Part shown: piece after piece, positions 1 to 64,000 of the stretch
How the letters are laid out: every line of letters starts with the position of its first letter
How positions within the stretch are numbered: position 1 is the first letter of the stretch
NCBI GenBank assembly: GCA_964441155.1
Contig: CAYYKL010000005.1
Location: forward strand, 4,434 to 68,433
Direction of reading: 5' to 3'
DNA length: 64,000 nucleotides
Source of the DNA: an uncultured Pseudomonadales bacterium
GTDB lineage: Bacteria; Patescibacteriota; Microgenomatia; UBA1400; RBG-16-45-19
Position numbers and translations under genes: made by a program
The notes under the pieces: generated by a model
What the model saw: the letters and a program-made list of their open reading frames with translations, nothing else
Databases searched by the model: none
What the model was told of the DNA's origin: nothing

Positions 1-531
1 CCGAGTGCAACGCGAATGGATCGTTGCTGGAACCTTATGTGATTCAGTGGTGCAGAGAATAAAAATTGCATGTGCTGGAGGTTCTTCAATCGTTTTTAAA
101 AGCGCATTAAACGCTTCAGTGGTCAACATGTGCACTTCATCGATAATATAGATGCAAAATGCTCCACCCGATGGAGCCAAAATTACTTGCTCTTTAAGCG
201 TTCTGATATCATCAATACCTCGGTTTGACGCTGCATCGATTTCAATCACTGACAAGCTTGAGCCTGCTGTGATGCTCGAACAACTTTCACAGGTGTTGCA
301 CGGCTCGTTAAGACTTTTTGCTGGTACCTCAGGTGAGGGCGCGTTCTTTGAGCAATTTAAAACTTTGGCGATAATTCGAGCAGTGCTCGTTTTGCCAGTG
401 CCTCGAGGACCAGTAAATAAATAGGCATGAGAAAACGAGCCAGATTTGAGAATGGCATTGAGCTGGTTTCGGACAATTTCAATGTCGAGATCTTGTATTT
501 TAGAAGGGCGATATTTTGAATAAAATGACAT
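1..531 (-). CDS. dnaX: DNA polymerase III subunit gamma/tau, N-terminal part (gene continues past the window edge)
   Basis: Reverse translation from ATG at 531 gives MSFYSKYRPSKIQDL, GPRGTGKTSTARIIAK, CNTCESC zinc motif, IIDEVHML, NALLKTIEEPP and FILCTTE..KVPATIHSRC, which are clamp-loader box motifs. The ORF track shows a different frame (357..545) that appears spurious. Confidence 0.85.
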   Translation of the reverse strand, partial: MSFYSKYRPSKIQDLDIEIVRNQLNAILKSGSFSHAYLFTGPRGTGKTSTARIIAKVLNCSKNAPSPEVPAKSLNEPCNTCESCSSITAGSSLSVIEIDAASNRGIDDIRTLKEQVILAPSGGAFCIYIIDEVHMLTTEAFNALLKTIEEPPAHAIFILCTTESHKVPATIHSRCTR

Positions 532-623
532 GTGGTTGTTTGCATTTAGATAATTGTTCGATCCAACCTTATCATGCCTCAACCGAAGCTGTTAAGCCCT
601 AAGTAGTCACTTTAAAAAAGAAG

Positions 624-1037
624 TTACTCGTGATGATGTCCGCGCAAGTGTTCGAGTCCATGAGCAAACAGAAATGCAAATTCATCAATGAGCGGAATAC
701 CTTTGTTCTCTGCTTGCTTTGTGGCCACATCAGCGCAGAGAGCAATATCACCTAAAAAGTCATCCGTCTCCCCTACCATGACAAACGGCTCGCTTGAAAC
801 CTGGCTTTGGGGATCAAGATACGGAAAGCTTAAGACGTCAGTCGGGGCGTCAACTGAGTGATATTCTCGGTTAAGTTCGCGCATTCGCTCGGAGTTCACC
901 AACGACACTGCTACTGAATCAGGCTTGAGATTGAGGTTTGTGAGATGCGTCGTGATTCGCTCGGTTAACTCCACCACAAAATCATCGTCAAGTGACGCAT
1001 CGTCAACCACCACTACTGAAGTGTTGTCTGTAACCAA
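624..1037 (-). CDS. ybeY: rRNA maturation endoribonuclease YbeY
   Basis: 137 aa with VLSFPY and HGLEHLRGHHHE (H..H.....H zinc motif). It lies between rpsU and dnaX. The start is TTG at 1037 or a nearby GTG. Confidence 0.8.
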   Translation of the reverse strand: MVTDNTSVVVVDDASLDDDFVVELTERITTHLTNLNLKPDSVAVSLVNSERMRELNREYHSVDAPTDVLSFPYLDPQSQVSSEPFVMVGETDDFLGDIALCADVATKQAENKGIPLIDEFAFLFAHGLEHLRGHHHE

Positions 1038-1064
1038 AGTAAACTCGTGTTTAAAAGCTTTATT

Positions 1065-1265
1065 TTATGCAAATATTGTTCGCTGATTTCGTCGTTTTTG
1101 CCGTTCCCATTCTTTTCGTTTTTCTTTTTTCATTTCAGATGGTTTACGGAAAAAATCGCGTTTTCTGGCTTCTTTAAGCACTTGGTCTTGAGCTACTTGT
1201 TTTTTAAACCGGCGAATGACACTCATAACCGGTTCATCTTTTTTTGCCTTGATGACTGTGGGCAC
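1065..1265 (-). CDS. rpsU: 30S ribosomal protein S21
   Basis: PTVIKAKKDEPVMSVIRRFKKQ..KEARKRDFFRKPSE with a basic C-terminus. GGAGGTG RBS lies 6 nt upstream of GTG at 1263-1265. The ORF-track start at 1274 is probably 3 codons too long. Confidence 0.85.
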   Translation of the reverse strand: MPTVIKAKKDEPVMSVIRRFKKQVAQDQVLKEARKRDFFRKPSEMKKEKRKEWERQKRRNQRTIFA

Positions 1266-1481
1266 GAAAAACACCTCCCATCAAACTGATTTCACGTACT
1301 TTTATATCTATTCGAAGTGCAATTGTAACACATTGCCATACGTAAGGGACATAGGGTGAGCAAAAAATACACGGACTGAGCAACACAAATACCTGCAAAC
1401 CTCGTGTTAAGAAAATTGTTTCAAATAGAGCAAAGATGAAATATTTGTGTAGTTCTCGCCAGAACACTCAAATAGAATTTG

Positions 1482-2738
1482 TTAGCCAGTAGTAACTTGT
1501 GTAAAAAAGCCACGATCTCTGATGATCTGATCAATTGAAGTTTTTTTACTTGAAAGAAGTTCAACCACAACAAGCAGCAATAACCCCAACCATTGACTAC
1601 TGGCTAGAAGCGACATGCCGGGTAAGAATGAAGGCAACCAGGCGCCGTTAAAACTTAGCAGAAATAAAACCGGCAAGTACACAAACCGTTTTTGAGCTAA
1701 TCGCAATAACACATAGGGAATAAAAAGTGCATGATAGTATTGCCACGGTGTGGGGTGAATGAGCAAGACTACTGCCAACAATCTCATGCCCCATTGCAAT
1801 CGATTTTCTGCCGTCCATTTTTTCCAGGGCGTTTCTGTTGCCATCCAGAGGCCAACAAGAAGTAGCATGCCAATACTCCAAACGCCGACAAACGTGGTCA
1901 GCCACGATCCCTCGACCCGTAAACGACCCAGCATTGAGGCAAAAGATTGGTTCTGCATGCTTACGCCATTATGTGCCGTTGGTGTTTTGACGACGTGAGC
2001 CGCATACGTGAAGTAAGAGCGCCATTGCAATGGCCAGAGCAATAAACTGAGGAGCACTATGAATGCGATTATGCTTCCGGCTACTCCTGCCTTGATTAAT
2101 TCCGATCGTTTTTTATTTACGAGGGGCAAAAGCACTGCCGGGAATAATTTCAAGCAAATGGCGAACGCCAAACCAATTGATGTGACTACTGAAGAACTCA
2201 AGAGGAAGTTTATGCTTCCCCAGGTGACCATTCCCATTGGATTTCCAGCTCCGAGTGAATAACTAACTGGGAACGACCAAGCCATAAAGGTAAGCCCCAT
2301 CCACCAAAAACTTTTTTTAAGCGAGAAGTGACGAATAAACTTTTTGGTTATGAGATGCCAGGCCAATACATATAACAGGACATTAATGATGGTGAAAACA
2401 AATTGCGCCAGAATAAGCGGGAGGCTCAAGAATGGTAAAAAAGGAATGAGGGTAAATGGCGGCCCAAAGGGAGCACTCTCGCCGATCACCCAAATTGCCT
2501 GATGTGTAAGCAAATTTTTTCCCGCATGATAGTAGGCCGTGAAATCACCCATCCCTCCACTTCCGACAATGGTGCCTAAATCAAAAAGTCGATAGCCCCA
2601 AGAAATTAGAGCCAGAACTATCGTTGCCAATAACCATAATCCACTGAGGAATTTTTTTAGCCGTGGATTTCCAGACTTTTTAGCTGAAACGGGCGGAATT
2701 ATTGCAGCCTGATTTTTTGGCAATCGCTTGGTGGACAT
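1482..2738 (-). CDS. polytopic integral membrane protein, putative GT-C type glycosyl/mannosyltransferase (DUF2029-like)
   Basis: 418 aa with at least 10 predicted hydrophobic helices and a basic N-terminus. The stop overlaps the start of the upstream gene (TAATG). Family assignment is by overall architecture only. Confidence 0.4.
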   Translation of the reverse strand: MSTKRLPKNQAAIIPPVSAKKSGNPRLKKFLSGLWLLATIVLALISWGYRLFDLGTIVGSGGMGDFTAYYHAGKNLLTHQAIWVIGESAPFGPPFTLIPFLPFLSLPLILAQFVFTIINVLLYVLAWHLITKKFIRHFSLKKSFWWMGLTFMAWSFPVSYSLGAGNPMGMVTWGSINFLLSSSVVTSIGLAFAICLKLFPAVLLPLVNKKRSELIKAGVAGSIIAFIVLLSLLLWPLQWRSYFTYAAHVVKTPTAHNGVSMQNQSFASMLGRLRVEGSWLTTFVGVWSIGMLLLVGLWMATETPWKKWTAENRLQWGMRLLAVVLLIHPTPWQYYHALFIPYVLLRLAQKRFVYLPVLFLLSFNGAWLPSFLPGMSLLASSQWLGLLLLVVVELLSSKKTSIDQIIRDRGFFTQVTTG

Positions 2739-3622
2739 TAGATGCTCTTGATAAGTTCTACCACTTGTTTGAGTGTGAGTGGGGTTGGCACTTGACCTGC
2801 ATGCTTACGCGAACCATTAAGCAACATTGTCTTAGATGGATGCATATACCAAGTTCCGGTTGAATCTATGTGTTTTATCGCTTCATGAATCGGCGTTAAA
2901 TCAAAGCCTCGATCGGGTATGGCTTTGATTCTAATGTGACCTTTTTCTTGGTCTTTTCGCACAACTAATACCGAACCACGCTTTTGTGCCAACTTCACCA
3001 CCTCATCATTTTGGTTTTCAATCGCCATGGCTTTACCCCAGCGAGTTTCAAATTCAATTGTTTTATGAGCCAAATCATCGATAGCGGCGACAAATTCCTT
3101 GGTCGCTGCCAAAACGCCATCTAAACACACCATGCCAAATTCCAGAAGCTCATGATCACTAAAGTGTCTAACACTGCGCAAACCATTCAAAATTTCTTCG
3201 AGCATAAACAGATAACGATCGTTGTCTGCTTCGGGCCAATAACACGAGCCGAAATGATCGGTATCATTGATAAAATCAACGACCCGCTTGAGGGCTTCAT
3301 TATTGGAATAATCTGGATATTTAGTCAGCAAATAGTGGTATACGCGTAGCGTGGCCGAGTCGCGCAAATTGTTGTCTGGCTGATGATGGTCAAATGGCCC
3401 TAAACCAGTATCCACATGTATCACCTGGTCGCGATGTAAGCCTTTGGCAGCCAACACTTCGTCCGAAACTTCACTGCCAGCGTTTACAAAGTAATATTCA
3501 ACTTGAGAAAAATGTTGCTTGTCGAAGCGCATAAAGAGCCAACATGCGCCAATCGCATCCAAATCAGGATTTTGGTGAGTGGCCAGCATACGCACATCCA
3601 TCATGTCGTGAGTGGTTTGCAT
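2738..3622 (-). CDS. DHH-family phosphoesterase (NrnA-like nanoRNase/pAp phosphatase)
   Basis: THQNPDLDAIGACWL (DHH motif I) and GPFDHHQPDN (DHH motif III); 294 aa. Confidence 0.7.
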   Translation of the reverse strand: MQTTHDMMDVRMLATHQNPDLDAIGACWLFMRFDKQHFSQVEYYFVNAGSEVSDEVLAAKGLHRDQVIHVDTGLGPFDHHQPDNNLRDSATLRVYHYLLTKYPDYSNNEALKRVVDFINDTDHFGSCYWPEADNDRYLFMLEEILNGLRSVRHFSDHELLEFGMVCLDGVLAATKEFVAAIDDLAHKTIEFETRWGKAMAIENQNDEVVKLAQKRGSVLVVRKDQEKGHIRIKAIPDRGFDLTPIHEAIKHIDSTGTWYMHPSKTMLLNGSRKHAGQVPTPLTLKQVVELIKSI

Positions 3623-3625
3623 AGT

Positions 3626-5350
3626 TTATTTCGCACCTAACCGTTGTAACAAAGTGGTCCGATCAATAATCTCAAACGTTGCCTCACCTCGGCGTTTCCA
3701 TTCAACCTGGTCTCCCGTTTTTTCTGACACAACTAAGCGCACCGGGCATCCGATTAAGTCTGCATCAGCGAATTTTTTTCCGGGTGATTCATCGCGCTCA
3801 TCCCACAAGACTTCAATTCCTGAATCGGTTAACTGACCATACACAGTTTTAGCTTGTTGTTCAGACCCTTTAAGAGAAATGAGATGGACTGCATAGGGTG
3901 CAATTATCTCCGGCCAGAGCAAGCCACGATCATCGTGATAGATTTCGGCGATAGTTGCCATGGTGCGGGCCAATCCAATGCCATATGAACCCATATAATA
4001 CGGCTGTTTGGTGCCATCTGATGCGATGTAGCTAGCATTAGCCATTTTGTTTGCGTAGTGATGTCCAAGTTGAAAAATATTTCCCACTTCAATGCCCCGT
4101 TTTTCGATCAGTGGTTGGCCTGAATCTGTTAAAAATCCTGCCTGGGCCATGGCAATATCAGCTTCAATCTCGTGAGTGAAATCTCGACCATAATTAACGT
4201 GTTGCGAATCAGTCGCTTCTTCTTTTTGCCCGCCGATAAAGTTTTTGACATGCTTTAGCGACTCATCGGCAACATAGATCACTCGGGCATCGCGGTTTTC
4301 ACTCGATACTTTGCGGGGCGTAATAAATGAGTGTCCCCACGAATGCACATATCCATATTTGGTGCCGATGGCCTGCAAGTCTTCCGGTGTTGCATCCTCG
4401 AGCTGACCGACCAAATCCAGCGCATGCTCTAATTTGGTTTTGTTGACGTCCAGATCTCCGCGAATGGTGGCGATGATAATATCGCCTTGCCTGCTGCGGT
4501 AGACGACATTTTTGAGATAGCGCCAAGCCGGTTGCCCATAGTGTTTCAGGTTATCTTCCATGGTGCGTACCCACTCAGGTTGATCAACGATTGCAAAATC
4601 TTTGATCTCTTCATCGGGATTTTTGTGTTCGTGCCTAAATGTTGCCACATCTTCATGAGCGTAATACGAGCCATCTTCGGTCACAAAAAATCTGCCTTCC
4701 CCTTCTGGGTGTTCAACTTGAAACTCATGACAATATTCGCCACCAATGTAGCCATTGTCTGCTTCGACAACTAAAACTTCTAACCCCAGGCGTTTGAATA
4801 TGGTGAGATAGGCTTGCTTCATGTTTTCGTATTCTTTTTTAAACGCTTGCTCATCGACATCAAAGCTGTAGGCATCTTTCATGATAAATTCTCGCAAGCG
4901 CAATAACCCTCCACGAGCTCTCAGCTCATCTCGAAATTTGTTGGAAAATTGATAAATATTTATCGGCAGATCTTTATGCGACAAATTAAATTTACGCACC
5001 ACATCGGTAAACATTTCTTCAGCCGTTCCGCCAAGGGCAAATTCCCCACCGCGCCGGTCCACAATCTTCATGAGCTCAAACCCGGCAGTACTCGTGCGAT
5101 TGGTTTCTTTCCACAATTCCAGCGGATGAAGTGTGGGTGAAAGCATTTCTTGCGATCCGGCTTTATCCATTTCTTGTTTGATCACTGCTTTGATTTTGTC
5201 GTGCACCCTCCAACCCAATGGCAACATAAAATATCGCCCAGCCGCACTTTCACGAATGAAGCCACCCTTTACTAACAATTGATGGCTTTTTAGCTTTGAG
5301 CCTTTTTGCTCACCATGAGTCGTTTTGCCAAAGAGGCTTGAATAACGCAT
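3626..5350 (-). CDS. proS: proline--tRNA ligase (bacterial type with editing insertion)
   Basis: MRYSSLFGKT..SHQLLVKGGFIR..YFMLPLGWRV..LSPTLHPLELWKETNR matches the ProRS N-terminus. About 575 aa. ATG at 5350 is two codons inside the ORF-track GTG start. Confidence 0.9.
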   Translation of the reverse strand: MRYSSLFGKTTHGEQKGSKLKSHQLLVKGGFIRESAAGRYFMLPLGWRVHDKIKAVIKQEMDKAGSQEMLSPTLHPLELWKETNRTSTAGFELMKIVDRRGGEFALGGTAEEMFTDVVRKFNLSHKDLPINIYQFSNKFRDELRARGGLLRLREFIMKDAYSFDVDEQAFKKEYENMKQAYLTIFKRLGLEVLVVEADNGYIGGEYCHEFQVEHPEGEGRFFVTEDGSYYAHEDVATFRHEHKNPDEEIKDFAIVDQPEWVRTMEDNLKHYGQPAWRYLKNVVYRSRQGDIIIATIRGDLDVNKTKLEHALDLVGQLEDATPEDLQAIGTKYGYVHSWGHSFITPRKVSSENRDARVIYVADESLKHVKNFIGGQKEEATDSQHVNYGRDFTHEIEADIAMAQAGFLTDSGQPLIEKRGIEVGNIFQLGHHYANKMANASYIASDGTKQPYYMGSYGIGLARTMATIAEIYHDDRGLLWPEIIAPYAVHLISLKGSEQQAKTVYGQLTDSGIEVLWDERDESPGKKFADADLIGCPVRLVVSEKTGDQVEWKRRGEATFEIIDRTTLLQRLGAK

Positions 5351-5431
5351 AAGCACTATATTCCTGAAGAAAACAATGGCCTTAGTGTATCATGAACGAT
5401 AGCTGCAACTCACGCGTGATATAGTTTATAT

Positions 5432-6115
5432 ATGCATAACCCGGCTAATGAAGTATTGGCTGACGCTTTAAGCTCAATTCCTCAAGAAAAAAGAGATATT
5501 GCTGTATACCCTTCGCGCAAAAATTTCCGTCGCCATTCTGCTATGCTCATCGCCGCCGTGACTGCTGTTAGTTTGGCTGGCATCGCCGCACTCATTTCAC
5601 TCAAGCCTGTGGCATATATCGGATCAAAAGCAGATGTAGCCGAACCAGCCATTATCGAAATTCAAAACTTTATCGAACCCTGCGATCTTCACTACGAAGG
5701 TTGCCATGATCCCGTATCTTATGTCGATACTTTGTCACTTGAGACAGATGTTAAAGAAAGCATGTTGCACGTTGCCCAACAATACAACCTAAGCCCTCAA
5801 ATTTTGTTAACTCTTATCTATGTGGAGCGAGATATTCCGCCATCAGTGACCATAGAACTAACCGAAGCTTCACTTGTGCGAACGGCAGAACAACTGGTAA
5901 CTGCACTTAAAAACTCGGCTAAACCTCCAAGGGTTTTCAATCATCCAACGTACGGACCATACAAGCTCAATTCACTCAATGAATCGAGCTTTGCGCTCTT
6001 GAACTACTTAGCCGTGAATACGGATAATCAATCACATTTCGAATCGGCAATTCAATCGCCGAGTGAGACTGATCCTCAGGTTGTTGGTTTTGTGGAAATG
6101 TTCAACGCACTCTAA
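5432..6115 (+). CDS. hypothetical protein with one N-proximal transmembrane segment
   Basis: 227 aa ORF with hydrophobic stretch LIAAVTAVSLAGIAALISL. No recognisable catalytic motif. Confidence 0.45.
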   Translation: MHNPANEVLADALSSIPQEKRDIAVYPSRKNFRRHSAMLIAAVTAVSLAGIAALISLKPVAYIGSKADVAEPAIIEIQNFIEPCDLHYEGCHDPVSYVDTLSLETDVKESMLHVAQQYNLSPQILLTLIYVERDIPPSVTIELTEASLVRTAEQLVTALKNSAKPPRVFNHPTYGPYKLNSLNESSFALLNYLAVNTDNQSHFESAIQSPSETDPQVVGFVEMFNAL

Positions 6116-6140
6116 AACAATATTCTAGGTATTGCGTTTA

Positions 6141-6212
6141 TTGTTCGAGACGCGTCGAGAACTCAATTCATGGCTGATAGTTTTGACTTCTCACGTTCGT
6201 TCGAAGAGTATC
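6141..6212. repeat. dispersed intergenic imperfect-palindrome repeat, copy A (TGTTCGAG..CGAGAACT..ACTTCTCAC..TCGAAGAG)
   Basis: Shares the nested motif TTCGAG / GAGAACT / ACTTCTC / TCGAAG with copies at 8497-8557, 10046-10118, 19847-19912 and 46173-46215. Confidence 0.6.
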
Positions 6213-6227
6213 TGCTCGGAAATGCAT

Positions 6228-7364
6228 TTAAGGCCATAAATTCTTAAACCAACTTTGTACGCTCGCATCTTGCACCACCCGAGAAATATCACGTGCGGAT
6301 ACCGCCACAATCATGCTGATTAGCAACATAAAACCGGCAAAGTTGGCATAGTGCTCGATCTTGGGATTAATGCGCTTCCTGCGAATTCCTTCATAGAGCA
6401 AAAAGATCACCCTGCCACCGTCTAGTGCAGGGAATGGAATCAAATTGATAATTGCTAAGTTGATTGACAAAATTGCCGCAAAGTTTAGGCGGTCAAGCCA
6501 ACCGCTCGTAAGGATTCCTTCTTTTTGAGCCATGTGCACGATCCCCACCGGCCCAGCCACCTCAACGGGAAGTTTTCCCTGGGTAAAGATATTAGCCACC
6601 ATGGTCCCCAAAGACTTCAAGAGAAGTATTCCAAATTCAACCGCCGATTGCAGTCCAACGACTGCGCCTCGAAATGGCATTTGCCAAGTTGGATAGCGTT
6701 TTAACTCGAAGTCATTGATGACCACACCGATTGAGCCTTGATCTGCGGGGATTTCTTCTTTGGAGCGAACATACACTTCGGTTGCCTGCACTTGATCGTT
6801 CCTTTTGAACTGAACGGTTGCCGTTTCACCAGCGAGCTGTTGCACCGCAGCGATAAAGCCTGCCGAGTCTTTTATTTGCAACGATACTTCGGTGGTTTCA
6901 ATTTGGGTTATCACATCCCCACTAGCCAAACCAGCCTCTTGAGCTGGAGAATTAGATGCCACCTGACTAATTTTCACACCATCAATCACCGTAGGAATGC
7001 CCATGATGGTGTAAATCGTGGCAAACGCTGCAACGCCAAAGGCAAAGTTCACGCTGACTCCGGCAATAATCACAATCATGCGCTGCCACACCGGCTTGTC
7101 AAAAAATGCTTTACCTTGAGTGCCTTTTCCCTCAGTCGTCATTGATCCATCTTCGCCAAACATGCGCACAAAACCACCAAAGGGCAGCCAATTGAGGGTA
7201 TATTCCGTTCCGCCTTTGTCTTTGTGAAGGGTTAGTGCTTTGGGTGGATAGCCCATGCCGAATTCTTCAACTTTGATACCAAACTTTTTCGCGGTCAAAA
7301 AATGACCCAATTCATGAATAAGCACGAGGAACGAAAGGATGAGGATGAAGATGATGATAGTCAT
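6228..7364 (-). CDS. rseP: RIP metalloprotease RseP (site-2 protease, M50 family with PDZ domain)
   Basis: N-terminal HELGHF (HExxH) in a TM helix, a central PDZ-like region, and a C-terminal LDGG motif (FPALDGGRV). Confidence 0.85.
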   Translation of the reverse strand: MTIIIFILILSFLVLIHELGHFLTAKKFGIKVEEFGMGYPPKALTLHKDKGGTEYTLNWLPFGGFVRMFGEDGSMTTEGKGTQGKAFFDKPVWQRMIVIIAGVSVNFAFGVAAFATIYTIMGIPTVIDGVKISQVASNSPAQEAGLASGDVITQIETTEVSLQIKDSAGFIAAVQQLAGETATVQFKRNDQVQATEVYVRSKEEIPADQGSIGVVINDFELKRYPTWQMPFRGAVVGLQSAVEFGILLLKSLGTMVANIFTQGKLPVEVAGPVGIVHMAQKEGILTSGWLDRLNFAAILSINLAIINLIPFPALDGGRVIFLLYEGIRRKRINPKIEHYANFAGFMLLISMIVAVSARDISRVVQDASVQSWFKNLWP

Positions 7365-7428
7365 ATATTTGATGTATCGAAAGTAACTAAAGTATCAAGC
7401 CATTAAGAATTGATCTAATGTCTAATTA

Positions 7429-7443
7429 TTCTAATTGCTCTAA
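7429..7443. repeat. left arm of perfect 15-bp inverted repeat flanking the four-helix-bundle gene (TTCTAATTGCTCTAA)
   Basis: Exact reverse complement of 7860-7874. Confidence 0.7.
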
Positions 7444-7462
7444 ATAATAACTAAAGCCCCAA

Positions 7463-7831
7463 TTATTTTACTTTTTTATAAATAGCATTGAAAATCAGAT
7501 GCAATTCTTTAGCTTCTTGCCATAAGAGCTTGGCTTCCTGATTCAACTCGGGCACAGCAACTATCACCATACGGATAAAGTGTTTTGATTCCCGACATTC
7601 TTTTTTAACAATGGCAATTTTATGGCGAAAATCCCTTTTACTATCTGCATCATCGGCTTCACAATAATTTGCCCCAATACTTGTTGCGCTTCTAATTAAC
7701 TGAGTAATTAATGGCCGAGTTATAGCGTCCTGAGAAATTTGTTTACAAAAGCTGATTATCTTTTCTCCAAATAACGCCGTTCTATCTTCAAGATCATATA
7801 CTTTATCTCGATTTGATTGGTTATCAGACAT
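7463..7831 (-). CDS. four-helix-bundle protein (TIGR02436-type, the family typically encoded in 23S rRNA intervening sequences)
   Basis: 122 aa with SIGANYCEA and ESKHFIRM signature segments of the four-helix-bundle family. Confidence 0.65.
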   Translation of the reverse strand: MSDNQSNRDKVYDLEDRTALFGEKIISFCKQISQDAITRPLITQLIRSATSIGANYCEADDADSKRDFRHKIAIVKKECRESKHFIRMVIVAVPELNQEAKLLWQEAKELHLIFNAIYKKVK

Positions 7832-7859
7832 TTGTAATTGGTTAGATCAATTAGGTTAA

Positions 7860-7874
7860 TTAGAGCAATTAGAA
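7860..7874. repeat. right arm of perfect 15-bp inverted repeat (TTAGAGCAATTAGAA)
   Basis: Exact reverse complement of 7429-7443. A second shorter inverted pair, AATTGATCTAA / TTAGATCAATT, lies just outside at 7408-7418 and 7843-7853. Confidence 0.7.
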
Positions 7875-7879
7875 ATTCT

Positions 7880-8425
7880 TTATAATTCCATCAACTCCTT
7901 CTCTTTGGTTTCAATCATGACTTCGAGTTTTTGTTGATATTGTTCAAACAATTTTTGCATTTCTTCCATCCAACTTTTGATGTCGTCTTCCGAGACTCCT
8001 GCATCATCTTCTTTCTCATCCAATTCTTTTTTCATCCGGGTACGACTATCACGCAACATATTTTTGCCACTCTCGTGTTTTTGCTTGACGAGTTTGACCA
8101 TTTCTTCACGGCGTTCTTGGGTGAGCTGTGGCACGACGATCCGAATAATATCGCCATCAACCACCGGATTAAGATTCAGGTTACTTATGCGAATGGCTTT
8201 TTCAATGTGGCCCAAAATACTTTTATCCCAGGGGCTCACGATAAGAAGTTGTGAGTCGGGCGCAGAAACAGTTGCTAATTCATTCAACTGCATCTGTTGA
8301 CCATAGGCTTCAACCCGAATATGCTCGAGCATAGAGGGTTTAGCGCGGCCCGTGCGGATGAGTTTTAATTCTTCAGCGACAACTTCTAGGGTTTTATCGA
8401 GACGTTTTTTGAACTCATCAAACAT
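7880..8425 (-). CDS. frr: ribosome recycling factor
   Basis: 181 aa; RVEAYGQQMQLNELATVS..DSQLLIVSPWDKS..IEKAIR.SNLNLNP is typical RRF. Confidence 0.9.
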   Translation of the reverse strand: MFDEFKKRLDKTLEVVAEELKLIRTGRAKPSMLEHIRVEAYGQQMQLNELATVSAPDSQLLIVSPWDKSILGHIEKAIRISNLNLNPVVDGDIIRIVVPQLTQERREEMVKLVKQKHESGKNMLRDSRTRMKKELDEKEDDAGVSEDDIKSWMEEMQKLFEQYQQKLEVMIETKEKELMEL

Positions 8426-8496
8426 AGGGTGCTCCTGACATTAAAAATTACTTGAGCCAATTGTATCACCTAGTCAATGTTAGAAATCCCTGTGTT

Positions 8497-8557
8497 ACGC
8501 TTCGAGGTACTCCGAGAAGTTTCTCATAGTAAAGTTCTCACGTTACCTCTCGAACAT
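8497..8557. repeat. dispersed intergenic imperfect-palindrome repeat, copy E
   Basis: CTTCGAG..GAGAAGT..AGTTCTC..CTCGAAC. It occupies the tsf-frr spacer where pyrH usually sits. Confidence 0.55.
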
Positions 8558-8601
8558 TAAAAAGCAATGCATGATATCAGCAACATGAGAAGTGACGAAA
8601 C

Positions 8602-9054
8602 CTAAACCGCCAACCGCTCGAACGCTTCAACTTTGACGTTTTCACCCAGTTTTCCAGCCACTTGCTTGACCAATTGCTCGATGGTGAGTTTAGCGTCACG
8701 CACATATTCTTGCTTGAGTAATGCTGCGGTGGATTCTGGCTCCATTGAAACGACCTGCATGGCAAGTTCTTTGGCCAGGTTTTTGAAATCATCGGTGCGG
8801 GCCACAAAGTCGGTTTCGCACAAGAGTTTGACGATAGCACCGCTGTTGCCGTTGTGATGAATGTAAACCCCAATCACACCCTGAGCAGTTTCACGATCAG
8901 CTTTTTTCTCGGCGCGCTGCATGCCTTTAGCTGCAATCCAGGCCTCGGCTTTTTTCATGTCGCCGCCAGATTCTTCCAGCGCTTTTTTGGCATCCATGAC
9001 ACCGGCACCAGTTTTCTCTCGTAATTGTTTGATTAATTCCATTGTTACTGCCAT
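8602..9054 (-). CDS. tsf: elongation factor Ts (short form)
   Basis: ELIKQLREKTGAGVMDAKKALEE..LLCETDFVARTDDF. AGGAGG RBS lies before ATG at 9054; the ORF-track start at 9087 is likely over-extended. Confidence 0.85.
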   Translation of the reverse strand: MAVTMELIKQLREKTGAGVMDAKKALEESGGDMKKAEAWIAAKGMQRAEKKADRETAQGVIGVYIHHNGNSGAIVKLLCETDFVARTDDFKNLAKELAMQVVSMEPESTAALLKQEYVRDAKLTIEQLVKQVAGKLGENVKVEAFERLAV

Positions 9055-9164
9055 AAACCTCCTATATATCATACTAACTTGACACACTGGCTAAACTTTT
9101 AAGAGCCAGTGTGTCACCCTGAGCAGATCTAGCGAGATGTGACGAGCTAGACTGCGTAGGGTTT

Positions 9165-9911
9165 CTACTTATTTCCTACTGCTTGATCCTGCGTTTTGCG
9201 TAGCGCTCTTCCATCCGCATACGCTTGGGCAATGCAGGTCATGACGAGCTTTATGGAGCGGATTGCATCGTCGTTGACGGGAATGGGATACGCAATTGGA
9301 TCAGGATCAGCGTTGCTGTCGACCATGCCGACAACAGGAATCCCTTTGCCAAAGGCTTCTTTGACTGCGGTATCTTCGTGGTGGGTGTCAACAATAAACA
9401 ATGCTTCTGGACCGTTTTTTAATCCAGCGAGACCTCCGAAAAAGCGGTTTAAACGGGCCATTTCTTTATCCAAGAGCACGCGCTCTTTTTTGGTGTAGTG
9501 AGCGAATTTGCCACCACTCAAGCCGTCTTGAAGCATTTTTAATCGATTTACTCGTTGAGTAATCTCTTCCCAATTAGTGATAACACCTCCAAGCCAGCGC
9601 TCGGTGATAAACGGTGCACCCAAGTTGATCGCTTCTTCTTTCACAATTGCTTGAGCTTGTCGCTTGGTACCAACCAAGACTATTTCTTTGCCGCTTGCCA
9701 CCCAGTCACGAACAAATTTCATCGCTTTTTCTAAGTGTTTAGCAGTGATGGCCAAATCAAAAATATGCACTCCGTCTCGAGCAGTATAGATGTATTTTTG
9801 CATCTTGGGATTCCATCGACGAATCTGGTGACCAAAATGGCACCCAGCCTCGAGCAAATCGCGCAAATCAACGGAATATTCAGCCGCTTGGGGCTGTGGT
9901 GAAGCACTCAT
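9165..9911 (-). CDS. rpsB: 30S ribosomal protein S2
   Basis: LLEAGCHFGHQIRRWNPKM..YIYTARDGVHIFDL..VLVGTKRQAQ..IVDTHHE; AAGGAG RBS. A putative TTGTTT-16-TATCAT promoter lies about 60-90 nt upstream. Confidence 0.9.
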   Translation of the reverse strand: MSASPQPQAAEYSVDLRDLLEAGCHFGHQIRRWNPKMQKYIYTARDGVHIFDLAITAKHLEKAMKFVRDWVASGKEIVLVGTKRQAQAIVKEEAINLGAPFITERWLGGVITNWEEITQRVNRLKMLQDGLSGGKFAHYTKKERVLLDKEMARLNRFFGGLAGLKNGPEALFIVDTHHEDTAVKEAFGKGIPVVGMVDSNADPDPIAYPIPVNDDAIRSIKLVMTCIAQAYADGRALRKTQDQAVGNK

Positions 9912-10045
9912 ATAATCTCCTTAAACCTCCGCTATAAAGCTCTTGCTAACCGCAGGAGATATGCTTTAAGCGTGTGAATTTTGTAACTTGAGGTATGATA
10001 GCAGAAATCTCAACCGAAACAAGACGCTGGCCACACCATGAATAC

Positions 10046-10118
10046 TGTTCGAGCAAAGCGAGAACTAATCGATTTTTTACTTCTCACTCGATAAATATTC
10101 GAGTTCGAAGAGTATTTG
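10046..10118. repeat. dispersed intergenic imperfect-palindrome repeat, copy B
   Basis: TGTTCGAGcaaagCGAGAACTA..ACTTCTCAC..GTTCGAAGAGTAT aligns at about 75% identity with copy A. Confidence 0.6.
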
Positions 10119-10167
10119 AGCGCTAGAAATATGAGATTATTATTACAAACTCTTGTTTAAATTCCAC

Positions 10168-10392
10168 CTAAAACCTGATAATTAAGTCAAACACCTCCAC
10201 ATCATGAGGACCCAAACCCGCTCGCCGCATATCCAGAACAAATGCTTGTTCTTCTACACGAGCATCAGAATACTCATGTAGTGGGTCGCTTGGATCTAAA
10301 CACTCAATCGGAAGTGCAACCATTCTATTTTCAATTCCCGGATGTTTTCTCGCCAATGCTTCAGACGTTTGATGATCAGATTCTCCTGACAT
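10168..10392 (-). CDS. hypothetical small acidic protein (74 aa), last gene of the HNH/PRTase operon
   Basis: The start overlaps the stop of the upstream PRTase-like gene by 1 nt, suggesting translational coupling. No known motif. Confidence 0.4.
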   Translation of the reverse strand: MSGESDHQTSEALARKHPGIENRMVALPIECLDPSDPLHEYSDARVEEQAFVLDMRRAGLGPHDVEVFDLIIRF

Positions 10393-11156
10393 TATTCACT
10401 CCTTTCAATTATTTTATTCACATCTTCTCCTTCAAATAGCGGCAGAACAAATGCAGTTTCAACTGCCAACTTTGGCACTTCAGCTTCATCATTTACTTCC
10501 CAAATCAGCCGATTTCCTTCGATTTTGACCAGTCTTGCCCGCTTCTCAGCTCCCACCGCAAACCTGGCATGCACAGCAACCTTAATTTTTTTAAGTAATT
10601 CTTCTATAGCTACAAAAGTATTACCCGTGCTCAAAATGTCATCAATCACAACGACAATTGCACCATTTTCAATCTCTTGCCTAATTTCATCTTCTTGCCC
10701 AAGTGACATGGCTAAATATCGAGGATTGTTACGTTTTGCGGTTACAGGGACATACTCTTGCACATGACCATCATATCCGTCCTCACGAACCCTGGGATCG
10801 TCTTCTGATTTATCAAAAACTAACAACCTATGCTCTAAACCCGTGCTCCGACTAAATTCTGATACCGCTTGACGACCCAAATCCCCAAACTTATCAGATC
10901 CTGGTGCAATAAATACAACACGCTTATCCTTTGGCAGTTGTTGAAACATTTCCGAAAAAGCAGCCAATCCCGCTATAAGCGTGGCCGAATCCCGCGGATT
11001 AAATCGAAACATGCGTTTAGGTCCGGGTATTTCCGTTGATTCCATATCAAAGGAATTTCCATACAATTGCTCTCTCCCTGCAAGAATTGGTGAACCATCA
11101 ACTTCTGTTTGAACTAATTGGAGAGAATGATAAGGAGTTTCGATTGATTGTGCCAT
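10392..11156 (-). CDS. phosphoribosyltransferase (type I PRTase) domain protein with an N-terminal extension of about 110 aa
   Basis: GAIVVVIDDILSTGNTFVAIEELL is a canonical PRPP-binding loop. At 254 aa it is longer than the Apt/Hpt/Upp/PyrE-type enzymes found elsewhere in this window. Confidence 0.6.
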   Translation of the reverse strand: MAQSIETPYHSLQLVQTEVDGSPILAGREQLYGNSFDMESTEIPGPKRMFRFNPRDSATLIAGLAAFSEMFQQLPKDKRVVFIAPGSDKFGDLGRQAVSEFSRSTGLEHRLLVFDKSEDDPRVREDGYDGHVQEYVPVTAKRNNPRYLAMSLGQEDEIRQEIENGAIVVVIDDILSTGNTFVAIEELLKKIKVAVHARFAVGAEKRARLVKIEGNRLIWEVNDEAEVPKLAVETAFVLPLFEGEDVNKIIERSE

Positions 11157-11242
11157 TGATTGTGCTTATGCAAAGCTATAGAAATAGTACGATAAAACAA
11201 AGCAAAACACACTATCCAAATCACTGTTTTCCCCCGTCTCCA

Positions 11243-11983
11243 CTACCTAACCTTCACAAGTTCGCGAGATCTTCTGAATAACGCATCAAGCTCATCATGT
11301 GAAATTCCGGGAATTGGATCAGGGCCGGGTTCTGGAGTATTCTCTGCAATTCCAAACAATGATTTAAACTTTCGCTCTAGTAGGAGCGCATCTCGCTCAG
11401 GAACTGTGGGTAATGGCAGTAATCCTTCACCACTTTCAACCTTTTTTTGTTGTTTGCGGTTTAAGGGAAAAGGATGCTCTGGTTCATACCTTGCATTTCG
11501 AGCGTTAATGATTCTTTCTAAGAATTCATCGTAATTAGTATTCCAATAAGGCTCGCCACGCTGGAGCAGCATTTGACGATTCTGGAACATGTCTGTGAAT
11601 GCTTCAGCATTTTTCGGCCGTGCCAAGTTTGCTGCCACCATGTCAGGGTGAATAACCCCAACATGATGCGGTTTACACAAGGTAATGCCATTATTTTTCA
11701 CATCCCAGTCAGCAGGTTCTAATCCTAGATCCAGAGCGAGTCTTTGAGGCACGATTGCGTGATGCACCTGCAATTGATTTCGGCTACCACAGGGTCGATA
11801 TGATTCATCACCCACCACCACGGGAAACTGACATTGATTATCATCACGATCCCTGACCCAACGCCGCTGTCTATCATTGTATGCGGCGGTGGCAAGTTCA
11901 TTTGTTTTATTTTCGATGCTGGGGGCTACTGAACTGAAGCTGGAAGCTACCAAGCCAATTTCTGGAGGCAGCTCGTTCCTCAT
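11243..11983 (-). CDS. HNH endonuclease domain protein
   Basis: CGSRNQLQVHHAIVPQRL...NNGITLCKPHH gives the C..N..HH...N...C.PHH HNH/beta-beta-alpha-Me pattern. It overlaps the upstream small ORF by 4 nt. Confidence 0.65.
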   Translation of the reverse strand: MRNELPPEIGLVASSFSSVAPSIENKTNELATAAYNDRQRRWVRDRDDNQCQFPVVVGDESYRPCGSRNQLQVHHAIVPQRLALDLGLEPADWDVKNNGITLCKPHHVGVIHPDMVAANLARPKNAEAFTDMFQNRQMLLQRGEPYWNTNYDEFLERIINARNARYEPEHPFPLNRKQQKKVESGEGLLPLPTVPERDALLLERKFKSLFGIAENTPEPGPDPIPGISHDELDALFRRSRELVKVR

Positions 11984-12261
11984 CGAATACTACTCCCTAC
12001 ATGAATTCTGCCTCTATATTGCAACCAATCTCCTTCAGCATCACCCAAAGGCGAATCACCAAGTCTCAACTCATTACGAATTACATAGAAAGCTTCTGCT
12101 TCTGGATTCGCATTTGGACGATTACCGGCAATAACTCCGTCTAACGCAGCATCAAAGGCAAGCAAGGCAAAGACATACTCAGGGCGTTGGGAAGCAAAAT
12201 TGAGATATTGCTTGAATTCTTCTTCACTTGCTATCCATGTTGTGTTTAGTTGTTCTGACAT
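11980..12261 (-). CDS. hypothetical protein (93 aa), first gene of the HNH/PRTase operon
   Basis: ORF has a 4-nt overlap with the HNH gene start. No recognisable motif. Confidence 0.4.
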   Translation of the reverse strand: MSEQLNTTWIASEEEFKQYLNFASQRPEYVFALLAFDAALDGVIAGNRPNANPEAEAFYVIRNELRLGDSPLGDAEGDWLQYRGRIHVGSSIR

Positions 12262-12297
12262 GTTTGAGGATTGATTTATTGCATACCCAGTATTAGT

Positions 12298-12313
12298 ATT
12301 GATTCAAATCAAT
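12298..12313. promoter_or_regulatory. perfect 16-bp palindrome ATTGATTCAAATCAAT in the divergent intergenic region (putative operator of the XRE regulator)
   Basis: 7-bp arms ATTGATT/AATCAAT with a 2-bp spacer sit between the operon start (12261) and the regulator gene. A TACAAT -10-like hexamer lies at 12350-12355. Confidence 0.55.
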
Positions 12314-12356
12314 AGATAATTTGATTCATATATACTTTTTCATATTTACTACAATC

Positions 12357-12782
12357 ATGTCAACCATTGATCCAAATCAAACATCTGCCCAGAAGATCGG
12401 AGCCTATATCCGCTATCAACGGACAAAGCGTGACTATTCCATTGATGATCTTGCCAAAAAATGTGATTTAAATCCTTCTTTTATCTTCAGACTGGAAAAA
12501 GGTGCTTACGAAACCATTCGACTCAATGTGATTGAGAAGCTGGCAGCTGGACTTAAAATGTCAATCCAAAGCCTATTGTTTAAATCGCAAATCATCACAA
12601 CGAGCGATCACCTGCCTCGGTTGGAGTATTACCTCAAGGAAAAATACCAATTCTCTCCCGAGGTTATCGAAGAGGTTCGCACGTTTATAAACTTTATGCA
12701 TTTCAAGCATGACGAAGAAATTGCTCAACTCAAGCAACTCCACGAGGCATATTGGAACAGATCTGATTATTTAGAAGAATAA
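12357..12782 (+). CDS. XRE-family helix-turn-helix transcriptional regulator
   Basis: IRYQRTKRDYSIDDLAKKCDLNPSFIFRLEKG is a Cro/C1-type HTH. The ORF track extends to a TTG at 12321 with a hydrophobic, probably spurious, N-terminal extension. Confidence 0.7.
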   Translation: MSTIDPNQTSAQKIGAYIRYQRTKRDYSIDDLAKKCDLNPSFIFRLEKGAYETIRLNVIEKLAAGLKMSIQSLLFKSQIITTSDHLPRLEYYLKEKYQFSPEVIEEVRTFINFMHFKHDEEIAQLKQLHEAYWNRSDYLEE

Positions 12783-12809
12783 GTGTCGATCAATTTAAGA
12801 GAATTCAAT

Positions 12810-13703
12810 TTAGATCAATTGGGTGAGATTTTCAAGTAAGCATGCGACAGTAACCGGTCCTACGCCACTGGGCACAGGCGTGATAAAAGACGTTTTGGGC
12901 GCAACCGTTTCAAAATCCACATCTGCTCCAGGCGCGCCGACATCGATGACGATTGCTCCGGGCTTAACCATTTCGCCAGTGATGAGTTTTGATTTTCCCG
13001 TGGCCGAGATAATAAGGTCACTTGAGTTCAGGGTGCGAGAAAGCAAGTCAGGATCCATCGAAGTGCCCAATAAAGACACGTGTGCAGCCCCTTTGTGTTG
13101 CAACACCGCAGCCAACGGACGACCCACCAGCTCACTTCGACCGACAACACTGACATTTAGTTGAATTAGTTCAGGAATTGGCTGAGGAGCAGCGCTGGTC
13201 AATCTTTGCACGTCAACCTTTAGCGCCTCGGCTAAGATGTGCAGCACTGCTTTGACCGTGGCGGGGAGCAAAACCCAAGTTCCCTCATATACTTTGTTTA
13301 AATTTTTTCGAGTCAAGCAATCGACATCTTTGGCTGGGTCGATGGCTGAAGTCAGCTCCCTCCACCAATCGTCAAATCGCGCGGGGCTTTTGCCGGTTAT
13401 GTGCGCCCAAGAGCGTTTGCCTGGTTTTTGAATCATTACTCCGGTGACGTCTGAGCGCTTACTTGCAGAGCGAATGCTTGCTTGAATGAGCGAAACGGAA
13501 TCAGTGAGTGAGTGATCGATGCGGTCGAACTCAATACCCACCTGCACTGCGGCTTCGTGCTTGAGTCGAGTGTAGATCTGCGACGGTTCGTCTTCAGCAA
13601 AAACAACGCTCACCAAGCGCAATTTTGCATTTTTGTTGCTTTGCGTTAAAATACGCAACAGATGAGTAGCAAAAGCTGCGCCATCAAAAATGGTTGAGTT
13701 CAT
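12810..13703 (-). CDS. folD: bifunctional methylenetetrahydrofolate dehydrogenase/cyclohydrolase
   Basis: VGRSELVGRPLAAVL, DLIISATG, GAIVIDVG and TPVPSGVGPVTVACLL are FolD signatures. Confidence 0.8.
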   Translation of the reverse strand: MNSTIFDGAAFATHLLRILTQSNKNAKLRLVSVVFAEDEPSQIYTRLKHEAAVQVGIEFDRIDHSLTDSVSLIQASIRSASKRSDVTGVMIQKPGKRSWAHITGKSPARFDDWWRELTSAIDPAKDVDCLTRKNLNKVYEGTWVLLPATVKAVLHILAEALKVDVQRLTSAAPQPIPELIQLNVSVVGRSELVGRPLAAVLQHKGAAHVSLLGTSMDPDLLSRTLNSSDLIISATGKSKLITGEMVKPGAIVIDVGAPGADVDFETVAPKTSFITPVPSGVGPVTVACLLENLTQLI

Positions 13704-13731
13704 TATCGAATTATAGCAATGGAGAATTATT

Positions 13732-14019
13732 ATGCCAGGCGAAGTAACTAGGATTCATTTAGTACCAGATCAAGGCAGCCTCGTTAACTTAGCTCAAGCC
13801 GAACAATTAACTTTTCTGGCACGAACGCTTGTCCCAGACTTGGGAATCATCGTAACTCCTTATAACCGCGATCTCGTTCGCGGTGGAGCTGTACTTCTAG
13901 TGGCAGAACCATGGACTGATGCTGCATCGAAACCCCGTACTGGAAGAATTTTCCAAATGGCTGATGCATTAGAGGCTGCACTTCTTGAATCCCTTAACCA
14001 CGAGAGATTAGCTAGATAG
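13732..14019 (+). CDS. hypothetical small protein (95 aa)
   Basis: Only an ORF in an otherwise empty spacer between folD and the HD gene. No motif and no clear RBS. Confidence 0.25.
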   Translation: MPGEVTRIHLVPDQGSLVNLAQAEQLTFLARTLVPDLGIIVTPYNRDLVRGGAVLLVAEPWTDAASKPRTGRIFQMADALEAALLESLNHERLAR

Positions 14020-14108
14020 ATTTGCGAAATAACTACGCAGGAAAATTGTTATAGATTAAGTATACTAATACCTTGATTCTTGCTTCTTACCTCTGACTTC
14101 TAATTTTG

Positions 14109-15299
14109 TTATCCCCTCGCCCACCAGCCCACTAACTTACTTGTAGATTTTTGTTTCTTCTTGCCACCAAATTTTGGCTTGGATTCCGTTTCTTGCCCAT
14201 GATGTTTGAAAACATCAGCTCGGTTGATCCCCCACAAAACCATATCACCGCTACCCACTTTGCCCCGCGTGTCGATGTCTGACAATTGCACTTCAAAACG
14301 CGTGAGATAAGGAAAAAGCAGGAAAATGCTCTGAGCTGCCATATGTAAGCGATCAATGTATAAATCAGAAAACATTTCTTTAAAGGTGTCGCGATAGAGC
14401 ACTCCCCGATTCACAAACAATTTTTGAAACCTCAAAGGTACATGGATGCGCTTATTGCCTTTGGTGAATCGGGAAAACTTATCCTCCAGTTGATCGACGC
14501 TAAAACCCAAATGCCACACAAATTTGGAGGAGCTCATTATCCAGGTTGAGCGGCAAACAAGCGAGTTGAGTAAGATATGCGGATCATCTTCCAGGGCATT
14601 CTTCTCAATGCCGTTCAAAAAACTTCTGCCCCCTACCCTGTCTCGCCCCACATGCATTTTGTCGGCGGCAACCAAAGCCCATTGCAAGGGCATGCCTTGC
14701 GTAAGGTCAGTGCCCAGTGCTTTAATGACCGGTTCTTCGTGAAACAGAATAGAATAGAGTGTTGCGTGCCAAGCGGATGAGTGAATATGCGTGTTTAAAA
14801 ACAAGCGAGTCATGAGCCAGGCTGAATAGGTAGAGTGATTATTGCGATCCATGAAGTTGCCCAAGTCATGCGTCATCCCTACCAAAGTCATTAAGAGTTC
14901 GCTCGTAGTGTCATAGTGCTCTTTCTCTCCGTCATACGAGAATCCTGAGCGCTGCAAGAGCTCGACACCAGTCTGTGCCACCCAAAGCGTATGGCGATCG
15001 GTGTGATCGTTGAACCCATGGGTCAGCTCCATGTCCAGCACCGGTCCGACATAATCCAGCGCTTGCCCTAAGCCTTGATAGAGATACCCAAGTGCCGCAC
15101 CGCGAGAACTTAATTTGAGATAGTGATTGAAGTCGAACACCGGCAGCACTTGAGGAATGCGATGTTTGGTGATGAAAGGAAAATGGTTCTTGTCGTAGGC
15201 TATGCCATATTCATCGAGGAATTGCCAAAAAGGCTTGCCATCGGCTCTGACAAATCGTTTCTTGGCGACAAAAGGAGATTTCCGATCAACGGTTTTCAT
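14109..15299 (-). CDS. HD-domain phosphohydrolase, dGTP triphosphohydrolase (Dgt)-like
   Basis: HTDRHTLWVAQTG (like R.THSLEVAQ) followed by GMTHDLGNF (HD.G) matches the His..HD layout of dNTP triphosphohydrolases; 396 aa. Confidence 0.55.
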   Translation of the reverse strand: MKTVDRKSPFVAKKRFVRADGKPFWQFLDEYGIAYDKNHFPFITKHRIPQVLPVFDFNHYLKLSSRGAALGYLYQGLGQALDYVGPVLDMELTHGFNDHTDRHTLWVAQTGVELLQRSGFSYDGEKEHYDTTSELLMTLVGMTHDLGNFMDRNNHSTYSAWLMTRLFLNTHIHSSAWHATLYSILFHEEPVIKALGTDLTQGMPLQWALVAADKMHVGRDRVGGRSFLNGIEKNALEDDPHILLNSLVCRSTWIMSSSKFVWHLGFSVDQLEDKFSRFTKGNKRIHVPLRFQKLFVNRGVLYRDTFKEMFSDLYIDRLHMAAQSIFLLFPYLTRFEVQLSDIDTRGKVGSGDMVLWGINRADVFKHHGQETESKPKFGGKKKQKSTSKLVGWWARG

Positions 15300-15322
15300 A
15301 ACTGTTGGTAGTTTAGCATGAG

Positions 15323-15946
15323 CTACGTGTTGTAAAAGTTTACGCGTTTTGACAATAACTCATCAAAGACATCAATGGCGCTTTTGTGCCTGAAGTGAGG
15401 AAATCGCCTGCCTTTAACTTCTCTTTCAATATATATATCATTATCGTGTTTGGAAAAAGTTGGTTTTACCATATCAGAATCAAGTGCGCCCAATGTATCC
15501 GCTTCCATAAGTGCAATTTCATCATCATTCACTAATTCCTCCACTCGATCATGCATATACACTAAATGTTTTATTCGCAAGATTTCTTCTGGAGCATATT
15601 GATCGGAAAATTGCTCATTTAGCAATGTCTCAATTTTATTAGCACCCGCCTCCATATGCCTTTCTTTTTTGGTGTGTATATCGGTCATATCAGTCACCCC
15701 ATCTTCAAAAAGTCCGATATATCCCCAATCATGTGCATACGCAGCAGTTACCAATATTTTAAAATTCAAATTCGATTCGTTATCAATAATATATTTTATC
15801 CAGTGAACAACAGCTTGTGTGTGAGGCTTATCAAAATCTGGCCGTCCTTTGTCGAGATCCGGCAAAATTATCCCACTAATTTGTTCTTCCCAGTTTTGAT
15901 TTGATTTATGCATGCGTCCTTTCCCACTGACGTTGAATTTCTTCAA
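15323..15946 (-). CDS. small HD-domain hydrolase (YfbR-like 5'-deoxynucleotidase candidate)
   Basis: HTQAVVHWIKYI ... AAYAHDWGY ... HLVYMHD..EADTLG; 207 aa. Confidence 0.5.
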   Translation of the reverse strand: MKKFNVSGKGRMHKSNQNWEEQISGIILPDLDKGRPDFDKPHTQAVVHWIKYIIDNESNLNFKILVTAAYAHDWGYIGLFEDGVTDMTDIHTKKERHMEAGANKIETLLNEQFSDQYAPEEILRIKHLVYMHDRVEELVNDDEIALMEADTLGALDSDMVKPTFSKHDNDIYIEREVKGRRFPHFRHKSAIDVFDELLSKRVNFYNT

Positions 15947-16946
15947 AAGTTAATGCATGGCTTGGAGTACGCACTTTTTCTTGAAGAATGTTAACAGCCA
16001 ATTCACGAATTCCTGCAGCATTTTCATCACTGTAACCATCAAATGCTGCACCAACAACACACTTAAACGCAAATGGTACATGAATTTCTTTTAATACGTC
16101 AGGCGAATCATAAGCCTCAATGAGTGCGCTAGCTCTTTCAAATGCTTGCTGCTCGCCACCTGCCAACCACCTAAGAATCTGATCACCCACTGCAAATCCC
16201 ACATCGTAGCCTCTCGGACCATACGCAACAGCATTATCAAATAAATGCACTCGACCCTCAGGTGTTACCGAAGTATTATCTCGCCATGCATCTCCATGAA
16301 TTCTTCTCACCTCGAGCGCTTGAATGCCATGCGTTGCAACACCAATCATTAGTTCTTGAATAGTAGTAAGTTGATCTGATAATGATGGCTCTCGATCTCT
16401 CAAATAATCAGCAACTTCATTAAATCTTTCTCTGCCATAAATAGGATGTAATGAGCCATAAATGCTCCAATCCCTTAGTTCAGCTGGAGTTAACTCTACC
16501 CTCCGCTCATGCATCTCACGAAGGTGTGTTCCAAGATTTTCATAGGCAATCAATGCTAACGATTGATCATCTTCATTAATTACTTGTGTCAACAACCTTG
16601 GAGAAGGGTTTACTTCGAGCAACATTGCTATTCCTGTCATCCTATCAGGAACCCCTGCAAGCAATGCATCCTTGAGTAAACTGTTTGGGTCAAATGGGAT
16701 ATTCCTGATTTCGCCTTTATCTGCAGTGAACAATCCCTCCAACGCCTCAACACCTGCCAATTGATATGCCCGCAAATAATCCGGAGTAACCGCTTTTGGA
16801 ACTCTAAGAAACTTATCTCCCTCATTTGTGCCCACAACACAACCACTTGAGCCATATCCCTCAAACACTTCGCTCTTCTGTGATAGTCTTAACCCGTCAA
16901 GCCAGAAATTTAAATCATTACTTGATTCTTTTACGACTCTAAACAT
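15906..16946 (-). CDS. phosphotransferase of the APH/choline-kinase fold
   Basis: IHGDAWRDN (HGD....N catalytic loop) and LFDNAVAYGPRGYDVG (D.. metal-binding) give a protein-kinase-like fold. It overlaps both neighbouring genes. Confidence 0.5.
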   Translation of the reverse strand: MFRVVKESSNDLNFWLDGLRLSQKSEVFEGYGSSGCVVGTNEGDKFLRVPKAVTPDYLRAYQLAGVEALEGLFTADKGEIRNIPFDPNSLLKDALLAGVPDRMTGIAMLLEVNPSPRLLTQVINEDDQSLALIAYENLGTHLREMHERRVELTPAELRDWSIYGSLHPIYGRERFNEVADYLRDREPSLSDQLTTIQELMIGVATHGIQALEVRRIHGDAWRDNTSVTPEGRVHLFDNAVAYGPRGYDVGFAVGDQILRWLAGGEQQAFERASALIEAYDSPDVLKEIHVPFAFKCVVGAAFDGYSDENAAGIRELAVNILQEKVRTPSHALTFEEIQRQWERTHA

Positions 16947-17584
16947 ACTTCAATACAATCAATAATTTTTTCTTTAAGCATTTTCGAATGTTCGTCATTA
17001 TGCACAAAATCACTCACTTCCGCTTCAGAAACTTCAACGATTGACGTGGTTCCTAAGTTAAGTTGCTTTATTAGTTCGTGAATACCTATTTCCAACTGCA
17101 TCAAATAGTCTTGCGTGTAGTATGCCAATTCATAATCCCGCCCACGCTCTTTTAATCGTTTAAGCAGCGTTGGCATTGAATAATTGAGGTGAATCACGGT
17201 CAGTTCGGACAAAAGATTTTTGGTGACTGAGTTGTAGACTTTTTCATAGAGTTCCCATTCGTCTTGAGAGATGTTGCCTACCGCCAAATGACTATAGGTG
17301 TAGACCCAACTCATTAAAAGCCCACTATCAATCACCAATGGTTTGCCTGAGTTCATGGCAATCGCTTGCTCAAGTAGTTCTGCCCTGCGCATTGTGAGCC
17401 AAAGCTCATTGGTCAAAGCCCAGCGCTTGGTATTTTGCAAATAGAGCTCGCGGAAAGGATCTTCGGTTTGAAACAGGGTGTCAGCGTCAAGAAAATCTGC
17501 ACCTAGTGCTTCGACAATCAATGGCGCGGCACTAGTCTTGCCCGACGCCACATTGCCGATGATAGTGATGATGTTAGAACGCAT
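16931..17584 (-). CDS. deoxynucleoside kinase family protein
   Basis: IITIIGNVASGKTS P-loop at the N-terminus; size and layout resemble dNK/dGK/dCK. The start is taken at MRSN (the ORF track extends to 17620). Confidence 0.55.
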   Translation of the reverse strand: MRSNIITIIGNVASGKTSAAPLIVEALGADFLDADTLFQTEDPFRELYLQNTKRWALTNELWLTMRRAELLEQAIAMNSGKPLVIDSGLLMSWVYTYSHLAVGNISQDEWELYEKVYNSVTKNLLSELTVIHLNYSMPTLLKRLKERGRDYELAYYTQDYLMQLEIGIHELIKQLNLGTTSIVEVSEAEVSDFVHNDEHSKMLKEKIIDCIEVCLES

Positions 17585-19037
17585 GCCCATTTCTTTCATG
17601 TTTAGGCCTAAACAATACATCTAGATATCTCAAAGTATAGTCTAAATTAGTTGGATCAACCAGAATTCCCAATCTAAATCCCCCATCAAAATCAATAGCT
17701 TCGAAACTTTCGCTGCCTTCCAAACCTTTGCATTTCAAATTGTCCAAGATTTCTCGAAAATATTTGCATGCATCATAAACAACTTGAGCCACTACTGGTT
17801 TTTTCACTTCCTCGCCTTTTTCGTTAATCACCTTTTTTTCCTTTAGTGCAAGCTGATCTAAGGTTAAAGATGCTTCTTGAATTTGATCTCTGCGAATCAC
17901 AAGCTCTAGCTGCATCCCTCCATTATCATCATCAAAATCTGAATTATCTTTTACCCTTATCACGAATTGCTCCATCTCTGGTTTAAGGGCGAATAAAGCT
18001 TGCGACATAACAAGCACGCGATCTTTCATTAGCTTAGCGTATAAACTTAACCACGATAACAGATGAGGAACTCCCTCGAATCGGTGAAGATTATGCAATT
18101 CATCTGTTAATTTTTTTCGTGTATTATTTCTTGAGTCTGTTATTCCCAAAATGTTTTTGAAGTGTTCATCCATTTGCCCGGGCTTAAAATTAAGCTCCAG
18201 CACTAAACCATCTTCCTCAGCAAGAAAAGCGGTTTCCTCAATCATTGCCGCAACTTGATAATGCTCATCAACATCGGTTAACAATTGCTCATTCTCTAAA
18301 TGATCACACTTTTTACTTGTAATCCGCTTTATCTCTACAGCATCAGCTTTATCACCAGCCAAAATTGCCAGAGAGGGTCTTCCAAAATATTTAAGCATCT
18401 CTGAGTATGCTTCATGAGGATTTGAGTTCTTCTCCCAAATTCGTTTCATATGAGCGGCTGCGAATTTTTCGTCGTGGAGGGCGATTCCTCTCAAGATTTG
18501 ACGTCGAACACCCGGCATTGTTTTAAGCTCAGGAACCAAGTGATCAATTATTTTTTTCGTGACAAATGGATGAGCTTTTCTGCTAACCAACATGCCAGCA
18601 TCATGCAAGTATCCTTGAACTATCGCAATTCTGATTTCTTCTTCTGACGCTCCAAGGCTAGTCAACAAATCAACCGCTTTACTTGTAACTTCTCTAACGT
18701 GCTCTATGCCATGCCGATTAAATCCGTTTGGATACGATTCATCATGTGACGTTTCCACCAAATCATAATATGGCGTTAATCTTTGATCTAATTGATCAAT
18801 CAATTCTAGTCTTGAAGAGCCAAAAATATCTATAGGCGCAAATTCTGGCTGCTTAAATCTTCCCTGTTCATCAAAAAATAATGAATATATTTGTTGTTTT
18901 CCCAGTACTTCTGGTAATTTCTTATCGTTCTCCTCATTGCCCGTATAATTAATTACCAATCCTTCAGCTTGAAAAAGCCGCATTCCCTGTTTGACAGTAT
19001 TTGCAAAATCTTGTGGTCGAAGTGTTTCAGCTGGCAT
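17574..19037 (-). CDS. HD-domain phosphohydrolase with N- and C-terminal extensions (487 aa)
   Basis: NRHGIEHVREVTSKAV ... GYLHDAGM ... ALHDEKF gives an H..H...HD.G HD signature. Confidence 0.55.
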   Translation of the reverse strand: MPAETLRPQDFANTVKQGMRLFQAEGLVINYTGNEENDKKLPEVLGKQQIYSLFFDEQGRFKQPEFAPIDIFGSSRLELIDQLDQRLTPYYDLVETSHDESYPNGFNRHGIEHVREVTSKAVDLLTSLGASEEEIRIAIVQGYLHDAGMLVSRKAHPFVTKKIIDHLVPELKTMPGVRRQILRGIALHDEKFAAAHMKRIWEKNSNPHEAYSEMLKYFGRPSLAILAGDKADAVEIKRITSKKCDHLENEQLLTDVDEHYQVAAMIEETAFLAEEDGLVLELNFKPGQMDEHFKNILGITDSRNNTRKKLTDELHNLHRFEGVPHLLSWLSLYAKLMKDRVLVMSQALFALKPEMEQFVIRVKDNSDFDDDNGGMQLELVIRRDQIQEASLTLDQLALKEKKVINEKGEEVKKPVVAQVVYDACKYFREILDNLKCKGLEGSESFEAIDFDGGFRLGILVDPTNLDYTLRYLDVLFRPKHERNGHAF

Positions 19038-19216
19038 TAGTTGTTATTCCCGAACTAAAAATGTATACAAAAAAATCACCCCTCTTGATAACTTGGTGTC
19101 ACTCCCTCGCACGCGATGCAAGAGATCCGGTTCTTGGTCAAAAGCAGGTGATTACCTACTTCAATAACTATAGGCTATATTTTAGTATACATTAAATACA
19201 CATGCAACCAGTAAAA

Positions 19217-19795
19217 TTAATTTCTGTTTAACTCAACTTCTAGTTGGTCACTAGTTAATCCTATTGATTTGGTGAATGCTTCAAATTGCTCACGTACACC
19301 AATATTTTCATGAATTAAATGCTTTAGTTCGCGAATCGTTTCGGCCCATTCATAGGGAAACACCACCCATTGATTGGTGGCTTCAGCCACAAAATCTGGT
19401 TTGTAGGTGCTATGGGGTTTGGCAAAAAGGCACGCACTCTTGAGCAAAATTGGCTCAAGACCTTTCAAGTTTGCAAGCGCCACCTCAAACGTGCGGCCAG
19501 AATCACAAATTTCGTCAACGAGCAGCACTTTTTTGCCCGCCATCCCCTGAGTGAGCGGTTGATACACGACAATTTCACCTTTTTGCCCTATCCCTTGATA
19601 TGAGCGCAAGCCGATGTTGAGCACAGGTAAATCAAGAAGGTCTGAGAGGATCCGCGCTAAAAGAGCCCCACCTCGAGAGATCGACACGATTTCTTCATAG
19701 GTTTCACCCGAGGCAACCACCATTTGAGCGAGCTGAAAACTTAACCGATTGAAGTTGGGAAAATCAATAAAACGTAAATCCGGAATGGTTGCCAT
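19217..19795 (-). CDS. hpt: purine phosphoribosyltransferase (Hpt/Xpt-like)
   Basis: KKVLLVDEICDSGRTF PRPP-binding loop; 192 aa. Confidence 0.65.
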   Translation of the reverse strand: MATIPDLRFIDFPNFNRLSFQLAQMVVASGETYEEIVSISRGGALLARILSDLLDLPVLNIGLRSYQGIGQKGEIVVYQPLTQGMAGKKVLLVDEICDSGRTFEVALANLKGLEPILLKSACLFAKPHSTYKPDFVAEATNQWVVFPYEWAETIRELKHLIHENIGVREQFEAFTKSIGLTSDQLEVELNRN

Positions 19796-19846
19796 ATTTT
19801 TTTCACTTTCTTAAGTCAATCTATATAACGATAGTACATTCTATAT

Positions 19847-19912
19847 TGTTCGAGATTCATCGAGAACTAATTGCGCAGACTATACAAGACTTCTCGCAGA
19901 CACTCGAAGACA
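19847..19912. repeat. dispersed intergenic imperfect-palindrome repeat, copy D
   Basis: TGTTCGAGattcatCGAGAACTAA..ACTTCTCGCAG..CTCGAAGA with clean nested inverted pairs. Confidence 0.6.
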
Positions 19913-19952
19913 AATGCTTTTTGAGAATATGGCATTAGCGTTGGATATTGCA

Positions 19953-20729
19953 TTACAAATCAGCAATAATTCCGGTGAGCAATTGAACCATTTGCTTAGA
20001 ACTTGAGTTCGCAGCAGCTAAAACATCCTCATGAGCATGTTGCACAAAAGCCAAATTAGTCACAAACGACAATCCCAATACGTTAAGCTCAAGAGCGCGA
20101 GCCATAATCGTTTCGGGCACCGTGCTCATGCCCACCACATCGGCACCCAAGTGATGCAGTGCCATTTTATCGGCTGGGGTTTCAAAATGGGGCCCGTGCA
20201 TGTAGGCGTAAATGCCTTCGCGATAAGGCAGAGATTCGCGCGCACAGATCTTTTTGGCCACAAGCCGCAAATCTTGATTGAATGCTTGCGACATATCGAT
20301 AAACTGCGGTCCTACCAGCGGGTTTGAGGGCAAAAAGAGGGTGAGCACGTCGGAGAGAATGACGAAATCTCCAACGAGATACGACTCATTGAGCGCTCCT
20401 GATGCCGACGTCACAATGAGTTGCTTAATCCCTGCTTGCGCAAAGACTCGGATGGGCAGTGTTGCCTCTTGCGCAGCATAGCCTTCATAGAGATGGAGTC
20501 TGCCCTGCATGAAAGCCACTCGCTTTTCAGCAATTCTAGCAACGACGAGTTTTCCTTCGTGACCCGGCACCGTGGCACTTACGCCAAATAATTCTTTGTA
20601 GGAAATTTCTGTCTCAATTTCTGCCCCAACAAGCACTTGATTCCAACCTGTGCCAAGCATGAAAAGCAATGAGGGGAATTTTTTGATTTTCGATTGGACA
20701 ATCGACAGCGATTCTTGTTCTGAAAGCAT
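19953..20729 (-). CDS. purine nucleoside phosphorylase / MTA phosphorylase family (PNP-I trimeric type)
   Basis: GRLHLYEGY and VVGMSTVPE motifs; 258 aa. Confidence 0.7.
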   Translation of the reverse strand: MLSEQESLSIVQSKIKKFPSLLFMLGTGWNQVLVGAEIETEISYKELFGVSATVPGHEGKLVVARIAEKRVAFMQGRLHLYEGYAAQEATLPIRVFAQAGIKQLIVTSASGALNESYLVGDFVILSDVLTLFLPSNPLVGPQFIDMSQAFNQDLRLVAKKICARESLPYREGIYAYMHGPHFETPADKMALHHLGADVVGMSTVPETIMARALELNVLGLSFVTNLAFVQHAHEDVLAAANSSSKQMVQLLTGIIADL

Positions 20730-20746
20730 GGTTGCTCGTATTGTAC

Positions 20747-21634
20747 CTACCGCAATCGGTTTATGTCATCCCGCAGTTTTTTAGCCTCTTCTCGAGGATT
20801 ATCTGAAAAAATAATGCTTCTTGAAGCTGAGATCAAAAGTCCTTGCTTGTCCTTTGTTAAGCCTGCAAGCATCACCTGCTCCAAATCTCCGCCTTGCGCT
20901 CCAATGCCCGGAACAAGTAACCACATGTCGCCAACAATACCTCTGACCCTTTTCAATTCTTGCGGATACGTTGCCCCAACAACCAACATACAATTTCCAT
21001 TTACATTCCATTCTTGCGAAACTTTATGTGCTACAGATTCCCACAGTGGCGCTCTATTTGACACAGTGTGTAGGCTTTTCATACGCACTGTGTCATCCTG
21101 AGCGAGTAGAGAAACTGCTTGTTTCTCGACAGTCGAAGGATTACCTTCAACTATCAGATCTTGCAGCTCCCCTGCTCCTGGATTACTCGTGCGACATAAG
21201 ATTATGCTTCCTTTGTCAGATCGCTTGAGGAATGGCTGCAGTGCCTCTTGACCTAAATATGGGTGCAGTGTGACCGCATCACAGTTCAAATAATCAAAGA
21301 TTCCTGCAGCGTAGGCTTCGCTGGTGTCCGCAATGTCTCCTCGCTTTGCATCAGCGATAATCAAATGCTCTGAGTTATTCGCTTTAATAAATCGAATTAC
21401 TTTTTCCAACTGTTCATAGCCAGTTGGTCCTAATGCTTCAAAGTAGGCAAACTGGATTTTATAGACTCCAGTGAATTCATGCGTTTGCTCCACAATCCAT
21501 TTGCAGAATTCAAACAGGGGCTCGCTTGTTTCAAGGAATTTCTTTGGCAATAATTTGATGTTGGGATCAAGCCCAACACACAGAAGTGAATTATGAATTT
21601 GGATCGTTTTAATAAGTTTTTCTGCAAAGTTCAT
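20747..21634 (-). CDS. pyrF: orotidine 5'-phosphate decarboxylase, type 2
   Basis: LCVGLDP, KIQFAYFEALG and ADAKRGDIADT; 295 aa. Confidence 0.75.
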   Translation of the reverse strand: MNFAEKLIKTIQIHNSLLCVGLDPNIKLLPKKFLETSEPLFEFCKWIVEQTHEFTGVYKIQFAYFEALGPTGYEQLEKVIRFIKANNSEHLIIADAKRGDIADTSEAYAAGIFDYLNCDAVTLHPYLGQEALQPFLKRSDKGSIILCRTSNPGAGELQDLIVEGNPSTVEKQAVSLLAQDDTVRMKSLHTVSNRAPLWESVAHKVSQEWNVNGNCMLVVGATYPQELKRVRGIVGDMWLLVPGIGAQGGDLEQVMLAGLTKDKQGLLISASRSIIFSDNPREEAKKLRDDINRLR

Positions 21635-21646
21635 ACAATTGAATAG

Positions 21647-22276
21647 TTATATTTCTGTGCCAAAATACCGATCGCCATAGTCTCCCAATCCGGGCACAAT
21701 ATATTTTTTGGCATTGAGATGTGAATCTACCGCTGCCGTGAAGATTTTAATGTTTGGATACTTATTTTGAATGGTTTCGATTCCTTCTGGTGCCACGAGC
21801 ACGCAAACAATGCGAATTTCTTTGGGATTGGCCTTTGCTACGCGCTCCAATAGATGCGCAATAGATCCTCCGGTAGCCAACATTGGATCGGTAACCATTA
21901 CCACAGTGTCTTGCGAAATATGAGGCATTTTCCAATAATATTCTGAAGCAATAGCTGTCTTTTCATCTCGAACCATGCCCACAAATCCAACCTTAGCTTT
22001 GGGCAGCAATTTCAGTGCTCCAAACAACATGCACGTTCCGGAGCGTAAAACCGGCACGATCATAATTTCTTCGGCAAATTTTTCACTCTCAATTTTTGCA
22101 AGTGGTGTGTCTATAGTTGTTTGTTTGAACGTTAAACCTTTAATTGCTTCTGAAAATAACAGCTCACATAACTGATCGCTGTAATGGCGAAATGTTTCAA
22201 TCGACGTATTTTTGTCTCGCAAATGAGTCAAAGAATCGCAGACAAAAGGATTCTGGGAAATATACACGTTTTTCAT
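21647..22276 (-). CDS. upp: uracil phosphoribosyltransferase
   Basis: VVMVTDPMLATGGS and YIVPGLGDYGDRYFGT; 209 aa. Confidence 0.85.
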   Translation of the reverse strand: MKNVYISQNPFVCDSLTHLRDKNTSIETFRHYSDQLCELLFSEAIKGLTFKQTTIDTPLAKIESEKFAEEIMIVPVLRSGTCMLFGALKLLPKAKVGFVGMVRDEKTAIASEYYWKMPHISQDTVVMVTDPMLATGGSIAHLLERVAKANPKEIRIVCVLVAPEGIETIQNKYPNIKIFTAAVDSHLNAKKYIVPGLGDYGDRYFGTEI

Positions 22277-22920
22277 GATTGCCTAGTTCGTGATTCTTGC
22301 CACTTCAAAGGATCTCTCAACCACGATTCCACTGCCTTGCACGCTTTGGCATCAATAATCTGCTCATCAATCGCTCGTGGCAAGATTTGCTCAAACGAAG
22401 TCAGGGTGTGCAGCGCAACATTCGCTTCAGCAAAACTCTCAGTAGCTGCACTAAAACCATAACTCGTGATCGCAATACAATCGTGCACGGTTGCACCCTC
22501 GTCACGCAGCGCGCTAACTCCCGCCAAGCTACTTCCTCCTGTAGTTATGTGATCCTCAAGCAACAATACTTTTTTACCACGCACCTCACCGCCTTCAATC
22601 ATTTTTTTGGTGCCGTGATCCTTGGCACTTTTTCGCACAAACACCGATGGCACTTCAAGGGCATAGCCCAAAGCGGCAGAGTGTGGGATTCCAGCTGTTT
22701 CGATGCCGGCTATGACCTCAAAGTTGAGATTCTTTTCTTTTATGAGCTGTCTAAAACCCTCAATAATCACTTTCCAAGCTTGAGGGTGATGCGGAAATCG
22801 CCGGTTATCAATATAAACAGGCGAAACGATTCCCGACTTAAAGGTGATCGGATTATCGACCACAAATCCCACCGCTTTAATTGATAAAAGTGCTTGCGCA
22901 ACGTTTTGAGCATAGTTCAT
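22273..22920 (-). CDS. pyrE: orotate phosphoribosyltransferase
   Basis: FKSGIVSPVYIDNR, VRKSAKDHG and KKVLLLEDHITTGGS; 4-nt overlap with upp. Confidence 0.8.
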   Translation of the reverse strand: MNYAQNVAQALLSIKAVGFVVDNPITFKSGIVSPVYIDNRRFPHHPQAWKVIIEGFRQLIKEKNLNFEVIAGIETAGIPHSAALGYALEVPSVFVRKSAKDHGTKKMIEGGEVRGKKVLLLEDHITTGGSSLAGVSALRDEGATVHDCIAITSYGFSAATESFAEANVALHTLTSFEQILPRAIDEQIIDAKACKAVESWLRDPLKWQESRTRQS

Positions 22921-22926
22921 GGATTA

Positions 22927-23988
22927 TTATTCCTTAATTTCTTGAGCTAAATAGGGATTCCACATGGCAGCCGTGGCACTCATAACCGCATCGGCTCCTG
23001 CGCTTCGATAGTTAACATAATCGCTCGCAGATGAAACCCCGCCCACACCAATAATTGAAAAGCTCATGTTGTGCTTTGAGCGAAGTATAGCGAGCCCCGC
23101 AACCATATCCAACCCCGCCCAGCGGATCGATTCGCCACAAATACCACTAACTTCCCTTCCCTTTCCAGGTAATGCTTGCTCTCCAGCTGAAGTAGATACT
23201 CTCGCCGGAATCGTGTTGATTGCAGCTAATCCCTGAACAATTCCGCCAACACTGGTCACCAATGTTTCCAACTGCTCTTGGTTTTCAAAGTAGCCTAATT
23301 TTAGGATGAGAGGAATGTTGCCGATTTCATCTTTGATGGCAGAGGCAATTTCAAGCACACGCGCAGTGTCATAACATAATAAGTGTGCTTTACCTTCGTT
23401 GGGGCAACTAAGGTTCGCTTCCAAAATTTTGGCACCCGTTTCTTTGACTAATCGAGCCGCCAAAACATAGTCTTTGAGGTACGTTTCAAAATTACCATCT
23501 CCCGAAGATGTCCCCTGGAAACTACCTATCATGACTTGACCATGTCCTGCCGATTTCAAAGCTTGCCGCATATCTTCTTGCCAAAATGATGGATCTTTGG
23601 AGGGAACACCGAAGGAATTGGTGATAGAAAGGGGTGACTCATAGTTTTCCTTAGTCACCACTCCATCTGTCAGCGCGCTTAAGGCTAAATCATCCTGAAC
23701 ATCTACTGCCAACACGTTTGGCCAGACTGCACACTCATAGGCTCTGCTGCGGACAGTTTTATAGGTGGCAATGTCAAAGCCTTTGGCAAATGCAGCTTTC
23801 ACAAAATTGGCATTCAAGAGCGGGCCCGCGGGAATTCCGAATGGCTCATAAACAGCAAAGCCCATAAAGCTGTGCTTGGGCTCTCCTATTCGAGCGAGTG
23901 CTTTCCCATCGGCAAAATCACCAAACGGACCCTCAAGAAAATTCGCTTCGTAGGTCTTAGTTGGATCATAAAAAGGTTCATGCATCAT
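22927..23988 (-). CDS. pyrD: dihydroorotate dehydrogenase, class 1 (Cys active-site base)
   Basis: GFAVYEPFGIPAGPL, YKTVRSR, ANLSCPN and IIGVGGVSSASD. Confidence 0.75.
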   Translation of the reverse strand: MMHEPFYDPTKTYEANFLEGPFGDFADGKALARIGEPKHSFMGFAVYEPFGIPAGPLLNANFVKAAFAKGFDIATYKTVRSRAYECAVWPNVLAVDVQDDLALSALTDGVVTKENYESPLSITNSFGVPSKDPSFWQEDMRQALKSAGHGQVMIGSFQGTSSGDGNFETYLKDYVLAARLVKETGAKILEANLSCPNEGKAHLLCYDTARVLEIASAIKDEIGNIPLILKLGYFENQEQLETLVTSVGGIVQGLAAINTIPARVSTSAGEQALPGKGREVSGICGESIRWAGLDMVAGLAILRSKHNMSFSIIGVGGVSSASDYVNYRSAGADAVMSATAAMWNPYLAQEIKE

Positions 23989-24971
23989 GCGCTTAATCCT
24001 AATACTTTTCTGCCATTGGTGGTGGCGATTTTTACAATTGCATCAATGTCAGTTAAGCGGTTTCCCGTGGTAAGTAGCATAAGCTCTTGCCACATATTGC
24101 CATCGCAAAAAGGCACCATATAGTCACAAATATTATCAGTTCCCAGTGCAACCACAATACCGGCTTGAATCAGCTCATCAACTGGTGTGAGCGCATTATG
24201 AAAAGGTTGCATAACTTCTTTGCGTGGGCTATCGATCCATGCCACGGGGCAAGCAATCACCATCATGCCCGCTTGTTTCATAAGCGAGTAGACTTTTTGG
24301 CGATACGCTTTCGGGTGAGCCGCCAAGGAAATTGAGTGAATCGCAACTACTCTACCCTCCATCCCGTGTTCAATCGTTTTTTTTGCAAGTAGTTCAGTTT
24401 CCGTATCCTCGGTAGTATTAAATTGATCCACATGCACCTGAACCAGCTTTCCTTGCTTTTTCCCTGCCTTGAGCAAAATATCAATATGCTCTGCCCCTTT
24501 GCCATAATCTCGCTCATCTCGCTTGGGCAATCCACCAATAATATCAACTTGCTCGCAGGCCACATCAAACCACTTTCGGGCACTGGGCTCAATAACGCCT
24601 TTGAGCGTTTGATTAGCCAACACCAATTCGATTTTCCCTTTATATGCTTCTCGGGCCTTGATTGCTCCCCGCAACGCTCTGTCTTCGCAAATGGGATCTA
24701 CATCGACGAAAGACCCAAGAACCTTCACCTCTTGCTCCAGCATCACCTCAATCGCCATCGACATTCTCCGATAATAATCATCGACCGTGGCATTTTTTTT
24801 GACCACATCAACCAGATCCCATTTTTCTTCTAAAGAATGTTTGCGATAATTATCGAGAGTGTCTGGGTTGACGGTAAAGGCTCTGTCAGCGTGAGCATGA
24901 GCATTCACCCAGCCGCCGTTTTTAGTAATTTCTTCTAAAATGAGGGGTTTAAAGGAAAAGGGTTTTTTCAT
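23985..24971 (-). CDS. metal-dependent amidohydrolase, cytosine-deaminase (CodA)-like
   Basis: NAHAHADRAF (HxH metal site), VHVDQ and ALGTDN. Dihydroorotase cannot be excluded. Confidence 0.5.
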   Translation of the reverse strand: MKKPFSFKPLILEEITKNGGWVNAHAHADRAFTVNPDTLDNYRKHSLEEKWDLVDVVKKNATVDDYYRRMSMAIEVMLEQEVKVLGSFVDVDPICEDRALRGAIKAREAYKGKIELVLANQTLKGVIEPSARKWFDVACEQVDIIGGLPKRDERDYGKGAEHIDILLKAGKKQGKLVQVHVDQFNTTEDTETELLAKKTIEHGMEGRVVAIHSISLAAHPKAYRQKVYSLMKQAGMMVIACPVAWIDSPRKEVMQPFHNALTPVDELIQAGIVVALGTDNICDYMVPFCDGNMWQELMLLTTGNRLTDIDAIVKIATTNGRKVLGLSA

Positions 24972-24980
24972 GGTTTCTCC

Positions 24981-26600
24981 TTACAAATTCCCAAATTTTG
25001 ATCGATAGAGCTTGTCGATGTGTCGCTTGGCTGTATCCACCGTGGTAAACAGAGGCACATTTTCGTCAATCGCCTTAGCTCGAATTCGTTTGCCATCCGT
25101 ACCCTCAGTTTTGTCAGAGACTGATGTAGGCACACATACCACCAGATCAAATCGTCGCTCATCCAGTAGGTTGGACAAGTTGGGCGATTCATTCTCGTGA
25201 ATTTTGTAAACGAGAAAGTTGGTTATTCCTTGTTCAAGCAAGTAGTGATGCGTGTTTTGGGTGGCGAAAATTTGGAAACCCAATTCTTGCAGCTGCCCAG
25301 CACTCTCAAGCATTTTCTTTTTGTTTTCGGTTTTGCCGATAGACAGCAGTGCACTTTTTTCGCCACGCTGTTGGGCAAGGCGCATTTGCATCGAATAGAC
25401 TTCAATGAAAGGTGCTGCCGTCATCACATTAAAGGGCGCAGCTTTCGCGTTTGTGTTATCGAACGACACATGATGTAGACCATGTGGAGAGGTGAGTGCA
25501 ACCACGGTTGCATGCCCTTTAAATAATTGAACTTTAACCACACCGTCCACTTTTTCATTAATTTTGTCGTTGTAGGCTCTCATATCATCCATCGCGGGGT
25601 CATACCAGAGAGCGCCATAGGTTAAGTAGCCAAACTTGATGTCCATGGTTTCTTTAAGTTCGTTTTCAAGACGAGTGCACACGTATTTCTCCAAGTTTTT
25701 GTGCGCTTTGATGATGATGTGCGCTCCAGGATGCTCGTAAATCCCGCGAGTTTTTAATCCAACCAACCGATCTTCAACGTGATACTCGACTCCTACGCCA
25801 TGTTTGCCGCCGATTTTGTTGAGCTGCATAATAAGCTCGCTAAGGGGGAGTGTTTTGCCATTAAGTTTTTTCGGAATCCCCCGAGCAAACTCAAGCTCCA
25901 CCATTTCTGCCTTGTCGGGCGTTTTATCAATCGTTCTGCAAGCAGTCAAAAACTTTTCAATTGGCGGCACCAATGAGGGATCTTCAATCTCGCCACCTTC
26001 CCAGGTCATTCCCCACATATTATCATCATCGCTGTAGGGGAAATCTTTGCGCACGCGGACAGGAATTTTGTGTTTCAGCGCATAGTCGATTTGCTCATCG
26101 CGACTCATGTTCCACTCACGCACAGGAGCAATAATTTTCATAGCCGGATTCAGGGTCAACACACTGCCGTCCAGGCGCACTTGATCGTTGCCCTTGCCAG
26201 TGCACCCGTGGGCCACGGTGTCAGCATTTTCGCGCGCGGCAATCACTATTGCCCATTTGGCCATAAGATAGCGGCTAACCGTGGAAATGTAGTAATTGCC
26301 CTGATAGGCCGCATTGGCTTTGATCATGTGAGAAAGGTAGTCGGCAGCGAATTCTTGCTTGGCATCGATGACATAGGCTTTGACCGCCCCCAGCTTAAGT
26401 GCCTTTGCTTTAATCGCTTCGAGATCATCACCTTGTTGCCCCAGGTCAAGTGTCAGGGCTATTACTTCTGCCTGGTATTTGTCTTGTAACCACTTGAGCA
26501 TCATGCTGGTATCTAATCCTCCGGAATACAAAAGCACCACTTTTTTAATTTCGCCTTCGCGGGCTTCGTAGCTTGAGACTTTGGTGTAAACGGTTTGCAT
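24981..26600 (-). CDS. argG: argininosuccinate synthase fused to a C-terminal MGS-like (methylglyoxal synthase-like) domain
   Basis: VVLLYSGGLDTS PP-loop and HGCTGKGNDQVRLD match ArgG. A C-terminal domain of about 130 aa (ALLSIGKTENKK..GFQIFATQNTHHYL..LVVCVPT) resembles the CarB/PurH MGS-like fold. Confidence 0.7.
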   Translation of the reverse strand: MQTVYTKVSSYEAREGEIKKVVLLYSGGLDTSMMLKWLQDKYQAEVIALTLDLGQQGDDLEAIKAKALKLGAVKAYVIDAKQEFAADYLSHMIKANAAYQGNYYISTVSRYLMAKWAIVIAARENADTVAHGCTGKGNDQVRLDGSVLTLNPAMKIIAPVREWNMSRDEQIDYALKHKIPVRVRKDFPYSDDDNMWGMTWEGGEIEDPSLVPPIEKFLTACRTIDKTPDKAEMVELEFARGIPKKLNGKTLPLSELIMQLNKIGGKHGVGVEYHVEDRLVGLKTRGIYEHPGAHIIIKAHKNLEKYVCTRLENELKETMDIKFGYLTYGALWYDPAMDDMRAYNDKINEKVDGVVKVQLFKGHATVVALTSPHGLHHVSFDNTNAKAAPFNVMTAAPFIEVYSMQMRLAQQRGEKSALLSIGKTENKKKMLESAGQLQELGFQIFATQNTHHYLLEQGITNFLVYKIHENESPNLSNLLDERRFDLVVCVPTSVSDKTEGTDGKRIRAKAIDENVPLFTTVDTAKRHIDKLYRSKFGNL

Positions 26601-26628
26601 AATCGTGTTCCTTTCAAGGATAAATTGG

Positions 26629-26654
26629 CAAAAAAAAGAGGCTTATAAAGCCTC
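26629..26654 (-). terminator. intrinsic terminator (GAGGCTT-ata-AAGCCTC plus U8 on the minus strand)
   Basis: Perfect 7-bp stem followed on the minus strand by eight T. It lies 30 nt upstream of the argG start. Confidence 0.6.
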
Positions 26655-26728
26655 AGCTGTCATTCATAAGTGATTTCTGCAGTTTCCCGCGCAGTGAACG
26701 TAATTGGTGGGTTAGAGTTTTGGCGCAT

Positions 26729-26781
26729 AAAAAATCCGGAGGTAAGTGTTAAAGCTTAAATTGCTTTAACCGGCTCCGGGA
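26729..26781 (-). terminator. intrinsic terminator downstream of yoeB (long imperfect hairpin plus U6 on the minus strand)
   Basis: CCGGAG..GTTAAAGC-loop-GCTTTAAC..CTCCGG followed by TTTTTT on the minus strand. Confidence 0.5.
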
Positions 26782-26833
26782 TTAAACTGTAGCAAAGGCA
26801 ACGGAAGCTCGTCAATGGGGCAAAAAATACGAT

Positions 26834-27088
26834 CTAATAATGATATCGACAGGCAATTATAACTACTACATCTTGTTTAACTTGATAAACCAACCGATGT
26901 TCACTATCAATTCGTCTGGACCAACACCCGTGCAAATTGGCTTTAAGCAACTCTGGTTTCCCTGAGCCAACAAAAGGGTTTTTTGCTGTTTCTTTAATAA
27001 GTGTGTTGATACGTCTCAATTGTTTCTTGTCGGTTGTAAGCCAGTATTGATAGTCACCCCAAGCACGAGGAGTAAAAAGAATATTCAT
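26834..27088 (-). CDS. yoeB: YoeB-family toxin (mRNA interferase)
   Basis: FTPRAWGDYQYW..DKKQLRRINTLIKE..NPFVGSGKPELLKANLHGCWSRRIDSEHRLVY..IIACRYHY. Confidence 0.85.
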   Translation of the reverse strand: MNILFTPRAWGDYQYWLTTDKKQLRRINTLIKETAKNPFVGSGKPELLKANLHGCWSRRIDSEHRLVYQVKQDVVVIIACRYHY

Positions 27089-27097
27089 GCTATAGCA

Positions 27098-27352
27098 CTA
27101 CACTTCAATCAACTTCTTTCGTAATATATTGACTTCACGAACTTGTGCAAGCGACTCAAGAAGATGTTTTTTGTTTGCTTCACTGACTAATAAATAATTC
27201 GTTTCTTGCCAAGCATTGAAGTCGTCAATCGACACCATCACCACATTTTCGCGGTTTTTGCGCGTAACAATTAAGGGCTCCCGATTTTGAAAGACTGAGT
27301 CCATGTGACGTTTGAGATTTTTTCTGAGGTCAGAGTACGTAATTGCGTTCAT
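27098..27352 (-). CDS. yefM: YefM/Phd-family antitoxin
   Basis: MNAITYSDLRKNLKRHMDSV..EPLIVTRKNRENVVMVSIDDFNAWQETNYLL. It lies 10 nt upstream of yoeB. Confidence 0.8.
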   Translation of the reverse strand: MNAITYSDLRKNLKRHMDSVFQNREPLIVTRKNRENVVMVSIDDFNAWQETNYLLVSEANKKHLLESLAQVREVNILRKKLIEV

Positions 27353-27362
27353 AATTACGTAC
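27335..27362. promoter_or_regulatory. palindrome GTACGTAATT-N8-AATTACGTAC spanning the yefM start codon, plus tandem TTGTACG repeats (putative YefM-YoeB operator)
   Basis: 10-bp perfect inverted arms. The TGTAC core recalls characterised yefM operators. A TTGACC-17-TATATT promoter lies immediately upstream on the minus strand (about 27360-27395). Confidence 0.5.
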
Positions 27363-27407
27363 AATATAGCGTACAATTGCTATGTGGTCAATGTGTCGTG
27401 CGAGGAT

Positions 27408-28040
27408 TTAAAGTATCCGTGTCTCAATGGTCTGCCAAATAGCTTCTGCAACAGCATCAAGATCAACGCTCGCATCAATTACCACCCACCGGTTGTGATC
27501 GTTTGATTTAGCCAGACTCAGATAGGCATCTCGCACTTTTTGGTGAAAAGTTTTAGTTTCCATATCCAGGCGATTCGATTCGCCCGTATCGTTGCGGCGT
27601 TTCAAGCCCAAATCAACCGGCACATCCAGAAGCAAGGTTAAATCGGGATAGGTATTATTCGTGGAAATATTGTTGAGATTTTCGATAAGCTCCACCCCAA
27701 AATCGCGCACAATGCCTTGATACACAACCGATGAATCGCGGGTCCTGTCCATAAGCACCACTTTGCCGGCTTTTATGGAAGGCAGCACCAATTCTCGATA
27801 GAGTTGTGCTCGAGCTGCTTGGAATAGCAATACTTCGGCAGTGTAGGCAATGCCGATATTTTTTGCTGAGAGCACCACTTCACGGATTTGTTCCGAGATT
27901 ACCGTGCCACCAGGCTCGCGCACAATCACCACATCGGATCCTGCTTGCGTCAATTTGTCCCGCAAGCGCTTAGTTTGCAGGGTTTTTCCCGCACCCTCTC
28001 CGCCTTCGAATGAAATAAGATAGCCTTTTTGTGTCTTCAT
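27408..28040 (-). CDS. tmk: thymidylate kinase
   Basis: ISFEGGEGAGKT P-loop, REPGGT, and DRTRDSSVVYQG lid. The start is taken at MKTQKG. Confidence 0.85.
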   Translation of the reverse strand: MKTQKGYLISFEGGEGAGKTLQTKRLRDKLTQAGSDVVIVREPGGTVISEQIREVVLSAKNIGIAYTAEVLLFQAARAQLYRELVLPSIKAGKVVLMDRTRDSSVVYQGIVRDFGVELIENLNNISTNNTYPDLTLLLDVPVDLGLKRRNDTGESNRLDMETKTFHQKVRDAYLSLAKSNDHNRWVVIDASVDLDAVAEAIWQTIETRIL

Positions 28041-28096
28041 GAGCGTAATAAAGTGTAACCAAAGAATGCACAAATACCAAGGGCAAATTTTGTTAC

Positions 28097-28660
28097 TTAA
28101 GCAGCGTGCAGTTGACTATAACATTCTTCGCAACTCGCGCCATACAACTCTGCACCGCCCACCACCACTTGTCCCTTCTGTTTTTGTTTGCGATAGCTAA
28201 ACGGCGCTTGTGAAGAGCAACCATCACAACGGGCAAAATGGTGCGTGACTCTACCTCCCTGCTTGTTGGCAATTTCGATCAATTTCAGCGTCGGACCAAA
28301 GGGTTGGCGATGATAATCGAGGTCCAAACCCGCCACGACCACTTTAATGTTTTGAAGATTTAAAGCTTCGATCGTTTGAATAATTGAAGCATCGAAAAAT
28401 TGCACTTCATCGATGAGCGCAACACTCTCGCCATTCAATTTTTCCAACATCTCATTTGGATTGGATTCGTCGACAAATGTGGCTGGAATTCGGGAGCGAT
28501 TGTGACTAATAACTTCCCCATCATCACTAAAGCGCGTATCTAGCTTTGGCTTAAAACAGACTACTGAAACGTTTTGTTGTAAACATTTTTTATATGCCCG
28601 AATCAGCGCGGTCGTCTTACCGCTAAACATTGGTCCGAAGTGAATTGCAAGATTTTTCAT
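28097..28660 (-). CDS. tdk: thymidine kinase
   Basis: GPMFSGKTT, IDEVQFF, and a CDGCSS..CEEC zinc ribbon. Confidence 0.85.
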   Translation of the reverse strand: MKNLAIHFGPMFSGKTTALIRAYKKCLQQNVSVVCFKPKLDTRFSDDGEVISHNRSRIPATFVDESNPNEMLEKLNGESVALIDEVQFFDASIIQTIEALNLQNIKVVVAGLDLDYHRQPFGPTLKLIEIANKQGGRVTHHFARCDGCSSQAPFSYRKQKQKGQVVVGGAELYGASCEECYSQLHAA

Positions 28661-28741
28661 AATCTAAATGAGAGCTGTAATTATTGATTATTGATTTCAC
28701 CTTTTCAATGTAAAAGTTAAGCAGCTGTAGCTCTACCCCCG

Positions 28742-28770
28742 TGACATTATCCCTAATAATCTTGTAAAAT
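28742..28770 (+). promoter_or_regulatory. putative sigma70-type promoter TGACAT-17-TAAAAT directly upstream of the NDT-like gene (near-leaderless)
   Basis: Hexamer spacing is 17 nt and the -10 ends 8 nt before ATG at 28778. No SD sequence is visible. Confidence 0.35.
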
Positions 28771-28777
28771 ACACTTT

Positions 28778-29710
28778 ATGAAAGCATTTATAGCATTGAG
28801 TTTCAAGGATCGAGAAGAGCTAGATTCGGCTATAACACAAATTGAAAATGCATTAAAGAAATTTGGGTATAACGAGGTTGAAGTATTCGTACGGAGACAG
28901 ACAAGTTCATTGGTTTCAAGTCAAGAAATTATGCAAGCGGCGCTACAGCACATTACAGAGAGCCAGCTTGTTGTTGCAGAAATTTCTCACAAAGCAGTTG
29001 GCATTGGAATTGAAGTTGGTCATGCATATGCAAGGCATATTCCAATAATTGGAATTAGACGAGCAGGATCAGTATTATCAACTACTCTCGAGGGAGTATT
29101 AGCAGCCCCTGTCATCGAATATTCCTCAGAAGAAGAAATTCCACACTTGCTTTCGGATGCAATTCAAAGTCTATCTGAATCTAATCAAGAAATAAGGCTT
29201 AAAGAATTAAATACTCACGAACTAGCATTACTTGACTACGTTTTGGATTCATCCCGCTCGTTACTCTTCGAGTTTAATAAAACGACTCATTCCAAACCAA
29301 GTTTTAACATATCCGATCTTACAAATGAAAAAGAAGAAGAAGGTAAGTTATTAGTATTGGCTCGAGAATTTTGCTATGGCCTTAATATGGGGGGAAATGA
29401 TACGCAATTAAGATTTTGGAGACTACTCACATCCGACCTCCCGCCTCTAGAAACAATTAATGAAATTGATCAAATTGGATTATCCCGAGGTGAATCTCCT
29501 TTTCAAATCGCATTAATGTCTGTTCAATTAGCTCTTGGTGAGAGGATGAGAAATCAATACCCTAATCAACAAGAATTGCTCGAGGGAACTGCTGAGATCT
29601 ATAGCTGGCTCTGGAATTCAGAAACGCCCCGAATAAAAATTGATAATGAAGTAAGATTTTTAGAAAGTATTCGAGAGAAAAGCTTAAGCGATCGATCCCG
29701 CAGAATTTAA
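28778..29710 (+). CDS. nucleoside 2-deoxyribosyltransferase-like (NDT/Rcl/DNPH1-fold) N-terminal domain fused to an uncharacterised C-terminal domain of about 190 aa
   Basis: N-terminus MKAFIALSFKD... and VVAEISHKAVGIGIEVGHAYARHIPIIGI match the NDT-family catalytic E.G.A.A...P(V/I)I segment. Confidence 0.55.
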   Translation: MKAFIALSFKDREELDSAITQIENALKKFGYNEVEVFVRRQTSSLVSSQEIMQAALQHITESQLVVAEISHKAVGIGIEVGHAYARHIPIIGIRRAGSVLSTTLEGVLAAPVIEYSSEEEIPHLLSDAIQSLSESNQEIRLKELNTHELALLDYVLDSSRSLLFEFNKTTHSKPSFNISDLTNEKEEEGKLLVLAREFCYGLNMGGNDTQLRFWRLLTSDLPPLETINEIDQIGLSRGESPFQIALMSVQLALGERMRNQYPNQQELLEGTAEIYSWLWNSETPRIKIDNEVRFLESIREKSLSDRSRRI

Positions 29711-29741
29711 ACTATTTCCAAACAAATATTGCACATTATAT

Positions 29742-31361
29742 GTGTATAAGGTACAATACCGCGGTATTTATTATAGGTTTCTTATGGCTGCAGAAATTGT
29801 GATCGCTCAAGAAGCTAACATCTATTCAAAGTCTGATAGGTATTCGGGTCTCCTACCTGATTATTACACCAATCTTGAAAGGTTTATAGGAGATTCAGAT
29901 AGATCAAAATGGCTATCCCTAAGAAAGGGTTATGATCATTTAGCATTACCCTATCACGAAGGTCCATATGACTTGGTAGTGGTGAATACTCCATCTTCAT
30001 ATGAGCAGGGTGCTGTACCCACAAAAGAAGAACCACCTTTTGGAGCAATCAGATGCGTGGCTACTGCTAATTCAGCCGGGTTGATAGCGGGTTTACTCGA
30101 TGCTCATGCACTTAATATGGATTTAGAGCAAATTCGAGCGCAGCTTGAACTTTTGCAGCCTAGAATTGTCGGTATAAACCCCACATCAGTTAATGTTGCT
30201 GTAGGAAAAGCTTTGGCAAAATTGCTTGATGAAATGAGAGTTGACTATGTTGTGGGAGGTATTCATGCAACCATGGACCCTGCCAGAGCACGCGCTGATT
30301 TTCGATCAGCATACGCCATAATCAAGGGTGACGGTGAATTGGCATTACCCGCAGTTGTTAGACACGCAAAAGATGGTACTTCAATCACTGCTGGAACATT
30401 TTTGAGGAATCAAGATCTTACTCTAAGTTTGTATTTGCCCTATGCACCCAAAATTGATATCGGTGAGTTACCGATAATACCCCAAGAAAAATACGTGCAA
30501 TATCCCCTCGTTGAACAAATAATCGATTTTCGCGGGGAACCCAGAAAAGTCTTAGAAGCTAGTTCCTACATGACTAGAGGATGTCCTTTTGAATGTGGAT
30601 TCTGCTCTTCGCCAGTAATGGTTGGTAGAGGCCTCAAAGGAGTGCGTCCTTATGATCACCCGGGAATGAGCAAAGTTGTTGATGAAGTAGAAAGATTAAT
30701 AGGAATTGGTGCAGATGCCATTCATTTTCTGGATGATATGGTGATGGTTAAACCTGCAGATATTGAAGCATTTCATGATATTGCAGAACAAAGAGGAATT
30801 CTTGGAAAATTCGCGTGGCGTGGCATGACTCGTGCCCCAGTTGTCTCAAGAAATACATTCACCCCTGAAATAACTGGGAAATTAGCTGAAAGTGGCTGCT
30901 GGCGAATGACGCTAGGTGTAGAAAGCGGCAATGACCAAGTACTAGCAGCAATCAAAAAACAAATAACCACTAATGACGTTAGAGAAGCTGTCAGAAAGCT
31001 TGTGGGTGCGGGAATACAAGTAAAGGCTTTTTTCATTATGGGTTTTCCAGGGGAAACATATGAGCAAATGCTTGACACCAACAGGTTTGTCATGGAGCTG
31101 AAAAAGATGGGTTTAGGAAGTATCTCTATTTTCCAATTTAAACCATATCCAGGAACTATGTTGTGGGAAAAAATTGAGAAAGAAAACCCTGATGCATTAA
31201 CGCATCTTGACTACATTGGTGGAGATGCCCGTAGTGAAGTCGGTGGCAAAAGAGGTATTCAAGGTGTTTATTTGCCTGATGATTTGGTGATCGCGGATGG
31301 AGTGTCTAGCGGCAGAGTAAGAGAACTTGTTCAAACAACATTAGCAGATTTTTTTAGCTAA
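29742..31361 (+). CDS. cobalamin-binding (class B) radical SAM enzyme
   Basis: YMTRGCPFECGFCSS (CxxxCxxC) is preceded by a Rossmann-like B12-binding region of about 250 aa. An alternative start at MAAEIV (29784) is possible. Confidence 0.7.
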   Translation: MYKVQYRGIYYRFLMAAEIVIAQEANIYSKSDRYSGLLPDYYTNLERFIGDSDRSKWLSLRKGYDHLALPYHEGPYDLVVVNTPSSYEQGAVPTKEEPPFGAIRCVATANSAGLIAGLLDAHALNMDLEQIRAQLELLQPRIVGINPTSVNVAVGKALAKLLDEMRVDYVVGGIHATMDPARARADFRSAYAIIKGDGELALPAVVRHAKDGTSITAGTFLRNQDLTLSLYLPYAPKIDIGELPIIPQEKYVQYPLVEQIIDFRGEPRKVLEASSYMTRGCPFECGFCSSPVMVGRGLKGVRPYDHPGMSKVVDEVERLIGIGADAIHFLDDMVMVKPADIEAFHDIAEQRGILGKFAWRGMTRAPVVSRNTFTPEITGKLAESGCWRMTLGVESGNDQVLAAIKKQITTNDVREAVRKLVGAGIQVKAFFIMGFPGETYEQMLDTNRFVMELKKMGLGSISIFQFKPYPGTMLWEKIEKENPDALTHLDYIGGDARSEVGGKRGIQGVYLPDDLVIADGVSSGRVRELVQTTLADFFS

Positions 31362-31366
31362 ATCCT

Positions 31367-31999
31367 ATGAGTGGCATTGCGCTTGTATCTGGAATCAATT
31401 CTGTAGGCAAAGGTGAAGTATGTAGAATATTAGCTAGATTGATTCCGAATTCTCGACATTTAAGTCTATCAGGATTGATGAAAGATCTTGGTGCTCTTGA
31501 TGGTCACCATTCTCTTGGCAGCATGGGAATAGAGGAAAGAAATATTTTAAGGCGAAATGCACTGGATTTAGTAAGAACAGCAAGTGAAAATCATTCTGTG
31601 CTTTTAGATTCTCATTTTGTGTTTGAAGATGGGGAAAGATCAGATTTCTCAAGAATAAGAAGTGCTACCGCCCAAATCGTTTTAGTCGGATCTTCTCCAC
31701 AAACAATTCGCAGTAGGCTATCTTATGATCCAGAAATAAATCAAAGGCCAGCCAGGATTGCACTATTAGGTTTTACTGATCAAGAAATTACCGATTACAT
31801 TTGCGCAGACGAAAGAGAGGCAAAGATTTTTGCATCACTTCAGAATCCAACTATACCTCTTGTTCGAATAGATAACGATTTCCCTTCTATTCCCATGCTT
31901 GAAGACTATCTGACACAAATATCTCCAGAGTTGCTAGACAACTTTCACCGACCCTCCAATGAGGGTATTGAGGGCCCACCCAGACTATTGAGAAGATGA
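31367..31999 (+). CDS. P-loop kinase-like protein with atypical Walker A (GINSVGKGE)
   Basis: IALVSGINSVGKGEVCRILARL near the N-terminus. 210 aa, the size range of nucleoside and nucleotide kinases. Assignment is weak. Confidence 0.35.
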   Translation: MSGIALVSGINSVGKGEVCRILARLIPNSRHLSLSGLMKDLGALDGHHSLGSMGIEERNILRRNALDLVRTASENHSVLLDSHFVFEDGERSDFSRIRSATAQIVLVGSSPQTIRSRLSYDPEINQRPARIALLGFTDQEITDYICADEREAKIFASLQNPTIPLVRIDNDFPSIPMLEDYLTQISPELLDNFHRPSNEGIEGPPRLLRR

Positions 32000-32056
32000 T
32001 TTTTTGATAGTCGTCCCAAAAGCACACAAGGATACTTTCAATTTGTCAAATTAAGC

Positions 32057-34249
32057 CTAATTGGTGGAATTTGAGTTTTCTTCTGCCTGAGGATTTTTGC
32101 GTGGATCTGACCAACTGGCCCAAGTGCATTTGGGGTAGGCAGAACAGCCAAAAAACATTCTTCCCTTTTTGGTGCGCTTGATAACCACTTCTGCCCCACA
32201 ATCAGGACAAGGGAAGTTTTCGATTTTCTCAACATATTGCTTGGTGTATTTGCATTCAGGGAATTTGTCACAGGCAAAAAACTTGCCAAAGCGGCCGGTT
32301 TTGATGATCACATTCCCCTCGTTGCAAGTCGGGCATTTTTCGCCCGTCATCACCACAGGGACATCAATTCGCTCGGCTGTTTCGCCAACTTCCTCAAGTT
32401 TTTTGGCAAACGGGCCATAAAAATCTTCAATCAATACTTTCCAATCTTTGCCTCCCTCGGCAATGCGGTCCAAGTCTGCTTCCATCTGGGCAGTAAAGTC
32501 ATAATCCAAAATCTCACCAAAATATTTTAGTAAGAATTCGATCACCGACTCAGCAATCGACGTTGGCTCAAAGCGTTTGTCGTTACGCTCGACATACCCA
32601 CGGTCAACCAATACACTAATAATCGATGCATAGGTGCTCGGCCGGCCAATACCCCGGGCTTCAAGCTCTTTAATGAGCGACGCATCGTTAAATCGTGGAG
32701 GCGCTTGGGTAAATTTTTGCGCTGCAGCCAAATCTTTCAAGCCCAAATCTTGCTTTTCTTTCACCTCAGGCAGCATCGCATCATCGCCCGTAGAGCTTCG
32801 CACCTCGGACCCCGAACCCTGATACACCGCCAGCCACCCTGCAAATTTCAAAATACTGCCTGAAGCTCGCAAGCCATATCTTTGCTTCCCGACTGCCTCA
32901 ACTTCAATGGTTGTTTGATCGTACACGGCGGGCACCATTTGACTGGCCAACAAGCGCTGGCGAACAAGGGCATAGAGCTTGGTGTGAGAAACGGTTTCTC
33001 CCCCGTTGACATTATCCAAGGAAATATTGGTCATATTGGTCGGACGGATAGCTTCATGCGCTTCTTGAGCACTTTTTGATTTAGTTTTGAACGCATTTGG
33101 TTTGCTGGGCAAATAACTGGGGCCATACTCTTGAGTGATAAATTCTCGAGCTGCAGTGACAGCACTAATCGCCAGATTGAGTGAGTCAGTGCGGTGATAG
33201 GTGATGTATCCGGCTTCATAGAGTTGCTGGGCAATGCGCATCGTTTGTTTGCCCGACCAACCAAAACGCCTGGCAGCAGTTTGCTGCAAAGTGCTGGTCG
33301 TAAATGGCGGTGGACTAGAGCGCCGGCGCTCTTTGCGCTCAATGGCGCTCACTGCATATTTTGCAGTTTTAAGGTCATCAATAATCGGTTGGGCAATTTT
33401 TTCAGAATCAAGGCGAAATTCTGATTCTGCTTTATCCGTCACTTTTTTAGTTTGGTCAGACAACCGTGCTTTGTTGGGATCATCATCTACCGCAATTTTT
33501 TTGCCATTCACTTCGGCGAGTGATGCCACAAATTCTCCTGCTTGGGGGACATAATCGGCAAAAGTCTGAGAAACTGATTTAATCGATTTGGATGGTGAAT
33601 TATTGACATCAAGCAATGCCTGTACTTCCCAGTATTCTTTTGGTTTGTAGGCTTTGATCTGTGCTTCACGCTCCACAATCATGCGCAGCGCCACCGATTG
33701 CACTCGCCCAGCAGACAGACCGCGCTGGATTTTGCGCCACAATAGAGGCGAAAGTTTGTAGCCTACCAATCGATCGAGCACTCGTCGGGCTTGTTGCGCA
33801 TCAACCAGCGCCACATTAAGTGCACCCCTCGATTTCAATGCTGAAAGAATTGCTTCTTTGGTGATTTCGTGAAACGTCACTCGTTGAAACTTTGAATCTT
33901 CTTTTTTAGGGGCCAATCCTTTGGCTGATTTTTTGGTTTTGGATTTTTTCTCGGGCTCTTTGAGCAAATAAAGCAGATGCCAGGCAATTGCCTCACCTTC
34001 GCGGTCAGGGTCCATCGCGAGAATAGTATACTCAGCCTCCTGAGACAGTTTTTTCAGTTTGCCGACAATTTTGGCCTTGCCTCTAACCTGGATATATTCA
34101 GGTTCAAAGTGGTGATCAACATCAACGCCTAGTTTGCTCTTAGGCAAATCGCGCAAATGCCCCATGCTGGCTTCGACCTGAAAACCCTTGCCTAAATATT
34201 TTTTAAGGGTTTTGGCTTTGGTGGGTGATTCAACGATGACTAGTTGCAT
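32057..34249 (-). CDS. topA: DNA topoisomerase I
   Basis: MQLVIVESPTKAKTL Toprim N-terminus and C-terminal tandem C4 zinc ribbons (CPTC..C..C, CPDC..C..C); 730 aa. Confidence 0.9.
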   Translation of the reverse strand: MQLVIVESPTKAKTLKKYLGKGFQVEASMGHLRDLPKSKLGVDVDHHFEPEYIQVRGKAKIVGKLKKLSQEAEYTILAMDPDREGEAIAWHLLYLLKEPEKKSKTKKSAKGLAPKKEDSKFQRVTFHEITKEAILSALKSRGALNVALVDAQQARRVLDRLVGYKLSPLLWRKIQRGLSAGRVQSVALRMIVEREAQIKAYKPKEYWEVQALLDVNNSPSKSIKSVSQTFADYVPQAGEFVASLAEVNGKKIAVDDDPNKARLSDQTKKVTDKAESEFRLDSEKIAQPIIDDLKTAKYAVSAIERKERRRSSPPPFTTSTLQQTAARRFGWSGKQTMRIAQQLYEAGYITYHRTDSLNLAISAVTAAREFITQEYGPSYLPSKPNAFKTKSKSAQEAHEAIRPTNMTNISLDNVNGGETVSHTKLYALVRQRLLASQMVPAVYDQTTIEVEAVGKQRYGLRASGSILKFAGWLAVYQGSGSEVRSSTGDDAMLPEVKEKQDLGLKDLAAAQKFTQAPPRFNDASLIKELEARGIGRPSTYASIISVLVDRGYVERNDKRFEPTSIAESVIEFLLKYFGEILDYDFTAQMEADLDRIAEGGKDWKVLIEDFYGPFAKKLEEVGETAERIDVPVVMTGEKCPTCNEGNVIIKTGRFGKFFACDKFPECKYTKQYVEKIENFPCPDCGAEVVIKRTKKGRMFFGCSAYPKCTWASWSDPRKNPQAEENSNSTN

Positions 34250-34382
34250 ATTTTAGACATTAGACTTTAGTATTTTGACACTTTAGGAAATACCGAATTA
34301 TTACTAGGACAATAATTGTGTGTGTATCCAAGCACTCACAATAGCACTAAATCTACACCACCTGTCAATGACAAGATCTTTT

Positions 34383-35474
34383 TTATGTCAGGCGCCACTG
34401 ATTACCTTCTTGTTTTATTACTGATGCAAGCTCCATAAGTGTCAATTCGCTAGTAAGTTCATAAATCGGCACTCCGAGTGATCGAGCAAGCTCATCTCCA
34501 GTTTGTGGATCGCGCTGCAGCTTTTCATAGATGCGCTGTTGTAGTGGATTATCTAAATCAACTATTTTAAGCGTTACTTGCTTTGCATACATGCTCCTCA
34601 GACCTAACTCGCTCAAAATATCTTGAGCGTTCGTGACCAGTTTTGCACCAGATTTGAGCAAGTGAGTCGGAGCGTGATTCAAGGCACTGGTGATTGGCCC
34701 GGGCACAGCAAAAACTGGTTTTCCCAATTTTTGCGCTGCACTTGCGGTGATTAGCGCTCCACTTCCGACGGCTCCCTCGGTGACCAAAACTCCCTGTGAC
34801 AGCATGGCAATCCATTCGTCTCGAGCCACAAAATGACCTCTCGATGGTGGCTCACCGGGTGGAAATGCCGAAACCAGCGCTCCATTTTTTATTATTTGCC
34901 TGGCCAGTTTCTCATTACCTGAAGGATAGACTCTGTCTAAGCCATGAGCCAAAACCGCAATGGTTCTTCCACCCATATCAAGGGCTGCTTGATGAGCCTG
35001 AGCATCAATGCCATAAGCTAGCCCAGATACAATCGTGATTCCTTGAGTTGCCAGCTCCCCGGCAATCAAGCGCGTGACTTCCAAACCGTAGCTAGTCGGC
35101 TTGCGCGTGCCCACTACAGCAATTGCTTGCACATCACGAGGAAGCAAACTTCCCTTGATATACAAAACAGGCGGTGATTGCAAAATGGTGGTCAGGCATA
35201 TGGGGTAGTCTTCATCTATATCTTTAACCACAACTGCGACTTCGAATCGTTCTAATATGTCTTTAATTGCTTGAATTGAAAAACTAGCAACCGTTTTCTT
35301 AAGCGTGTCTACAACTTTTTTGGGTAAAAATTGAACCAAAGTTACATCATCTGTCTCAAATATTTTTTGAGCAGAGCCGAACTCGGTTAGTAATTGAGTG
35401 AAGCGCGCAACTCCAATTCCGGGCGTTTGCCACAAAGCGACCCGATACCATTTTTCTTGCGTGGTAACGTCCAT
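34383..35474 (-). CDS. dprA: DNA processing protein DprA/Smf
   Basis: VVGTRKPTSYG, GLAYGIDAQAHQAALDMGGRTIAVLAHGLD and LVTEGAVGSGALITAS. The start at 35474 overlaps the mrdA stop (TAATG); the ORF track extends with a spurious Arg-rich N-terminus. Confidence 0.85.
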   Translation of the reverse strand: MDVTTQEKWYRVALWQTPGIGVARFTQLLTEFGSAQKIFETDDVTLVQFLPKKVVDTLKKTVASFSIQAIKDILERFEVAVVVKDIDEDYPICLTTILQSPPVLYIKGSLLPRDVQAIAVVGTRKPTSYGLEVTRLIAGELATQGITIVSGLAYGIDAQAHQAALDMGGRTIAVLAHGLDRVYPSGNEKLARQIIKNGALVSAFPPGEPPSRGHFVARDEWIAMLSQGVLVTEGAVGSGALITASAAQKLGKPVFAVPGPITSALNHAPTHLLKSGAKLVTNAQDILSELGLRSMYAKQVTLKIVDLDNPLQQRIYEKLQRDPQTGDELARSLGVPIYELTSELTLMELASVIKQEGNQWRLT

Positions 35475-37162
35475 TAGTTGGCTACTCTCCGATACTCTTC
35501 TGGTTGCGCGAACCACCAGTCTAAAAGCCGCTTGGCCACAGGTGCCGCTACTTGCGAACCTTGCCCGGCTCGCTCGGCCAAAACCGTGACCACAATTTCT
35601 GGATCTTTTGCAGGGGCGTAAACCGTAAACCAAGCATGTGGCAGGGCTTCTTCCCCACCCTGCTGTGCCGTGCCTGTTTTGCAGGCCACTTCGTATTCAC
35701 TGGCGAAAAATGGCGCACCCGTTCCGCCAGGCTTGCAGGCTGCCACCAACCCCTCTTGCACCACTTGGAGAGTTTGCTCACTTAAATTCAATTGCGTACA
35801 ACCTGCAACTTCTTGCTGATTGTGCACTAATTTCGGTAGACACAGCGTGCCATCGTTCGCAATGGCACTCATCATCATGGCAATGTGTGTCGGCGAAACA
35901 AGCACATCTCCTTGACCAATTGACATGTGAAAGGTGTTGCCCAAATACCAGCGCTCGCCCTTGGTTTTCTCTTTCCACTTAGGCGTCGGGATAGTGCCGG
36001 CTGCACCAATAAGCCCAGAAATATTTGGTGCTTTTCCCAAACCAAACATCGTGGACCACTCTGCCATAAGGTTGGGACCAATTTGTTCTCCAACACGATA
36101 GAAATAGATATCATTCGAGCGTTGCAATGCTTTGACCACATTAACCGCTCCTTCAGTTCTGCCATGCTCTGAGTAGAGCCAATTACCAAACGAAAACTCG
36201 CCCACTCTAATTTCGCCTGAATCCTGAAACAGGGTATCGGCAGTGATTTTGCCTGATTCCAATGCTGCAACAGAAGTTACTACTTTATAGACACTCCCGG
36301 GGGGATACACCCCTGCAAGAGCGCGATTGAAAAAAGGCAGGTTTGGTTCTTGCAAGCCCAGTGCAATATTATTGGGATCAAATGCGGGTGCGGACATCAT
36401 CGTCAGGACATTGCCTGATTTTGGTTCAAGCGCCACGACTGCCCCTGAATAACTCGCCATGAGCTCATGGGCTAGTTCTTGCAGTGACACATCAATAGTC
36501 GTTGCGATATCAATACCAGGAATGCTCTGATTTTCTCCAAGCACTCGCTCCACTTGCCCACGAGCATCAACTTCTACCAACTGATTACCTGGCTCACCTC
36601 TCACTTGCTCTTCAAGTACTTTTTCCAAACCCGACTTACCCACACTATCGCCGGCAATATATTTTGAATCCAATTCAAGCAGTGATTGCGGATCCACTTG
36701 AGCGACATAGCCGAGCAGCAGGGCACATGCTCGGGAACATAAATAATCACGGGTAATGTCGTAGTAAATGCGCTGCGAATCACCGGTTAAGACCAATGCT
36801 TCTTCTTTGGTAATCGATTCAAACATTCCCTGAGCCAGAGTTGTTCCGGGAACCTGCCGTTTAAACGCCGGCAGATTGCGCACTAAGGGTTTCTGATGCC
36901 GATCATAGAAAACTCCCCGCTGGGCTGCAGTGCGCACCGAGATAATTCGATTATTGTCAGCGCGAGTCCTAAAATAAGCTCCCTCAACGACGGTCAGTTG
37001 AGCTAATCGGCTCACACACACCACTCCCATAACAATGAGAGCGATAGTAAATGGCCACAAGCGAATTCTTGATTGCTGACTTTTCAATACATTTTGTTGC
37101 CAATTCGTTACTCGAACTGCACTTTGCTGCTGTCGAACTCGAGTTAAGGTGAATCGACTCAT
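35474..37162 (-). CDS. mrdA: penicillin-binding protein 2 (class B transpeptidase)
   Basis: N-terminal TM segment, PGSVYKVV (SxxK), SND and KTGTAQ motifs. It lies downstream of mreD. Confidence 0.85.
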   Translation of the reverse strand: MSRFTLTRVRQQQSAVRVTNWQQNVLKSQQSRIRLWPFTIALIVMGVVCVSRLAQLTVVEGAYFRTRADNNRIISVRTAAQRGVFYDRHQKPLVRNLPAFKRQVPGTTLAQGMFESITKEEALVLTGDSQRIYYDITRDYLCSRACALLLGYVAQVDPQSLLELDSKYIAGDSVGKSGLEKVLEEQVRGEPGNQLVEVDARGQVERVLGENQSIPGIDIATTIDVSLQELAHELMASYSGAVVALEPKSGNVLTMMSAPAFDPNNIALGLQEPNLPFFNRALAGVYPPGSVYKVVTSVAALESGKITADTLFQDSGEIRVGEFSFGNWLYSEHGRTEGAVNVVKALQRSNDIYFYRVGEQIGPNLMAEWSTMFGLGKAPNISGLIGAAGTIPTPKWKEKTKGERWYLGNTFHMSIGQGDVLVSPTHIAMMMSAIANDGTLCLPKLVHNQQEVAGCTQLNLSEQTLQVVQEGLVAACKPGGTGAPFFASEYEVACKTGTAQQGGEEALPHAWFTVYAPAKDPEIVVTVLAERAGQGSQVAAPVAKRLLDWWFAQPEEYRRVAN

Positions 37163-37566
37163 TGCAAATACACCTCAGAAGAATTTTTAGTGCGATTGAC
37201 TAGACGCCACAACAAACTGGCAACGAGCATTTGCACGATAGCTAATACCCAAGGTAGTTTTTGATGTAAGAAAAAGCTGTAGCCAAATTGATAGATGGCA
37301 AGTAGCGCAAGCCATAACCAAAATGCGCTATTGCCCAATTTATTCCTGGCAAACAAAGTTGTCCCGCTTAAGACCACCAAGCCTAAACTCATCCAACCAA
37401 AATCTTCAACCCAAATGACATCGTGTACGATCCCCAATAGTATGGATGAAACAAATAGCTCTTTGGGTTTCAGCTTCCATGCTAGTAAACCGGTAACCAC
37501 AATAAACCACGAAAAAGGCGTCAACCGATCGGTTACAAGCAACAAAACAAACCAATAGTGTGCCAT
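37159..37566 (-). CDS. mreD: rod shape-determining protein MreD
   Basis: 135 aa polytopic membrane protein between mreC and mrdA. Assignment rests on position and hydrophobicity. Confidence 0.6.
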   Translation of the reverse strand: MAHYWFVLLLVTDRLTPFSWFIVVTGLLAWKLKPKELFVSSILLGIVHDVIWVEDFGWMSLGLVVLSGTTLFARNKLGNSAFWLWLALLAIYQFGYSFFLHQKLPWVLAIVQMLVASLLWRLVNRTKNSSEVYLQ

Positions 37567-37574
37567 ACGTATAT

Positions 37575-38351
37575 CTATTCCACTTTTACAATCATACCGG
37601 TTTTAGGCCTTGCTAATAATTCAAGTCTCGCTTTTTTTATTGCCTGGGCTTCGGTGCCAATGATTTCACTCACGACACCTATGGGCACATTGGCTGGGAC
37701 ATTGTCTTCGCCTCCACTACTCACCACCACATCGCCAATGGCAATTTGATCTCCTTGTGCAATATTAGCGAGATGCGTCGCAACTCCATCACCAACGACA
37801 ATGCCGTGGGCTAAATCTTGGCTGGTCATAGCACTTACCTTGAATGTGGTGCTTTGGGGAGTTTCAACCAAGCTGACTCCCCGTCCGCTTTTACTCACTC
37901 TGCCAATGAGTGCCCCATTTTCTCCCAAAACCCACATGCCGTTATTTACTCCTTGGTTTGATCCGGAGCGAAGCCACACAGCATTTCCGCGAACTGTTAG
38001 TGAAGATAAAATGTTTTGGGAAAGTTGACCAACTTGCGCTTGGGAGCGAAGGAATGTATTTTCCGCTTCAAGTGTTTTTAACTTCTCTTTATCGATTGCT
38101 TGCGTTGCTAGGAGCGTTTCTAATAGCACGATTCGCTGCCTTCCTTGCACCAATTGCTGCCAAATGTGATATGGCTCTTCAACTATCGTCAACACTTGCT
38201 CAATTTTGGTCAACGGAGTCACTACTATTCCCTCAAGCAATCCTCGCAAAGGCTTTAAGCCAATAGAAAAATCTAGTCCAATGAGCACCAGGCAAATTGC
38301 CACACTCAAGGCAAAATGCTTCGCTGCTTGATACCGATTGAGTGACTCCAT
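37575..38351 (-). CDS. mreC: rod shape-determining protein MreC
   Basis: N-terminal anchor and coiled-coil, with a C-terminal beta-rich region GDVVVSSGGEDNVPANVPIGVV. Confidence 0.75.
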   Translation of the reverse strand: MESLNRYQAAKHFALSVAICLVLIGLDFSIGLKPLRGLLEGIVVTPLTKIEQVLTIVEEPYHIWQQLVQGRQRIVLLETLLATQAIDKEKLKTLEAENTFLRSQAQVGQLSQNILSSLTVRGNAVWLRSGSNQGVNNGMWVLGENGALIGRVSKSGRGVSLVETPQSTTFKVSAMTSQDLAHGIVVGDGVATHLANIAQGDQIAIGDVVVSSGGEDNVPANVPIGVVSEIIGTEAQAIKKARLELLARPKTGMIVKVE

Positions 38352-38407
38352 AACAAGCCCACCATAATCGATAAATTGAGGCTTAGCAAGTTTTTATTGG
38401 GGGAACT

Positions 38408-38986
38408 TCAAGGAATAAACAGAGCTGGGGCAAATAAGGCGAGAGCAATCGCAATGCCAAGGAAAACCTGGAACACCGTATGCTGTTTGTCAATGATCCG
38501 GGCTAAACCGACAACGAGTGGGATCCAGGCAAGCGCATAACCCCATGGACCCAAGCGCCAAATGGCAATTAGTACCAGAATCGTGTTCACGCCCGCGTGG
38601 ATACTCACCTTCATGAATCGCGTGAGCAGGGCGTAGGTCAAAAGCACAAGCCAAAGGAGCGTCAATTGATACGCCAAGGGGAATAATTGCCACCAATAGG
38701 AGGCAGCAACGCCAAAAAGATGAATAATGATAATGTCACGAAACAAAGGCAAGCGCAGTTCGCGCCTCGATATATCCGGATCGTTGATTCGCTTAGTAGA
38801 AAGCATCCAAAAATAAATTAATCCCGGCAATCCCAGATAAACCATGATTAATAATCCAAACTGAACTAAGCTCACTTCAGCTTGGAGATATGCAGCACCG
38901 ATGGTGCTCAAAAAAATTATAGGGATGACAATGAGGGGGTCAAAAATGTTGGAAAGAACTTGGGCAACTTTTCGCATACCAATCAT
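38408..38986 (-). CDS. integral membrane protein (possible PAP2-like phosphatase)
   Basis: 192 aa with six hydrophobic helices. KVSIHAG and RIIDKQHT weakly resemble PAP2 motifs. Confidence 0.35.
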   Translation of the reverse strand: MIGMRKVAQVLSNIFDPLIVIPIIFLSTIGAAYLQAEVSLVQFGLLIMVYLGLPGLIYFWMLSTKRINDPDISRRELRLPLFRDIIIIHLFGVAASYWWQLFPLAYQLTLLWLVLLTYALLTRFMKVSIHAGVNTILVLIAIWRLGPWGYALAWIPLVVGLARIIDKQHTVFQVFLGIAIALALFAPALFIP

Positions 38987-39043
38987 CCTATCATTGATAG
39001 GAATCAGTTCAAATGAGTTTGAATCTGTGCAAAGTGTATCTGC

Positions 39044-40114
39044 CTAGCTCAAGCCGCGCACCACTTTCACTCGCTTCAAAAGAACCAAATCTTCCAGCAC
39101 TTTGCCACAGCCACGAACCACACCCGTCATGGGGTCTTCCATGCGCCAAACAGGCATTTTGGTTTCAGCCGCCACCAGTTCCTCTAAGCCTCTAAGCATC
39201 GATGTGCCTCCAGCCAAAACGACACCGTGTTGCAAAATATCGGCCACGAGTTCCGGTGGAGTTTCCTCGAGTGTGTCAAGTATGCCCTGCACAATTTGTT
39301 GGACAACTGGTGCTAATGCCTCACGAATTTCTGTGCTATTAAATTTCATGGACCGAGGTAGTCCAGTACTCAGGTCGCGACCACGAACAACGGTTTGCAA
39401 GATTTCGCCCGCGCTGCCCTTGGAGCTGTCTCCAAATCGTGCGGCACTTCCAATAGACATTTTGACCAACTCTGCAGTTGTCTCGCCAATCAGCAATCCA
39501 TATTTAATACGGGCGAAACGGATGATTGCTTCATCACACTCGTCCCCTGCCACACGTAAACTTCGATTGATTACCAATCCTCCTAAAGATATGACAGCAA
39601 TTTCAGCTGTGCCTCCACCGATATCCACAATCATTCTGCCCTCTGGAGCCACCACGTTAAGACCCGCTCCTATCGCCGCTGCCATTGGCTCTTCAATTAA
39701 ATACGCCTCTCGAGCACCGGCACTCAGAGCTGCTTCCTGAACTGCTCGCCGCTCGACTTCAGTTACACCCGATGGAATGCCAATCACCACACGTGGACGA
39801 GGAATTCGGCGCCAAAATCCTCCATCTTCATGAACACGTTTGATGTAATAGGCAAGCATGGCTTCTGCTGCATCAAAATCCGCAATCACACCGTCTCGCA
39901 ATGGTCGCAGTGCTTCAATATTTGCTGGAGTTTTGCCCACCATTCGCTTTGCCTCTTTGCCGATTGCGAGTACTGCCCCTGTTTGTGTGTGACGAGCGAC
40001 CACTGAGGGCTCTTTAATCACAATGCCTTTGCCCTTCACCAAAACAAGCGTATTGGCTGTACCCAAGTCAATGCCGACATCGTAGCTAAAAAGTCCTAAC
40101 AAGTGATTGATCAT
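39044..40114 (-). CDS. mreB: rod shape-determining protein MreB
   Basis: DVGIDLGTANTLV actin-fold phosphate-1 motif, IGGGTAEIAVISLGG and AGGTSMLRGL. Confidence 0.9.
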   Translation of the reverse strand: MINHLLGLFSYDVGIDLGTANTLVLVKGKGIVIKEPSVVARHTQTGAVLAIGKEAKRMVGKTPANIEALRPLRDGVIADFDAAEAMLAYYIKRVHEDGGFWRRIPRPRVVIGIPSGVTEVERRAVQEAALSAGAREAYLIEEPMAAAIGAGLNVVAPEGRMIVDIGGGTAEIAVISLGGLVINRSLRVAGDECDEAIIRFARIKYGLLIGETTAELVKMSIGSAARFGDSSKGSAGEILQTVVRGRDLSTGLPRSMKFNSTEIREALAPVVQQIVQGILDTLEETPPELVADILQHGVVLAGGTSMLRGLEELVAAETKMPVWRMEDPMTGVVRGCGKVLEDLVLLKRVKVVRGLS

Positions 40115-40268
40115 TGCAATTCCATACTATTTCCGTAGTAATGCGTAAAAAACTCAGGCCTATTATCGCATGCATTGTCACTTGCTTGCCTTGCAATTCA
40201 TGGCAAGATCAGACTGAGGCAAAACCGCGTCATACACATTTGGGTCACCATTGATTACAATATGATCT

Positions 40269-42521
40269 ATGATTGACCGCTTCAGCCGAACGTTTATTGT
40301 CTTTGCCTTTCATTTTTTGCTCCTTGTTACCCCGTTTGTTTGGAGTAGCACTAATTTCGAATTGTTTGAATATCCCAAAATGATGCTCACCTACTTAGTG
40401 ACACTTTTAATCGTGTTTGCCTGGGGATTGCGCATGATTATTGGCAAGAAACTCATTCTTAAGAAAAGTTTTTGGGATGTGCCAATTCTGCTCTTTTTCA
40501 CGTCCCAATTAATTTCGACCATCACCTCAATCGACATGCATACGAGTATTTGGGGTTATTATTCTCGCTTTCATGGCGGTCTGGCTTCAACAATTACCTA
40601 CATCACCCTTTATTATGCAGCTGTTAGTAATATCAAAAAACGGGAAGTCATCCCGCTGCTTATCACCACTAGTGTAGCCATGGTCTCGACCAGTTTATAC
40701 AGCTTTGGCGAACATTTTGGCTACTCACCCTCCTGCTTTAGAATTCGAGGTGAACTTGGAGTCTCGTGTTGGATTCAAGATGTGCAAAGCAGGGTCTACG
40801 GCACCTTTGGCCAGCCAAATTGGCAAGCCGCTTATATTGTGACCACACTCTTTCTCCCTCTCGCCTTTACCTTTGATAGATCGCTTAGCAAAAAAGCAGC
40901 AGCGCTAAAATCAAACAACAATCACAACTCCTCTGGAATAAAAGCGTTGGTGCAAAAAAATACCAAGCTTTTAGCTCTTGTTGCCTACTCGCTGGGATTT
41001 TGTGTGCTCATATTCACCAAATCTCGCTCAGGCCTGGCTGGAATGGCGCTAGGGTATGGCATTTTCTGGCTCTTACAAAGCGCGCTTGGTTTTGGCTTGC
41101 GACACAAACAGCCTGACTTATTCAAACAAACGATTCGTTCCTTTCTGCTCGTGACGATTGTATCGCTCATAATTGGAGCTTCTTTTGGTAAGGGTGTCTG
41201 GCAACCGTTAGATAAAATCTTTTTTAATCGATTCGATCAAAGTGCCGCTCCTGCGCCCGACCAACAACCACTTACACCCACAACCGTTGCCGCTCCAGCC
41301 GGAGGCACAGAATCCGGAGAAATTCGAAAAATTGTCTGGCAAGGAGCGCTGGATTTGTGGCGTGCCTACCCATGGTTTGGCTCTGGTGTAGAAACATTCG
41401 CTTATTCCTATTATCAGGTTAGGCCAGTTGCTCACAACATGGTGTCTGAGTGGGATTTCTTATACAACAAAGCGCATAATGAGTTTTTAAACTTTTTAGC
41501 TACCACCGGTTTGGTTGGCTTAATAGCCTATCTAGTGCTTTTAGCCGGGATAGTGTGGGGCGCAGCAGTACTCGCACTTAATCGAGTTCAATCAATTAAA
41601 GCCTCAAAATCTCCGACTTCAAATGATCAAAGTTTGGCAACCGAACATCTTACACAAATTCGCATTTCTAGCGCCTTGGTCAGTGGCCTCACTGCACTGA
41701 GTGTTTCAAATTTCTTTGGCTTTTCCACGGTTAATGTGGCCACACTTTTGTTTCTGTTCCCCGCTTTTGTGGCCCTCCTCATGCAAACTGAGACAATTGA
41801 AAAAACTGAACAGAAACGCGAGCAGTTTAATTTCTCTCAAGGTTTAGGCATTCTCATGCTTTCCTTAGCATTGCTCTTTGCAAGCTACACACTGGGGAAG
41901 ATGTATAGAGCTGACCAACTTTTTTCTAGCGGTTCAGCATTGCTTGATACTGATAAGTTGTCTCCTGGGTTGCAGGATTTAGCAAAAGCCAGTATCGCCG
42001 TTCCCAATGAACCAAAATACGCCGAAGAATTGTCTTTGGCAACCGCACAGGTGGCAGCTAGTTTGCACTCGATGAACCAAGCAACGGCCGCGGCCAAACT
42101 CGCTGTTCAAGCCGAAGCTATTTCTGATCAAACACTTGAGCTTAATCCCTATCACCTCAATCACTATAAAACGCGGGCTCGAGTCTTTGTCTTGCTGGCA
42201 GAGATTGAGCAAGCATTTATTGAGAAAGCAGTGGCCACCCTTGAAGCTGCCACCACCCTGGCACCCACAGATGCCAAAATTTGGTACAATCTTGGCTTGC
42301 TCTATGACCAAACTGAACAAATTGATAAAGCCAGAACTTCGTACGAGCACACAATTGCGCTTAAAAGCAATTATGAACAAGCCCTAATCTCTTTGGCACA
42401 ATTACTCGAAAAACAACAAGATGCTTCGGCTGCCGCCAAAATCTATGAAACTATTTTATCCACCATCAATGCGCAAAACCCCGAGGCAATTGATCGTTTA
42501 GGAAAATTGCAGCAAAAATAA
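40269..42521 (+). CDS. O-antigen ligase/polymerase-like (Wzy_C) polytopic membrane protein with C-terminal TPR repeats
   Basis: About 12 TM helices including the WFGSGVETF loop region typical of O-antigen ligase family proteins. The C-terminal 150 aa are TPR-like (IWYNLGLLYDQTEQIDKA..). Confidence 0.6.
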   Translation: MIDRFSRTFIVFAFHFLLLVTPFVWSSTNFELFEYPKMMLTYLVTLLIVFAWGLRMIIGKKLILKKSFWDVPILLFFTSQLISTITSIDMHTSIWGYYSRFHGGLASTITYITLYYAAVSNIKKREVIPLLITTSVAMVSTSLYSFGEHFGYSPSCFRIRGELGVSCWIQDVQSRVYGTFGQPNWQAAYIVTTLFLPLAFTFDRSLSKKAAALKSNNNHNSSGIKALVQKNTKLLALVAYSLGFCVLIFTKSRSGLAGMALGYGIFWLLQSALGFGLRHKQPDLFKQTIRSFLLVTIVSLIIGASFGKGVWQPLDKIFFNRFDQSAAPAPDQQPLTPTTVAAPAGGTESGEIRKIVWQGALDLWRAYPWFGSGVETFAYSYYQVRPVAHNMVSEWDFLYNKAHNEFLNFLATTGLVGLIAYLVLLAGIVWGAAVLALNRVQSIKASKSPTSNDQSLATEHLTQIRISSALVSGLTALSVSNFFGFSTVNVATLLFLFPAFVALLMQTETIEKTEQKREQFNFSQGLGILMLSLALLFASYTLGKMYRADQLFSSGSALLDTDKLSPGLQDLAKASIAVPNEPKYAEELSLATAQVAASLHSMNQATAAAKLAVQAEAISDQTLELNPYHLNHYKTRARVFVLLAEIEQAFIEKAVATLEAATTLAPTDAKIWYNLGLLYDQTEQIDKARTSYEHTIALKSNYEQALISLAQLLEKQQDASAAAKIYETILSTINAQNPEAIDRLGKLQQK

Positions 42522-42524
42522 TCT

Positions 42525-43148
42525 ATGCAACCACTTCCCCTTGTCCTCGTTCCCGATAATCGCTTACGACTTAAATCGAAGCCTGTTGAGCGCATTGACG
42601 CGAAACTGCTTACCTTTCTCAACGCATTGGCTCAATCACTCCTCACCAAAACTGATCCCCCCGGAGTAGGATTATCGGCAATTCAAGTGGGTGAACCGCT
42701 CAGGCTTTTCGCCACCTATATGCCACGAGATGTAAGTTTGCCATTAAAAGCCTGGAAACCGGAAAATCAAGAAATTGTGTTTATGATCAACCCCGAGATC
42801 AAAGCAGTCACCCCTGGTGGAAAAACGTTGGGCGGAACGAGCGAAAAACCGTATTACGAAGGCTGCTTGTCAATTCCAAAGCTCTATGGCCCGGTATATC
42901 GCTACTATGGCTTGAGTCTTGAATATTTAAGCTTTGATTTTAAGCTCGGATCAACTGAAATCCCTACTCTGTCCAAGCACACAACCAAATTTGTTGACTT
43001 CCCGGCCCGCGTAATCCAGCACGAATTAGATCATCTGGATGGAATTCTTTTCACCGATCACACGCTCAAAGACGATTTGCCGCTTTTCTATGACACTCCT
43101 GAGGGCTTAGAACCCATCGACAATCCAAAATTAGAGATTACCTGGTAG
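42525..43148 (+). CDS. def: peptide deformylase
   Basis: GVGLSAIQVG, EGCLSIP and QHELDHLDG. Confidence 0.85.
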   Translation: MQPLPLVLVPDNRLRLKSKPVERIDAKLLTFLNALAQSLLTKTDPPGVGLSAIQVGEPLRLFATYMPRDVSLPLKAWKPENQEIVFMINPEIKAVTPGGKTLGGTSEKPYYEGCLSIPKLYGPVYRYYGLSLEYLSFDFKLGSTEIPTLSKHTTKFVDFPARVIQHELDHLDGILFTDHTLKDDLPLFYDTPEGLEPIDNPKLEITW

Positions 43149-43151
43149 TCT

Positions 43152-44096
43152 ATGAAGCCATCAATTGTTTTCTTCGGTTCGTTTCAACACTACTCGACTT
43201 ATATCGCCCAAGCTTTGCTTGAAAGCAAATATTTAAACCTAACCGCAATCGTCACGACACCGCCACTTCCAAATGACACCAATGGTGTTCATGCACTCGC
43301 AATTACTAATTCAATTCCAGTGCTCACTCCGGACTCGCTTGAGTCACTTGATCCTTATGAGCAATTCAGCAAATTGCCTGAAATTGATCTATTTGTAACC
43401 GCGGGCTTCGGCAAGCTCTTGCCTGTGAATTGGTTAAACTTCCCCAAGTTTGGCGCGCTCAACCTTCATTTTTCGATCCTCCCCAAATATCGTGGTGCCA
43501 ACCCCGCAGAATATGCCATTTTGAGAGGCGAAACTGAATCAGGCATAACCCTTATCGAAATGGGAACCGAGTTTGACACCGGCAGCATTCTCTCTCAAGC
43601 AACGATCGACATTGAAGCTCAAGAAACTCGAGAAACGCTCTATGAAAAACTGTATCGGCTTGGCTCCGATTGCATAGAAACAATGATTTCCGAATACCTA
43701 GAACGCAGAACTTCGGACTTCGCACCGGGTATTCCTCAGCCCCAATCCTCCCCCACCCCCGAAGCCAAACGTTTGCATAGGAGAGATGGATTTGTGTCCT
43801 GGGAAACACTGGTCAAACTTATGCGTGGAGAAGCTATTGAGCCAACGGAGTTGCCAACTGCCTGTCAGAAAGCTAAGGTTGAGTACAAAAGACCAGAAAC
43901 GATAGAGCGAGCAAGTCGAGCGCTTTATGGCTTCCCTAGCCTTTGGACTCGAATACCCACAAACAAAGGTAAAAAAATGATGAAGCTTTTCTCAACCAAA
44001 GCAAATGCCAATCGGTTAGAATTGGTTGATGTTCAAGTTGAGGGACAGCAAATTGCTCGCTTTAATCAAATAAAGAACGTGATTGTTTCAGACTAA
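43152..44096 (+). CDS. fmt: methionyl-tRNA formyltransferase
   Basis: ALNLHFSILPKYRGANPAEYAILRGETESGITLIEM. Confidence 0.85.
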   Translation: MKPSIVFFGSFQHYSTYIAQALLESKYLNLTAIVTTPPLPNDTNGVHALAITNSIPVLTPDSLESLDPYEQFSKLPEIDLFVTAGFGKLLPVNWLNFPKFGALNLHFSILPKYRGANPAEYAILRGETESGITLIEMGTEFDTGSILSQATIDIEAQETRETLYEKLYRLGSDCIETMISEYLERRTSDFAPGIPQPQSSPTPEAKRLHRRDGFVSWETLVKLMRGEAIEPTELPTACQKAKVEYKRPETIERASRALYGFPSLWTRIPTNKGKKMMKLFSTKANANRLELVDVQVEGQQIARFNQIKNVIVSD

Positions 44097-44105
44097 CGAC
44101 TATCT

Positions 44106-44681
44106 ATGCATATTGCACTTTTTGGTGGCGCATTCGACCCGCCACACAACGGACACAAGCTTGTTGCCAACACTTTAATTGAAAAAAAAGTAGTCGATGA
44201 AGTGTGGTTTGTGCCCGTGTTCGAGCATCCTTGGGCCAAACAATTGGGCAAATCATTTATGTCCGATTATACTCATCGCCTGCACATGATCAAATTGCTT
44301 TGCACAACCGACGCGCTCAAAACTCAAGAGTTTCGCGGTGTAAGTTATACCTTCGACACGCTTGAATTTTTCTCAAAAAAATTCCCTCAACATCATTTTT
44401 CTTGGGTCATGGGTTCAGAGTACTTGCCCAAGTTCGATGCCTTTTTGAGCATGCACCCTGGTCTGGCCAACTACCAAATCTATATTTATCCCCGAGCTGG
44501 ACATCCGATGACAGGTTTGCGAGAAAACATGGTTGGTTTGCATGATGTGGGTGAGATTGACGTTTCCTCAACACGAGTTAGAAACCAGGTATTTGCTCAT
44601 CAATCAATTAGCGATCTCGTGCCAAGTGTTATCGAGGCATATGTGGTCAAGCACAACTTATTTGAGGCAAAGGCATATTGA
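44106..44681 (+). CDS. nadD: nicotinate-nucleotide adenylyltransferase
   Basis: IALFGGAFDPPHNGH (H/T-x-G-H nucleotidyltransferase motif); 191 aa. Confidence 0.8.
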   Translation: MHIALFGGAFDPPHNGHKLVANTLIEKKVVDEVWFVPVFEHPWAKQLGKSFMSDYTHRLHMIKLLCTTDALKTQEFRGVSYTFDTLEFFSKKFPQHHFSWVMGSEYLPKFDAFLSMHPGLANYQIYIYPRAGHPMTGLRENMVGLHDVGEIDVSSTRVRNQVFAHQSISDLVPSVIEAYVVKHNLFEAKAY

Positions 44682-45181
44682 GGGCTTACAATAGAGCTAT
44701 GCAACAAATCGAAAACGCAACTCAAGGGGTGCTCCTCTATCCTCGCTCGATTGAAACCTTAGCTAGTGCTCTTCGCACACTTAAAAAAAAGCATTCCCTT
44801 TCTCACCTGACACTATTGGTTGTGGCGCAGCGCCAAGACTCAATCGACTATAGCGCATTGCAATCAATTCTTGATCTGGAATTTCCCCAAGAAAAAAATG
44901 AAATCGTGACTATTCCACTCAAGGGTATCATGCAAAAATCATGGAGCACGCTTAAGCGGCACATTGCTTTTGAGCCAATGCCCGTCACTAATGACGAGAA
45001 TCGAAAAAATAAAATGAGAGTAATTACTCTGCACCAGAGTAGCTTGATTCAACACCTAGCGACCAAACTAGAGAGGTCGTTGCTAGAAATCTATTGCTTG
45101 CACATGGGAAAAGTAGGCTTCGTAGCCAAGGTTAGCCAATCAGCCGCGGCAAAAACCGAGCTTGAAATAATTGAGCTATAA
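44678..45181 (+). CDS. hypothetical protein (167 aa) translationally coupled to nadD, in the position where rsfS commonly lies
   Basis: 4-nt overlap with nadD. No confident similarity to RsfS in sequence. Confidence 0.4.
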   Translation: MRAYNRAMQQIENATQGVLLYPRSIETLASALRTLKKKHSLSHLTLLVVAQRQDSIDYSALQSILDLEFPQEKNEIVTIPLKGIMQKSWSTLKRHIAFEPMPVTNDENRKNKMRVITLHQSSLIQHLATKLERSLLEIYCLHMGKVGFVAKVSQSAAAKTELEIIEL

Positions 45182-45204
45182 CTAATAAACCTGAAAAGTA
45201 GAGG

Positions 45205-45423
45205 TTATTCAGCTTGTTTGGGCTGCCAGTGAGTGGTCATGCCATCACGTCTAAGCTGGCGAATGAGCTTGACAGGAAGCAAGCATTTTTTCTTGACCCC
45301 ATCGATAAGCAAGGTCACCGCGTGCAGATTTCTGCGAAAGGGACGTTTGGTTCGGTTTTTGGCGTGAGACACATTATTTCCAATGTGAGCCACTTTTTCA
45401 AATTTGATGTGATAAGAAGCCAT
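45205..45423 (-). CDS. rpmB: 50S ribosomal protein L28
   Basis: VAHIGNNVSHAKNRTKRPFRRNLH...VKKKCLLPVKLIRQL. Confidence 0.8.
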   Translation of the reverse strand: MASYHIKFEKVAHIGNNVSHAKNRTKRPFRRNLHAVTLLIDGVKKKCLLPVKLIRQLRRDGMTTHWQPKQAE

Positions 45424-45497
45424 AGTGTTACAATCCTACAAGTATCGTTATAATCAGTGCGAAGCGCTTATTCTAGCAAATCATGAGGATTTTGTGA

Positions 45498-46130
45498 ATG
45501 ATTGAACTTGTTTTGTGGCTTATCGCCATTGCCATTGCCATCACGATTCATGAGTTTGCTCATGCACTCGCAGCTGATCGTCTTGGTGATCCAACTGCAC
45601 GATTGTCAGATCGCCTTTCTCTTAATCCACTCAAACACTATGACAATGTCGGCACCACTCTGCTTATTTTAAGCGCCGTTTTTAGCTCGTTTGGTGGCGG
45701 GGGTTTCATTTTTGGCTGGGCTAAGCCTGTACCCTACGACCCGTATAATCTCGAAAACCCGAAGCGTGGCGCACTCATTATTGCTCTTGCTGGACCACTC
45801 TCCAATTTTATCTTGGCCATTGGCTTAAGCTTGCTGCTTAAATTAGGCTTAAATGAAATTCCTCTGCTCACTGATCTCATGGTGAGTTTATTGATGGTGA
45901 ATGTCAGTTTGGGTATTTTTAATTTACTTCCCATTCAACCATTGGATGGCAGTAAAATTCTCTATGGCTTATTACCCCAAGATTGGGCCGATGAATACGA
46001 GGATTTTATGCGCATGTACGGCACAGGCATCCTAATGATTTCAATCTTACCCCTATTCAATGGTCGCTCCCTGGTTTCCACCATCGTGAGCCCGGCAATT
46101 ATCTTTGTTCTCAAGTTACTTTTAGGATAA
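45498..46130 (+). CDS. M50-family (site-2 protease/SpoIVFB-like) membrane zinc metalloprotease
   Basis: ITIHEFAHALAA (HExxH inside a TM helix) and a downstream LNLLPIQPLDGS motif; 210 aa. Confidence 0.7.
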   Translation: MIELVLWLIAIAIAITIHEFAHALAADRLGDPTARLSDRLSLNPLKHYDNVGTTLLILSAVFSSFGGGGFIFGWAKPVPYDPYNLENPKRGALIIALAGPLSNFILAIGLSLLLKLGLNEIPLLTDLMVSLLMVNVSLGIFNLLPIQPLDGSKILYGLLPQDWADEYEDFMRMYGTGILMISILPLFNGRSLVSTIVSPAIIFVLKLLLG

Positions 46131-46172
46131 GGGAATCACTACTATTTCCTGCATAAATCGTTTGCAAGGTAC

Positions 46173-46215
46173 TGTTCGAGCGTGAAGCGCGAGAACTAGG
46201 TTATACAAACTTCAA
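46173..46215. repeat. dispersed intergenic repeat, partial copy C (CTGTTCGAG..GCGCGAGAACTAGG..ACTTCA)
   Basis: The 5' half of the repeat is present; the 3' half has diverged. A further fragment, CTTCGAGtgaaaCGAGAAG, lies at about 46520-46540. Confidence 0.45.
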
Positions 46216-46540
46216 ATAGCTCTAGAAAATTGAAAACGAAAAACCCCGCAAGCGCATGAGTATTAAGAGGTACTTTCCCCCTGGATACCAGGTGGGTGGA
46301 CTGTCATACATCCCGCGAGACGCATGAACGCCCGTCCTCCCGCAAGAAAGTTAAATTGTCGAGGAAAAAATCCTCTCACTCTTCGCCACTCGCAGGGCAT
46401 GACCATTGTAGCATCGGGCAGCAAGAGGTCAATGCGTAATCACTTGATAAAGCACACTTTTTCCTCAAGAAAACAATGTGCATCCAATATTTGAGTAAGG
46501 CTTAAACTTTTACTTCACTCTTCGAGTGAAACGAGAAGCT

Positions 46541-46580
46541 AAAAAAAAGAGCTCCCCCGGTAATGAATCGGACGAGCTCT
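46541..46580 (-). terminator. intrinsic terminator for the 46606-47289 gene (A8-AGAGCTC...GAGCTCT as read on plus; hairpin plus U8 on minus)
   Basis: 7-bp stem with an 18-nt loop, preceded on the plus strand by eight A. Confidence 0.5.
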
Positions 46581-46605
46581 TTATATGATTTGCTATTAAA
46601 ATGCG

Positions 46606-47289
46606 TTAAGCGATTTGGCCCATTTTGACCGGGGTTGGCACTTGAGCTGTAGCTGAAAGCTGTCGATAGATATACATCGATCCAAGCATTACTGCTCCTG
46701 CGGCAACAATGCCGGGAATAATCAATAAAACAAACCCCAGCAAAACGAGTAGTGCTGAAACAAAACCGAAACCAAATAACCACATTTTCTTGCCTTGAGT
46801 CATTTCTCCACTGACTCGGAATGCCTCTTTGACACCCATACCTCTATCTACCACGAGATACGTTACATATTGGTATTTGATAGCAAAAACAATACCAGGA
46901 ACGATAAGTAGAATCATTCCCGCTATAACCAAGAGAGCATACGCAATACTGCCTAATAAATACGGCACGATTTGCTGCACACTTGTCATTAAAAATCCCT
47001 TGAATACAGCCAGCTCTTGCTTAAGGTCAGGAGTGGCCTTACCATCAACGATTCGAAGCACAAGCTTGATCTGAGCGATACCGACAAAAAGGCCAACAAT
47101 AGTAATGAGAATATTAAATACCAATGCCAAAGCTGATGAAACATTTTCTAGGCCAGAGGCGACGTAGCCGGTAATGGCATTAAAAAGAATGAGCATGAGC
47201 ATATACAGGGCTAAAAGTTTCCAGTGAGCCTTTAACTTTTCCCAGCCAAATCGCAATACCTGTGAATAACTCATCGTTACACTACTCAT
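46606..47289 (-). CDS. hypothetical polytopic membrane protein
   Basis: 227 aa with 5-6 hydrophobic helices. AAGGAG lies 4 nt before ATG at 47289. Confidence 0.5.
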   Translation of the reverse strand: MSSVTMSYSQVLRFGWEKLKAHWKLLALYMLMLILFNAITGYVASGLENVSSALALVFNILITIVGLFVGIAQIKLVLRIVDGKATPDLKQELAVFKGFLMTSVQQIVPYLLGSIAYALLVIAGMILLIVPGIVFAIKYQYVTYLVVDRGMGVKEAFRVSGEMTQGKKMWLFGFGFVSALLVLLGFVLLIIPGIVAAGAVMLGSMYIYRQLSATAQVPTPVKMGQIA

Positions 47290-47402
47290 ACGTCTCCTTA
47301 TATAGTAAGTTAAAACACCCGTGACACCTACAGCTTATCAATAAAAACAAGATTGCATCAAGTAGCAACCGACACGTTTAAACGTTGGTAGAATTAATCA
47401 AT

Positions 47403-48302
47403 TTAAACGTTGATGGAGCGCAAAAATTCTCTAAATTCCCCACTGATATCGGGATGCTTGAGCGCAAATTCAACCACTGTTTTCAAATACTCAAGCTTGT
47501 TGCCTGTGTCATGGAATTTTCCACCTTTGATCTCGCGAACCAGAATGCGCAAATTATCTTGCAACATGAGCTTGAGTGCATCGTTGTAATAAAACTCTTC
47601 GCCCTCGGGCAAGTTTTCCATTACTTTGTCTAAATAGTTGAAAATGTCGGGAGTGAACAGAAAACCAGAGACTGTGGCATAGTCACTAGGCGCCGAATCT
47701 TTGCCTGGTTTTTCGATTAACGATTTGACATCAAGAATTCCTGGCTCAATCTCATCTCCCCCAGCAAATCCATATCGATTGTAATCATCATCGGTCTTGG
47801 CCCGCAAAGATGCCAAAACGCTGCAGCCATACTGTTCATAGGTTTCTAATAGTTGTTTAAACCGCGAGGGCTCGGCCGAAATAAAATCATCGCTCCAGGT
47901 GTAAATAAAGGGTTCATTGCCAATTAAACTTTTCACATTAAGCAGTGGCGTTCCATTGCCATAGGGTCCTTTTTGGCGCACATATACAAAATTGGCCATA
48001 TCGGCGATGCCATAGGCTTGCTCCAGCAAATGTCGCTTCTTCTCGCCACCCATTTCTAAGTTATCGATAAGTTCTCTTGACGGTGTGTCGAAATGATCTT
48101 CAATGCTGCGTTTGTGATAGCCCGTCACAATGATAATGTCCTGGATTCCGGCCTCAACCAACTCTTCGACTACGTACTGAATCACCGGCTTGTCAACGAC
48201 CGGCAACATTTCTTTAGGCATTGCCTTGGTCTGGGGCAAAAAACGAGTACCAAAGCCGGCGGCTGGAATAACTGCCTTGCGAACTTTTTTGTGATGAGCC
48301 AT
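47403..48302 (-). CDS. galU: UTP--glucose-1-phosphate uridylyltransferase
   Basis: KAVIPAAGFGTRFLPQTKAMPKEMLPVVDKPVIQYVVEE. Confidence 0.85.
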   Translation of the reverse strand: MAHHKKVRKAVIPAAGFGTRFLPQTKAMPKEMLPVVDKPVIQYVVEELVEAGIQDIIIVTGYHKRSIEDHFDTPSRELIDNLEMGGEKKRHLLEQAYGIADMANFVYVRQKGPYGNGTPLLNVKSLIGNEPFIYTWSDDFISAEPSRFKQLLETYEQYGCSVLASLRAKTDDDYNRYGFAGGDEIEPGILDVKSLIEKPGKDSAPSDYATVSGFLFTPDIFNYLDKVMENLPEGEEFYYNDALKLMLQDNLRILVREIKGGKFHDTGNKLEYLKTVVEFALKHPDISGEFREFLRSINV

Positions 48303-48477
48303 GGAAGCCTCCTAGTTCTTATTTCAGAATCACTATTTTGATTATCTTACACGATTATTCCAACTTTTTCGCGTTACTCCAAGGCGGGTATTCCTCTTAT
48401 CCCAACTATTTGTTACAATATGCCTTTGCTTCTTTAGTGTTGAGCATGAAAAGATCTAAAAGAAGCGTGAAAATATA

Positions 48478-48669
48478 ATGAATATACTGACTAAACCACC
48501 ATTTGCGCTCCTTGCCCAAGTGAAACAAGAGTTGCAACTCACTACTTGGCCAACTCGAGAAGAAACAATTAAATTAACGGCAGTTGTTGTGTTGGTTAGT
48601 GTCGTAGTTGGCGTCTATTTAGGAGGCCTCGACTGGATACTAACATTGCTGCTCGCCCAGATTATTTAA
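48478..48669 (+). CDS. secE: preprotein translocase subunit SecE
   Basis: 63 aa with a single C-terminal TM helix and a WPTREET motif. It lies immediately upstream of nusG. Confidence 0.75.
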   Translation: MNILTKPPFALLAQVKQELQLTTWPTREETIKLTAVVVLVSVVVGVYLGGLDWILTLLLAQII

Positions 48670-48688
48670 ACGTAAAGGATCGTGTTAT

Positions 48689-49297
48689 ATGGCTAAAAAC
48701 CAAGATATTCTTGATGAAGTTCAAGAAATTAAAGGTCCCGAAAATCATTACCTTATTAATGACCTCGACGTCAAAGATGCTCGCTGGTATGTCGTGCACA
48801 CTTATTCTGGTCACGAAAACCGTGTTGCTCTCCAGTTGATGGCTCGTGTAAAAACCATGAATTTGGACCATAAAATCTTGGAAATCCTCATTCCGACGCA
48901 AAACAAAATTCAAATTAAACGCGGCAAAAAACAAGCCATTAAAGAGAAAATTTTCCCTGGATACATGCTCGTTAAGATGGTTATGGCCGACGATGCATGG
49001 CTGGCTGTTCGCACCACCCAAGGCGTAACCGGATTTGTGGGTGTCGGCACCAAACCGACGGCCCTGCCTAACCAAGAAGTTGACTCCATACAAAAATACA
49101 TGAATCAAGGTGCGCCAAAATACAAAGCCAATTTCTCAATTGGTGAGGCAGTCAAGATCATCGAAGGACCGTTTGCTGACTTTTTGGGAACCGTTGATTC
49201 GATCGATGATGCCAAGGGCAAGGTTAATGTGCTAGTGTCAATCTTTGGCCGTGAAACCCCAGTTGAGCTTGATTTCTTGCAAATCGCCAAAGTGTAA
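48689..49297 (+). CDS. nusG: transcription termination/antitermination factor NusG
   Basis: WYVVHTYSGHENRV (NGN domain) and C-terminal KOW GEAVKIIEGPFADFLGTV. Confidence 0.9.
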   Translation: MAKNQDILDEVQEIKGPENHYLINDLDVKDARWYVVHTYSGHENRVALQLMARVKTMNLDHKILEILIPTQNKIQIKRGKKQAIKEKIFPGYMLVKMVMADDAWLAVRTTQGVTGFVGVGTKPTALPNQEVDSIQKYMNQGAPKYKANFSIGEAVKIIEGPFADFLGTVDSIDDAKGKVNVLVSIFGRETPVELDFLQIAKV

Positions 49298-49303
49298 CTA
49301 GCA

Positions 49304-50614
49304 TCACCTGACTAATGCTGAAACAAGTGCATTGAATAGTTGAATTGAATAGTTGGCAAATTCACTGACAAGTTTCTGATAGTCTTGCATATTCACCAAA
49401 CCATCGTTATTGACATCAATTTCCAATGTGCAGCCAGCAAGCGCATGGTCTGATCCGCAAGCACCAGGACCGCCATACATTCCCATATCTGATCGCGATC
49501 CGTCAGGATCATGCAGTGCTGGGTCACCAGCATCTTTGGCATTTGAAGTAGGCATAAGATGAAAATCATTTGCACTCACAAATTGCGGGTCAATTGACAC
49601 ATTGTGAGCGTCTTGCAGTTCCTCAGGTGAATAAAAATGGTTAAAATTCCCTTCTCCACTTCCCCAAGATATGTTGTAGTTGAACGTCTCAAAATTAGTT
49701 TTTTGGTTAGCGATAATCCCGATTATTTGGTTATTAATGGAGATATTATTGAATACATGGCACTTGGTTAAGTCTGAACAATTTATGCCATCCCAACCAT
49801 TGGCTACGACCGTGTTATTTGAAATGGTTGCCTTCGCAGATTCATAGCCAGATATTCCTTCATGTTCATTCTGACTAATCAAATTGTTGGTTATGATTGC
49901 TTGAGAATTACCCCACAACCCAATTCCTTCTGCCGAGTCTGCCATAATTTCGTTGCTTGTAATGGTTGCCTGAGAATTCCCATACAGCGATATTCCGCCA
50001 AAGTTGCCAGAAAATTGACTATTCGAAATGGTAGCGTTGGCATTTCCATCGATGAAAATGCCTTCGTAATAGTTGAAGGCGAAAATACTTTGCGTTATTG
50101 TGGCTCGAGAATTAGATGAAATTTCTAGACCCGAACCTCCATTATTGAGTATAACCACTTGAGAAAGTTGTGCTTTGGAAGATCCGTCTATCATAATCCC
50201 CGATCGAGCAGCTTCAGTAATGCTGATATGTTCTAGCGAGATAATCGAGTCAACTACAGTAAGCGCGTCAGCATCTTTGCCCTTGAGGATAGTGTTTTGA
50301 GCTGCATCACCTCGTATTTCAATGTGCTGTTTGATAGGATGGCCATCAGTGCCAATTTTTAACTCCAGGCCTAGATAGGTGCCTGGCCGTATCTCAATCG
50401 TATTGGGCATTGATTCGCTACCGTTGGGTATGACATCAATCGCCTGCTGAATTCCATCTCTGCCTATATAGTTGCATCCATTTGTGCCCGCAATCCCTGA
50501 AGGACACACTGTGAGGTTGGTTGATTGCGCCACCACTTGGGTTGTTCCACCACCTGAAACCAAAAAAAACATTCCCAAAAAGAGTGTCCAGATCAAACAT
50601 CTTTTATGCATCAT
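49304..50614 (-). CDS. secreted right-handed parallel beta-helix repeat protein with C-terminal dockerin-like Ca-binding module
   Basis: Signal peptide, repeated NxxxSGxxxxGIxL-type pectate-lyase/NosD-like turns, and C-terminal DVNNDGLVNMQDYQKLVSEF. Confidence 0.6.
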   Translation of the reverse strand: MMHKRCLIWTLFLGMFFLVSGGGTTQVVAQSTNLTVCPSGIAGTNGCNYIGRDGIQQAIDVIPNGSESMPNTIEIRPGTYLGLELKIGTDGHPIKQHIEIRGDAAQNTILKGKDADALTVVDSIISLEHISITEAARSGIMIDGSSKAQLSQVVILNNGGSGLEISSNSRATITQSIFAFNYYEGIFIDGNANATISNSQFSGNFGGISLYGNSQATITSNEIMADSAEGIGLWGNSQAIITNNLISQNEHEGISGYESAKATISNNTVVANGWDGINCSDLTKCHVFNNISINNQIIGIIANQKTNFETFNYNISWGSGEGNFNHFYSPEELQDAHNVSIDPQFVSANDFHLMPTSNAKDAGDPALHDPDGSRSDMGMYGGPGACGSDHALAGCTLEIDVNNDGLVNMQDYQKLVSEFANYSIQLFNALVSALVR

Positions 50615-50734
50615 GACTCATGCTCTCAAAAATCGTTAAGGTTGTAAACGAATTAAGTGAACTGCTTGGCTTCAGTCTTATGTGACTTGAAAAATACATG
50701 AAAAAACGCAATTGAATTCCGTGTCGTCGACATC

Positions 50735-51829
50735 GTGCTATCCGTGTATAGTGAATATATTGGAAGTAAAATTCCAATAATGATCAAAGTAATTATGAAA
50801 ATCATTCAGACATTTCGCCGATTGCACTTCTTTCAAAAAATATCCCTTCTGGGTTTAGTAATCATGGGCATGAGCCTGCCCGCCTCAATTATTCTAAGTG
50901 CCTACGAAACACACTTTAATTCTAAAGCTGCTCAAGAAATTAGCAGAATCCAGGTTATGCCTCGGGATCGAGCCAATGACCCCCGACTGAGCATAACTTC
51001 TACGCCCAATCGATTTATCCGCTACCCCATCGAAGCCAGTATTTCAGGAGTCATCAAACCACCCATGCTGCCACCTCAAACTGGGTGCATTACTGGCGGT
51101 TGCTCGGGAGAATTGTGTCTGTCCGCAACTGAAGGTTATGATCGCTTTTCAACCTGCGAATGGAAAGAATCGTATGCATGTCTGAAAAGTTCTGCCATAT
51201 GCGAACAACAGGCAAGCGGTCAATGCGGCTGGACCTTTACACCAGAATATTACGCCTGTTTGAAATTTGGTTACAAAGATAGTGACGAAACTAGACCCAA
51301 AGCTTTGTGCGGAAACGGCCAGTGCGAACCACTTGAAGCCGACCAAGAGATATGCACGCGCTCCCTCCCTCCTCAATGCCATACCATAAAGGGAGCGTGT
51401 AATGAGGATTGCACTAATCCCACCCCACCCGCAAAACCGACTGGCGGTGAGCTAATGTGCGCCAAGGAATGTGCACTTGGTTACTACTTGAATTCCGAAT
51501 GTAATTGCGTGAGAGAGCGTTACCAAATGGATACCGGCTCGCTTGAACAAACGCGCGAAACTCGACAGGCTAGCGTTTGTGAAAAATCGGGAGGCGAATA
51601 TAAAACCCTTAGTGGTTGCGCCGATAGTTGTGATGTTCTCACCGATCCTTTAATTGCCTGCCCTGCTGATAGTCAGCAAGTCGCATGTGATTGTGGTCCT
51701 GCTCATTGCTGGAATGGAGCGCGCTGCATCAATAATCCTGCAACCAAAGCAAATGATTCGCTGGCAAAATTTGGATTCACGAATTGGGTCTCAAGTTTTA
51801 GAAGCTTCTTCGATGCCTATTTTAAATAG
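50735..51829 (+). CDS. cysteine-rich secreted or membrane-anchored protein
   Basis: N-terminal hydrophobic anchor followed by about 30 Cys in C..C/CxxxC spacing. The start is ambiguous (several in-frame ATG). Confidence 0.45.
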   Translation: MLSVYSEYIGSKIPIMIKVIMKIIQTFRRLHFFQKISLLGLVIMGMSLPASIILSAYETHFNSKAAQEISRIQVMPRDRANDPRLSITSTPNRFIRYPIEASISGVIKPPMLPPQTGCITGGCSGELCLSATEGYDRFSTCEWKESYACLKSSAICEQQASGQCGWTFTPEYYACLKFGYKDSDETRPKALCGNGQCEPLEADQEICTRSLPPQCHTIKGACNEDCTNPTPPAKPTGGELMCAKECALGYYLNSECNCVRERYQMDTGSLEQTRETRQASVCEKSGGEYKTLSGCADSCDVLTDPLIACPADSQQVACDCGPAHCWNGARCINNPATKANDSLAKFGFTNWVSSFRSFFDAYFK

Positions 51830-51845
51830 AATATAAATTCCTTAA

Positions 51846-52508
51846 GTGCAAACAAAAGGAGTAAACTATTCCATAGATAGTTACTTCAAACCGAGACAAA
51901 AGCTTGCTATGGAAAAAATAGTTGCCGCAATACTTCTTTCTCTGCTTATTGTTTCAGGAATTGTCTTGGCAGCACAAGTCCAGGGTTCTCTAGATAGCTT
52001 GCCATCGTTTAGTCAATTTGTTCCTAAATTAACCCGGCTCCCCCTAGATTTGTTCCCACAAGAAATAATCGTCTCCCCGAGCCCGGAACCATTGCTAGAT
52101 TCTATGCAAACGACACCAAACAAGCCTTCAGCGACAACTAAACCTTTGCGCGCATCACCCTCAATTGCCAAAAGAGTATTCCCAACAACGAGACCCTTCC
52201 CCACTTCACCTCCTATTGCTTGCGCTCGCTTCACGGTCACCCACCTTGACGGCAGCACCTCAAGACTTTGCTATTCCAGAGAAAATACCAATAGATTGCA
52301 ACAATTGGAATACGAGCGCTCCAGTGCTCAAGCGTTTTATGAATTCGATATGAGGTCAGCAACACGCTATCAAGAAGAATATGATCGATCGGGATCTTCG
52401 ATCTACCTCGATGCGAAGGCGCGTAGCGAGCAAAGTGCAAAAGAGAATCTCATCAAACGAGATGCAGCCGTTGCCGCGATGCAAGAAATTGAAAAGCTTG
52501 GGTGGTAA
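51846..52508 (+). CDS. hypothetical membrane-anchored protein with Pro/Ser/Thr-rich linker
   Basis: TM helix IVAAILLSLLIVSGIVLAA followed by low-complexity PSPEPLL..PTTRPFPTSPP. The real start is possibly at 51909. Confidence 0.4.
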   Translation: MQTKGVNYSIDSYFKPRQKLAMEKIVAAILLSLLIVSGIVLAAQVQGSLDSLPSFSQFVPKLTRLPLDLFPQEIIVSPSPEPLLDSMQTTPNKPSATTKPLRASPSIAKRVFPTTRPFPTSPPIACARFTVTHLDGSTSRLCYSRENTNRLQQLEYERSSAQAFYEFDMRSATRYQEEYDRSGSSIYLDAKARSEQSAKENLIKRDAAVAAMQEIEKLGW

Positions 52509-52554
52509 CCTCAAGCTTTTGACGCAAGTTATAAGGAGTATAATTATTGTATCG

Positions 52555-53001
52555 ATGGAACTTTTAATTAGTCTACCTCAGCTTTTTATCATCGTTGGTC
52601 TCTTGTTGATTCTGGCCGAACTATTTATCGGCATTCAAACGGGTTTTGATTTGGTGCTCATTGGATCGATTGTGATTATTTCTGGTTTTGCAGGCATCGC
52701 CACGGAATCAATCCCCTTGATGCTGACACTCGCGAGTGGCTTGAGCATTGCCTATATTTTCGTTGGCCGGAACAAAATCAGGCAAAAAATTACCGTCATC
52801 ACCAAAAAGACCAATATCGACAAACTTATTGGTATGCAAGGCTTGGTGGTTCGCTCAATCACGCCAGACACTCCGGGCTTGGTTCGCTTGAATGACGAAG
52901 ATTGGCGCGCTGTTAGCCACGAAGTAATTTTTGAAAAAGAGTCATTCGAGGTGGTCGCTATCGAGGGCGTCAGTTTGGTAGTTAAGAAAGTTAAAAAATA
53001 A
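52555..53001 (+). CDS. NfeD-like membrane protein (short form with C-terminal OB-fold), partner of the SPFH protein
   Basis: Two N-terminal TM helices then GLVVRSITPDTPGLVRLNDEDWRAVS. AAGGAG RBS sits before ATG at 52555; the ORF track's upstream extension is not supported. Confidence 0.6.
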   Translation: MELLISLPQLFIIVGLLLILAELFIGIQTGFDLVLIGSIVIISGFAGIATESIPLMLTLASGLSIAYIFVGRNKIRQKITVITKKTNIDKLIGMQGLVVRSITPDTPGLVRLNDEDWRAVSHEVIFEKESFEVVAIEGVSLVVKKVKK

Positions 53002-53020
53002 TTTAAGGAGCAATTCGCCT

Positions 53021-53866
53021 ATGGAACCGTTTTCACTGGTCGTTTTTAGTTTGATTTTTATTATTTCTTTATTTGCTTTGGCTTCATCAATTCGCATTAT
53101 CAAACAATACGAAAAAGGCTTGGTGATTCGCTTGGGAAAATATCACGCCACAGCTGATGCGGGGGTTGCTTTTCTATTACCGTTTTTGGATTCATTGATT
53201 CGTGTTGATATGCGCGAGCAAGTCATCAATGTCATGCCTCAACAAGTAATCACTAAGGACAACGTTGGCGTGACCGTTGATGCGGTGATTTATTACAAAG
53301 TGGTTGACCCCGTCAAAGCTGAATTCGAAATTCAAAACTTCAATTTTGCTGCAACGACCTTAGCGCAGACTAATTTGCGCAATTTGATTGGCGATAAGCA
53401 ACTAGATGAAACACTCACTGCCCGCGATAGTATCAACGCTTCTTTGCGCGAAGTCTTGGACGAAGCCACTAATGCTTGGGGTGTCAAAGTGATGAAAGTT
53501 GAACTCCAAAAGATTGATCCCCCAGCCGATATCACCGATGCCATGAGCAAACAAATGAAGGCTGAGCGCGAAAAGCGGGCGATTATTTTGGAAGCTCAGG
53601 GTGTGCGTGAAGCGGGAATTTTGCGAGCCCAAGGTGATGCGCAGGCAACTCTCCTTCGAGCTGAAGCATTGGCTAAATCAACGGAAATGACGTCACTAGC
53701 TGCCCAAAAATTCTTCACCGATCGCGCCGAAGCGCTGAAGAAGTTGGAGGTCTCCGAAAAAGTCTTGGGTGATGGCGCAACTAAGTTTGTCATTCCCACA
53801 TCTTCAGACTTGGTTAATGTCTTAAATCTTGAAGGCTCGAGCTCGGTAATTCCACTTAAAAGGTAA
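53021..53866 (+). CDS. SPFH/band-7 (stomatin/prohibitin-like) protein
   Basis: N-terminal TM, IRIIKQYEKGLVIRLGKY, a characteristic coiled-coil tail EREKRAIILEAQG..AEALAK, and AAGGAG RBS. Confidence 0.8.
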   Translation: MEPFSLVVFSLIFIISLFALASSIRIIKQYEKGLVIRLGKYHATADAGVAFLLPFLDSLIRVDMREQVINVMPQQVITKDNVGVTVDAVIYYKVVDPVKAEFEIQNFNFAATTLAQTNLRNLIGDKQLDETLTARDSINASLREVLDEATNAWGVKVMKVELQKIDPPADITDAMSKQMKAEREKRAIILEAQGVREAGILRAQGDAQATLLRAEALAKSTEMTSLAAQKFFTDRAEALKKLEVSEKVLGDGATKFVIPTSSDLVNVLNLEGSSSVIPLKR

Positions 53867-53926
53867 GCTGGATGCAGGACCAAACCTCACGTTGAATACC
53901 ACTCAAGTTTGTGAAACTATAAATGC

Positions 53927-55231
53927 ATGAGGTTATCAACTCCAAAGAAGCTGAGTTTGTTGATTGCGATTCTTTTGATTGTTGTTGTGTCGCTAAAACT
54001 CATGCCTATTGCTTCAGCCCAGTTCTACATTGAAACACGAGCTGACATCAATCAAGATGGACAAGTCAATATTTTTGACTTCAATGAATTCGTCACAGAT
54101 TTTGGCAAAGGGTCTGGAATTCCCACAACCGATCCGACTCAAAACCAATATCACCTCGTTTCTCATGAAGACCATATTGTCATGAGATTTGAAGAAGGAT
54201 ATGGTTCGCGCTCGGGCATCTGGCTTGATTTGTTTCAAAATGGTACCGAGCTAGACCTTAATAGCCAAAATTTTATGGTTACTCACGCACCAGAAGATTC
54301 TGCACTACTCACGGTTGTATCAGATCAAAATACCCCCAATTCAGGCTATTCTATCGATGCTAAATCACCGGGCTCAACTTCGGTGATTACCATGGTAAAA
54401 AGCGCTCAAAACTTAAATTTGTTAGCTATTAAGCGATTGCCTGTAACCATCTACGACTCTTCGAAATTCTCCTGCGCGGATGATGGACCGATTAACGTCA
54501 ATTTTGTTACCGGTGAAGACGCTCAAATTCCAATTGGTCAAATTGGCATCAATGTAAACACCGTGAATAATAAATTTGTTGGCTATCAATATGATTTTGA
54601 TGGTGATGGATTTTATGACACACACATCACCGAAAACAATATTATGCCATTTAAGTTTTTATCTCCTGGTAGCTACCTTCCCCGATACCGAATTGTGGGC
54701 TCAAATAATCTCTTTCAAGATTGCGAATATCCCACTCGATTAACCGTCACCGGAGAAGTAATTGAACCTGACGATTTAACGAGTGAAATGTACCCTGTTG
54801 ATTGGAGTGTTGATAACATTCATTTTACAGCCCAATCATTTATTATTACCGCCAATGGAAGAGTTTATAAACCTCCTCAGGACACACAACTCATACAATA
54901 CACAGACACTTCCAATGGAATCCCTTCAGGCTTGGTATTAGCCCTTAGATGGAATGATAACGATGAAGAAATTCGATTAAATATTATATTCAAGATCGAT
55001 CAAGATTCTTGGGAATACGATTCAATGCAATTTGAAGATGCTCGTTATTTTAGCTGGATTGAATTTCAAATGCCAAGCACCGTTCCTCGCCTGACCAGTG
55101 ATTTTCAATCAAATCATTTATTTCCAAATTCAATTTCCATGCATTCTGATCCAGAAGTGTGGAAAATGAAAAAAGGGCACATTGCGATCAAACAGGCCCG
55201 AGTTTCAATCACCAAACCAGATGGTTTGTAA
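53927..55231 (+). CDS. secreted protein with N-terminal dockerin-like module
   Basis: Signal peptide then DINQDGQVNIFDFNEFVTDF. The remainder is beta-rich with no known catalytic motif. Confidence 0.5.
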   Translation: MRLSTPKKLSLLIAILLIVVVSLKLMPIASAQFYIETRADINQDGQVNIFDFNEFVTDFGKGSGIPTTDPTQNQYHLVSHEDHIVMRFEEGYGSRSGIWLDLFQNGTELDLNSQNFMVTHAPEDSALLTVVSDQNTPNSGYSIDAKSPGSTSVITMVKSAQNLNLLAIKRLPVTIYDSSKFSCADDGPINVNFVTGEDAQIPIGQIGINVNTVNNKFVGYQYDFDGDGFYDTHITENNIMPFKFLSPGSYLPRYRIVGSNNLFQDCEYPTRLTVTGEVIEPDDLTSEMYPVDWSVDNIHFTAQSFIITANGRVYKPPQDTQLIQYTDTSNGIPSGLVLALRWNDNDEEIRLNIIFKIDQDSWEYDSMQFEDARYFSWIEFQMPSTVPRLTSDFQSNHLFPNSISMHSDPEVWKMKKGHIAIKQARVSITKPDGL

Positions 55232-55337
55232 TTATCTCCAACGTCGTATTTTTTCAATAAAGCCTCTCCTTGACGTGCCCCTTATTTCTTGAGTAAAGTA
55301 AAACTAAAGTCTCGATTAACGTATTGAATGAAAGTAA

Positions 55338-57098
55338 TTGAAAATGTCAAAGGCACTTGTTCGTTTAATAGTTTTGTCTTCTGTCCTGGTTTTGATTGTA
55401 GGATTGGCTTCGAAAATAATAATAAAAGATCAAGTGATAGCGCTATCCCCTCCTGAACTTATTCCTACACCAACACCCATTCCTACTCCATATTCAGACC
55501 CAGGGCCATGTTTTGAAAGCCAAGAAGTGCTTCATGTGTATCCCCCAACCAATGCTTCAGGCTGCACGAGCTTGGGAGTTGCGCTACTACGAGCGGCAAT
55601 TTCACTAGACGGACCTAAGGAAGTATATGTGCACGCGGGAGCGTATGATCTTAATACGCAAGATTTTGCCCACACAAGATCACCGTCTTTCGCCCTAGAC
55701 CTCCAAAACGTTGATGATCTCACACTCAAAGGCGAGACAGGATCAAATGGCGAAAACTTAGTCACCATCAATGTCAGCGGAAACAGAGGATTATTTTTAC
55801 TGGAAAACAGCTCGTTAACACTTGAGTCGCTTAATTTCTCTGGCAGCACTATAAACGGACTTTTGCATGCAGAGTCAGGGTCTAACCTTGCTGTGACTAA
55901 TGTTCACAGCACCTATACAGGTTCGAATGTATTTGAAGCACATGGTGCAAATTCCGTCACAATCTACAAAAGTGTTATTTCTGGAGGTGTAGGAGCTCTT
56001 CAATTCCAGGATGTTGGCAATACGAGCATTATTTACAACACAATAATAAACAACTCTCGAGGAATCATCATTTCCAATGGTCCAGCTCAAATCAAATATA
56101 ATTTGCTTGTAAACAATTCGGATGGGGAATCAATTCACCTTACTAACTCAAGATCAAGCTTTATAAGCAACAACACAATTGTGCAAAGTCGAAACTTTCA
56201 CAACGAATACCCCTTGAAAATATCACAACCGTTTCTCGATGAACCGACGACCGTCCAATACAATATTCTCTCTAGTGTTGATGGTGGATTAGAAGTCGAA
56301 TCTGCTTATGAAAGTGCGGTGAATATTCAAAGGAATAATATTTACACAAGCGAATCTGCTTATAAAGGAATTTCCAATCGGACGGGCATGCTTGGTAATA
56401 TATCAAGCGATCCATTTTTAAGCCCAGAATATTGCCTACTTCCTAACTCCCCTTCGTTGTTGCCAGATGGGCTATTCATGGGTCACACAGGTCTTTGTGA
56501 ATCACTTGAGCCAACTCATGACCCAAATGATTTATTCTACAGAATTGATATTAACCCTGGACAATTGACCACTTCTATAGGCACAGAGCGAATTCTATTT
56601 TCAGCGCAGGCTGTACCTTTTAATCACGTCGACGAATCAATTGCCACGTATGAATGGGGCATGAGCTCTGACAATTCAATTGGAACCTTGTTTAGTGATC
56701 CATCAAACCAGAAACAGGCGTGGTTCACGCCGGTTCGAGCCGGCAGAGGCGATATCTGGGTGACCGTGCGCATTGGCGACTATCACAAAACTGCCTCAGT
56801 GCCGGTTGTGGTCAATAAATTGTGTCAAGAAAAAGATAGTTGCACCACCGACGCCTGTATTGCTATCGTTCCTCCTGGAGGCTGGTGTGCCTCAGAGGAT
56901 TTGCCGGGAGATGTCGATTTTAATAATACTGTAGATTATCAAGACATCGTCCAGTTCAAGCGTTATTTTGACCAGAAATTCTATCCGGCTGATTTTAATT
57001 TCGATGGTAAAGTGAATATCTACGATTTTCTGTATATCATCAAGAATTTCGGATTGAGCATGGAAGTGTTGGACGAACCGTTGCCTGATACACCATAA
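55338..57098 (+). CDS. secreted parallel beta-helix repeat protein with C-terminal tandem dockerin-like repeats
   Basis: Signal anchor, repeated N..I..N.. beta-helix turns, and C-terminal DVDFNNTVDYQDIVQFKRYF and DFNFDGKVNIYDFLYIIKNF. Confidence 0.6.
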   Translation: MKMSKALVRLIVLSSVLVLIVGLASKIIIKDQVIALSPPELIPTPTPIPTPYSDPGPCFESQEVLHVYPPTNASGCTSLGVALLRAAISLDGPKEVYVHAGAYDLNTQDFAHTRSPSFALDLQNVDDLTLKGETGSNGENLVTINVSGNRGLFLLENSSLTLESLNFSGSTINGLLHAESGSNLAVTNVHSTYTGSNVFEAHGANSVTIYKSVISGGVGALQFQDVGNTSIIYNTIINNSRGIIISNGPAQIKYNLLVNNSDGESIHLTNSRSSFISNNTIVQSRNFHNEYPLKISQPFLDEPTTVQYNILSSVDGGLEVESAYESAVNIQRNNIYTSESAYKGISNRTGMLGNISSDPFLSPEYCLLPNSPSLLPDGLFMGHTGLCESLEPTHDPNDLFYRIDINPGQLTTSIGTERILFSAQAVPFNHVDESIATYEWGMSSDNSIGTLFSDPSNQKQAWFTPVRAGRGDIWVTVRIGDYHKTASVPVVVNKLCQEKDSCTTDACIAIVPPGGWCASEDLPGDVDFNNTVDYQDIVQFKRYFDQKFYPADFNFDGKVNIYDFLYIIKNFGLSMEVLDEPLPDTP

Positions 57099-57168
57099 AT
57101 TCAAGCGTGCGAAATGGTTACTTCTCTTCTTGACAGTCAACTAGGTCACATACTACGCTAAGGACACT

Positions 57169-57510
57169 ATGCAAAACGATTCACATCCCGTTTCAATTTC
57201 CAAAGAATTCCAAAAGTTTTGGGCACGGCTCGACAACTTTCAGCAGCTTAATATTCTTTCGCTCTCTTTGATTCTTTTGGCAACCATTCTCGGTGTTTCA
57301 GTCATGACTCAGCGCCAAATTGAAGTGCTTTATGTAAAAGCAAGTCAAGCTACTCCCGTATTGGGTATTAGCGATGAGATGCAAGACTTGCCTGTTGAGA
57401 GTCTTGCCTGCAATCTCAATTGTCCCGCACCATCAAAACTTGACGAACAAAATTGCAGCTGCACCTTTCCCCGCATCCCACGCAATCCCTTGATCAACAT
57501 CACCGAATAA
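57169..57510 (+). CDS. hypothetical small membrane-anchored protein (113 aa)
   Basis: Single TM (ILSLSLILLATILGVSVM) and a Cys-containing C-terminus. Confidence 0.35.
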   Translation: MQNDSHPVSISKEFQKFWARLDNFQQLNILSLSLILLATILGVSVMTQRQIEVLYVKASQATPVLGISDEMQDLPVESLACNLNCPAPSKLDEQNCSCTFPRIPRNPLINITE

Positions 57511-57610
57511 ACTTTTAGTTACACATCTTCCACCACACAAAAAAGTGTGCTATAACAATCTCTAATCGTGCTGCCCGCAATTACGTTTAGTTTATGTTGC
57601 AAGGAGCACA

Positions 57611-58105
57611 ATGAAAAAAATTTCCCCTCTAGTTATTACGCTCGCCTTAACAGGAGTTCTCTCTACTCGCGCTCAAGCGCTTAATCTGGACGATTTCGAT
57701 AATTTTGATTGGCTCAAAGAAGATATCAAAGTCGAGTTGCCTTCGTCACTTCTTGAAGAAGGACAGCCATGTCTCACCAACTGCGCGCCCAAACCCACCA
57801 AAATCCCTACTCAAGTCGCAGATCCCGCACCAACGCCGACAGCAAAACCCACACCCACTCCAACACCCGTGAAGCTTGATGTAAGAACTAGAGAGCGCCA
57901 CTCCACTCGCGAATGGTTTAACCGAGAAACCTCCTACGAGTACAACGAAGATGTTGAGGGCGAGGGCGAAAACGGAACCACGTTGCCCGTTCCTACTCCA
58001 ACCCAGAATCAAGACAGTCACGCCAACACATCATCGGACTCACTCTTCGATTCACTGCTCGAAAAAATTGGCGGTATAGGCTCGCTCCTATCTAGCTGGC
58101 TCTAA
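57611..58105 (+). CDS. secreted protein with Pro/Thr-rich linker
   Basis: Signal peptide MKKISPLVITLALTGVLSTRAQA, then PTPTAKPTPTPTPVK. Confidence 0.45.
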   Translation: MKKISPLVITLALTGVLSTRAQALNLDDFDNFDWLKEDIKVELPSSLLEEGQPCLTNCAPKPTKIPTQVADPAPTPTAKPTPTPTPVKLDVRTRERHSTREWFNRETSYEYNEDVEGEGENGTTLPVPTPTQNQDSHANTSSDSLFDSLLEKIGGIGSLLSSWL

Positions 58106-58153
58106 CCAAACAGCAAGAAGTCACCAAGCGAAAATCATCCACATCTTGGGTAG

Positions 58154-58182
58154 TTCACACTTGGGCTTTCCTCTGCTACAAT
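58154..58182 (+). promoter_or_regulatory. putative sigma70-type promoter TTCACA-17-TACAAT for rplK
   Basis: Canonical spacing, about 38 nt upstream of the rplK start codon. Confidence 0.4.
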
Positions 58183-58219
58183 AGCCTCTTGTTATCGGCA
58201 ACCTCTTTAAGAAAGAAAT

Positions 58220-58648
58220 ATGGCTAAAGTTAAAAAAATCAAAACCATTCTAAAACTCAATTTATCCGCTGGAGCGGCTAATCCCGCACCTCCGGTAGGT
58301 ACCGCTCTCGGTCCCCATGGTGTTAACATCATGGAATTTTGCAATGCGTACAACGAAAAAACCAAAGACAAGCGCGGCCAAATTTTGCCAGCCGAGGTCA
58401 CTATTTATGAAGACCGAACCTTTACGTTCGTCGTCAAATTACCCCCTGTCTCAGAACTTATTAAAATTGCGCTCAAGATTAAAAAGGGTGGCGCTACCCC
58501 TGGAAAAGCCGAAGCAGCCACTATGACTAAAGCGCAACTCGAAGCTGTGGCCACCGAAAAAATGCCCGATCTTAATACCACCAATCTCGAAGCGGCTATG
58601 CGCTCTGTCGAGGGCACTGCCAAAAGCATGGGCATCAAGATCGTTTAA
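58220..58648 (+). CDS. rplK: 50S ribosomal protein L11
   Basis: APPVGTALGPHGVNIMEFCNAYN. Confidence 0.9.
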   Translation: MAKVKKIKTILKLNLSAGAANPAPPVGTALGPHGVNIMEFCNAYNEKTKDKRGQILPAEVTIYEDRTFTFVVKLPPVSELIKIALKIKKGGATPGKAEAATMTKAQLEAVATEKMPDLNTTNLEAAMRSVEGTAKSMGIKIV

Positions 58649-58886
58649 CATCATTGAAAAGAATTCGTTTGTACCGGAGCTTAGTTACTTTAAAAACTAT
58701 TCATTCGGGAGAGTTAACAATCTTCTTATCAATTACTCGGCAGTAAGTAGTTGGTTTTGAATATATACTCTCCCACCATCAAAAAAATCGCAAATTGCTC
58801 TAATAGCACTAATGACTAATTTACCTAAATAATTTAGACATTAGACCAATTAGGATAATTACAAATTTCTCCTGAAAGGAGACCGT

Positions 58887-59594
58887 ATGGGTTCATCTAA
58901 AATAAAAACAGTCGATATGTCAATCGAACCAGGCAGTGAAGGTCATGGTGAGCAAGCTGAAAAAGCAACCAAAAAGGAAAAAGTGGCTCAAGGCCGATCT
59001 AATACTTACAAAACCGTTAAAGGCTTAGTTGATCGCACCAAAACGCTTAAACTCCCTAAAGCCATCGAGTTATTGAAAAAAACCTCCTATACCAAGTTCG
59101 TGGGTACGGTCAGTGTTGATGCGCTAGTTCGTGACGAAAAACTCAATGTCGAAACAACGTTCCCCCACGCAACCGGCAAAACAACCCGCGTGGCTGTCGT
59201 CACTGAAGAGCTATTGGAATCGATCCTTAAGGGAACTATCGATTTTGATGTGTTAATTGCCACCCCTGCCATGATGCCTAAAGTTGCTCGTGCTGCAAAG
59301 GTGCTCGGGCCCAAAGGCCTCATGCCTAACCCCAAGAACAGAACGGTCACCGACGACGTGGAGAAGCGCAAAAAAGAACTCGAAGCGGGATCGGTCACAA
59401 TCAAGTCCGAGCGCAAAGCACCTCTCATCCATGTAACCATCGGTAAGATAAACCAGAGCGAAAAAGAATTGATTGCTAATATTGAACACCTAATCAAAGT
59501 GGTTGGACCCCGACAAATCAAAAAAATGACTATCTCGGCAACCATGAGCCCTGGGGTTAAAGTTGATTTGAGTGAGTATCAAGTAATAGTCTAA
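58887..59594 (+). CDS. rplA: 50S ribosomal protein L1
   Basis: GPKGLMPNPKNRTVT and overall L1 layout; AGGAGA RBS. Confidence 0.9.
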   Translation: MGSSKIKTVDMSIEPGSEGHGEQAEKATKKEKVAQGRSNTYKTVKGLVDRTKTLKLPKAIELLKKTSYTKFVGTVSVDALVRDEKLNVETTFPHATGKTTRVAVVTEELLESILKGTIDFDVLIATPAMMPKVARAAKVLGPKGLMPNPKNRTVTDDVEKRKKELEAGSVTIKSERKAPLIHVTIGKINQSEKELIANIEHLIKVVGPRQIKKMTISATMSPGVKVDLSEYQVIV

Positions 59595-59643
59595 TTTTTT
59601 AAGCCATTGTTGCATCGATACCCTTAAAGATAGAATAGACTCT

Positions 59644-60378
59644 ATGTCTGATACTATTTTTGGATCACTTGAATTTGTGTATCCCTATAAAGAAATCGAG
59701 TTTCCAGGGCAACATTCCGACGAAATCATTTTGTTTGCCACCCGTGAGGGCAAAATCATGCTCACCCTGCGTCAAATTGCCGTGGTGCTTGGCGCTGTCA
59801 TTTTAACCCTCATGAGCTATTTCATCGCGCATGAAGTCATTGCCCCATTTTCAAAATCCTTTGCTGCCAGCTTCGCCGCTGTTGCTATGGGCGTGAGTGT
59901 TGCCTTTGGCCTCATTGCCGTTTGGTGGGTGAGTATTTTATGGCGCAAATCAATTTTTATCATTACCACTCGCCGCCTCACCAAATTTATCCACACTACT
60001 CCCTGGAATCGCTACCAACTCTCTCTGTCCCTCGATAAAATCGTTGATACAGGAGCATATCAGAAGGGTTTTTTGCAATCATTGTTCAAGCTTGGCTACT
60101 TTGTCGCCCGTTCAAGTGCGGGCAACATCAAGAATTTTAAGATCTTAAATATTTCTTTTGCCGAGGATTTACATAACTACGTCAATAAATTGTTATTCAC
60201 CTTCAACAAAGATAAAGACGCACTGGTCAAATTCAGGCCGTTTATCCCCCATTTGAAAGGCGAAACCCGCGATGCATTCGTAGCCCAATTTACGCCCGAA
60301 TATGCCAAATATAAGCTGATTCCGGAAAAGGCTGCTTCAGTGACTGCGGTCGATTCGCACATCGATAGCAGTGAATAA
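59644..60378 (+). CDS. hypothetical membrane protein (two TM helices, possible bacterial PH-like domain) inserted between rplA and rplJ
   Basis: 244 aa with hydrophobic segments VVLGAVILTLMSYFIA and MGVSVAFGLIAVWWVSILW. Confidence 0.45.
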   Translation: MSDTIFGSLEFVYPYKEIEFPGQHSDEIILFATREGKIMLTLRQIAVVLGAVILTLMSYFIAHEVIAPFSKSFAASFAAVAMGVSVAFGLIAVWWVSILWRKSIFIITTRRLTKFIHTTPWNRYQLSLSLDKIVDTGAYQKGFLQSLFKLGYFVARSSAGNIKNFKILNISFAEDLHNYVNKLLFTFNKDKDALVKFRPFIPHLKGETRDAFVAQFTPEYAKYKLIPEKAASVTAVDSHIDSSE

Positions 60379-60450
60379 AGGTTGTTGCAAAACAGCTAAC
60401 CAAATCTTTCCTTTTTATAAAGACTTGCGTTTAGGCGCTCACTTCAAGGC

Positions 60451-60650
60451 AAAAAAATGGAGGTGAGGCACCACTAGTGGATGCGTCTCACCTCCCTAAA
60501 AAACTTCGATGTGACGTTGTGCACACGCCACTCCTCTAGTCCTTGATCCAGTCGGTCGGTCTGCTACAGCGCTGGGCCGTTTGTATAAGCTTTCACGCGT
60601 CCCGGGCACCACACCCGCTAGAGAACTAGAACCGCGACTTGTGATCGCAG
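60451..60650 (-). ncRNA. candidate small RNA of about 200 nt (function unknown) with its own promoter and intrinsic terminator
   Basis: Minus-strand TTGACA (60681-60686) with a 17-nt spacer to CATTAT (60658-60663), then no ORF, then a 9-bp GGAGGTGAG/CTCACCTCC hairpin (60459-60494) followed by U7 on the minus strand. Confidence 0.35.
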
Positions 60651-60743
60651 CACATTAATAATGAACGATAAAAAATTATCTGTCAATTGAGTTTTGTACC
60701 GAAATTCCCTTTGAAAATGGTTAGCATAAAAACGAGCTCCCAT

Positions 60744-60771
60744 TGCAAATAATCAGGCTTCTTGGTATAGT
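60744..60771 (+). promoter_or_regulatory. putative sigma70-type promoter TTGCAA-16-TATAGT for rplJ-rplL
   Basis: Near-consensus hexamers about 190 nt upstream of the rplJ ATG. Confidence 0.5.
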
Positions 60772-60872
60772 ACCCTTTGTTCCACAGACAGCAAGCACGC
60801 TAAGTAAGTCTTGCCGAGGATACTACATATTCCGCTTAAGCTTTAAAAGCTCGAGTAGTAAAGTTAGTAATC

Positions 60873-60895
60873 CTCGCCAAGTGCGAGGTTTTTTA
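60873..60895 (+). promoter_or_regulatory. hairpin CCTCGC-caagt-GCGAGG plus T6 in the rplJ leader (attenuator-like, L10-leader type regulation)
   Basis: Terminator-like structure inside the 5' UTR. An upstream alternative pairing CCGAGGAT ... ATCCTCG (about 60812-60878) overlaps the stem. Confidence 0.4.
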
Positions 60896-60964
60896 ATAAG
60901 TAGGCTATTGCCGCTTACATCAACATATATATTATCAACAGGTCTCTACTAGAAGGAAATCACT

Positions 60965-61510
60965 ATGCCAAACCTTAAAAATCAAACTCAAATTGCCGAC
61001 ATCAGCGAGAAACTCGCTAAAGCCAAAAATGCTGTCTTTACCAGTTATGCGGGCCTGAGTGTCGCCGATCAAGTGACTTTGCGCGCCAAAATTAAACTCG
61101 CCGGTGGCGAGCTGAATGTGGTCAAAAACACACTCGTGCGCCGAGCTCTGTCTGATCGATTGGAAACCGCCGAACAAGCAACGCTGGAACAAGCGCTTCA
61201 GGGCCCCACTGCCGTTGTCTATGGCTATGAAGACGTAGTAACTCCCACCAAAGCCTTGGTCGAATTCGCCAAAGAACACGAAGTCATGTCGATGAAATTG
61301 GGTGTTATGTTTAATGAATCAGGCAAAGCCGACTCAGTGCTCACCGCTGATCAAGTAGTTGCCCTCTCCAAATTGCCTGGCAAACAAGAGCTATTGGCGC
61401 AACTCGTTGGCCAATTGAATGCCCCCATCACTGGCTTTGTGAATGTATTGCAAGGCAATATTCGCAAGCTCGTGTATGTCTTGAAAGCAATTGAAGATAA
61501 AAAGAATTAA
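60965..61510 (+). CDS. rplJ: 50S ribosomal protein L10
   Basis: 181 aa. IADISEKLAKAKNAVFTSYAGLSVADQVTLRAKIKLAGGELNVVKNTLVRRAL is the family-typical N-terminal layout. Confidence 0.9.
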   Translation: MPNLKNQTQIADISEKLAKAKNAVFTSYAGLSVADQVTLRAKIKLAGGELNVVKNTLVRRALSDRLETAEQATLEQALQGPTAVVYGYEDVVTPTKALVEFAKEHEVMSMKLGVMFNESGKADSVLTADQVVALSKLPGKQELLAQLVGQLNAPITGFVNVLQGNIRKLVYVLKAIEDKKN

Positions 61511-61564
61511 ATAGTTTTTTTAGATGCTATGTGCAATTAGTAATTAAATAGTTAAGGGGATTTT

Positions 61565-61981
61565 ATGGCTGAAGATACAGCAACAAAAGGCACCGCAGCC
61601 TCCAAAGCGGTTCAATCAATTATTGATGCAGTTGAAAAACTGTCCGTGCTCGAATTGGCAGAATTGGTCAAAGCACTCGAAGAGAAATTCGGTGTTTCGG
61701 CTGCTGCTCCCATGATGATGGGTGCCGCTATGCCTGGTGCAGCTGCTGCTGAACCTGTTGAAGAAAAGACCGAATTCGATGTCGTCTTAACTTCTGCTGG
61801 CAGTAACAAAATTGCCGTCATCAAAGCAGTGCGCGAACTCAATCAATCATTAGGCTTAATTGAAGCCAAAAAAGTGGTTGAGTCTACTCCTCAAACGTTG
61901 ATGGAAGCTGCTAAAAAAGAAGATGCCGAAGCCGCCAAAAAGAAACTCGAAGAAGCTGGAGCGCAAGTCGAGCTCAAGTAA
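61565..61981 (+). CDS. rplL: 50S ribosomal protein L7/L12
   Basis: N-terminal dimerisation helix, Ala/Pro-rich hinge, and C-terminal [26 protein letters not shown]...EAGAQVELK. Confidence 0.9.
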
Positions 61982-62080
61982 TTGAGCGAGATCCTCAACG
62001 CACTCATCTAATAATCCGTTGAGGATAAGAGCTTAAATAATTGAGCGAGAGCTCAAAAAATTGAATTTGAATCTAATAAA

Positions 62081-62115
62081 CCCCGTTTGGAAAGCAATTT
62101 CCAGGCGGGGTTTTT
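62081..62115 (+). terminator. intrinsic terminator after rplL (CCCCG-TTTGGAAA-gcaa-TTTCCAGG-CGGGG plus T5)
   Basis: Composite GC-closed hairpin followed by TTTTT. An additional 10-bp perfect hairpin lies at 61991-62026. Confidence 0.65.
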
Positions 62116-62117
62116 GA

Positions 62118-63188
62118 TTACCGTATCTGCAACACACCTGCCCGATCCATGCGCACAATTGGAGTCATGAAATCGCGTTCATGCGCGCGCCACAAAGCTT
62201 GCGAAAAGAGAGCGAGCTGATTCACTTCGACCGAATCACTGCCACAATCAACACAAAACCCTCGAGCAACAAAACCCTCAGGTGCTCTGCAATCTGCTGG
62301 TGAATACCGCTCACGAAGTGTGTCGAGGTGAGAAAATAGCGACTGCGTGAGGTATGACCGCAAGAATGCAGCATGCAGCCCTCTTGGCACAAAAGGCCGA
62401 AGGTTGTCATCTGACAAGTGCTTGCGCACTATTACTTTCATGATATCCTCATTGCCATACACCCCATTACCACTTGGACGCTCCAAACGCATCGCCACAC
62501 TCACATCAGCAATGGTAAACAGGAGGTGCGCGGCCCAATCTAGTGGGCCAAATGAGCGCACAGGCGCTTGAGTGAGCTCATGAGCAAAGGGAGTGAAATC
62601 GCTGTGGTGCAGTGCCGTTTGCAGTGACCAATAGTGGATCGATTGCCGCGAAACTTCAGGTGTTACTTGAACCAATGCTTGCAATGCCAGCGCTCCAAAT
62701 GCAGGATGAGCCCAGTGCAGGCCATTCTCTTCAGGTGGCCGATCGCGATAATTTGCAGGATACACCAATGCTCGCGACGCTTCAAAATCTCGACCCACCA
62801 GTGTTTTGCCATTGTCGTGCACAAAAGCAAAAGCCAATCGATCATTGAGAGCTGGCCACATTTGGTTCTGCTGCTTGGTGGGAAACAAGCGCACCCAATC
62901 TCGCCCCACCTTGAGGCTTAAATCCCCCACCAGTGCCATGTGCAAAAAGTTGGCCGGATCCGCCTTAGCCTGCCCCACCAAAAACGAATCTAGTTCTGGG
63001 AATGTTCCCAAAAACGGTGCAAACGAATCAGGCAACACCACAAACCCATCCTCGGCTTCGGGAACGACTACGTATTTTTTATCTGGATATAGCAGCGCAT
63101 GTGCTGCATTTGTGATTTCTGTCACAGGGCATTGTACACTGCTTTGTAAAAATTTTCCCAGGCTTTTTCGGCCAATGCAATGCATCAT
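62118..63188 (-). CDS. hypothetical protein (about 355 aa), locally elevated GC
   Basis: Long ORF with no recognised motif. GC is visibly higher (roughly 50%) than flanking genes. The start is taken at MMHCIGRK. Confidence 0.45.
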   Translation of the reverse strand: MMHCIGRKSLGKFLQSSVQCPVTEITNAAHALLYPDKKYVVVPEAEDGFVVLPDSFAPFLGTFPELDSFLVGQAKADPANFLHMALVGDLSLKVGRDWVRLFPTKQQNQMWPALNDRLAFAFVHDNGKTLVGRDFEASRALVYPANYRDRPPEENGLHWAHPAFGALALQALVQVTPEVSRQSIHYWSLQTALHHSDFTPFAHELTQAPVRSFGPLDWAAHLLFTIADVSVAMRLERPSGNGVYGNEDIMKVIVRKHLSDDNLRPFVPRGLHAAFLRSYLTQSLFSHLDTLRERYSPADCRAPEGFVARGFCVDCGSDSVEVNQLALFSQALWRAHERDFMTPIVRMDRAGVLQIR

Positions 63189-63312
63189 GAACCATCCGAT
63201 TCTTACGCTTCTTTTACCATAATGGCGTTGCACGAAAACTGGGTGGCGGGTAGATTGAGACCCGTGAGGAACCCAACATCATTTGAGATCCACACAAAAA
63301 GGAGGTGATTAC

Positions 63313-63945
63313 ATGAAACAATTTATTTCCAAATTAGCAGTTGCTTCAAGCATGTTCGCACTCACCGCGATGCCCGCATTCGCTGCCGCCTATTCCCTTG
63401 AACCCTGGACCTATGACCCAGATTCAACGGGCACGGTTGTGGCCGAATTGTCAGCAAGTGGTGAATTAACGCTTGAAAAAAACGCGCCCACTCCAACCAA
63501 TTCTGCAGCAGGAGCTGAGATTGCAGGAGTAGAAGGTCTTTCCACCACTGGAATGACGCTTTCCTACGACGTTGAGGGATATTGTGACGCGGGTGCACCT
63601 AGGTTTAATGTCTACCTCGAAGGAGGCACGACCGTATTCTTAGGGTGTGCTCATGGCAACGATGGATCAGGACACGTGACATTTGAAGCCGGCCAAACAT
63701 ACGGCGGTGTTCTGTTCCCTGAAAACGAAACCATCCTTGGCATCGATATTGTGATGGACGAAGAGGGTCAATCAACCTTGAGTAATATCCAGGTTGATGG
63801 CCAAGACGTAGTCGTCATTGCTCTTCCATCAGATAAAGAAGCCTGTAAACAAGGTGGTTGGATGAATTACACCGATTCCTCGGGTAATCCGTTCAAAAAC
63901 CAAGGTCAATGTGTCAGCTACATGGCCAAAATGCAGCACGATTAA
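63313..63945 (+). CDS. hypothetical secreted protein
   Basis: AAAGGAGG RBS, then MKQFISKLAVASSMFALTAMPAFAAA signal peptide. Gly/Thr-rich beta-type sequence follows. Confidence 0.5.
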   Translation: MKQFISKLAVASSMFALTAMPAFAAAYSLEPWTYDPDSTGTVVAELSASGELTLEKNAPTPTNSAAGAEIAGVEGLSTTGMTLSYDVEGYCDAGAPRFNVYLEGGTTVFLGCAHGNDGSGHVTFEAGQTYGGVLFPENETILGIDIVMDEEGQSTLSNIQVDGQDVVVIALPSDKEACKQGGWMNYTDSSGNPFKNQGQCVSYMAKMQHD

Positions 63946-64000
63946 ACAATCAAGTGGTGCATGAAGCATTAACCCCGTGCTTGAGGTCCAAGCAGGGGGT

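What the first reader, a model, noticed from the sequence alone, without database searches (positions are those of the whole stretch)
6141..6212. Family of about 70 bp imperfect-palindrome intergenic repeats (at least five copies in 64 kb)
Copies at 6141-6212, 8497-8557, 10046-10118, 19847-19912 and a partial one at 46173-46215 share the nested motif TGTTCGAG-N6-9-CGAGAACT-N10-25-ACTTCTC-N5-10-(C)TCGAAG. The outer TTCGAG/CTCGAA and inner GAGAA/TTCTC pairs are inverted, so each copy can fold into a long bulged hairpin. Pairwise identity is about 70-80% outside the loops. All copies are strictly intergenic: at operon boundaries, upstream of rpsB, between tsf and frr, between PNP and hpt. This looks like a REP/MITE-like element or a shared regulatory or terminator RNA structure. 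I am not aware of such a family being described for this kind of genome.
Basis: seen in the sequence. Interest (0 to 1): 0.6.

Follow-up and report, generated by a model that had tools for sequence, protein, structure and literature searches.

The report
REP-like palindromic repeat doublets
The repeats are real: they are copies of a small selfish palindromic DNA element of the REP/REPIN kind, found here in a tiny-genome CPR bacterium but shared with several other bacterial phyla, and there is no sign that they regulate the neighbouring genes.

Summary
The window holds four full copies (6136-6213 +, 8493-8562 -, 10040-10117 +, 19841-19916 +) and two half copies (46174-46196, 46520-46538). The core pattern gave 5 matches where shuffled sequence gave 0.

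Each arm is a 19-23 nt REP-like unit, GTTC-GA-G...C-GA-GAAC: a GTTC/GAAC stem, a tandem G.A, and a covarying apical stem. A full copy is two inverted units that fold into one long hairpin, like a REPIN or BIME.

The family is not private to this Microgenomates-like genome. A strict pattern found about 90 more copies in Patescibacteria, Flavobacteriales, Sphingobacteriaceae, Leptospiraceae, Sphingomonadaceae and others. The non-CPR copies carry a CGTC/TGTC head, as in Di Nocera's "CGTC-tagged REPs".

Evidence for dispersed mobile DNA rather than a cis-regulatory RNA or terminator:
- Copies lie in either orientation and in every intergenic context.
- They are absent from the syntenic rpsB-tsf-frr sites of the closest relatives.
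- There is no T-tail and no Rfam match.
- One genome holds four near-identical copies of a ~150 bp version.
- 15 of 94 copies sit in frame inside or between real genes, as Rickettsia RPEs do.

No mobilising enzyme was found. I rate this a new member of a known kind, of moderate interest.

The parts
6136..6213 (+). Full doublet c1, between the convergent ends of ORF 5432-6115(+) and rseP 6228-7364(-). L unit is 6143-6162 (GTTCGAG ACGCGT CGAGAAC); R unit is 6187-6206 (CTTCTC ACGTTCGT TCGAAG).
   Evidence: covariance model hit of 47.1 bits; RNA fold -20.9 kcal/mol.
8493..8562 (-). Full doublet c2, between tsf (8602-9087 -) and frr (7880-8425 -), in the same orientation as those genes. L unit is 8534-8555; R unit is 8500-8519.
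   Evidence: covariance model hit of 52 bits; gene identities.
10040..10117 (+). Full doublet c3, 130-200 nt upstream of rpsB (9165-9911 -) and antisense to it. L unit is 10047-10065; R unit is 10080-10110 and carries an extra side hairpin, ACTCGA-TAAATAT-TCGAGT. The outer stem is ATACT/AGTAT.
   Evidence: covariance model hit of 36.3 bits; fold -24.2 kcal/mol, z = -3.0.
19841..19916 (+). Full doublet c4, between the purine nucleoside phosphorylase gene (19953-20729 -) and hpt (19217-19795 -), antisense to both. L unit is 19848-19867; R unit is 19890-19909.
   Evidence: covariance model hit of 50.3 bits; gene identities.
46174..46196 (+). Solitary L unit, GTTCGAG-CGTGAAGCG-CGAGAAC. It folds as GTTC/GAAC plus GCG/CGC around a loop. 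No R partner follows.
   Evidence: DNA fold -4.2 kcal/mol; the full model scores only 9 bits here.
46520..46538 (+). Solitary unit of the C..G-closed type, CTTCGAG-TGAAA-CGAGAAG. It lies directly after the intrinsic terminator of gene 46606-47289(-) and upstream of the candidate 6S RNA promoter.

Best explanation
The copies belong to a family of REP-like palindromic repeats arranged as inverted doublets, the REPIN/BIME arrangement. The basic unit is a 19-23 nt imperfect palindrome, GTTC-GA-G(n)-loop-(n')C-GA-GAAC. A full element is one such unit, a 12-30 nt spacer, and an inverted unit that closes C..G instead of G..C. The whole element can also fold as one 25-30 bp hairpin, with conserved G.G and C.C mismatches and 4-5 covarying outer pairs (TTATT/AATAA in CPR genomes, GTCA/TGAC elsewhere).

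Shown:
- The anatomy of the unit and the doublet.
- Spread of the same core across phyla.
- Lack of gene-specific placement.
- Amplification within one genome.
- Insertion in frame into real genes.

Inferred:
- The element spreads as non-autonomous DNA. Its folded single-stranded form would be recognised by an enzyme supplied in trans, most plausibly an HUH/Y1 RAYT-type transposase, which leaves no target-site duplication.
- Copies persist where they do no harm, in spacers or in permissive in-frame positions.
- When transcribed, they form a stable RNA hairpin that may incidentally protect or process mRNA ends.

In this window the four doublets and two singlets look like old, diverged residents and not regulators of rpsB, frr or hpt.
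For: Enrichment and strand-specific model hits.

Unit design:
- Every L unit has GTTC...GAAC around a symmetric CGAG/CGAG.
- 41 of 42 distinct spacers close with at least one pair. 52% close with at least two, against 16% of shuffles.
- Apical loops are GAA, AAA or GTA.
- Solitary units and tandem clusters of units exist.

Long hairpin:
- The four outer pairs each take 2-3 standard pair types and are paired in 16-17 of 18 sequences.
- Flank complementarity is 5.06 of 8 positions, against 3.21 +/- 0.19 when partners are permuted.

Distribution:
90 distinct elements also have the untested right arm TCGAA[GC].
- Hosts include cultured isolates: Paenimyroides viscosum and Sphingomonas prati.

Not gene-specific:
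- About 11 copies lie in the same orientation as their flanking co-directional ORFs and about 10 in the opposite one. 11 sit between convergent genes and 8 between divergent genes.
- No neighbouring protein family is enriched.
- The element is absent from syntenic rpsB-tsf-frr-rseP loci of relatives with 66-68% RpsB identity.

Mobility:
- Four near-identical ~150 bp copies with sharp ends (GTGATTCC...GGAATCAC), unrelated flanks and no target-site duplication occur in one Patescibacteria genome.
- 15 of 94 elements lie in an open frame with at least 80 codons on each side. 12 of the 15 are read in the same element frame.
- Pfam domains of real proteins lie on both sides: class I aaRS (twice), Xaa-Pro peptidase, pseudouridine synthase, Mur ligase, DegT-FemAB and TsaE-Sua5.

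Architecture and hosts: non-CPR copies match the published CGTC-tagged REPs in head and layout, and come from the same host groups.
Against: - No transposase was linked to the element. None lies in the window or in the 116 loci, apart from one Y1_Tnp gene that is flanked by a different hairpin.
- The window's copies share only the boxes, and the region is identical in six independent assemblies, so nothing shows recent movement in this genome.
- REP families are usually described as species-specific (PMC6006769), whereas this core is conserved across phyla. That could mean a conserved host function instead.
- Side hairpins inserted in the arms sometimes end in GAAA, GTAA or TTCG loops. This is an anecdotal hint of selection at the RNA level.
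- The isolated units are thermodynamically weak and no better than shuffles in most cases.
- The search pattern fixed the boxes, so covariation inside them could not be assessed.
Confidence: 0.75

Rival explanations
1. A structured cis-acting RNA: an operon-punctuating hairpin, a bidirectional terminator, an RNase III site or an mRNA 3'-end stabiliser, selected for that role at each site.
For: - Stable long hairpins, -15 to -24 kcal/mol.
- Compensatory changes in the outer pairs and spacers.
- Variable side hairpins with GAAA, GTAA or TTCG loops.
- Many copies fill short spacers between co-directional genes, so they must be transcribed.
Against: - Orientation is random relative to the flanking genes, and copies occur in divergent, convergent and co-directional spacers.
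- The element is absent at the same sites in syntenic relatives.
- No T-run follows any window copy, while the genome does use a classical terminator at 46541-46585.
- There is no Rfam match beyond generic hairpins.
- In-frame copies inside coding sequences cannot be terminators.
- Fold z-scores are modest, -0.6 to -3.
Confidence: 0.1
2. A classical MITE: a deletion derivative of a DDE-transposase insertion sequence, recognised through its terminal inverted repeats as double-stranded DNA.
For: One Patescibacteria genome holds four near-identical ~150 bp copies with terminal inverted repeats GTGATTCC.../...GGAATCAC and unrelated flanks. The overall palindromic shape and size fit.
Against: - No target-site duplication flanks those four copies.
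- Within the window only the boxes are conserved, while the loops and spacers differ completely.
- The arms have internal hairpin design with covarying spacers, which a double-stranded TIR does not need.
- No transposase gene was found between or near arms.
Confidence: 0.1
3. An operator array for a DNA-binding regulator, for example a PurR-like, LexA-like or heat-shock-type factor recognising TTCGAG/CGAGAA half-sites.
For: There are four conserved 6-7 bp boxes. The window copies lie near purine-salvage and translation genes, and a PRT-domain protein is encoded nearby.
Against: - Box spacing varies from 3 to 12 nt on the left and 1 to 60 nt on the right, which breaks helical phasing.
- The spacers are mutually complementary.
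- Copies occur downstream of convergent genes and inside ORFs.
- There is no common neighbour or regulon.
- The element is absent in relatives with the same genes.
Confidence: 0.03
4. Chance similarity of AT-rich spacers.
For: None beyond the modest fold z-scores.
Against: Five matches against 0 expected, model hits of 36-52 bits, and about 90 further copies elsewhere that carry an untested right arm.
Confidence: 0.01

Closest known systems
REP / BIME / REPIN elements with their RAYT (TnpA-REP) transposases (E. coli, Pseudomonas)
   Same: - Short imperfect-palindrome units of about 20-25 nt.
- Inverted doublets that fold into one long hairpin.
- Singlets and clusters alongside doublets.
- Mostly extragenic, at tens of copies per genome.
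- No target-site duplication.
- A conserved short motif 5' of the hairpin foot.
   Different: - No GTAG/GTGG head; this family has TTATT in CPR genomes and [C/T]GTCA elsewhere.
- The stem contains a conserved tandem G.A.
- The core sequence is shared across phyla instead of being species-specific.
- No cognate RAYT was found flanked by the units.
CGTC-tagged REP superfamily (Di Nocera et al. 2013, PMC3733652), which includes Neisseria dRS3 and Rickettsia RPE-4/RPE-6
   Same: - In the non-CPR copies: a CGTC/TGTC head, then A, an 8-position stem, a 5-6 nt loop, and a mostly dimeric arrangement.
- No dedicated transposase is known.
- Some copies are intragenic.
- The paper's host list (Turneriella, Gramella, Sphingomonas, Sphingobium, Sphingopyxis) belongs to the Leptospiraceae, Flavobacteriales and Sphingomonadaceae groups in which I found this core.
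   Different: - The window's CPR copies lack the CGTC head and the CCA tail.
- Stem positions 6-7 are G.A mismatches.
- The second stem pair is G-C, not T-A.
- The sequence is not in the paper's text or searchable supplements, and its figures could not be read.
- CPR hosts are not covered.
Rickettsia palindromic elements (RPE)
   Same: Palindromic repeats in a reduced genome that also insert in frame into protein-coding genes, adding a short peptide in a preferred frame. Here 15 of 94 copies do so, 12 of them in one frame.
   Different: Ours are shorter, 60-100 bp against 100-150 bp. The hosts are different. No sequence relationship was tested. All of the window's own copies are intergenic.
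MITEs such as Correia or ERIC
   Same: Small, palindromic, non-coding, intergenic and often co-transcribed elements.
   Different: No target-site duplication was seen. Only the boxes are conserved between the window's copies. The arms have a hairpin-unit substructure.
Integron attC sites
   Same: A bipartite hairpin of an outer box, a spacer, an inner box and a variable terminal structure, with conserved unpaired bases.
   Different: The boxes do not fit RYYYAAC/GTTRRRY and are placed the other way round. There are no cassette arrays. The flanking genes are core genes.

Membership tests
REP/REPIN (RAYT-associated) | Unit is a short (20-40 nt) imperfect palindrome | tested here: met
   The unit GTTC-GA-G...C-GA-GAAC is 19-23 nt. 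41 of 42 distinct spacers close with at least one pair, and 52% close with at least two, against 16% of shuffles.
REP/REPIN (RAYT-associated) | Many dispersed, mainly extragenic copies, with inverted doublets that form a long hairpin, plus singlets and clusters | tested here: met
   Four doublets and two singlets in 64 kb. Four copies in 3 kb of L067 and a cluster in L035. Long-hairpin pairing shown.
REP/REPIN (RAYT-associated) | Conserved GTAG/GTGG tetranucleotide 5' of the hairpin foot | tested here: not met
   The upstream profile is TTATT in the CPR-type group and (C)GTCA in the Bacteroidota-type group.
REP/REPIN (RAYT-associated) | A single-copy Y1 transposase (RAYT) gene flanked by the cognate REPs | tested here: inconclusive
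   No Y1_Tnp gene in the window or in 115 of the 116 pattern loci. The conserved CPR Y1_Tnp next to gyrB is flanked by a different hairpin (CGATCCCGTATCG), and its loci lack the element. Whole genomes could not be scanned.
CGTC-tagged REPs (Di Nocera 2013) | Unpaired CGTC (or TGTC/CCTC) head at one end | tested here: not met
   The window copies have TTATT, ATACT or TTAAT instead. The head is present in relatives from Flavobacteriales, Leptospiraceae, Latescibacterota and Gemmatimonadota.
CGTC-tagged REPs (Di Nocera 2013) | Stem of 8-9 bp beginning with A-T pairs, loop of 4-5 nt, CCA tail, mostly dimers | tested here: inconclusive
   Stem A-GTTCGAG/CGAGAAC-T has 8 positions, two of them G.A. 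Loops are 5-6 nt. Dimers predominate. There is no CCA tail, and the second pair is G-C. The paper's consensus figure could not be read.
MITE (DDE-type) | Terminal inverted repeats flanked by a target-site duplication | tested here: not met
   The four near-identical copies in one genome have sharp ends but no duplication.
Intrinsic terminator | G+C-rich hairpin followed by a T-run | tested here: not met
   No T-run follows any window copy, and the terminator scan calls none of them.
Conserved cis-regulatory RNA (leader, riboswitch or Rfam family) | Fixed orientation and position relative to a gene family, kept in orthologous loci; match to a curated model | tested here: not met
   Both orientations occur. 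The element is absent from syntenic relatives. No match reaches any Rfam gathering threshold, and only generic hairpin models appear below threshold.
Integron attC | R''=RYYYAAC at the 5' end and R'=GTTRRRY at the 3' end, downstream of cassettes near an integrase | tested here: not met
   The boxes are GTTCGAG at the 5' end and CTCGAAG at the 3' end, so the order is reversed and the consensus is not met (read directly from the sequence). The flanking genes are rpsB, tsf, frr, hpt and rseP.

The most novel reading that the evidence does not exclude
A single tandem-G.A hairpin REP family, probably a branch of the CGTC-tagged superfamily, is shared from Leptospiraceae and Flavobacteriales to the Candidate Phyla Radiation. 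It has colonised ~1 Mb CPR genomes, including in-frame positions in essential genes such as aminoacyl-tRNA synthetases. That would imply a conserved, still unidentified recognition partner: a new REP-transposase pairing, or a host factor that binds the hairpin. It would also make CPR genomes a second case, after Rickettsia, of palindromic elements remodelling proteins in reduced genomes.
Probability: 0.25. Interest if true: 0.65.

Novelty: new member of a known kind. Interest (0 to 1): 0.42.

Why it matters
- REP-type elements are thought of as species-specific passengers of larger proteobacterial genomes. Finding one conserved core in CPR bacteria and in four or more other phyla raises the question of what recognises it.
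- It also gives a ready marker (covariance model R1) for scanning CPR genomes.
- For annotation, these hairpins should not be read as promoters, terminators or riboswitches of rpsB, frr or hpt.
- Their in-frame copies explain odd 20-30 residue inserts and apparent gene fusions in CPR proteins.
- For this window alone the finding is ordinary: old, inert repeat copies in spacers.

Tried and rejected
- **Rfam.** The whole window, three other loci at the gathering threshold, and an E-value scan of a canonical copy gave only microRNA-like generic hairpins.
- **Known operators recalled from memory.** A PurBox or LexA-box (CGAAC) or HSE-like reading was rejected because of variable spacing and complementary spacers.
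- **attC.** The box consensus and order do not fit.
- **Four-helix-bundle ('23S IVS protein') gene as cargo.** That gene in the window has its own, unrelated inverted repeat and is not enriched near copies.
- **Neighbour-gene enrichment.** All-against-all BLAST found nothing.
- **Genes sandwiched between units.** One case is an ordinary gene between two units, the other holds two unannotated ORFs; nothing in either looks like a transposase.
- **Y1_Tnp/RAYT as mobiliser.** It is conserved and syntenic in Microgenomates, but it is flanked by another hairpin and occurs in loci without the element.
- **Phage vector.** Viral contigs gave three chance-like coding hits only.
- **Plasmid BLAST.** No match; the query is too short for that database.
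- **Strain polymorphism.** Six assemblies are identical to the window.
- **Promoter/terminator scan.** Counts equal those of shuffles.
- **Literature by sequence strings and by topic.** Nothing relevant beyond the two REP surveys.
- **First MAFFT alignment with flanks (A1).** It was misaligned and was not used.
- **Alignment A3.** It mixes both strands of the same copies, so it was not used for pair counts.

Full report
**1. Observation**

- TGTTCGAG-N4-12-GAGAAC occurs five times in the window, and never in 100 dinucleotide-preserving shuffles.
- The inner pair GAGAAC-N8-30-CTTCTC occurs four times, against 0.10 expected.
- Looser half-patterns add one solitary unit at 46520-46538.
- I built covariance model R1 from 16 copies in other genomes plus three window copies and ran it over the whole window without filters. 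It finds exactly four full copies: 8493-8562(-), 19841-19916(+), 6136-6213(+) and 10040-10117(+), at 36-52 bits.
- The opposite strands of the same sites score only 16-22 bits, so each copy has a defined orientation. The copy at 46173 scores 9 bits and is only a left half.

All copies are intergenic. The genome is a CPR/Patescibacteria member of the Microgenomates kind. The best named RpsB relative is 66% identical.

**2. Anatomy**

The four boxes are not independent. The left arm reads GTTC-GA-G...C-GA-GAAC. That is a GTTC/GAAC stem, a symmetric CGAG/CGAG step that gives a tandem G.A, and then a G-C pair followed by a variable spacer.

That spacer is itself self-complementary:
- 41 of 42 distinct spacers close with at least one pair.
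- 52% close with at least two pairs, against 16% of shuffled spacers.
- Longer spacers simply lengthen the stem (GCC-GAA-GGC, GAC-GAA-GTC, GCT-GAAA-GC).
- The loops are GAA, AAA or GTA.

The right arm is the inverted version, but it closes C..G (CTTC...GAAG). When the two arms pair with each other they therefore leave a G.G and a C.C mismatch. The last base after TCGAA was the one box position the search pattern left free between G and C. It is G, giving the G.G mismatch, in 86 of 90 elements.

Outside the arms, four to five further pairs covary:
- They read TTATT/AATAA in CPR copies, GTCA/TGAC in Bacteroidota and Leptospiraceae copies, and ATACT/AGTAT in window copy c3.
- Each of the four outer pairs takes two or three standard pair types and is paired in 16-17 of 18 sequences.
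- Flank complementarity is 5.06 of 8 positions, against 3.21 +/- 0.19 when partners are permuted.

Some copies carry an extra side hairpin in the left or right spacer. Solitary units and tandem clusters of units also exist.

This is the layout of REP units joined into inverted doublets (BIME/REPIN).

Two cautions apply. The isolated units are thermodynamically weak in the nearest-neighbour model. The long hairpins are only moderately better than shuffles, z = -0.6 to -3. The case therefore rests on design and covariation, not on energy.

**3. Distribution**

I scanned one genome per species of GTDB with a strict 21-base pattern.
- About 26 are chance-like hits in coding sequence. One example is a conserved Ilumatobacteraceae gene.
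- 90 distinct elements also carry the right-arm box TCGAA[GC], which the pattern did not ask for.
- Hosts are Curtiss-, Gottesman-, Roizman-, Davies-, Berkel-, Portnoy-, Gracili- and Saccharibacteria and other Patescibacteria.
- Other hosts are Paenimyroides, Myroides, Chryseobacterium, Flavobacterium, Sphingobacteriaceae, Leptospiraceae, Sphingomonas, Sphingobium, Latescibacterota and Gemmatimonadota.
- Two hosts are cultured isolates, so the spread across phyla is not a binning artefact. Some MAG labels attached to CPR-type copies may be wrong.

Viral contigs hold only three chance-like hits.

**4. Is it a regulatory or terminator RNA?**

The evidence says no.
- The rpsB-tsf-frr-(four-helix-bundle gene)-rseP neighbourhood is kept in the three closest relatives I could fetch, yet none has the element anywhere in 14-21 kb.
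- Across the other loci, about 11 copies between co-directional ORFs share the genes' strand and about 10 oppose it. 11 lie between convergent genes and 8 between divergent genes. These counts are ORF-based and approximate.
- In the window, c2 is sense to its neighbours and c3 and c4 are antisense.
- No protein family is enriched next to the copies.
- No window copy is followed by a T-run, although the genome has a textbook terminator at 46541-46585.
- Rfam has nothing but generic hairpin models below threshold.

**5. Is it mobile or selfish DNA?**

Two observations say yes for the family.

First, one Patescibacteria genome (SO_2016_LW3_52) holds four near-identical copies of a ~150 bp version. 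These copies have sharp ends (GTGATTCC...GGAATCAC), unrelated flanks and no target-site duplication.

Second, 15 of 94 elements lie in an open frame that extends at least 80 codons on both sides. Twelve of the 15 are read in the same frame of the element, giving YSSS[E/D]...SSR...SNN. Pfam finds real domains on both sides of, or interrupted by, the insert:
- Creatinase_N | Peptidase_M24.
- tRNA-synt_1 | Anticodon_1, in two different genomes.
- PseudoU_synth_2.
- Mur_ligase_C.
- DegT and FemAB, with three inserts in one 792-residue frame.
- TsaE | Sua5.
- Glycerate kinase | transketolase.

This is the behaviour known from Rickettsia palindromic elements.

In the window itself nothing shows recent movement. 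The copies share only the boxes, and the region is identical in six independent assemblies.

**6. The mobiliser**

By analogy with REPs, I looked for a Y1/HUH transposase.
- One Y1_Tnp gene (PF01797, E = 6e-11) lies 560 nt from a copy in L067.
- Its family is large, has one copy per contig, and is 64-92% identical among the top hits. In three of the four further loci fetched it sits in conserved synteny just upstream of gyrB, as in L067. That is RAYT-like behaviour.
- However, it is flanked in direct orientation by a different hairpin, CGATCCCGTATCG-like.
- Its loci in four other genomes hold no copy of the element.
- An HMM of the family finds no member in the window or in the other 115 pattern loci.

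The enzyme therefore remains unknown. The RAYT-type mechanism is an inference from the anatomy: a hairpin unit, a conserved 5' motif and no duplication.

**7. Comparison with what is known**

The closest described systems are REP/BIME/REPIN elements and, more specifically, the CGTC-tagged REPs of Di Nocera et al. 2013. That paper describes a CGTC or TGTC head, an 8-9 bp stem beginning with A-T, a 4-5 nt loop, mostly dimers, no dedicated transposase and some intragenic copies.

The non-CPR copies fit this layout, reading CGTC-A-GTTCGAG-loop-CGAGAAC-T. The paper's host list names Turneriella parva (Leptospiraceae), Gramella forsetii (Flavobacteriaceae) and several Sphingomonadaceae. These are the same non-CPR groups in which I found the core.

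I could not confirm identity. The sequence is not in the text or the searchable supplements, and the consensus figure is not held. The REP tables of Quentin et al. 2018 do not contain it either.

The window's own copies fail two CGTC features, the head and the CCA tail, and they fail the GTAG feature of RAYT-linked REPs. I therefore file them as REP-like doublets related to the CGTC type, not as proven members. I found no description of such elements in CPR genomes.

**8. Verdict**

The REP-like reading is right, and the regulatory or terminator reading is not supported. This is a new member of a known kind. It has two moderately surprising traits, a core shared across phyla and in-frame colonisation of CPR genes, and its mobilising or recognising partner is unknown.

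Noticed in passing
window 46239-46401 (-): Sub-threshold 6S RNA match (RF00013, 34.3 bits against a gathering score of 46.4, E = 2.5e-5). A TTGACC-N-TACAAT promoter-like site lies just upstream, and the upstream gene's intrinsic terminator is at about 46541-46585. This is probably the genome's 6S RNA gene. The two solitary repeat units flank it.
   Followed up: partly
window 7463-7831 (-), repeats at 7429-7447 and 7856-7874: A four-helix-bundle ('23S rRNA intervening sequence protein', TIGR02436/PF05635) gene sits between frr and rseP, bracketed by its own 19 nt inverted repeat (95% complementary). The same gene is at this site in relative L119 but is absent in L118, so it looks like an inserted cassette. 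It is unrelated to the finding's repeat.
   Followed up: partly
L067:1670-6245, and also L004, L007, L023, L028, L049, L051, L060, L061, L068, L085, L107: Copies of the element lie in frame inside or between real genes of CPR genomes: class I aminoacyl-tRNA synthetases, Mur ligase, DegT-FemAB, pseudouridine synthase, Xaa-Pro peptidase, TsaE-Sua5 and glycerate kinase-transketolase. They add about 20-30 residues, usually YSSS[E/D]...SSR...SNN.
   Followed up: yes
L067:6309-7001; L126:10001-10669; L127:6566-7231; L128:10001-10678; L129:10001-10672: A highly conserved Y1 (IS200-like) transposase homologue with motifs NHIH, FQ and YIHLNP. It sits upstream of gyrB in conserved synteny in L067 and L126-L128, but in a different neighbourhood in L129. 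It is flanked on both sides, in direct orientation, by a small hairpin (CGATCCCGTATCG-like). It looks like a domesticated RAYT-type gene with its own cognate hairpin. L128 and L129 each carry a second paralogue.
   Followed up: partly
L011:2990-3170; L058:750-930 and 5140-5320; L109:2610-2790: Four near-identical ~150 bp palindromic units in one Patescibacteria genome. The finding's element lies at their centre, the ends are GTGATTCC...GGAATCAC, and there is no target-site duplication. This is a recently amplified, longer version of the element.
   Followed up: partly
L035:1-870 (Saccharibacteria): An 870 nt non-coding stretch packed with repeat units. It holds several units of this family plus hairpins of the classical CGTC type (TGTC-ATCC...GGAT-CT). 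A related variant, GTCA-TTTCGAG-CGTAG-CGAGAAA-TCC, lies at L067:7117-7186. This suggests that CGTC-type REPs proper also exist in CPR genomes.
   Followed up: no
L031, L054, L061, L081, L099 (right arms): A recurrent nested insert, GGAGTTTATCCnGAGCGAAGTCGAAGGG, sits inside the right arm of some copies, in both Bacteroidota and CPR genomes. It contains the same GAGCGAAGTCGA core and may be a unit inserted into a unit.
   Followed up: no
L014, L019, L048, L055, L073, L077, L098, L103, L111: The search pattern also hits a conserved coding stretch in Ilumatobacteraceae and related actinobacteria (ccgcacctGTTCGAGACCGGCGGCGAGAACTACCAC..GACTTCTC). These are false positives with no right arm.
   Followed up: no
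window 8602-9087 and 7880-9911: EF-Ts is only about 150-161 residues, and there is no pyrH between tsf and frr. The same is true of the relatives' loci.
   Followed up: no

Follow-up and report, generated by a model that had tools for sequence, protein, structure and literature searches.

The region from 10168 to 12782 consists of two unrelated units with different histories and is not a single four-gene operon. It was analysed as part of a 64,000-nucleotide stretch of DNA, referred to here as the window. Unit A (10168-11222) contains a leader followed by a PRTase-like gene for a 254-aa protein, to which an ORF of 74 aa is coupled. Unit B (about 11220-12809) comprises an XRE regulator, a 93-aa ORF and an HNH nuclease gene. 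The account that we consider probable is that a phage-derived, repressor-controlled HNH cassette was inserted upstream of a pair of salvage genes of housekeeping type, which would make the region mostly ordinary.

The initial annotation had described an operon of a 93-aa ORF, an HNH endonuclease gene, a gene for a 254-aa PRTase-like protein and a 74-aa ORF, transcribed divergently from an XRE regulator and located beside rpsB-tsf-frr. All five genes, with the four of 93, 246, 254 and 74 aa on the minus strand, and their location were borne out, as were the 4-nt overlap of the 93-aa ORF and the HNH gene (ATGA, 11980-11983) and the 1-nt overlap of the PRTase gene and the 74-aa ORF (TAATG, 10392). 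The XRE and PRTase assignments were also upheld by profile matches (HTH_3, E 4.6e-8; Pribosyltran, PF00156, E 5.2e-8, 32.8 bits against a cut-off of 26.3). The four-gene operon was not supported, since the PRTase/74-aa pair has its own leader and occurs without the cassette in four of six lineages.

Synteny and boundaries of the two units

Unit A lies between folD (12810-13703, minus strand; THF_DHG_CYH domains), the left-hand neighbour conserved in all lineages, and rpsB (9165-9911, minus strand; Ribosomal_S2), the conserved right-hand neighbour, in all six of the related lineages found, with PRTase identities of 54-100%. The rpsB-tsf-frr genes follow directly downstream of the 74-aa ORF. In L005, L006, L007 and L008, folD is followed directly by the PRTase gene, the small ORF and rpsB. 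The nucleotide-metabolism cluster that ends in Unit A contains pyrE, upp, pyrF, PNP (purine nucleoside phosphorylase), an hpt/xpt-like gene, dNK and folD. The PRTase gene is under purifying selection (dN/dS 0.19-0.30), with values above those of folD or rpsB, and the 74-aa ORF has a dN/dS of 0.3-0.55. As judged from these comparisons, Unit A has been inherited vertically as part of the chromosome. Vertical conservation next to rpsB had been named in the initial annotation as an observation that would speak against an island, and it was found in part, for the PRTase gene inside the nucleotide-metabolism cluster.

Upstream of the PRTase-like gene is a conserved non-coding leader of 38 nt (TTGGATAGTGTGTTTTGCTTTGTTTTATCGTACTATTT; 11182-11219, minus strand), which is kept in all lineages, cassette-bearing and cassette-free. 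It is identical in L007 and has two mismatches in L001 and four in L005, while the neighbouring coding DNA is 71-84% identical. The leader occurs once in the window, and neither a sigma-70 consensus match nor an Rfam match was found for it. The HNH and PRTase genes are separated by 86 nt. Because this gap holds the leader, which is conserved also in lineages without the HNH gene, the four genes do not form one compact unit. No terminator was predicted between them, and read-through from the HNH gene into the PRTase gene would be possible; their adjacency would be due to insertion and would not represent a functional system.

The accessory cassette, Unit B, occupies 11220-12809 and adds about 1.6 kb relative to cassette-free alleles. 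When the window was compared with L006 and L007 by blastn, homology ended at 12820 and restarted at 11219, which places the break points at 11219/11220 and about 12809-12820. The cassette starts directly after the folD stop codon and ends at the Unit A leader, which forms its right-hand boundary. It is present in two of the six lineages (the window and L009), three have a clean folD-PRTase junction and one, L001, has an unrelated 932-bp segment with a 175-aa ORF at the same site. In L009 the HNH gene is 71% identical at the amino acid level and the right-hand junction is the same as in the window. The cassette has a GC content of 42.3%, compared with 44.1% for the window, and shows no compositional anomaly. 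No integrase, att site or clear target-site duplication was found at its flanks, and nothing repeat-like there goes beyond a weak AAATTGRAT resemblance. No integrase, att sites or virion genes were found in the cassette, which has only three genes and is bordered by core genes on both sides; it would be at most a remnant or derivative of a prophage or integrative element. The comparative evidence indicates that Unit B was truly inserted as an accessory, island-like segment and that its affinities are with phages. The island of the initial annotation stands for the XRE, 93-aa and HNH genes, with operator-like repeats and a regulator divergent from the HNH gene, and not for the PRTase/74-aa pair. 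The cassette arrangement was also found, 100% identical, in five other samples.

The dS between the window and L009 is 2.2 for the HNH gene and 1.0 for the PRTase gene. The cassette is old, because its dS is not lower than that of the PRTase. It may alternatively have been ancestral in the group and cleanly lost several times, so that HNH followed by PRTase was the original arrangement. The HNH/leader junction, identical in the window and the more distant L009, is in keeping with such losses, as are the HNH dS, by which the two copies diverged long ago, a short GGAGA-like stretch kept at the right-hand junction of L001, and mosaic dS values that point to frequent recombination able to remove the cassette. 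However, the most distant lineage, L005, has no cassette, nor do L006, L007 and L008, and all of these junctions are clean. In addition, the nearest outside relatives of both the HNH gene and the 93-aa ORF occur among phage genes or near an integrase, and the different insert in L001 indicates an insertion hot spot. We therefore regard ancestry with repeated loss as unlikely compared with insertion.

The HNH nuclease, the 93-aa ORF and the divergent regulator

By its motifs and relatives, the 246-aa HNH endonuclease (11243-11983, minus strand) belongs to a rare phage-associated family. Its motifs (RDDNQCQFP..C..LQVHH..PQR..NGITLC..HH..IHPDM) include the catalytic and zinc-binding residues C51, C65, H74, H75, N98, C103, H106 and H107. 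In an alignment of ten HNH sequences, C51, H74, H75, C103 and H107 were invariant and N98 was near-invariant. The protein's own matches were weak (HNH_2, E 0.036; PHROG HNH, E 3.7e-4), and it missed the HNH_2 gathering threshold with 14.3 bits against a cut-off of 21. HNH_2 was matched in four of five relatives (best E 5.7e-5), and the HNH profile matches a solved HNH nicking endonuclease in the PDB (E 2.5e-4) and also the IscB HNH. The HNH assignment is supported by the relatives' HNH_2 matches, the invariant residues and the nicking-endonuclease profile match. The structure model of the protein was poor (pLDDT 40). The dN/dS of 0.09 relative to L009 indicates strong purifying selection, so the gene would encode a working nuclease and would not be debris. 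One population variant has a frameshifted HNH gene.

Relatives of the HNH gene were found beside TerS, TerL and the major head protein in L010, beside an endolysin in L029 and with MazG-like genes in L010 and L011. A homologue in L012 (51% identical) adjoins a tyrosine integrase gene of convergent orientation, and upstream of it lies a homologue of the 93-aa ORF. The 93-aa ORF (11980-12261, minus strand) is the first gene of the cassette operon and overlaps the HNH gene. No family or PDB entry matched its product. A 79-aa ORF located two genes upstream of the HNH homologue in L012 shares 29% identity with it along the whole length of the 93-aa protein (pairwise E 2e-5). No HNH relatives were found in cultured phages or IMG/VR, and relatives elsewhere are never beside a PRTase gene. 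The terminase, endolysin and integrase neighbourhoods suggest that Unit B is of phage origin.

Two known kinds of nuclease gene are close to this arrangement. First, an HNH endonuclease is located next to cos and the terminase genes in many phages (PMC3592412). The HK97 gp74-type HNH proteins described there share with the cassette HNH the HNH motif with its zinc-binding Cys/His set; a 40%-identical relative of the cassette protein directly adjoins TerS and TerL in a phage contig, and the match to a nicking endonuclease adds to the likeness. However, the cassette HNH is encoded in a chromosome, away from any terminase or other virion gene, has a C-terminal tail of roughly 60 residues common to its closest relatives only, lacks detectable similarity to cultured-phage or IMG/VR sequences and is partnered by an XRE repressor. 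Secondly, free-standing homing endonuclease genes (HNH, GIY-YIG) are likewise polymorphic at a precise site between conserved genes, and presence/absence polymorphism at a fixed intergenic site was found here. The same junction occurs in two divergent lineages, and the nuclease gene is intact and under selection. In contrast to free-standing homing genes, the cassette brings its own repressor and an extra ORF, its host is a bacterial chromosome and not a phage genome, its two old copies show no sign of recent spread, and its cleavage of the cassette-free allele is putative. The cassette may be maintained as a selfish element that behaves like a homing gene, or as a nuclease that the host has domesticated.

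The XRE/CI-like HTH regulator (141 aa; 12357-12782, plus strand; ATG start, with an alternative TTG at 12321) is divergent from the 93-aa/HNH operon. In addition to HTH_3, it matches PHROG transcriptional regulators or repressors (E 3e-9), and tblastn gave weak matches to CI-like repressors of temperate phages. Its PADLOC matches (HTH_VI, 1.4e-10; control protein, 4e-7; CapH-like, 5e-7) cover only the HTH part and are generic. At the centre of the 95-bp divergent spacer is an operator-like inverted repeat, O1 (TATTGATT-CA-AATCAATA; 12297-12314). This had been read as a perfect 16-bp palindrome, ATTGATTCAAATCAAT, but the central CA is not self-complementary, and the element consists of two inverted 8-bp arms around a spacer of 2 nt (8+2+8). 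A second operator-like copy, O2 (ATTGATCCAAATCAAA; 12366-12381), lies within XRE codons 4-9, 68 bp from O1, and is a 93% identical direct copy of it; in the mismatch search it scored as a two-mismatch match. The O1 inverted repeat alone is not statistically unusual, because such repeats are common: about 22 with arms of at least 7 occur in the window, and one arose in about 10% of simulations of this AT-rich stretch. ATTGATTNNAATCAAT has no exact match in the window other than O1, and five O1-like matches were found at up to two mismatches compared with 1.0 expected (0 of 100 shuffles). The near copy O2 at 68 bp from O1, together with the central position of O1 in the spacer, is more than chance would give. 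The XRE repressor probably binds O1 and O2 as candidate operators and would thereby repress both the nuclease operon and its own gene.

The arrangement resembles CI/Cro switches and the C proteins of restriction-modification systems, in which a small HTH regulator is likewise divergent from or ahead of the genes it controls and two related palindromic operators lie in or next to its own promoter region; those of the cassette are candidates. It differs in that no second (Cro-like) HTH gene was detected and that the cassette has neither a methyltransferase nor a peptidase domain.

Family and function of the PRTase-like protein

The core gene of Unit A (10392-11156, minus strand) encodes a divergent type I phosphoribosyltransferase of 254 aa, which by profile and fold comparisons belongs to the APRT/XPRT/PurR branch. 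The PRPP loop common to all type I PRTases consists of four hydrophobic and two acidic residues followed by S/T-G-x-T. This loop is intact (VVVIDDILSTGNT), and D172, D173 and T180 are invariant in close and remote relatives; even relatives with 20% identity keep the loop (DD..STG.T) and the S87/K89 loop unchanged. The AlphaFold model is moderately confident (pLDDT 57, usable core 56-200), and the protein has the five-stranded parallel beta-sheet core fold of PRTases. The closest solved relatives are APRT-type proteins. For example, the family profile matches the Thermus-type APRT-like structures 5zgo and 6fsp (E 5.5e-9, profile positions 27-208). What had been taken for an N-terminal extension is mostly APRT-like fold outside the Pfam model, and the alignment begins at about residue 27.

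The protein scores far below the cut-off of every curated PRTase equivalog, for example TIGR01090 (apt) with 23.3 bits against 185.85 and PRK07322 with 28.1 against 143. Orthology to a standard salvage enzyme, the second observation that would have spoken against an island, was not found, and the scores identify the protein as a distant relative of apt and not an orthologue of a known salvage enzyme. The window does contain hpt/xpt-like, upp and pyrE genes at other positions, as had been stated, but the conclusion drawn from them, that the PRTase is unlikely to be housekeeping, overlooks that apt was not found among the window ORFs scanned (Pfam, NCBIfam). The Unit A PRTase is most likely a purine (adenine-type) salvage PRTase, and it would fill the slot in the cluster left open by pyrE, upp and the hpt/xpt-like gene.

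The Thermus-type APRT-like PRTases (PDB 5ZGO, 6FSP, 1VCH; NCBIfam PRK07322 subfamily) and classical APRT/XPRT share the type I fold and canonical PRPP loop with this protein. The N-terminal strand pair ahead of the core in the Thermus-type proteins also aligns with it, and as with APRT/XPRT its gene is in a nucleotide-salvage neighbourhood. However, it is only about 15-20% identical to these proteins, is longer by about 25 residues at the N-terminus and about 50 at the C-terminus and has its own P-x-S-x-K-S loop and Y-x-P-V-T motif. The obligate coupling of its gene to the 74-aa partner is also unusual for a salvage PRTase. The partner, an acidic ORF of 74 aa (10168-10392, minus strand), is translationally coupled to the PRTase-like gene, and an ORF of 71-82 aa with the conserved core RM..P...L....L..Y..R follows the PRTase gene in all six lineages. 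It had no match in Pfam, NCBIfam, PHROG, PADLOC or the PDB. Remote relatives of the PRTase (about 20-27% identity) were found in Patescibacteria-type contigs with NUDIX and nucleoside 2-deoxyribosyltransferase genes, and no homologue of the 74-aa ORF was found beside them. The 74-aa protein would be a lineage-specific partner of the PRTase.

Alternatively, the PRTase-like protein could be non-catalytic and act as a nucleotide- or PRPP-sensing regulator with the 74-aa protein as its target or partner, like PurR, PyrR or the APRT homologue of Thermus, which binds AMP and thereby activates glutamate dehydrogenase. Its best structural neighbours include the Thermus 'PRTase-related protein' and PurR, and also PyrR. 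For T. thermophilus, a preprint citing Tomita et al. 2019 (bioRxiv 10.1101/2025.10.31.685773) documents an APRT homologue that is catalytically inactive and has a regulatory role. The coupled partner, the additional terminal segments and a dN/dS above that of core enzymes also suit a sensor. However, the invariance of the PRPP and S87/K89 loops suits catalysis at least equally well, no DNA- or RNA-binding domain was detected in the protein, and the lack of apt among the scanned ORFs leaves a catalytic role to fill. A sensing function is therefore doubtful, and salvage is preferred.

Defence and toxin readings

No known defence system was matched in the region. The XRE/93-aa/HNH cassette might still be a domesticated, stand-alone defence or restriction-like module that benefits the host, possibly with the 93-aa protein as a modulator, and unrelated to the PRTase pair. 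Strong selection on the HNH gene, the identical arrangement in the five other samples and the accumulation of small selfish or defence-type modules (ParE, PIN) in the same cluster of L005 are consistent with this. The XRE HTH resembles defence-system regulators and restriction-modification control proteins in PADLOC, but these matches are generic, and the HNH and 93-aa proteins had no PADLOC match. In addition, no methyltransferase or other self-protection gene is nearby, the closest HNH contexts are phage packaging, lysis or integrase neighbourhoods, and one population variant is frameshifted. We consider such a module improbable relative to a phage-derived cassette.

Several specific systems were also considered. 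A restriction-modification system with a C protein found no support, as no methyltransferase domain was found in or beside the cassette. A type II toxin-antitoxin pair with an XRE antitoxin was not supported, as the XRE gene is divergent and not co-transcribed and the 93-aa protein has no toxin-family match. For Shosta (ShosTA), the ShosT match covers only residues 141-194 (model positions 145-201 of 237) and not the full length. The adjacent partner ShosA (DprA/Smf-like) is absent: the 10 kb to either side are free of DprA domains, and the neighbours have no PADLOC match. For retron type III-A, the PRTase_III-A match extends over about 30 residues, no retron ncRNA family was matched in Rfam across 9800-13000, and no reverse-transcriptase domain was recorded for the genes called between pyrF and dnaX (20 kb), several of which have no Pfam annotation.

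The weakest reading is that of the initial annotation, a single XRE-controlled four-gene defence or toxin island in which the HNH and PRTase proteins would act together as the effectors and the small ORFs would provide immunity or an antitoxin; it is highly improbable and largely refuted by synteny, as four of the six lineages keep the PRTase gene, small ORF and leader in place without the other three genes. The co-directional genes with no predicted terminator between HNH and PRTase, the tight overlaps within gene pairs, the order of HNH ahead of PRTase in the window and L009, and PADLOC matches of the PRTase to ShosT (E 1.2e-6) and retron PRTase_III-A (E 0.019) would fit it. However, these weak PADLOC matches, which do not amount to a known system, are confined to about 50 residues of the PRPP loop common to type I PRTases, the 74-aa protein had none, and no ShosA/DprA-like gene was found among the called genes from pyrF to dnaX. 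The PRTase shares a type I domain with the ShosT and retron effectors, but its gene is syntenic and vertically inherited and not part of a variable island. The proposed role as a defence effector is not supported, given its conservation beside rpsB, its dN/dS and its APRT-type relatives, and the HNH relatives elsewhere do not adjoin a PRTase gene. The neighbours of the PRTase gene are the 74-aa ORF, rpsB, the HNH gene and folD.

Gene order and the separation of two units

The genes of interest lie on the minus strand, where folD (12810-13703) is first in transcription order and is followed by a 93-aa ORF (11980-12261), a 246-aa ORF encoding the HNH protein (11243-11983), a 254-aa ORF with a Pfam PRTase domain (10392-11156), a 74-aa ORF (10168-10392) and rpsB (9165-9911), and then by tsf and frr. 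The XRE-type gene (12357-12782 from its ATG, plus strand) runs in the opposite direction. The 93-aa and 246-aa ORFs are joined by an ATGA overlap and the 254-aa and 74-aa ORFs by a one-base overlap (TAATG). Pfam identified HTH_3 in the XRE protein (E 4.6e-8) and the PRTase domain in the 254-aa protein (E 5.2e-8), in which the loop VVVIDDILSTGNT is intact. No tRNA gene, rRNA or Rfam family at gathering threshold was found in the 64-kb window. The initial annotation had named these genes, overlaps, domains and the rpsB-tsf-frr neighborhood largely correctly. It had also placed the four minus-strand genes between folD and rpsB in a single operon, and that claim is not supported on comparison with related genomes.

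Six close relatives of the 254-aa protein were identified among 5.8 billion proteins, at 54-100% identity, and the DNA around each was compared. In four of the six (L007 and L008, both 82% identical, L006, 79%, and L005, 54%), the PRTase gene comes immediately after folD, with a 71-82-aa ORF and rpsB behind it, and the XRE, 93-aa and HNH genes are absent. In the fifth locus, L001 (78%), the spacer between folD and the PRTase gene holds an unrelated 932-bp segment (L001 9009-9940) with a 175-aa ORF that has no Pfam match. Only in the sixth, L009 (62%), does an HNH gene, 71% identical, lie upstream of the PRTase gene, and there the junction is the same as in the window. The blastn break points fall at 11219/11220 and at about 12809-12820, and thus define XRE, the 93-aa ORF and HNH as a 1.6-kb block, referred to here as the cassette. 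It starts directly behind the folD stop codon, and its other boundary coincides exactly with the edge of a 38-nt non-coding element (11182-11219); the junction without the cassette, of the L007 type, reads TGTAATTTTCCAAATTGGATAGTGTG. The GC content of the cassette (42.3%, vs 44.1% for the window) is not anomalous.

The chief value of this comparison is one of correction. Adjacency and co-orientation had made two separate things, a nuclease cassette that appears mobile and a gene of core metabolism, resemble one defense operon, an impression strengthened by a ShosT match confined to the PRPP loop, and the related genomes separate the two units. The description of the region as island-like and possibly defensive can be retained at most for the three-gene cassette.

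Five other samples of the same organism (L013-L017) carry an arrangement 100% identical to that of the window. In a sixth (L018, 99.8% identical), a one-base deletion in an A5 homopolymer run, at about position 262 of that locus (approximately window 11613), breaks the HNH gene into two ORFs of 118 and 109 aa; this deletion is a genuine inactivating variant or else an error of assembly.

The PRTase-like protein, its partner and its leader

The PRTase-like gene and the 74-aa ORF come last in an extended nucleotide-metabolism cluster, which includes pyrE (22273-22920), upp (21647-22276), an hpt/xpt-like PRTase gene (19217-19795), pyrF, purine nucleoside phosphorylase, dNK and folD. The same cluster is carried by L001 and L005. 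Both genes are under purifying selection (dN/dS 0.19-0.30 for the PRTase-like gene and 0.3-0.55 for the 74-aa ORF), with stronger constraint on folD and rpsB (0.03-0.09).

The family is very narrow and uncharacterized. When 1.84 billion representatives were searched exhaustively with a profile, only 29 relatives were found, a loose set of 230-260-aa proteins with common N-terminal strands, a P-x-S-x-K-S loop, a Y-x-P-V/I-T motif and the PRPP loop. One of these relatives is annotated as Candidatus Dojkabacteria, and a scan of the genome contigs of GTDB representatives placed the family in one genome only (L019/L005). The EF-Ts of that genome is 150 aa. Such gene content (this EF-Ts and the small conserved cluster), together with the remote relatives, suggests that the organism is Patescibacteria-like.

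We infer that the protein is a divergent purine salvage PRTase, most likely of the adenine type, for several reasons. First, positions 27-208 of the family profile, near full length, align with the Thermus-type structures 5zgo and 6fsp (E 5.5e-9), named by their depositors as adenine PRTase and PRPP-binding adenine/guanine PRTase; below these two, the list continues with classical APRTs. Secondly, a Foldseek search with the AlphaFold model, which is of modest quality (pLDDT 57, residues 56-200 usable), placed human APRT at the top, followed by PyrR and HPRT. Third, the adenine type is the sole salvage PRTase activity not otherwise found among the scanned window ORFs. Scores against every curated PRTase equivalog were far under threshold, and thus the protein is not an orthologue of any named enzyme; it is predicted to work as APRT-type PRTases do while being only distantly related to them. 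If the organism has no canonical apt, the protein could serve as its adenine-salvage enzyme.

A serious alternative is that the protein is a non-catalytic regulator. A precedent exists in Thermus thermophilus, where an APRT homologue without catalysis senses AMP (bioRxiv 10.1101/2025.10.31.685773). In addition, ordinary APRTs offer no parallel to the obligate 74-aa partner, which is kept in all six lineages. The partner itself has no relatives in Pfam, NCBIfam, PHROG or PADLOC, and its profile matched nothing in the PDB. It is absent beside the remote PRTase relatives, which adjoin NUDIX and nucleoside 2-deoxyribosyltransferase genes, or housekeeping genes.

The reading of the PRTase as a defense effector is not supported, since its PADLOC matches to ShosT and retron PRTases span only residues 141-194, the loop of all type I PRTases, and its position in the nucleotide cluster is conserved; no ShosA-like partner was found near the gene, no retron ncRNA family was found with Rfam, and the protein probably belongs to no defense PRTase family.

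Among the remote relatives, two at about 25% identity close a conserved five-gene cluster (L020 4466-7696 and L038 1559-4791) in the order nucleoside 2-deoxyribosyltransferase, 255-aa ORF, NUDIX, 134-aa ORF and PRTase. Both contigs are of the Ca. Dojkabacteria type and their flanks differ, one of the two clusters lying beside SNF2 helicase, DUF4391 and DUF2779 genes.

The 38-nt element upstream of the PRTase-like gene (TTGGATAGTGTGTTTTGCTTTGTTTTATCGTACTATTT, 11182-11219, minus strand, non-coding), referred to here as the leader, is strikingly conserved. It is identical in L007 and differs at 2-4 positions in L001 and L005, while neighboring coding DNA is 71-84% identical, and it occurs once in the window. 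The leader is conserved with or without the cassette, and thus the PRTase gene retains its own upstream element. Searches of the leader and cassette against Rfam gave nothing meaningful, and a sigma-70 scan identified no consensus promoter in the leader or in the divergent spacer. An upstream ORF inside the leader was rejected, as its frame and stop codons vary among lineages.

The regulator and nuclease of the cassette

The XRE protein resembles a CI-type repressor at the level of the HTH, to which its weak matches to CI-like repressors are confined, and it has no match in IMG/VR. A perfect 16-bp palindrome had been proposed as its operator. An inverted repeat does exist (O1, 12297-12314), with 8-bp arms, but its CA center is not palindromic. 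Repeats of this quality number about 22 in the window and arise in about 10% of simulations of the AT-rich stretch. The unusual feature is a second site (O2, 12366-12381), within the first XRE codons, which is a direct copy of O1 at 15 of 16 positions, 68 bp away. With two or fewer mismatches allowed, the window contains 5 occurrences of the motif (1.0 expected), a count reached in 0 of 100 shuffles. In the simplest model, the XRE repressor would act through these two related operator-like sites, one in the divergent spacer and one beside it, to control both the 93-aa/HNH operon and the gene that encodes it, a paired arrangement like that of CI/C-protein-type regulators. The half-site heptamer ATTGATT is enriched locally, with 7 of its 38 window copies in 1.2 kb (11143-12313). 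Two of these lie on either side of the PRTase start codon, and the first also occurs in lineages that lack the XRE gene.

For the protein itself, the assignment to HNH is weak (HNH_2 E 0.036; PHROG HNH E 3.7e-4). HNH_2 is matched by four of five relatives (best E 5.7e-5), residues C51, H74, H75, C103 and H107 are invariant in a ten-sequence alignment and N98 nearly so, and the family profile matches a solved HNH nicking endonuclease (E 2.5e-4) and the IscB HNH domain. These results bear out the assignment as an HNH endonuclease. An AlphaFold model built from a five-sequence alignment was discarded (pLDDT 40). No PADLOC model matched the HNH or 93-aa protein, and the 93-aa protein had no match in phages or in the PDB.

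The HNH protein belongs to a rare family. The 5.8-billion-protein set contains four relatives, and metagenomes add thirteen distant ones. None was found in cultured phages by tblastn or in IMG/VR. Where the genomic surroundings of a relative are available, they resemble those of phage genes. HNH genes beside cos and terminase genes are a well-known phage arrangement (PMC3592412). In L010 the relative (40% identical) directly adjoins the small and large terminase and major head protein genes, with an amidase on the contig, and in L029 (37%) an endolysin precedes it. MazG-like genes are present in L010 and L011 (44%). In L012 (51%) a tyrosine integrase gene (E 1e-16) is convergent and a 79-aa ORF lies upstream, whose product is 29% identical to the window 93-aa protein over its full length (pairwise E 2e-5). 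Between the window and L009, HNH has a dN/dS of 0.09 and a dS of 2.2, and thus it is an old gene that is functional and not in decay, held under strong purifying selection after this phage-associated family settled in the chromosome.

Origin and persistence of the cassette

The cassette combines two familiar parts, a phage-type HNH endonuclease and a CI/C-protein-like regulator, and its behavior is that of a small element, either mobile or remnant, at an insertion hot spot. The hot spot is suggested by the L001 insert in the same spacer, and the intergenic gaps of the cluster receive small selfish modules. The cassette has neither a methyltransferase nor an integrase, and no clear duplication of a target; a weak AAATTGRAT resemblance, shared by its two ends and the empty site, was rejected as evidence of target-site duplication.

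Gain of the cassette is favored over repeated loss because the outgroup L005 does not have it, the closest outside relatives occur in phage surroundings and L001 has another insert at the same site. The synonymous divergence is a mosaic. Between the window and L001, L006 and L007 (10392-13703), dS is 0.42-0.62 for the PRTase gene and 1.3-1.5 for the adjacent folD, and rpsB has a dS of 0.35 vs L006 but 1.38 vs L001. This pattern points to inter-lineage recombination or to synonymous-site constraint. Since the copies are old and dS is mosaic, recombination could have carried the cassette either way. It may persist as a selfish element of the homing kind or, alternatively, as a nuclease that has been domesticated.

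We regard it as rather improbable that the XRE, 93-aa and HNH genes are a homing-type, self-regulated element, or the PRTase and 74-aa genes a new, lineage-specific two-component module for nucleotide sensing or salvage, or both, as the two are not exclusive. The former would be a free-standing homing endonuclease equipped with its own repressor in a bacterial chromosome, targeting the folD-PRTase spacer in an uncultivated, probably Patescibacteria-like lineage. The latter would be controlled via the unusually conserved leader. None of this is new in kind. What stands out as unexplained is the conserved leader, the 74-aa partner and the low PRTase dS.

L005, the most distant of the related lineages, carries inserted ParE-type and PIN-type toxin-antitoxin pairs in the same cluster (L005 1987-2492 and 3453-4129), between pyrF and PNP and between PNP and hpt. 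In addition, the small ORF upstream of folD varies by lineage (window 13732-14019, plus strand; L001 7703-8110; L006 2350-2658; L007 2-286) and marks a second variable spot flanking folD. The window ORF (95 aa) is homologous only to a 90-aa ORF of L005, and those of L001, L006 and L007 are unrelated.

Follow-up and report, generated by a model that had tools for sequence, protein, structure and literature searches.

In a bacterium of the candidate phyla radiation (CPR), the first gene of a compact pyrimidine operon codes for argininosuccinate synthase (ArgG) fused to a CarB-type allosteric domain. This fusion gene (ArgG-MGS) lies at 24981..26600 on the minus strand of the 64-kb window, i.e., the whole stretch of DNA analyzed. 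We found no description of an ArgG-MGS fusion, or of a pathway such as the one proposed here, in the literature. The regulated ArgG-MGS, the amidohydrolase encoded by the second gene, and PyrD, PyrE, and PyrF might together form a route to pyrimidines from citrulline or arginine and aspartate, a reading to which we give about an even chance.

The preliminary description of this DNA had read the gene as ArgG joined to an MGS-like domain in one open reading frame (ORF), and Pfam, NCBIfam, and 120 homologues agree with it. The ORF starts with ATG and encodes 539 aa with no internal stop. Pfam assigns residues 20-180 to Arginosuc_synth (E 9e-62), residues 189-408 to Arginosuc_syn_C (E 1e-56), and the C-terminal region, for which a domain search had been recommended, to MGS (PF02142; 59.3 bits for a cut-off of 24.1, E 4e-16). 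The ArgG motifs pointed out earlier are found at residues 25-32 (YSGGLDTS) and 131-144 (HGCTGKGNDQVRLD). A Foldseek search with the model of the protein retrieved the ArgG family and the nitrile synthetase ArtA first, then the large subunit of carbamoyl-phosphate synthetase, including its IMP complex 1ce8. All 120 listed homologues, which are for the most part from Patescibacteria, have the same three Pfam domains (55-94% identity, 518-565 aa). The fusion could in principle be a frameshift or an assembly artefact joining two genes, but this is excluded by the shared architecture of the listed homologues, all of ~540 aa, by the presence of the identical protein on 10 independent contigs from different samples, and by an alignment that runs unbroken across the junction between ArgG and MGS in the fusions; we give this explanation practically no credence.

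Judged by its sequence, the C-terminal domain is specifically the allosteric domain of CarB. Its Pfam core covers residues 430-519 (25044..25313, minus strand) and the whole domain residues ~413-535, with a match to PDB entry 2yvq. Residues 414-531 match positions 933-1046 of the 1058 of CarB, and the AlphaFold model has a pLDDT of ~85-92 in this domain. S948, K954, T974, T977, and K993 of Escherichia coli CarB are identical in the fusion (S420, K427, T447, T450, and K466), as are D1025, I1029, and T1042 (D502, I506, and T519), and K427, T447, T450, and K466 do not vary among 30 fusions. K954 and T974 of CarB are presumably residues of the UMP/IMP phosphate site. CarB N1015, T1016, and T1017, which we take to be ribose contacts, are not conserved (C489, V490, and P491 in the fusion), so that the effector may be a molecule other than UMP or IMP. 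S420, K427, T447, T450, and K466 are predicted to form the phosphate/nucleotide pocket. CarB requires T977 and K993 to bind UMP and to be inhibited by it; its sensitivity to UMP and IMP depends on S948, and its binding of ornithine on T1042 (PMC6245113). With residues for UMP, IMP, and ornithine kept in a domain of CarB type, the nucleotide-responsive regulation suggested at the outset appears to be the best reading of this domain.

The analogy that had also been drawn with the cyclohydrolase of PurH is unsupported, every profile and fold match being to CarB or carbamoyl-phosphate synthetase (CPS). A catalytic rather than regulatory domain, akin to methylglyoxal synthase or to the IMP cyclohydrolase of PurH, might be read from the Pfam family name, MGS, and from the fold common to MgsA and the N-domain of PurH. 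However, each of the specific matches is to the allosteric domain of CarB/CPS1, the invariant residues are those that line up with the effector site of CarB, and the same domain is found on three ATP-dependent entry enzymes (CarB, ArgG, and an AsnA-like enzyme), as is typical of a regulatory module. We consider a catalytic role very improbable.

The catalytic part of the fusion (residues 20-408; 25377..26543, minus strand), which aligns to Thermus thermophilus ArgG (1j1z), should be that of an ordinary enzyme, converting citrulline, aspartate, and ATP to argininosuccinate, AMP, and PPi. The protein scores 465.3 bits with the NCBIfam argG equivalog model NF001770 (cut-off 334) and 416.4 bits with TIGR00032 (cut-off 268.2), and its SGGxDTS PP-loop (S26-G-G-L-D-T-S32) is invariant in 30 fusions. 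We take Y84, S89, T116, N120, D121, R124, S173, S182, E258, and Y270 to be the citrulline and aspartate contacts of T. thermophilus ArgG. The equivalent of S89 is ambiguous in the fusion (a one-residue gap, with S109 nearby); the other nine correspond, in the same order, to Y103, T134, N138, D139, R142, S190, T199, E276, and Y288, of which eight are invariant in the 30 fusions and T199, a change from S to T, is nearly so. As the substrate residues are intact, the predicted product is argininosuccinate. We do not favor the idea of a ligase repurposed for another ureido substrate: nine of the ten presumed contacts are identical or conservatively replaced (S to T), the tenth is ambiguous, and the 14 positions that distinguish fused from canonical ArgGs include no such contact. 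Repurposing probably lies in the fate of the product and not in the chemistry of the ligase. As for the phylogenetic placement that had been asked for, the ArgG domains of the fusions form a single clade of their own in our tree; their nearest unfused relative is followed by an ORF that we called ArgH-like by eye from its sequence.

ArgG-MGS is followed by genes for the amidohydrolase, PyrD-like, PyrE, Upp, PyrF, and PNP, in this order and with gaps of -4 to 17 nt, all on the minus strand. The neighbors already named, i.e., a CodA-like amidohydrolase, pyrD, pyrE, upp, and pyrF, were thus correct, and PNP is added. The PyrD-like protein (353 aa; 22927..23988), whose gene overlaps the stop codon of the amidohydrolase gene by 4 nt, is a divergent class-1-like dihydroorotate dehydrogenase (Pfam DHO_dh, 62 bits) with an NLSCPN catalytic-Cys loop. 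It falls below every NCBIfam cut-off, and its best PDB match is the dihydroorotate dehydrogenase 5ue9 (E 1e-7). PyrE (22273..22920) was assigned as orotate phosphoribosyltransferase-like from Pfam Pribosyltran and from its position, which is conserved in relatives. Upp (21647..22276) is a uracil phosphoribosyltransferase (Pfam UPRTase, E 3e-65), PyrF (20747..21634) an OMP decarboxylase (Pfam OMPdecase, E 2e-30), and PNP (19953..20729; Pfam PNP_UDP_1), the product of the last tightly packed gene, a member of the purine/uridine nucleoside phosphorylase family. Of the canonical pyrimidine set, the 64-kb window has pyrD-like, pyrE, and pyrF and lacks carA, carB, pyrB, and pyrC. Also absent from the window are argH, argF/OTC, and arcA, the three genes that were to be checked, and any DDAH-like gene; no source of citrulline is encoded within it.

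The operon leader (26628..26815, minus strand) is a candidate transcription attenuator, based on its sequence elements, its relatives, and their enrichment. It comprises a sigma70-like promoter (26815-26786), a first hairpin followed by T6 (~26780-26729), a possible leader ORF of 22 codons (26728-26660), and a second, terminator-like hairpin, GAGGCTT-TAT-AAGCCTC followed by T8 (26654-26628), which lies 28 nt upstream of the ATG. Relatives share this layout, and it is enriched among them (10 of 18, compared with 20 of 297 for other genes; p=3e-7). Rfam gave no match to the leader or to any other part of the window, and a PyrR-type site is unsupported.

The second gene (23985..24971, minus strand) codes for an AtzC/CodA-like mononuclear amidohydrolase of 328 aa that belongs to the NF005365/PRK06886 family (505 bits, cut-off 340), named "hypothetical protein" in NCBIfam. 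Its best PDB sequence match is AtzC (E 2.6e-23), followed by cytosine deaminases, and its model (pLDDT 88) retrieved 5-methylcytosine deaminase, AtzC, and CodA at the top of the Foldseek search. DHOase was found neither among its top 50 Foldseek PDB matches nor among its NCBIfam and Pfam matches, and the true PyrC-like proteins of CPR bacteria (in loci L017 and L015) belong to a distinct family. The zinc ligands of AtzC (His60, His62, His217, and Asp303) and its essential His249 correspond to H25, H27, H180, D279, and H212, all invariant. In the pocket, Lys65, His219, Asn304, and Trp309 of AtzC correspond to R30, D182, N280, and M285, and Q121 is the probable equivalent of Gln160 (shift of ~2 residues, two-residue insertion). 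As this pocket is related to that of AtzC but different, we did not file the protein as AtzC; the replacement of the aromatic-stacking Trp309 by Met would fit a non-aromatic substrate. The catalytic Glu217 and Asp314 of CodA are replaced by Q183 (in HVDQ) and N280 (in DN), which are invariant or nearly so, the copies of Pasteurellaceae included, and the NCBIfam cytosine deaminase models give 75-89 bits for cut-offs of 403-483.

By analogy with these relatives, we propose the amidohydrolase as a candidate argininosuccinate-processing enzyme that would free ornithine. In one locus (L010), it is replaced by a protein whose best score, 443 bits against a cut-off of 532, is with the 8-oxoguanine deaminase model; enzymes of that family likewise take an exocyclic amine off the carbon of a cyclic guanidine. 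In another (L012), it adjoins a genuine ArgH, the other enzyme with argininosuccinate as substrate or product, an adjacency that counts for the pathway. The Pasteurellaceae homologues (~63% identity) have an identical pocket and are monocistronic, unlinked to ArgG or pyr genes. Their gene context is uninformative as a functional clue, since the pyrE found nearby belongs to the usual rph-pyrE unit.

The setting in a pyrimidine cluster, earlier remarked upon as unusual for ArgG, is conserved across fusion loci and statistically distinct from that of canonical ArgG loci. Among 19 distinct fusion loci, the amidohydrolase is present in 18, PyrD in 16, PyrF in 13, a DDAH-like gene in 6, and ArgH in 1. 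The control set consisted of the 79 canonical ArgG loci among the matches listed in a metagenome scan with the fusion alignment, which yields mostly canonical ArgG; ArgH is present in 32 of these and an OTC-like gene in 16, whereas the amidohydrolase, PyrF, and DDAH-like genes are found in none. Fisher p values for fusion versus canonical loci range from 3e-3 to 2e-14, the fusion loci being phylogenetically related and 13 of the 19 having been retrieved via the amidohydrolase. Only six loci are thus unbiased for the adjacency of ArgG and amidohydrolase; five of these six, retrieved via ArgG itself, have the amidohydrolase. Linkage to ArgH has been lost in the fusion lineage.

Gene fusions tie further steps together. 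The amidohydrolase and the PyrD-like protein form a single protein of 737 aa in locus L003, which suggests that the product of the former is the substrate of PyrD. A fusion of MGS with the amidohydrolase exists as a complete gene, and an AsnA-like protein is fused to MGS and DHO_dh, with or without PRTase, in P0258 and P0335. These Rosetta-stone fusions link the steps of the proposed pathway. An AsnA-like-MGS protein is also encoded between the amidohydrolase and the PyrD-like gene in two loci (L028 and L034). The preliminary description, which had rightly named the CodA-like neighbor, missed both the logic of an AtzC-like amidohydrolase as partner and these gene fusions. In 3 of the 19 fusion loci (L015, L017, and L027), carA, carB, a true ATCase, a DHOase-like gene, and PyrD lie in the same cluster, and in L015 a genuine argH is directly upstream of ArgG-MGS. 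We therefore rejected the idea that the module always replaces CarAB, PyrB, and PyrC; it may be an extra entry there or serve something else. A cycle with ornithine as a catalytic carrier through OTC is likewise unsupported, as the transcarbamoylase in these loci is the true ATCase and no OTC is nearby.

In the mechanism that we propose, ArgG would have gained the CarB allosteric domain and, in this lineage, would no longer serve arginine synthesis. ArgG-MGS would be the regulated first enzyme of the pyrimidine operon, making argininosuccinate from citrulline, aspartate, and ATP. The amidohydrolase would then displace the delta-amine of ornithine from the guanidino carbon of (cyclized) argininosuccinate, yielding dihydroorotate and ornithine, and the PyrD-like protein, PyrE, and PyrF would convert dihydroorotate to UMP. 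The C2/N3 unit of the ring would thus come from citrulline and not from carbamoyl phosphate, so that CarAB, PyrB, and PyrC would be dispensable. In many relatives, citrulline would be obtained from arginine by the adjacent DDAH/arginine-dihydrolase-like enzyme. The MGS domain would place this alternative committed step under the control of UMP, or possibly IMP or ornithine, as in CarB.

The module might alternatively serve ordinary arginine synthesis from scavenged citrulline, with ArgH encoded elsewhere, the MGS domain balancing the use of aspartate and ATP against nucleotide status, and the amidohydrolase being an unrelated salvage deaminase (for cytosine, 5-methylcytosine, or an isocytosine-like base) that feeds Upp. 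The canonical residues of ArgG, ArgH adjacent to the fusion in L015, the 5-methylcytosine and cytosine deaminases among the structural neighbors of the amidohydrolase, its solitary occurrence in Pasteurellaceae, and the presence of Upp and PNP in the operon speak for this explanation. We nevertheless regard it as unlikely. ArgH accompanies 1 of 19 fusion loci as against 32 of the 79 canonical loci among the matches listed, CodA Glu217 and Asp314 have given way to conserved Gln and Asn, and fusion of the amidohydrolase to PyrD-like and MGS would be senseless for a base-salvage deaminase. Moreover, a DDAH/arginine-dihydrolase-like gene beside ArgG (6 of 19 loci) would mean a futile cycle from arginine to citrulline and back, and PyrD, PyrE, and PyrF would have no substrate in an operon devoid of PyrB and PyrC.

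In a variant of the proposed route, the amidohydrolase could instead cut linear argininosuccinate to N-carbamoyl-aspartate and ornithine, which would bypass ATCase, with ring closure by DHOase where present or by the AsnA-like-MGS ligase through ATP-dependent activation of the beta-carboxyl. PyrC-like genes do coexist with the module in L015, L017, and L027, and the place of AsnA-like-MGS between the amidohydrolase and the PyrD-like gene, or fused to PyrD (and PRTase), would suit such a closure. However, PyrC and AsnA-like-MGS are both out of reach in the window and in most fusion loci, L003 has a direct fusion of the amidohydrolase to PyrD-like, and enzymes of the AtzC/CodA type work on ring substrates; we judge this variant somewhat less likely still than arginine synthesis.

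More tentatively than for this operon, we propose a carbamoyl-phosphate-independent de novo pyrimidine pathway that would be widespread in Patescibacteria, leading from arginine through citrulline, argininosuccinate, and dihydroorotate to UMP, with UMP feedback via the borrowed CarB domain. In some lineages, AsnA-like-MGS would close the ring, and in cultured Pasteurellaceae the amidohydrolase would let canonical ArgG feed pyrimidines. To our knowledge, Haemophilus influenzae is devoid of carAB, pyrB, and pyrC, and citrulline may spare uracil, points that we do not count as evidence. The carbamoyl phosphate/ATCase/DHOase route is, as far as we know, treated as universal for de novo pyrimidine synthesis, and in metabolic reconstructions, CPR/Patescibacteria that lack those genes are scored as having an incomplete pathway. 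If our proposal is true, many ultra-small bacteria regarded as "auxotrophic" could derive their pyrimidines from arginine or citrulline supplied by the host, and a function would be assigned to the large "hypothetical" amidohydrolase family NF005365, which also occurs in Pasteurellaceae of veterinary and human origin. The allosteric domain of CarB would then be a portable UMP sensor, present on at least three different entry enzymes.

The components of the module have well-described counterparts. Canonical ArgG/ASS1 (EC 6.3.4.5; 1j1z and Legionella pneumophila 6xnq) has the same fold, PP-loop, and citrulline/aspartate contacts as the fusion, with ~40-50% identity in HMMER alignments and 42% in the structural alignment with 6xnq. 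Unlike it, the fusion has the additional CarB-type domain of 130 aa and an N-terminal extension of ~18 aa, forms its own clade, and is linked to pyrimidine genes and the amidohydrolase rather than to argH and argF. The allosteric domains of CarB and human CPS1 (1ce8 and 2yvq) share the fold of the fusion domain, with the named effector residues identical, and in CarB too the domain lies C-terminal to an ATP-dependent enzyme at the entry of pyrimidine synthesis. The host enzyme of CarB is, however, an ATP-grasp synthetase whereas that of the fusion is an N-type ATP pyrophosphatase, and the ornithine site of CarB is partly built by another CarB domain, absent from the fusion. The best sequence and structure matches of the amidohydrolase, AtzC (N-isopropylammelide isopropylaminohydrolase) and the CodA-type/5-methylcytosine deaminases (subtype III), differ from it by an N-terminal beta-sandwich domain and by their length (~400-425 aa). 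The HxH/His/Asp metal site, the His249 equivalent, Asn at AtzC position 304, and a basic residue at position 65 are kept; Trp309 is replaced by Met and His219/Glu217 by Asp-Gln, and the family, NF005365, is a separate one in NCBIfam. The chemistry of AtzC, displacement of an alkylamine from a guanidine-type ring carbon, is what the proposed step would need.

At the level of the pathway, PyrD, PyrE, and PyrF are common to this operon and to canonical pyr operons (carAB-pyrB-pyrC-pyrD-pyrF-pyrE; E. coli pyrBI/pyrE, Bacillus pyr). As in those led by attenuators, a terminator-like leader just precedes the first gene, and the putative first step carries a UMP-type allosteric domain. This operon is unlike them in that neither it nor the rest of the 64-kb window encodes the first three enzymes, whose place is taken by ArgG-MGS and the amidohydrolase, and in that it has no match to a PyrR site or to another Rfam family. 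Thermococcus kodakarensis, which is devoid of CPSase, also draws the carbamoyl unit of its pyrimidines from arginine or citrulline, in what is called the arginine synthetase pathway (PMC13260591). There, however, citrulline is converted by OTC to carbamoyl phosphate, which then passes through ATCase and DHOase (PMC13260591), whereas our proposed route would go through argininosuccinate and do without carbamoyl phosphate, ATCase, and DHOase.

The ArgG-MGS gene (24981-26600, minus strand) is an open reading frame (ORF) of 539 aa with an ATG start and no internal stop. Pfam assigned residues 20-180 and 189-408 to argininosuccinate synthase domains (E 9e-62 and 1e-56) and residues 430-519 to an MGS-like domain (E 4e-16, 59 bits versus a gathering score of 24). 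In NCBIfam, the N-terminal 410 residues exceeded the argG equivalog cut-off (465 versus 334 bits), and residues 414-531 matched positions 933-1046 of the carbamoyl-phosphate synthetase (CPS) large subunit, i.e., its allosteric domain. By sequence, the only solved chain matched outside the ArgG family was 2yvq, the MGS-like domain from human CPS1. In the AlphaFold model the C-terminal domain had a pLDDT of about 85-92, and fold matches comprised the ArgG family with its relative, the nitrile synthetase ArtA, followed by large subunits of CPS, among them the IMP complex 1ce8. The same three domains occurred in 120 of 120 homologues among the matches listed (55-94% identity, about 540 aa), those named belonging to Microgenomates, Roizmanbacteria, Torokbacteria or the "Patescibacteria group." An identical protein was present on 10 independent contigs, which together with the architecture shared by all listed homologues rules out an artefactual fusion. 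Pfam, NCBIfam and the homologues confirmed the preliminary description of ArgG joined without a stop to an MGS-like domain, profile and structure searches upheld the identity of the C-terminal region, and Pfam showed that the neighboring genes had been named correctly. We hold this architecture, and the regulatory nature of the protein, to be highly probable. One retrieved protein, P0252 (414 aa), is built of three MGS-like domains in tandem, with no other domain.

Alignment with the genuine Escherichia coli CarB sequence revealed that CarB residues S948, K954, T974, T977, K993, D1025, I1029 and T1042 are identical in ArgG-MGS (S420, K427, T447, T450, K466, D502, I506 and T519), with K427, T447, T450 and K466 among the seven domain positions that do not vary across 30 fusions. 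The CarB ribose contacts N1015-T1017 are not kept. In CarB, inhibition by UMP and its binding depend critically on T977 and K993, sensitivity to UMP/IMP is lost in S948F, and T1042 is an ornithine-binding residue (Charlier review, PMC6245113). Conservation of these residues indicates that the domain is a CarB-type effector module with a predicted intact phosphate pocket. The proposal of nucleotide-responsive regulation thus gains residue-level support from the retained UMP/IMP-site residues. A PurH-like or methylglyoxal-synthase-like catalytic unit was rejected because the residues are those of a CarB-type effector site, and the analogy with PurH drawn earlier gives way to the match with the CarB allosteric domain.

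For the ArgG half, an HMMER alignment paired Y84, T116, N120, D121, R124, S173, S182, E258 and Y270 of Thermus thermophilus ArgG, which we take to be its citrulline and aspartate contacts, with Y103, T134, N138, D139, R142, S190, T199, E276 and Y288 of ArgG-MGS. Eight of the nine were invariant in 30 diverse fusions and T199 nearly so, and the 14 positions that separate fused from canonical ArgGs include none of these contacts. Therefore, citrulline, aspartate and ATP should still yield argininosuccinate, and the earlier suggestion of an alternative ureido substrate is not supported.

ArgG-MGS is followed by the amidohydrolase, PyrD-like, PyrE, Upp, PyrF and nucleoside phosphorylase genes, with gaps of -4 to 17 nt, in a nucleotide-salvage island (TK, Tmk, dNK, PRTases, FolD) of an otherwise housekeeping, CPR-type region. 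No carA, carB, pyrB, pyrC, argH, OTC or DDAH/ADI-like gene was found within the 64-kb window. The PyrD-like protein (22927-23988, minus strand) belongs to a divergent DHODH family (62 bits in Pfam, below all NCBIfam cut-offs) and is extended at the N terminus by about 110 aa, with a Cys loop (NLSCPN) of class 1; this type replaces canonical PyrD beside carAB-pyrB-pyrC in the related locus L015 (2435-3514) and carries extra C-terminal domains in L028 (12442-14358, 639 aa). Also in the island, four consecutive ORFs (14109-19037, minus strand; 396, 196-207, 346 and 487 aa) without Pfam match are interleaved with the deoxynucleoside kinase. Beside TK and Tmk, a divergently oriented trio (28778-31999, plus strand) encodes a 310-aa protein resembling nucleoside 2-deoxyribosyltransferase (weak Pfam match), a 539-aa radical-SAM protein of the B12-binding type and a kinase-like protein (AAA_17), and may be a nucleoside-modifying or salvage module.

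The operon leader (26628-26815, minus strand) contains, in order, a sigma70-like promoter, a hairpin with T6, a possible ORF of 22 codons and a strong hairpin with T8 that stops 28 nt short of the ArgG-MGS ATG. A promoter, a leader of about 100-130 nt and a terminator just before the ArgG-MGS start recur in relatives (L003, L005, L010, L011, L013, L017, L020, L025, L027 and L028), the T-run touching the ATG in L010, L017 and L027 and the GC-hairpin stems frequently reading AGAGCC..GGCTCT. Terminator-like sites preceded 10 of 18 ArgG-MGS starts versus 20 of 297 other genes of the same loci (p=3e-7). The leader had no Rfam match, and its layout fits a candidate attenuator controlling a biosynthetic operon. 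Directly upstream of it lies a YefM(Phd)/YoeB toxin-antitoxin pair (26834-27376, minus strand), whose YoeB gene call is absent in one variant contig (L008, L009).

Distant fusion loci repeat the core order ArgG-MGS, amidohydrolase, PyrD-type, PyrE/PyrF, often with a DDAH/arginine-dihydrolase-like gene adjoining ArgG-MGS. We compared 19 distinct fusion loci, mutually related and 13 of them retrieved by using the amidohydrolase as bait, against 79 loci of canonical, unfused ArgG among the matches listed in a metagenome scan: the PRK06886-type amidohydrolase was present in 18/19 versus 0/79, PyrD of either type in 16/19 versus 1/79 (Fisher p=2e-14), PyrF in 13/19 versus 0/79 (p=5e-12), DDAH-like genes in 6/19 versus 0/79, and ArgH in 1/19 versus 32/79, 29 of them adjacent (p=3e-3). 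OTC-like genes were counted at canonical loci (16/79), and the ATCase gene of the fusion locus L017 gave one below-cutoff match. In the subset unbiased for neighbors, the loci fetched via ArgG itself, five of six had the amidohydrolase. All fused ArgG domains fall into one clade, whose nearest unfused relative (L098) is followed by an ArgH-like ORF, identified by eye from its sequence; the fused lineage has thus exchanged its arginine partner for pyrimidine partners. In L015, L017 and L027, carA, carB, a true ATCase (above the TIGR00670 cut-off), a DHOase-like gene and PyrD share the cluster with ArgG-MGS, which shows that the module can occur alongside the canonical route; in L015, argH lies directly upstream of ArgG-MGS. 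In L011, an aspartate ammonia-lyase-like gene (12057-13400) right after PyrD-like could supply aspartate from fumarate and ammonia. CPR-type clusters with 66-73% identity to the amidohydrolase of the window occur in several metagenome-assembled genomes titled "uncultured Gammaproteobacteria/Pseudomonadales" (L014, L015, L017, L019-L021, L026 and L034), whose taxonomic labels look doubtful.

The amidohydrolase (23985-24971, minus strand) belongs to NF005365 (PRK06886, "hypothetical protein"; 505 versus 340 bits) and falls below every NCBIfam cytosine-deaminase cut-off. Its best solved sequence relatives are AtzC (E 2.6e-23), then cytosine deaminases; its model (pLDDT 88) matched 5-methylcytosine deaminase, AtzC and CodA (TM about 0.8), with no dihydroorotase among the top 50 structural matches. 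Mapped through the AtzC paper, the Zn ligands His60, His62, His217 and Asp303 correspond to H25, H27, H180 and D279, the essential catalytic His249 to H212, the substrate contacts Lys65 and Asn304 (CodA Asp314) to R30 and the AtzC-like N280, and Trp309, which stacks on the ring, to M285 (PMC4577212). The catalytic Glu217 of CodA is Q183. All these residues are invariant, Q183 and N280 at least nearly so, including in copies from Pasteurellaceae. In the AtzC reaction, an alkylamine leaves a ring carbon that lies between two nitrogens, and argininosuccinate is known to cyclize spontaneously. The six-membered argininosuccinate anhydride would present the same local chemistry, at the future C2 of dihydroorotate, and by analogy the ornithine delta-amine may be the leaving group.

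In L010, ArgG-MGS is followed by a 454-aa amidohydrolase best matched by the 8-oxoguanine deaminase model (443 bits, cut-off 532), a family that also takes an exocyclic amine off a cyclic guanidine carbon. In L012, the amidohydrolase adjoins a genuine ArgH, the other argininosuccinate-handling enzyme. This replacement and this neighbor hint at argininosuccinate processing by the amidohydrolase. The product of the next L010 gene, 438 aa long, contains a CX3CX2C motif, matches no family and is possibly a radical SAM enzyme; the pair of genes (11636-14319) occupies the usual position of the PRK06886 amidohydrolase and PyrD-like. The NF005365/PRK06886 family also occurs, at about 63% identity and with an identical predicted pocket, in cultured Pasteurellaceae (Haemophilus parainfluenzae, Actinobacillus pleuropneumoniae, Mannheimia haemolytica, Gallibacterium, Glaesserella and others; loci L030-L090, e.g., L084 9938-10972; proteins P0391-P0509), which suggests gene transfer between Pasteurellaceae and CPR. 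In these organisms, which are tractable for tests of the enzyme, the gene is monocistronic and bears no more than a generic annotation (amidohydrolase, hypothetical, "AtzC" or "cytosine deaminase").

Gene fusions link the steps. In L003, a single polypeptide of 737 aa combines the amidohydrolase and PyrD-like and is colinear with the corresponding pair of genes in the window (63% and 61% identity). When only the MGS domain was used as query in an exhaustive search, Pfam analysis of the matches revealed MGS-amidohydrolase proteins, which belong to the same family judging by their motifs HxH..DKAY, HVDQ and DN..MPFCDGDMW. One of them is a complete gene on a contig with 69% GC; this stand-alone type of fusion (L094 65-1528, P0292; and P0284) thus occurs in an organism of 69% GC outside CPR. 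The same search yielded AsnA/AsnRS-like+MGS, AsnA-like+MGS+DHO_dh and AsnA-like+MGS+DHO_dh+PRTase (1134 aa) proteins; P0258, P0289 and P0335 join the aspartate-adenylating AsnA/AsnRS-like domain to MGS, some being fused on to DHO_dh and PRTase. AsnA-like-MGS genes lie between the amidohydrolase and PyrD-like in L028 (10962-12458) and L034 (10953-12461), and may encode an enzyme that closes the pyrimidine ring at the expense of ATP, or one that offers another entry into the pathway. CarB, ArgG and AsnA-like proteins, three distinct ATP-dependent enzymes that are all wired to PyrD, thus carry the CarB-type module.

ArgG-MGS most likely serves as a regulated step by which citrulline enters pyrimidine synthesis via argininosuccinate. 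Citrulline would come from import or, where a DDAH-like enzyme is encoded, from arginine; ArgG-MGS, by strong homology, would condense it with aspartate; the amidohydrolase may free ornithine, giving dihydroorotate; PyrD-like, PyrE and PyrF, again by strong homology, would finish UMP, which may exert end-product control through the MGS domain. We consider it probable that ArgG-MGS serves pyrimidine rather than arginine synthesis, and the case for the full chain evenly balanced. Should the pathway be real, it would add a new route to one that is otherwise universal. None of the papers covered by the literature search describes this fusion, the family of the amidohydrolase or such a pathway. The nearest published concept is that of Thermococcus, where arginine-derived carbamoyl phosphate feeds pyrimidines; unlike the pathway proposed here, that route still needs OTC and ATCase (PMC13260591).
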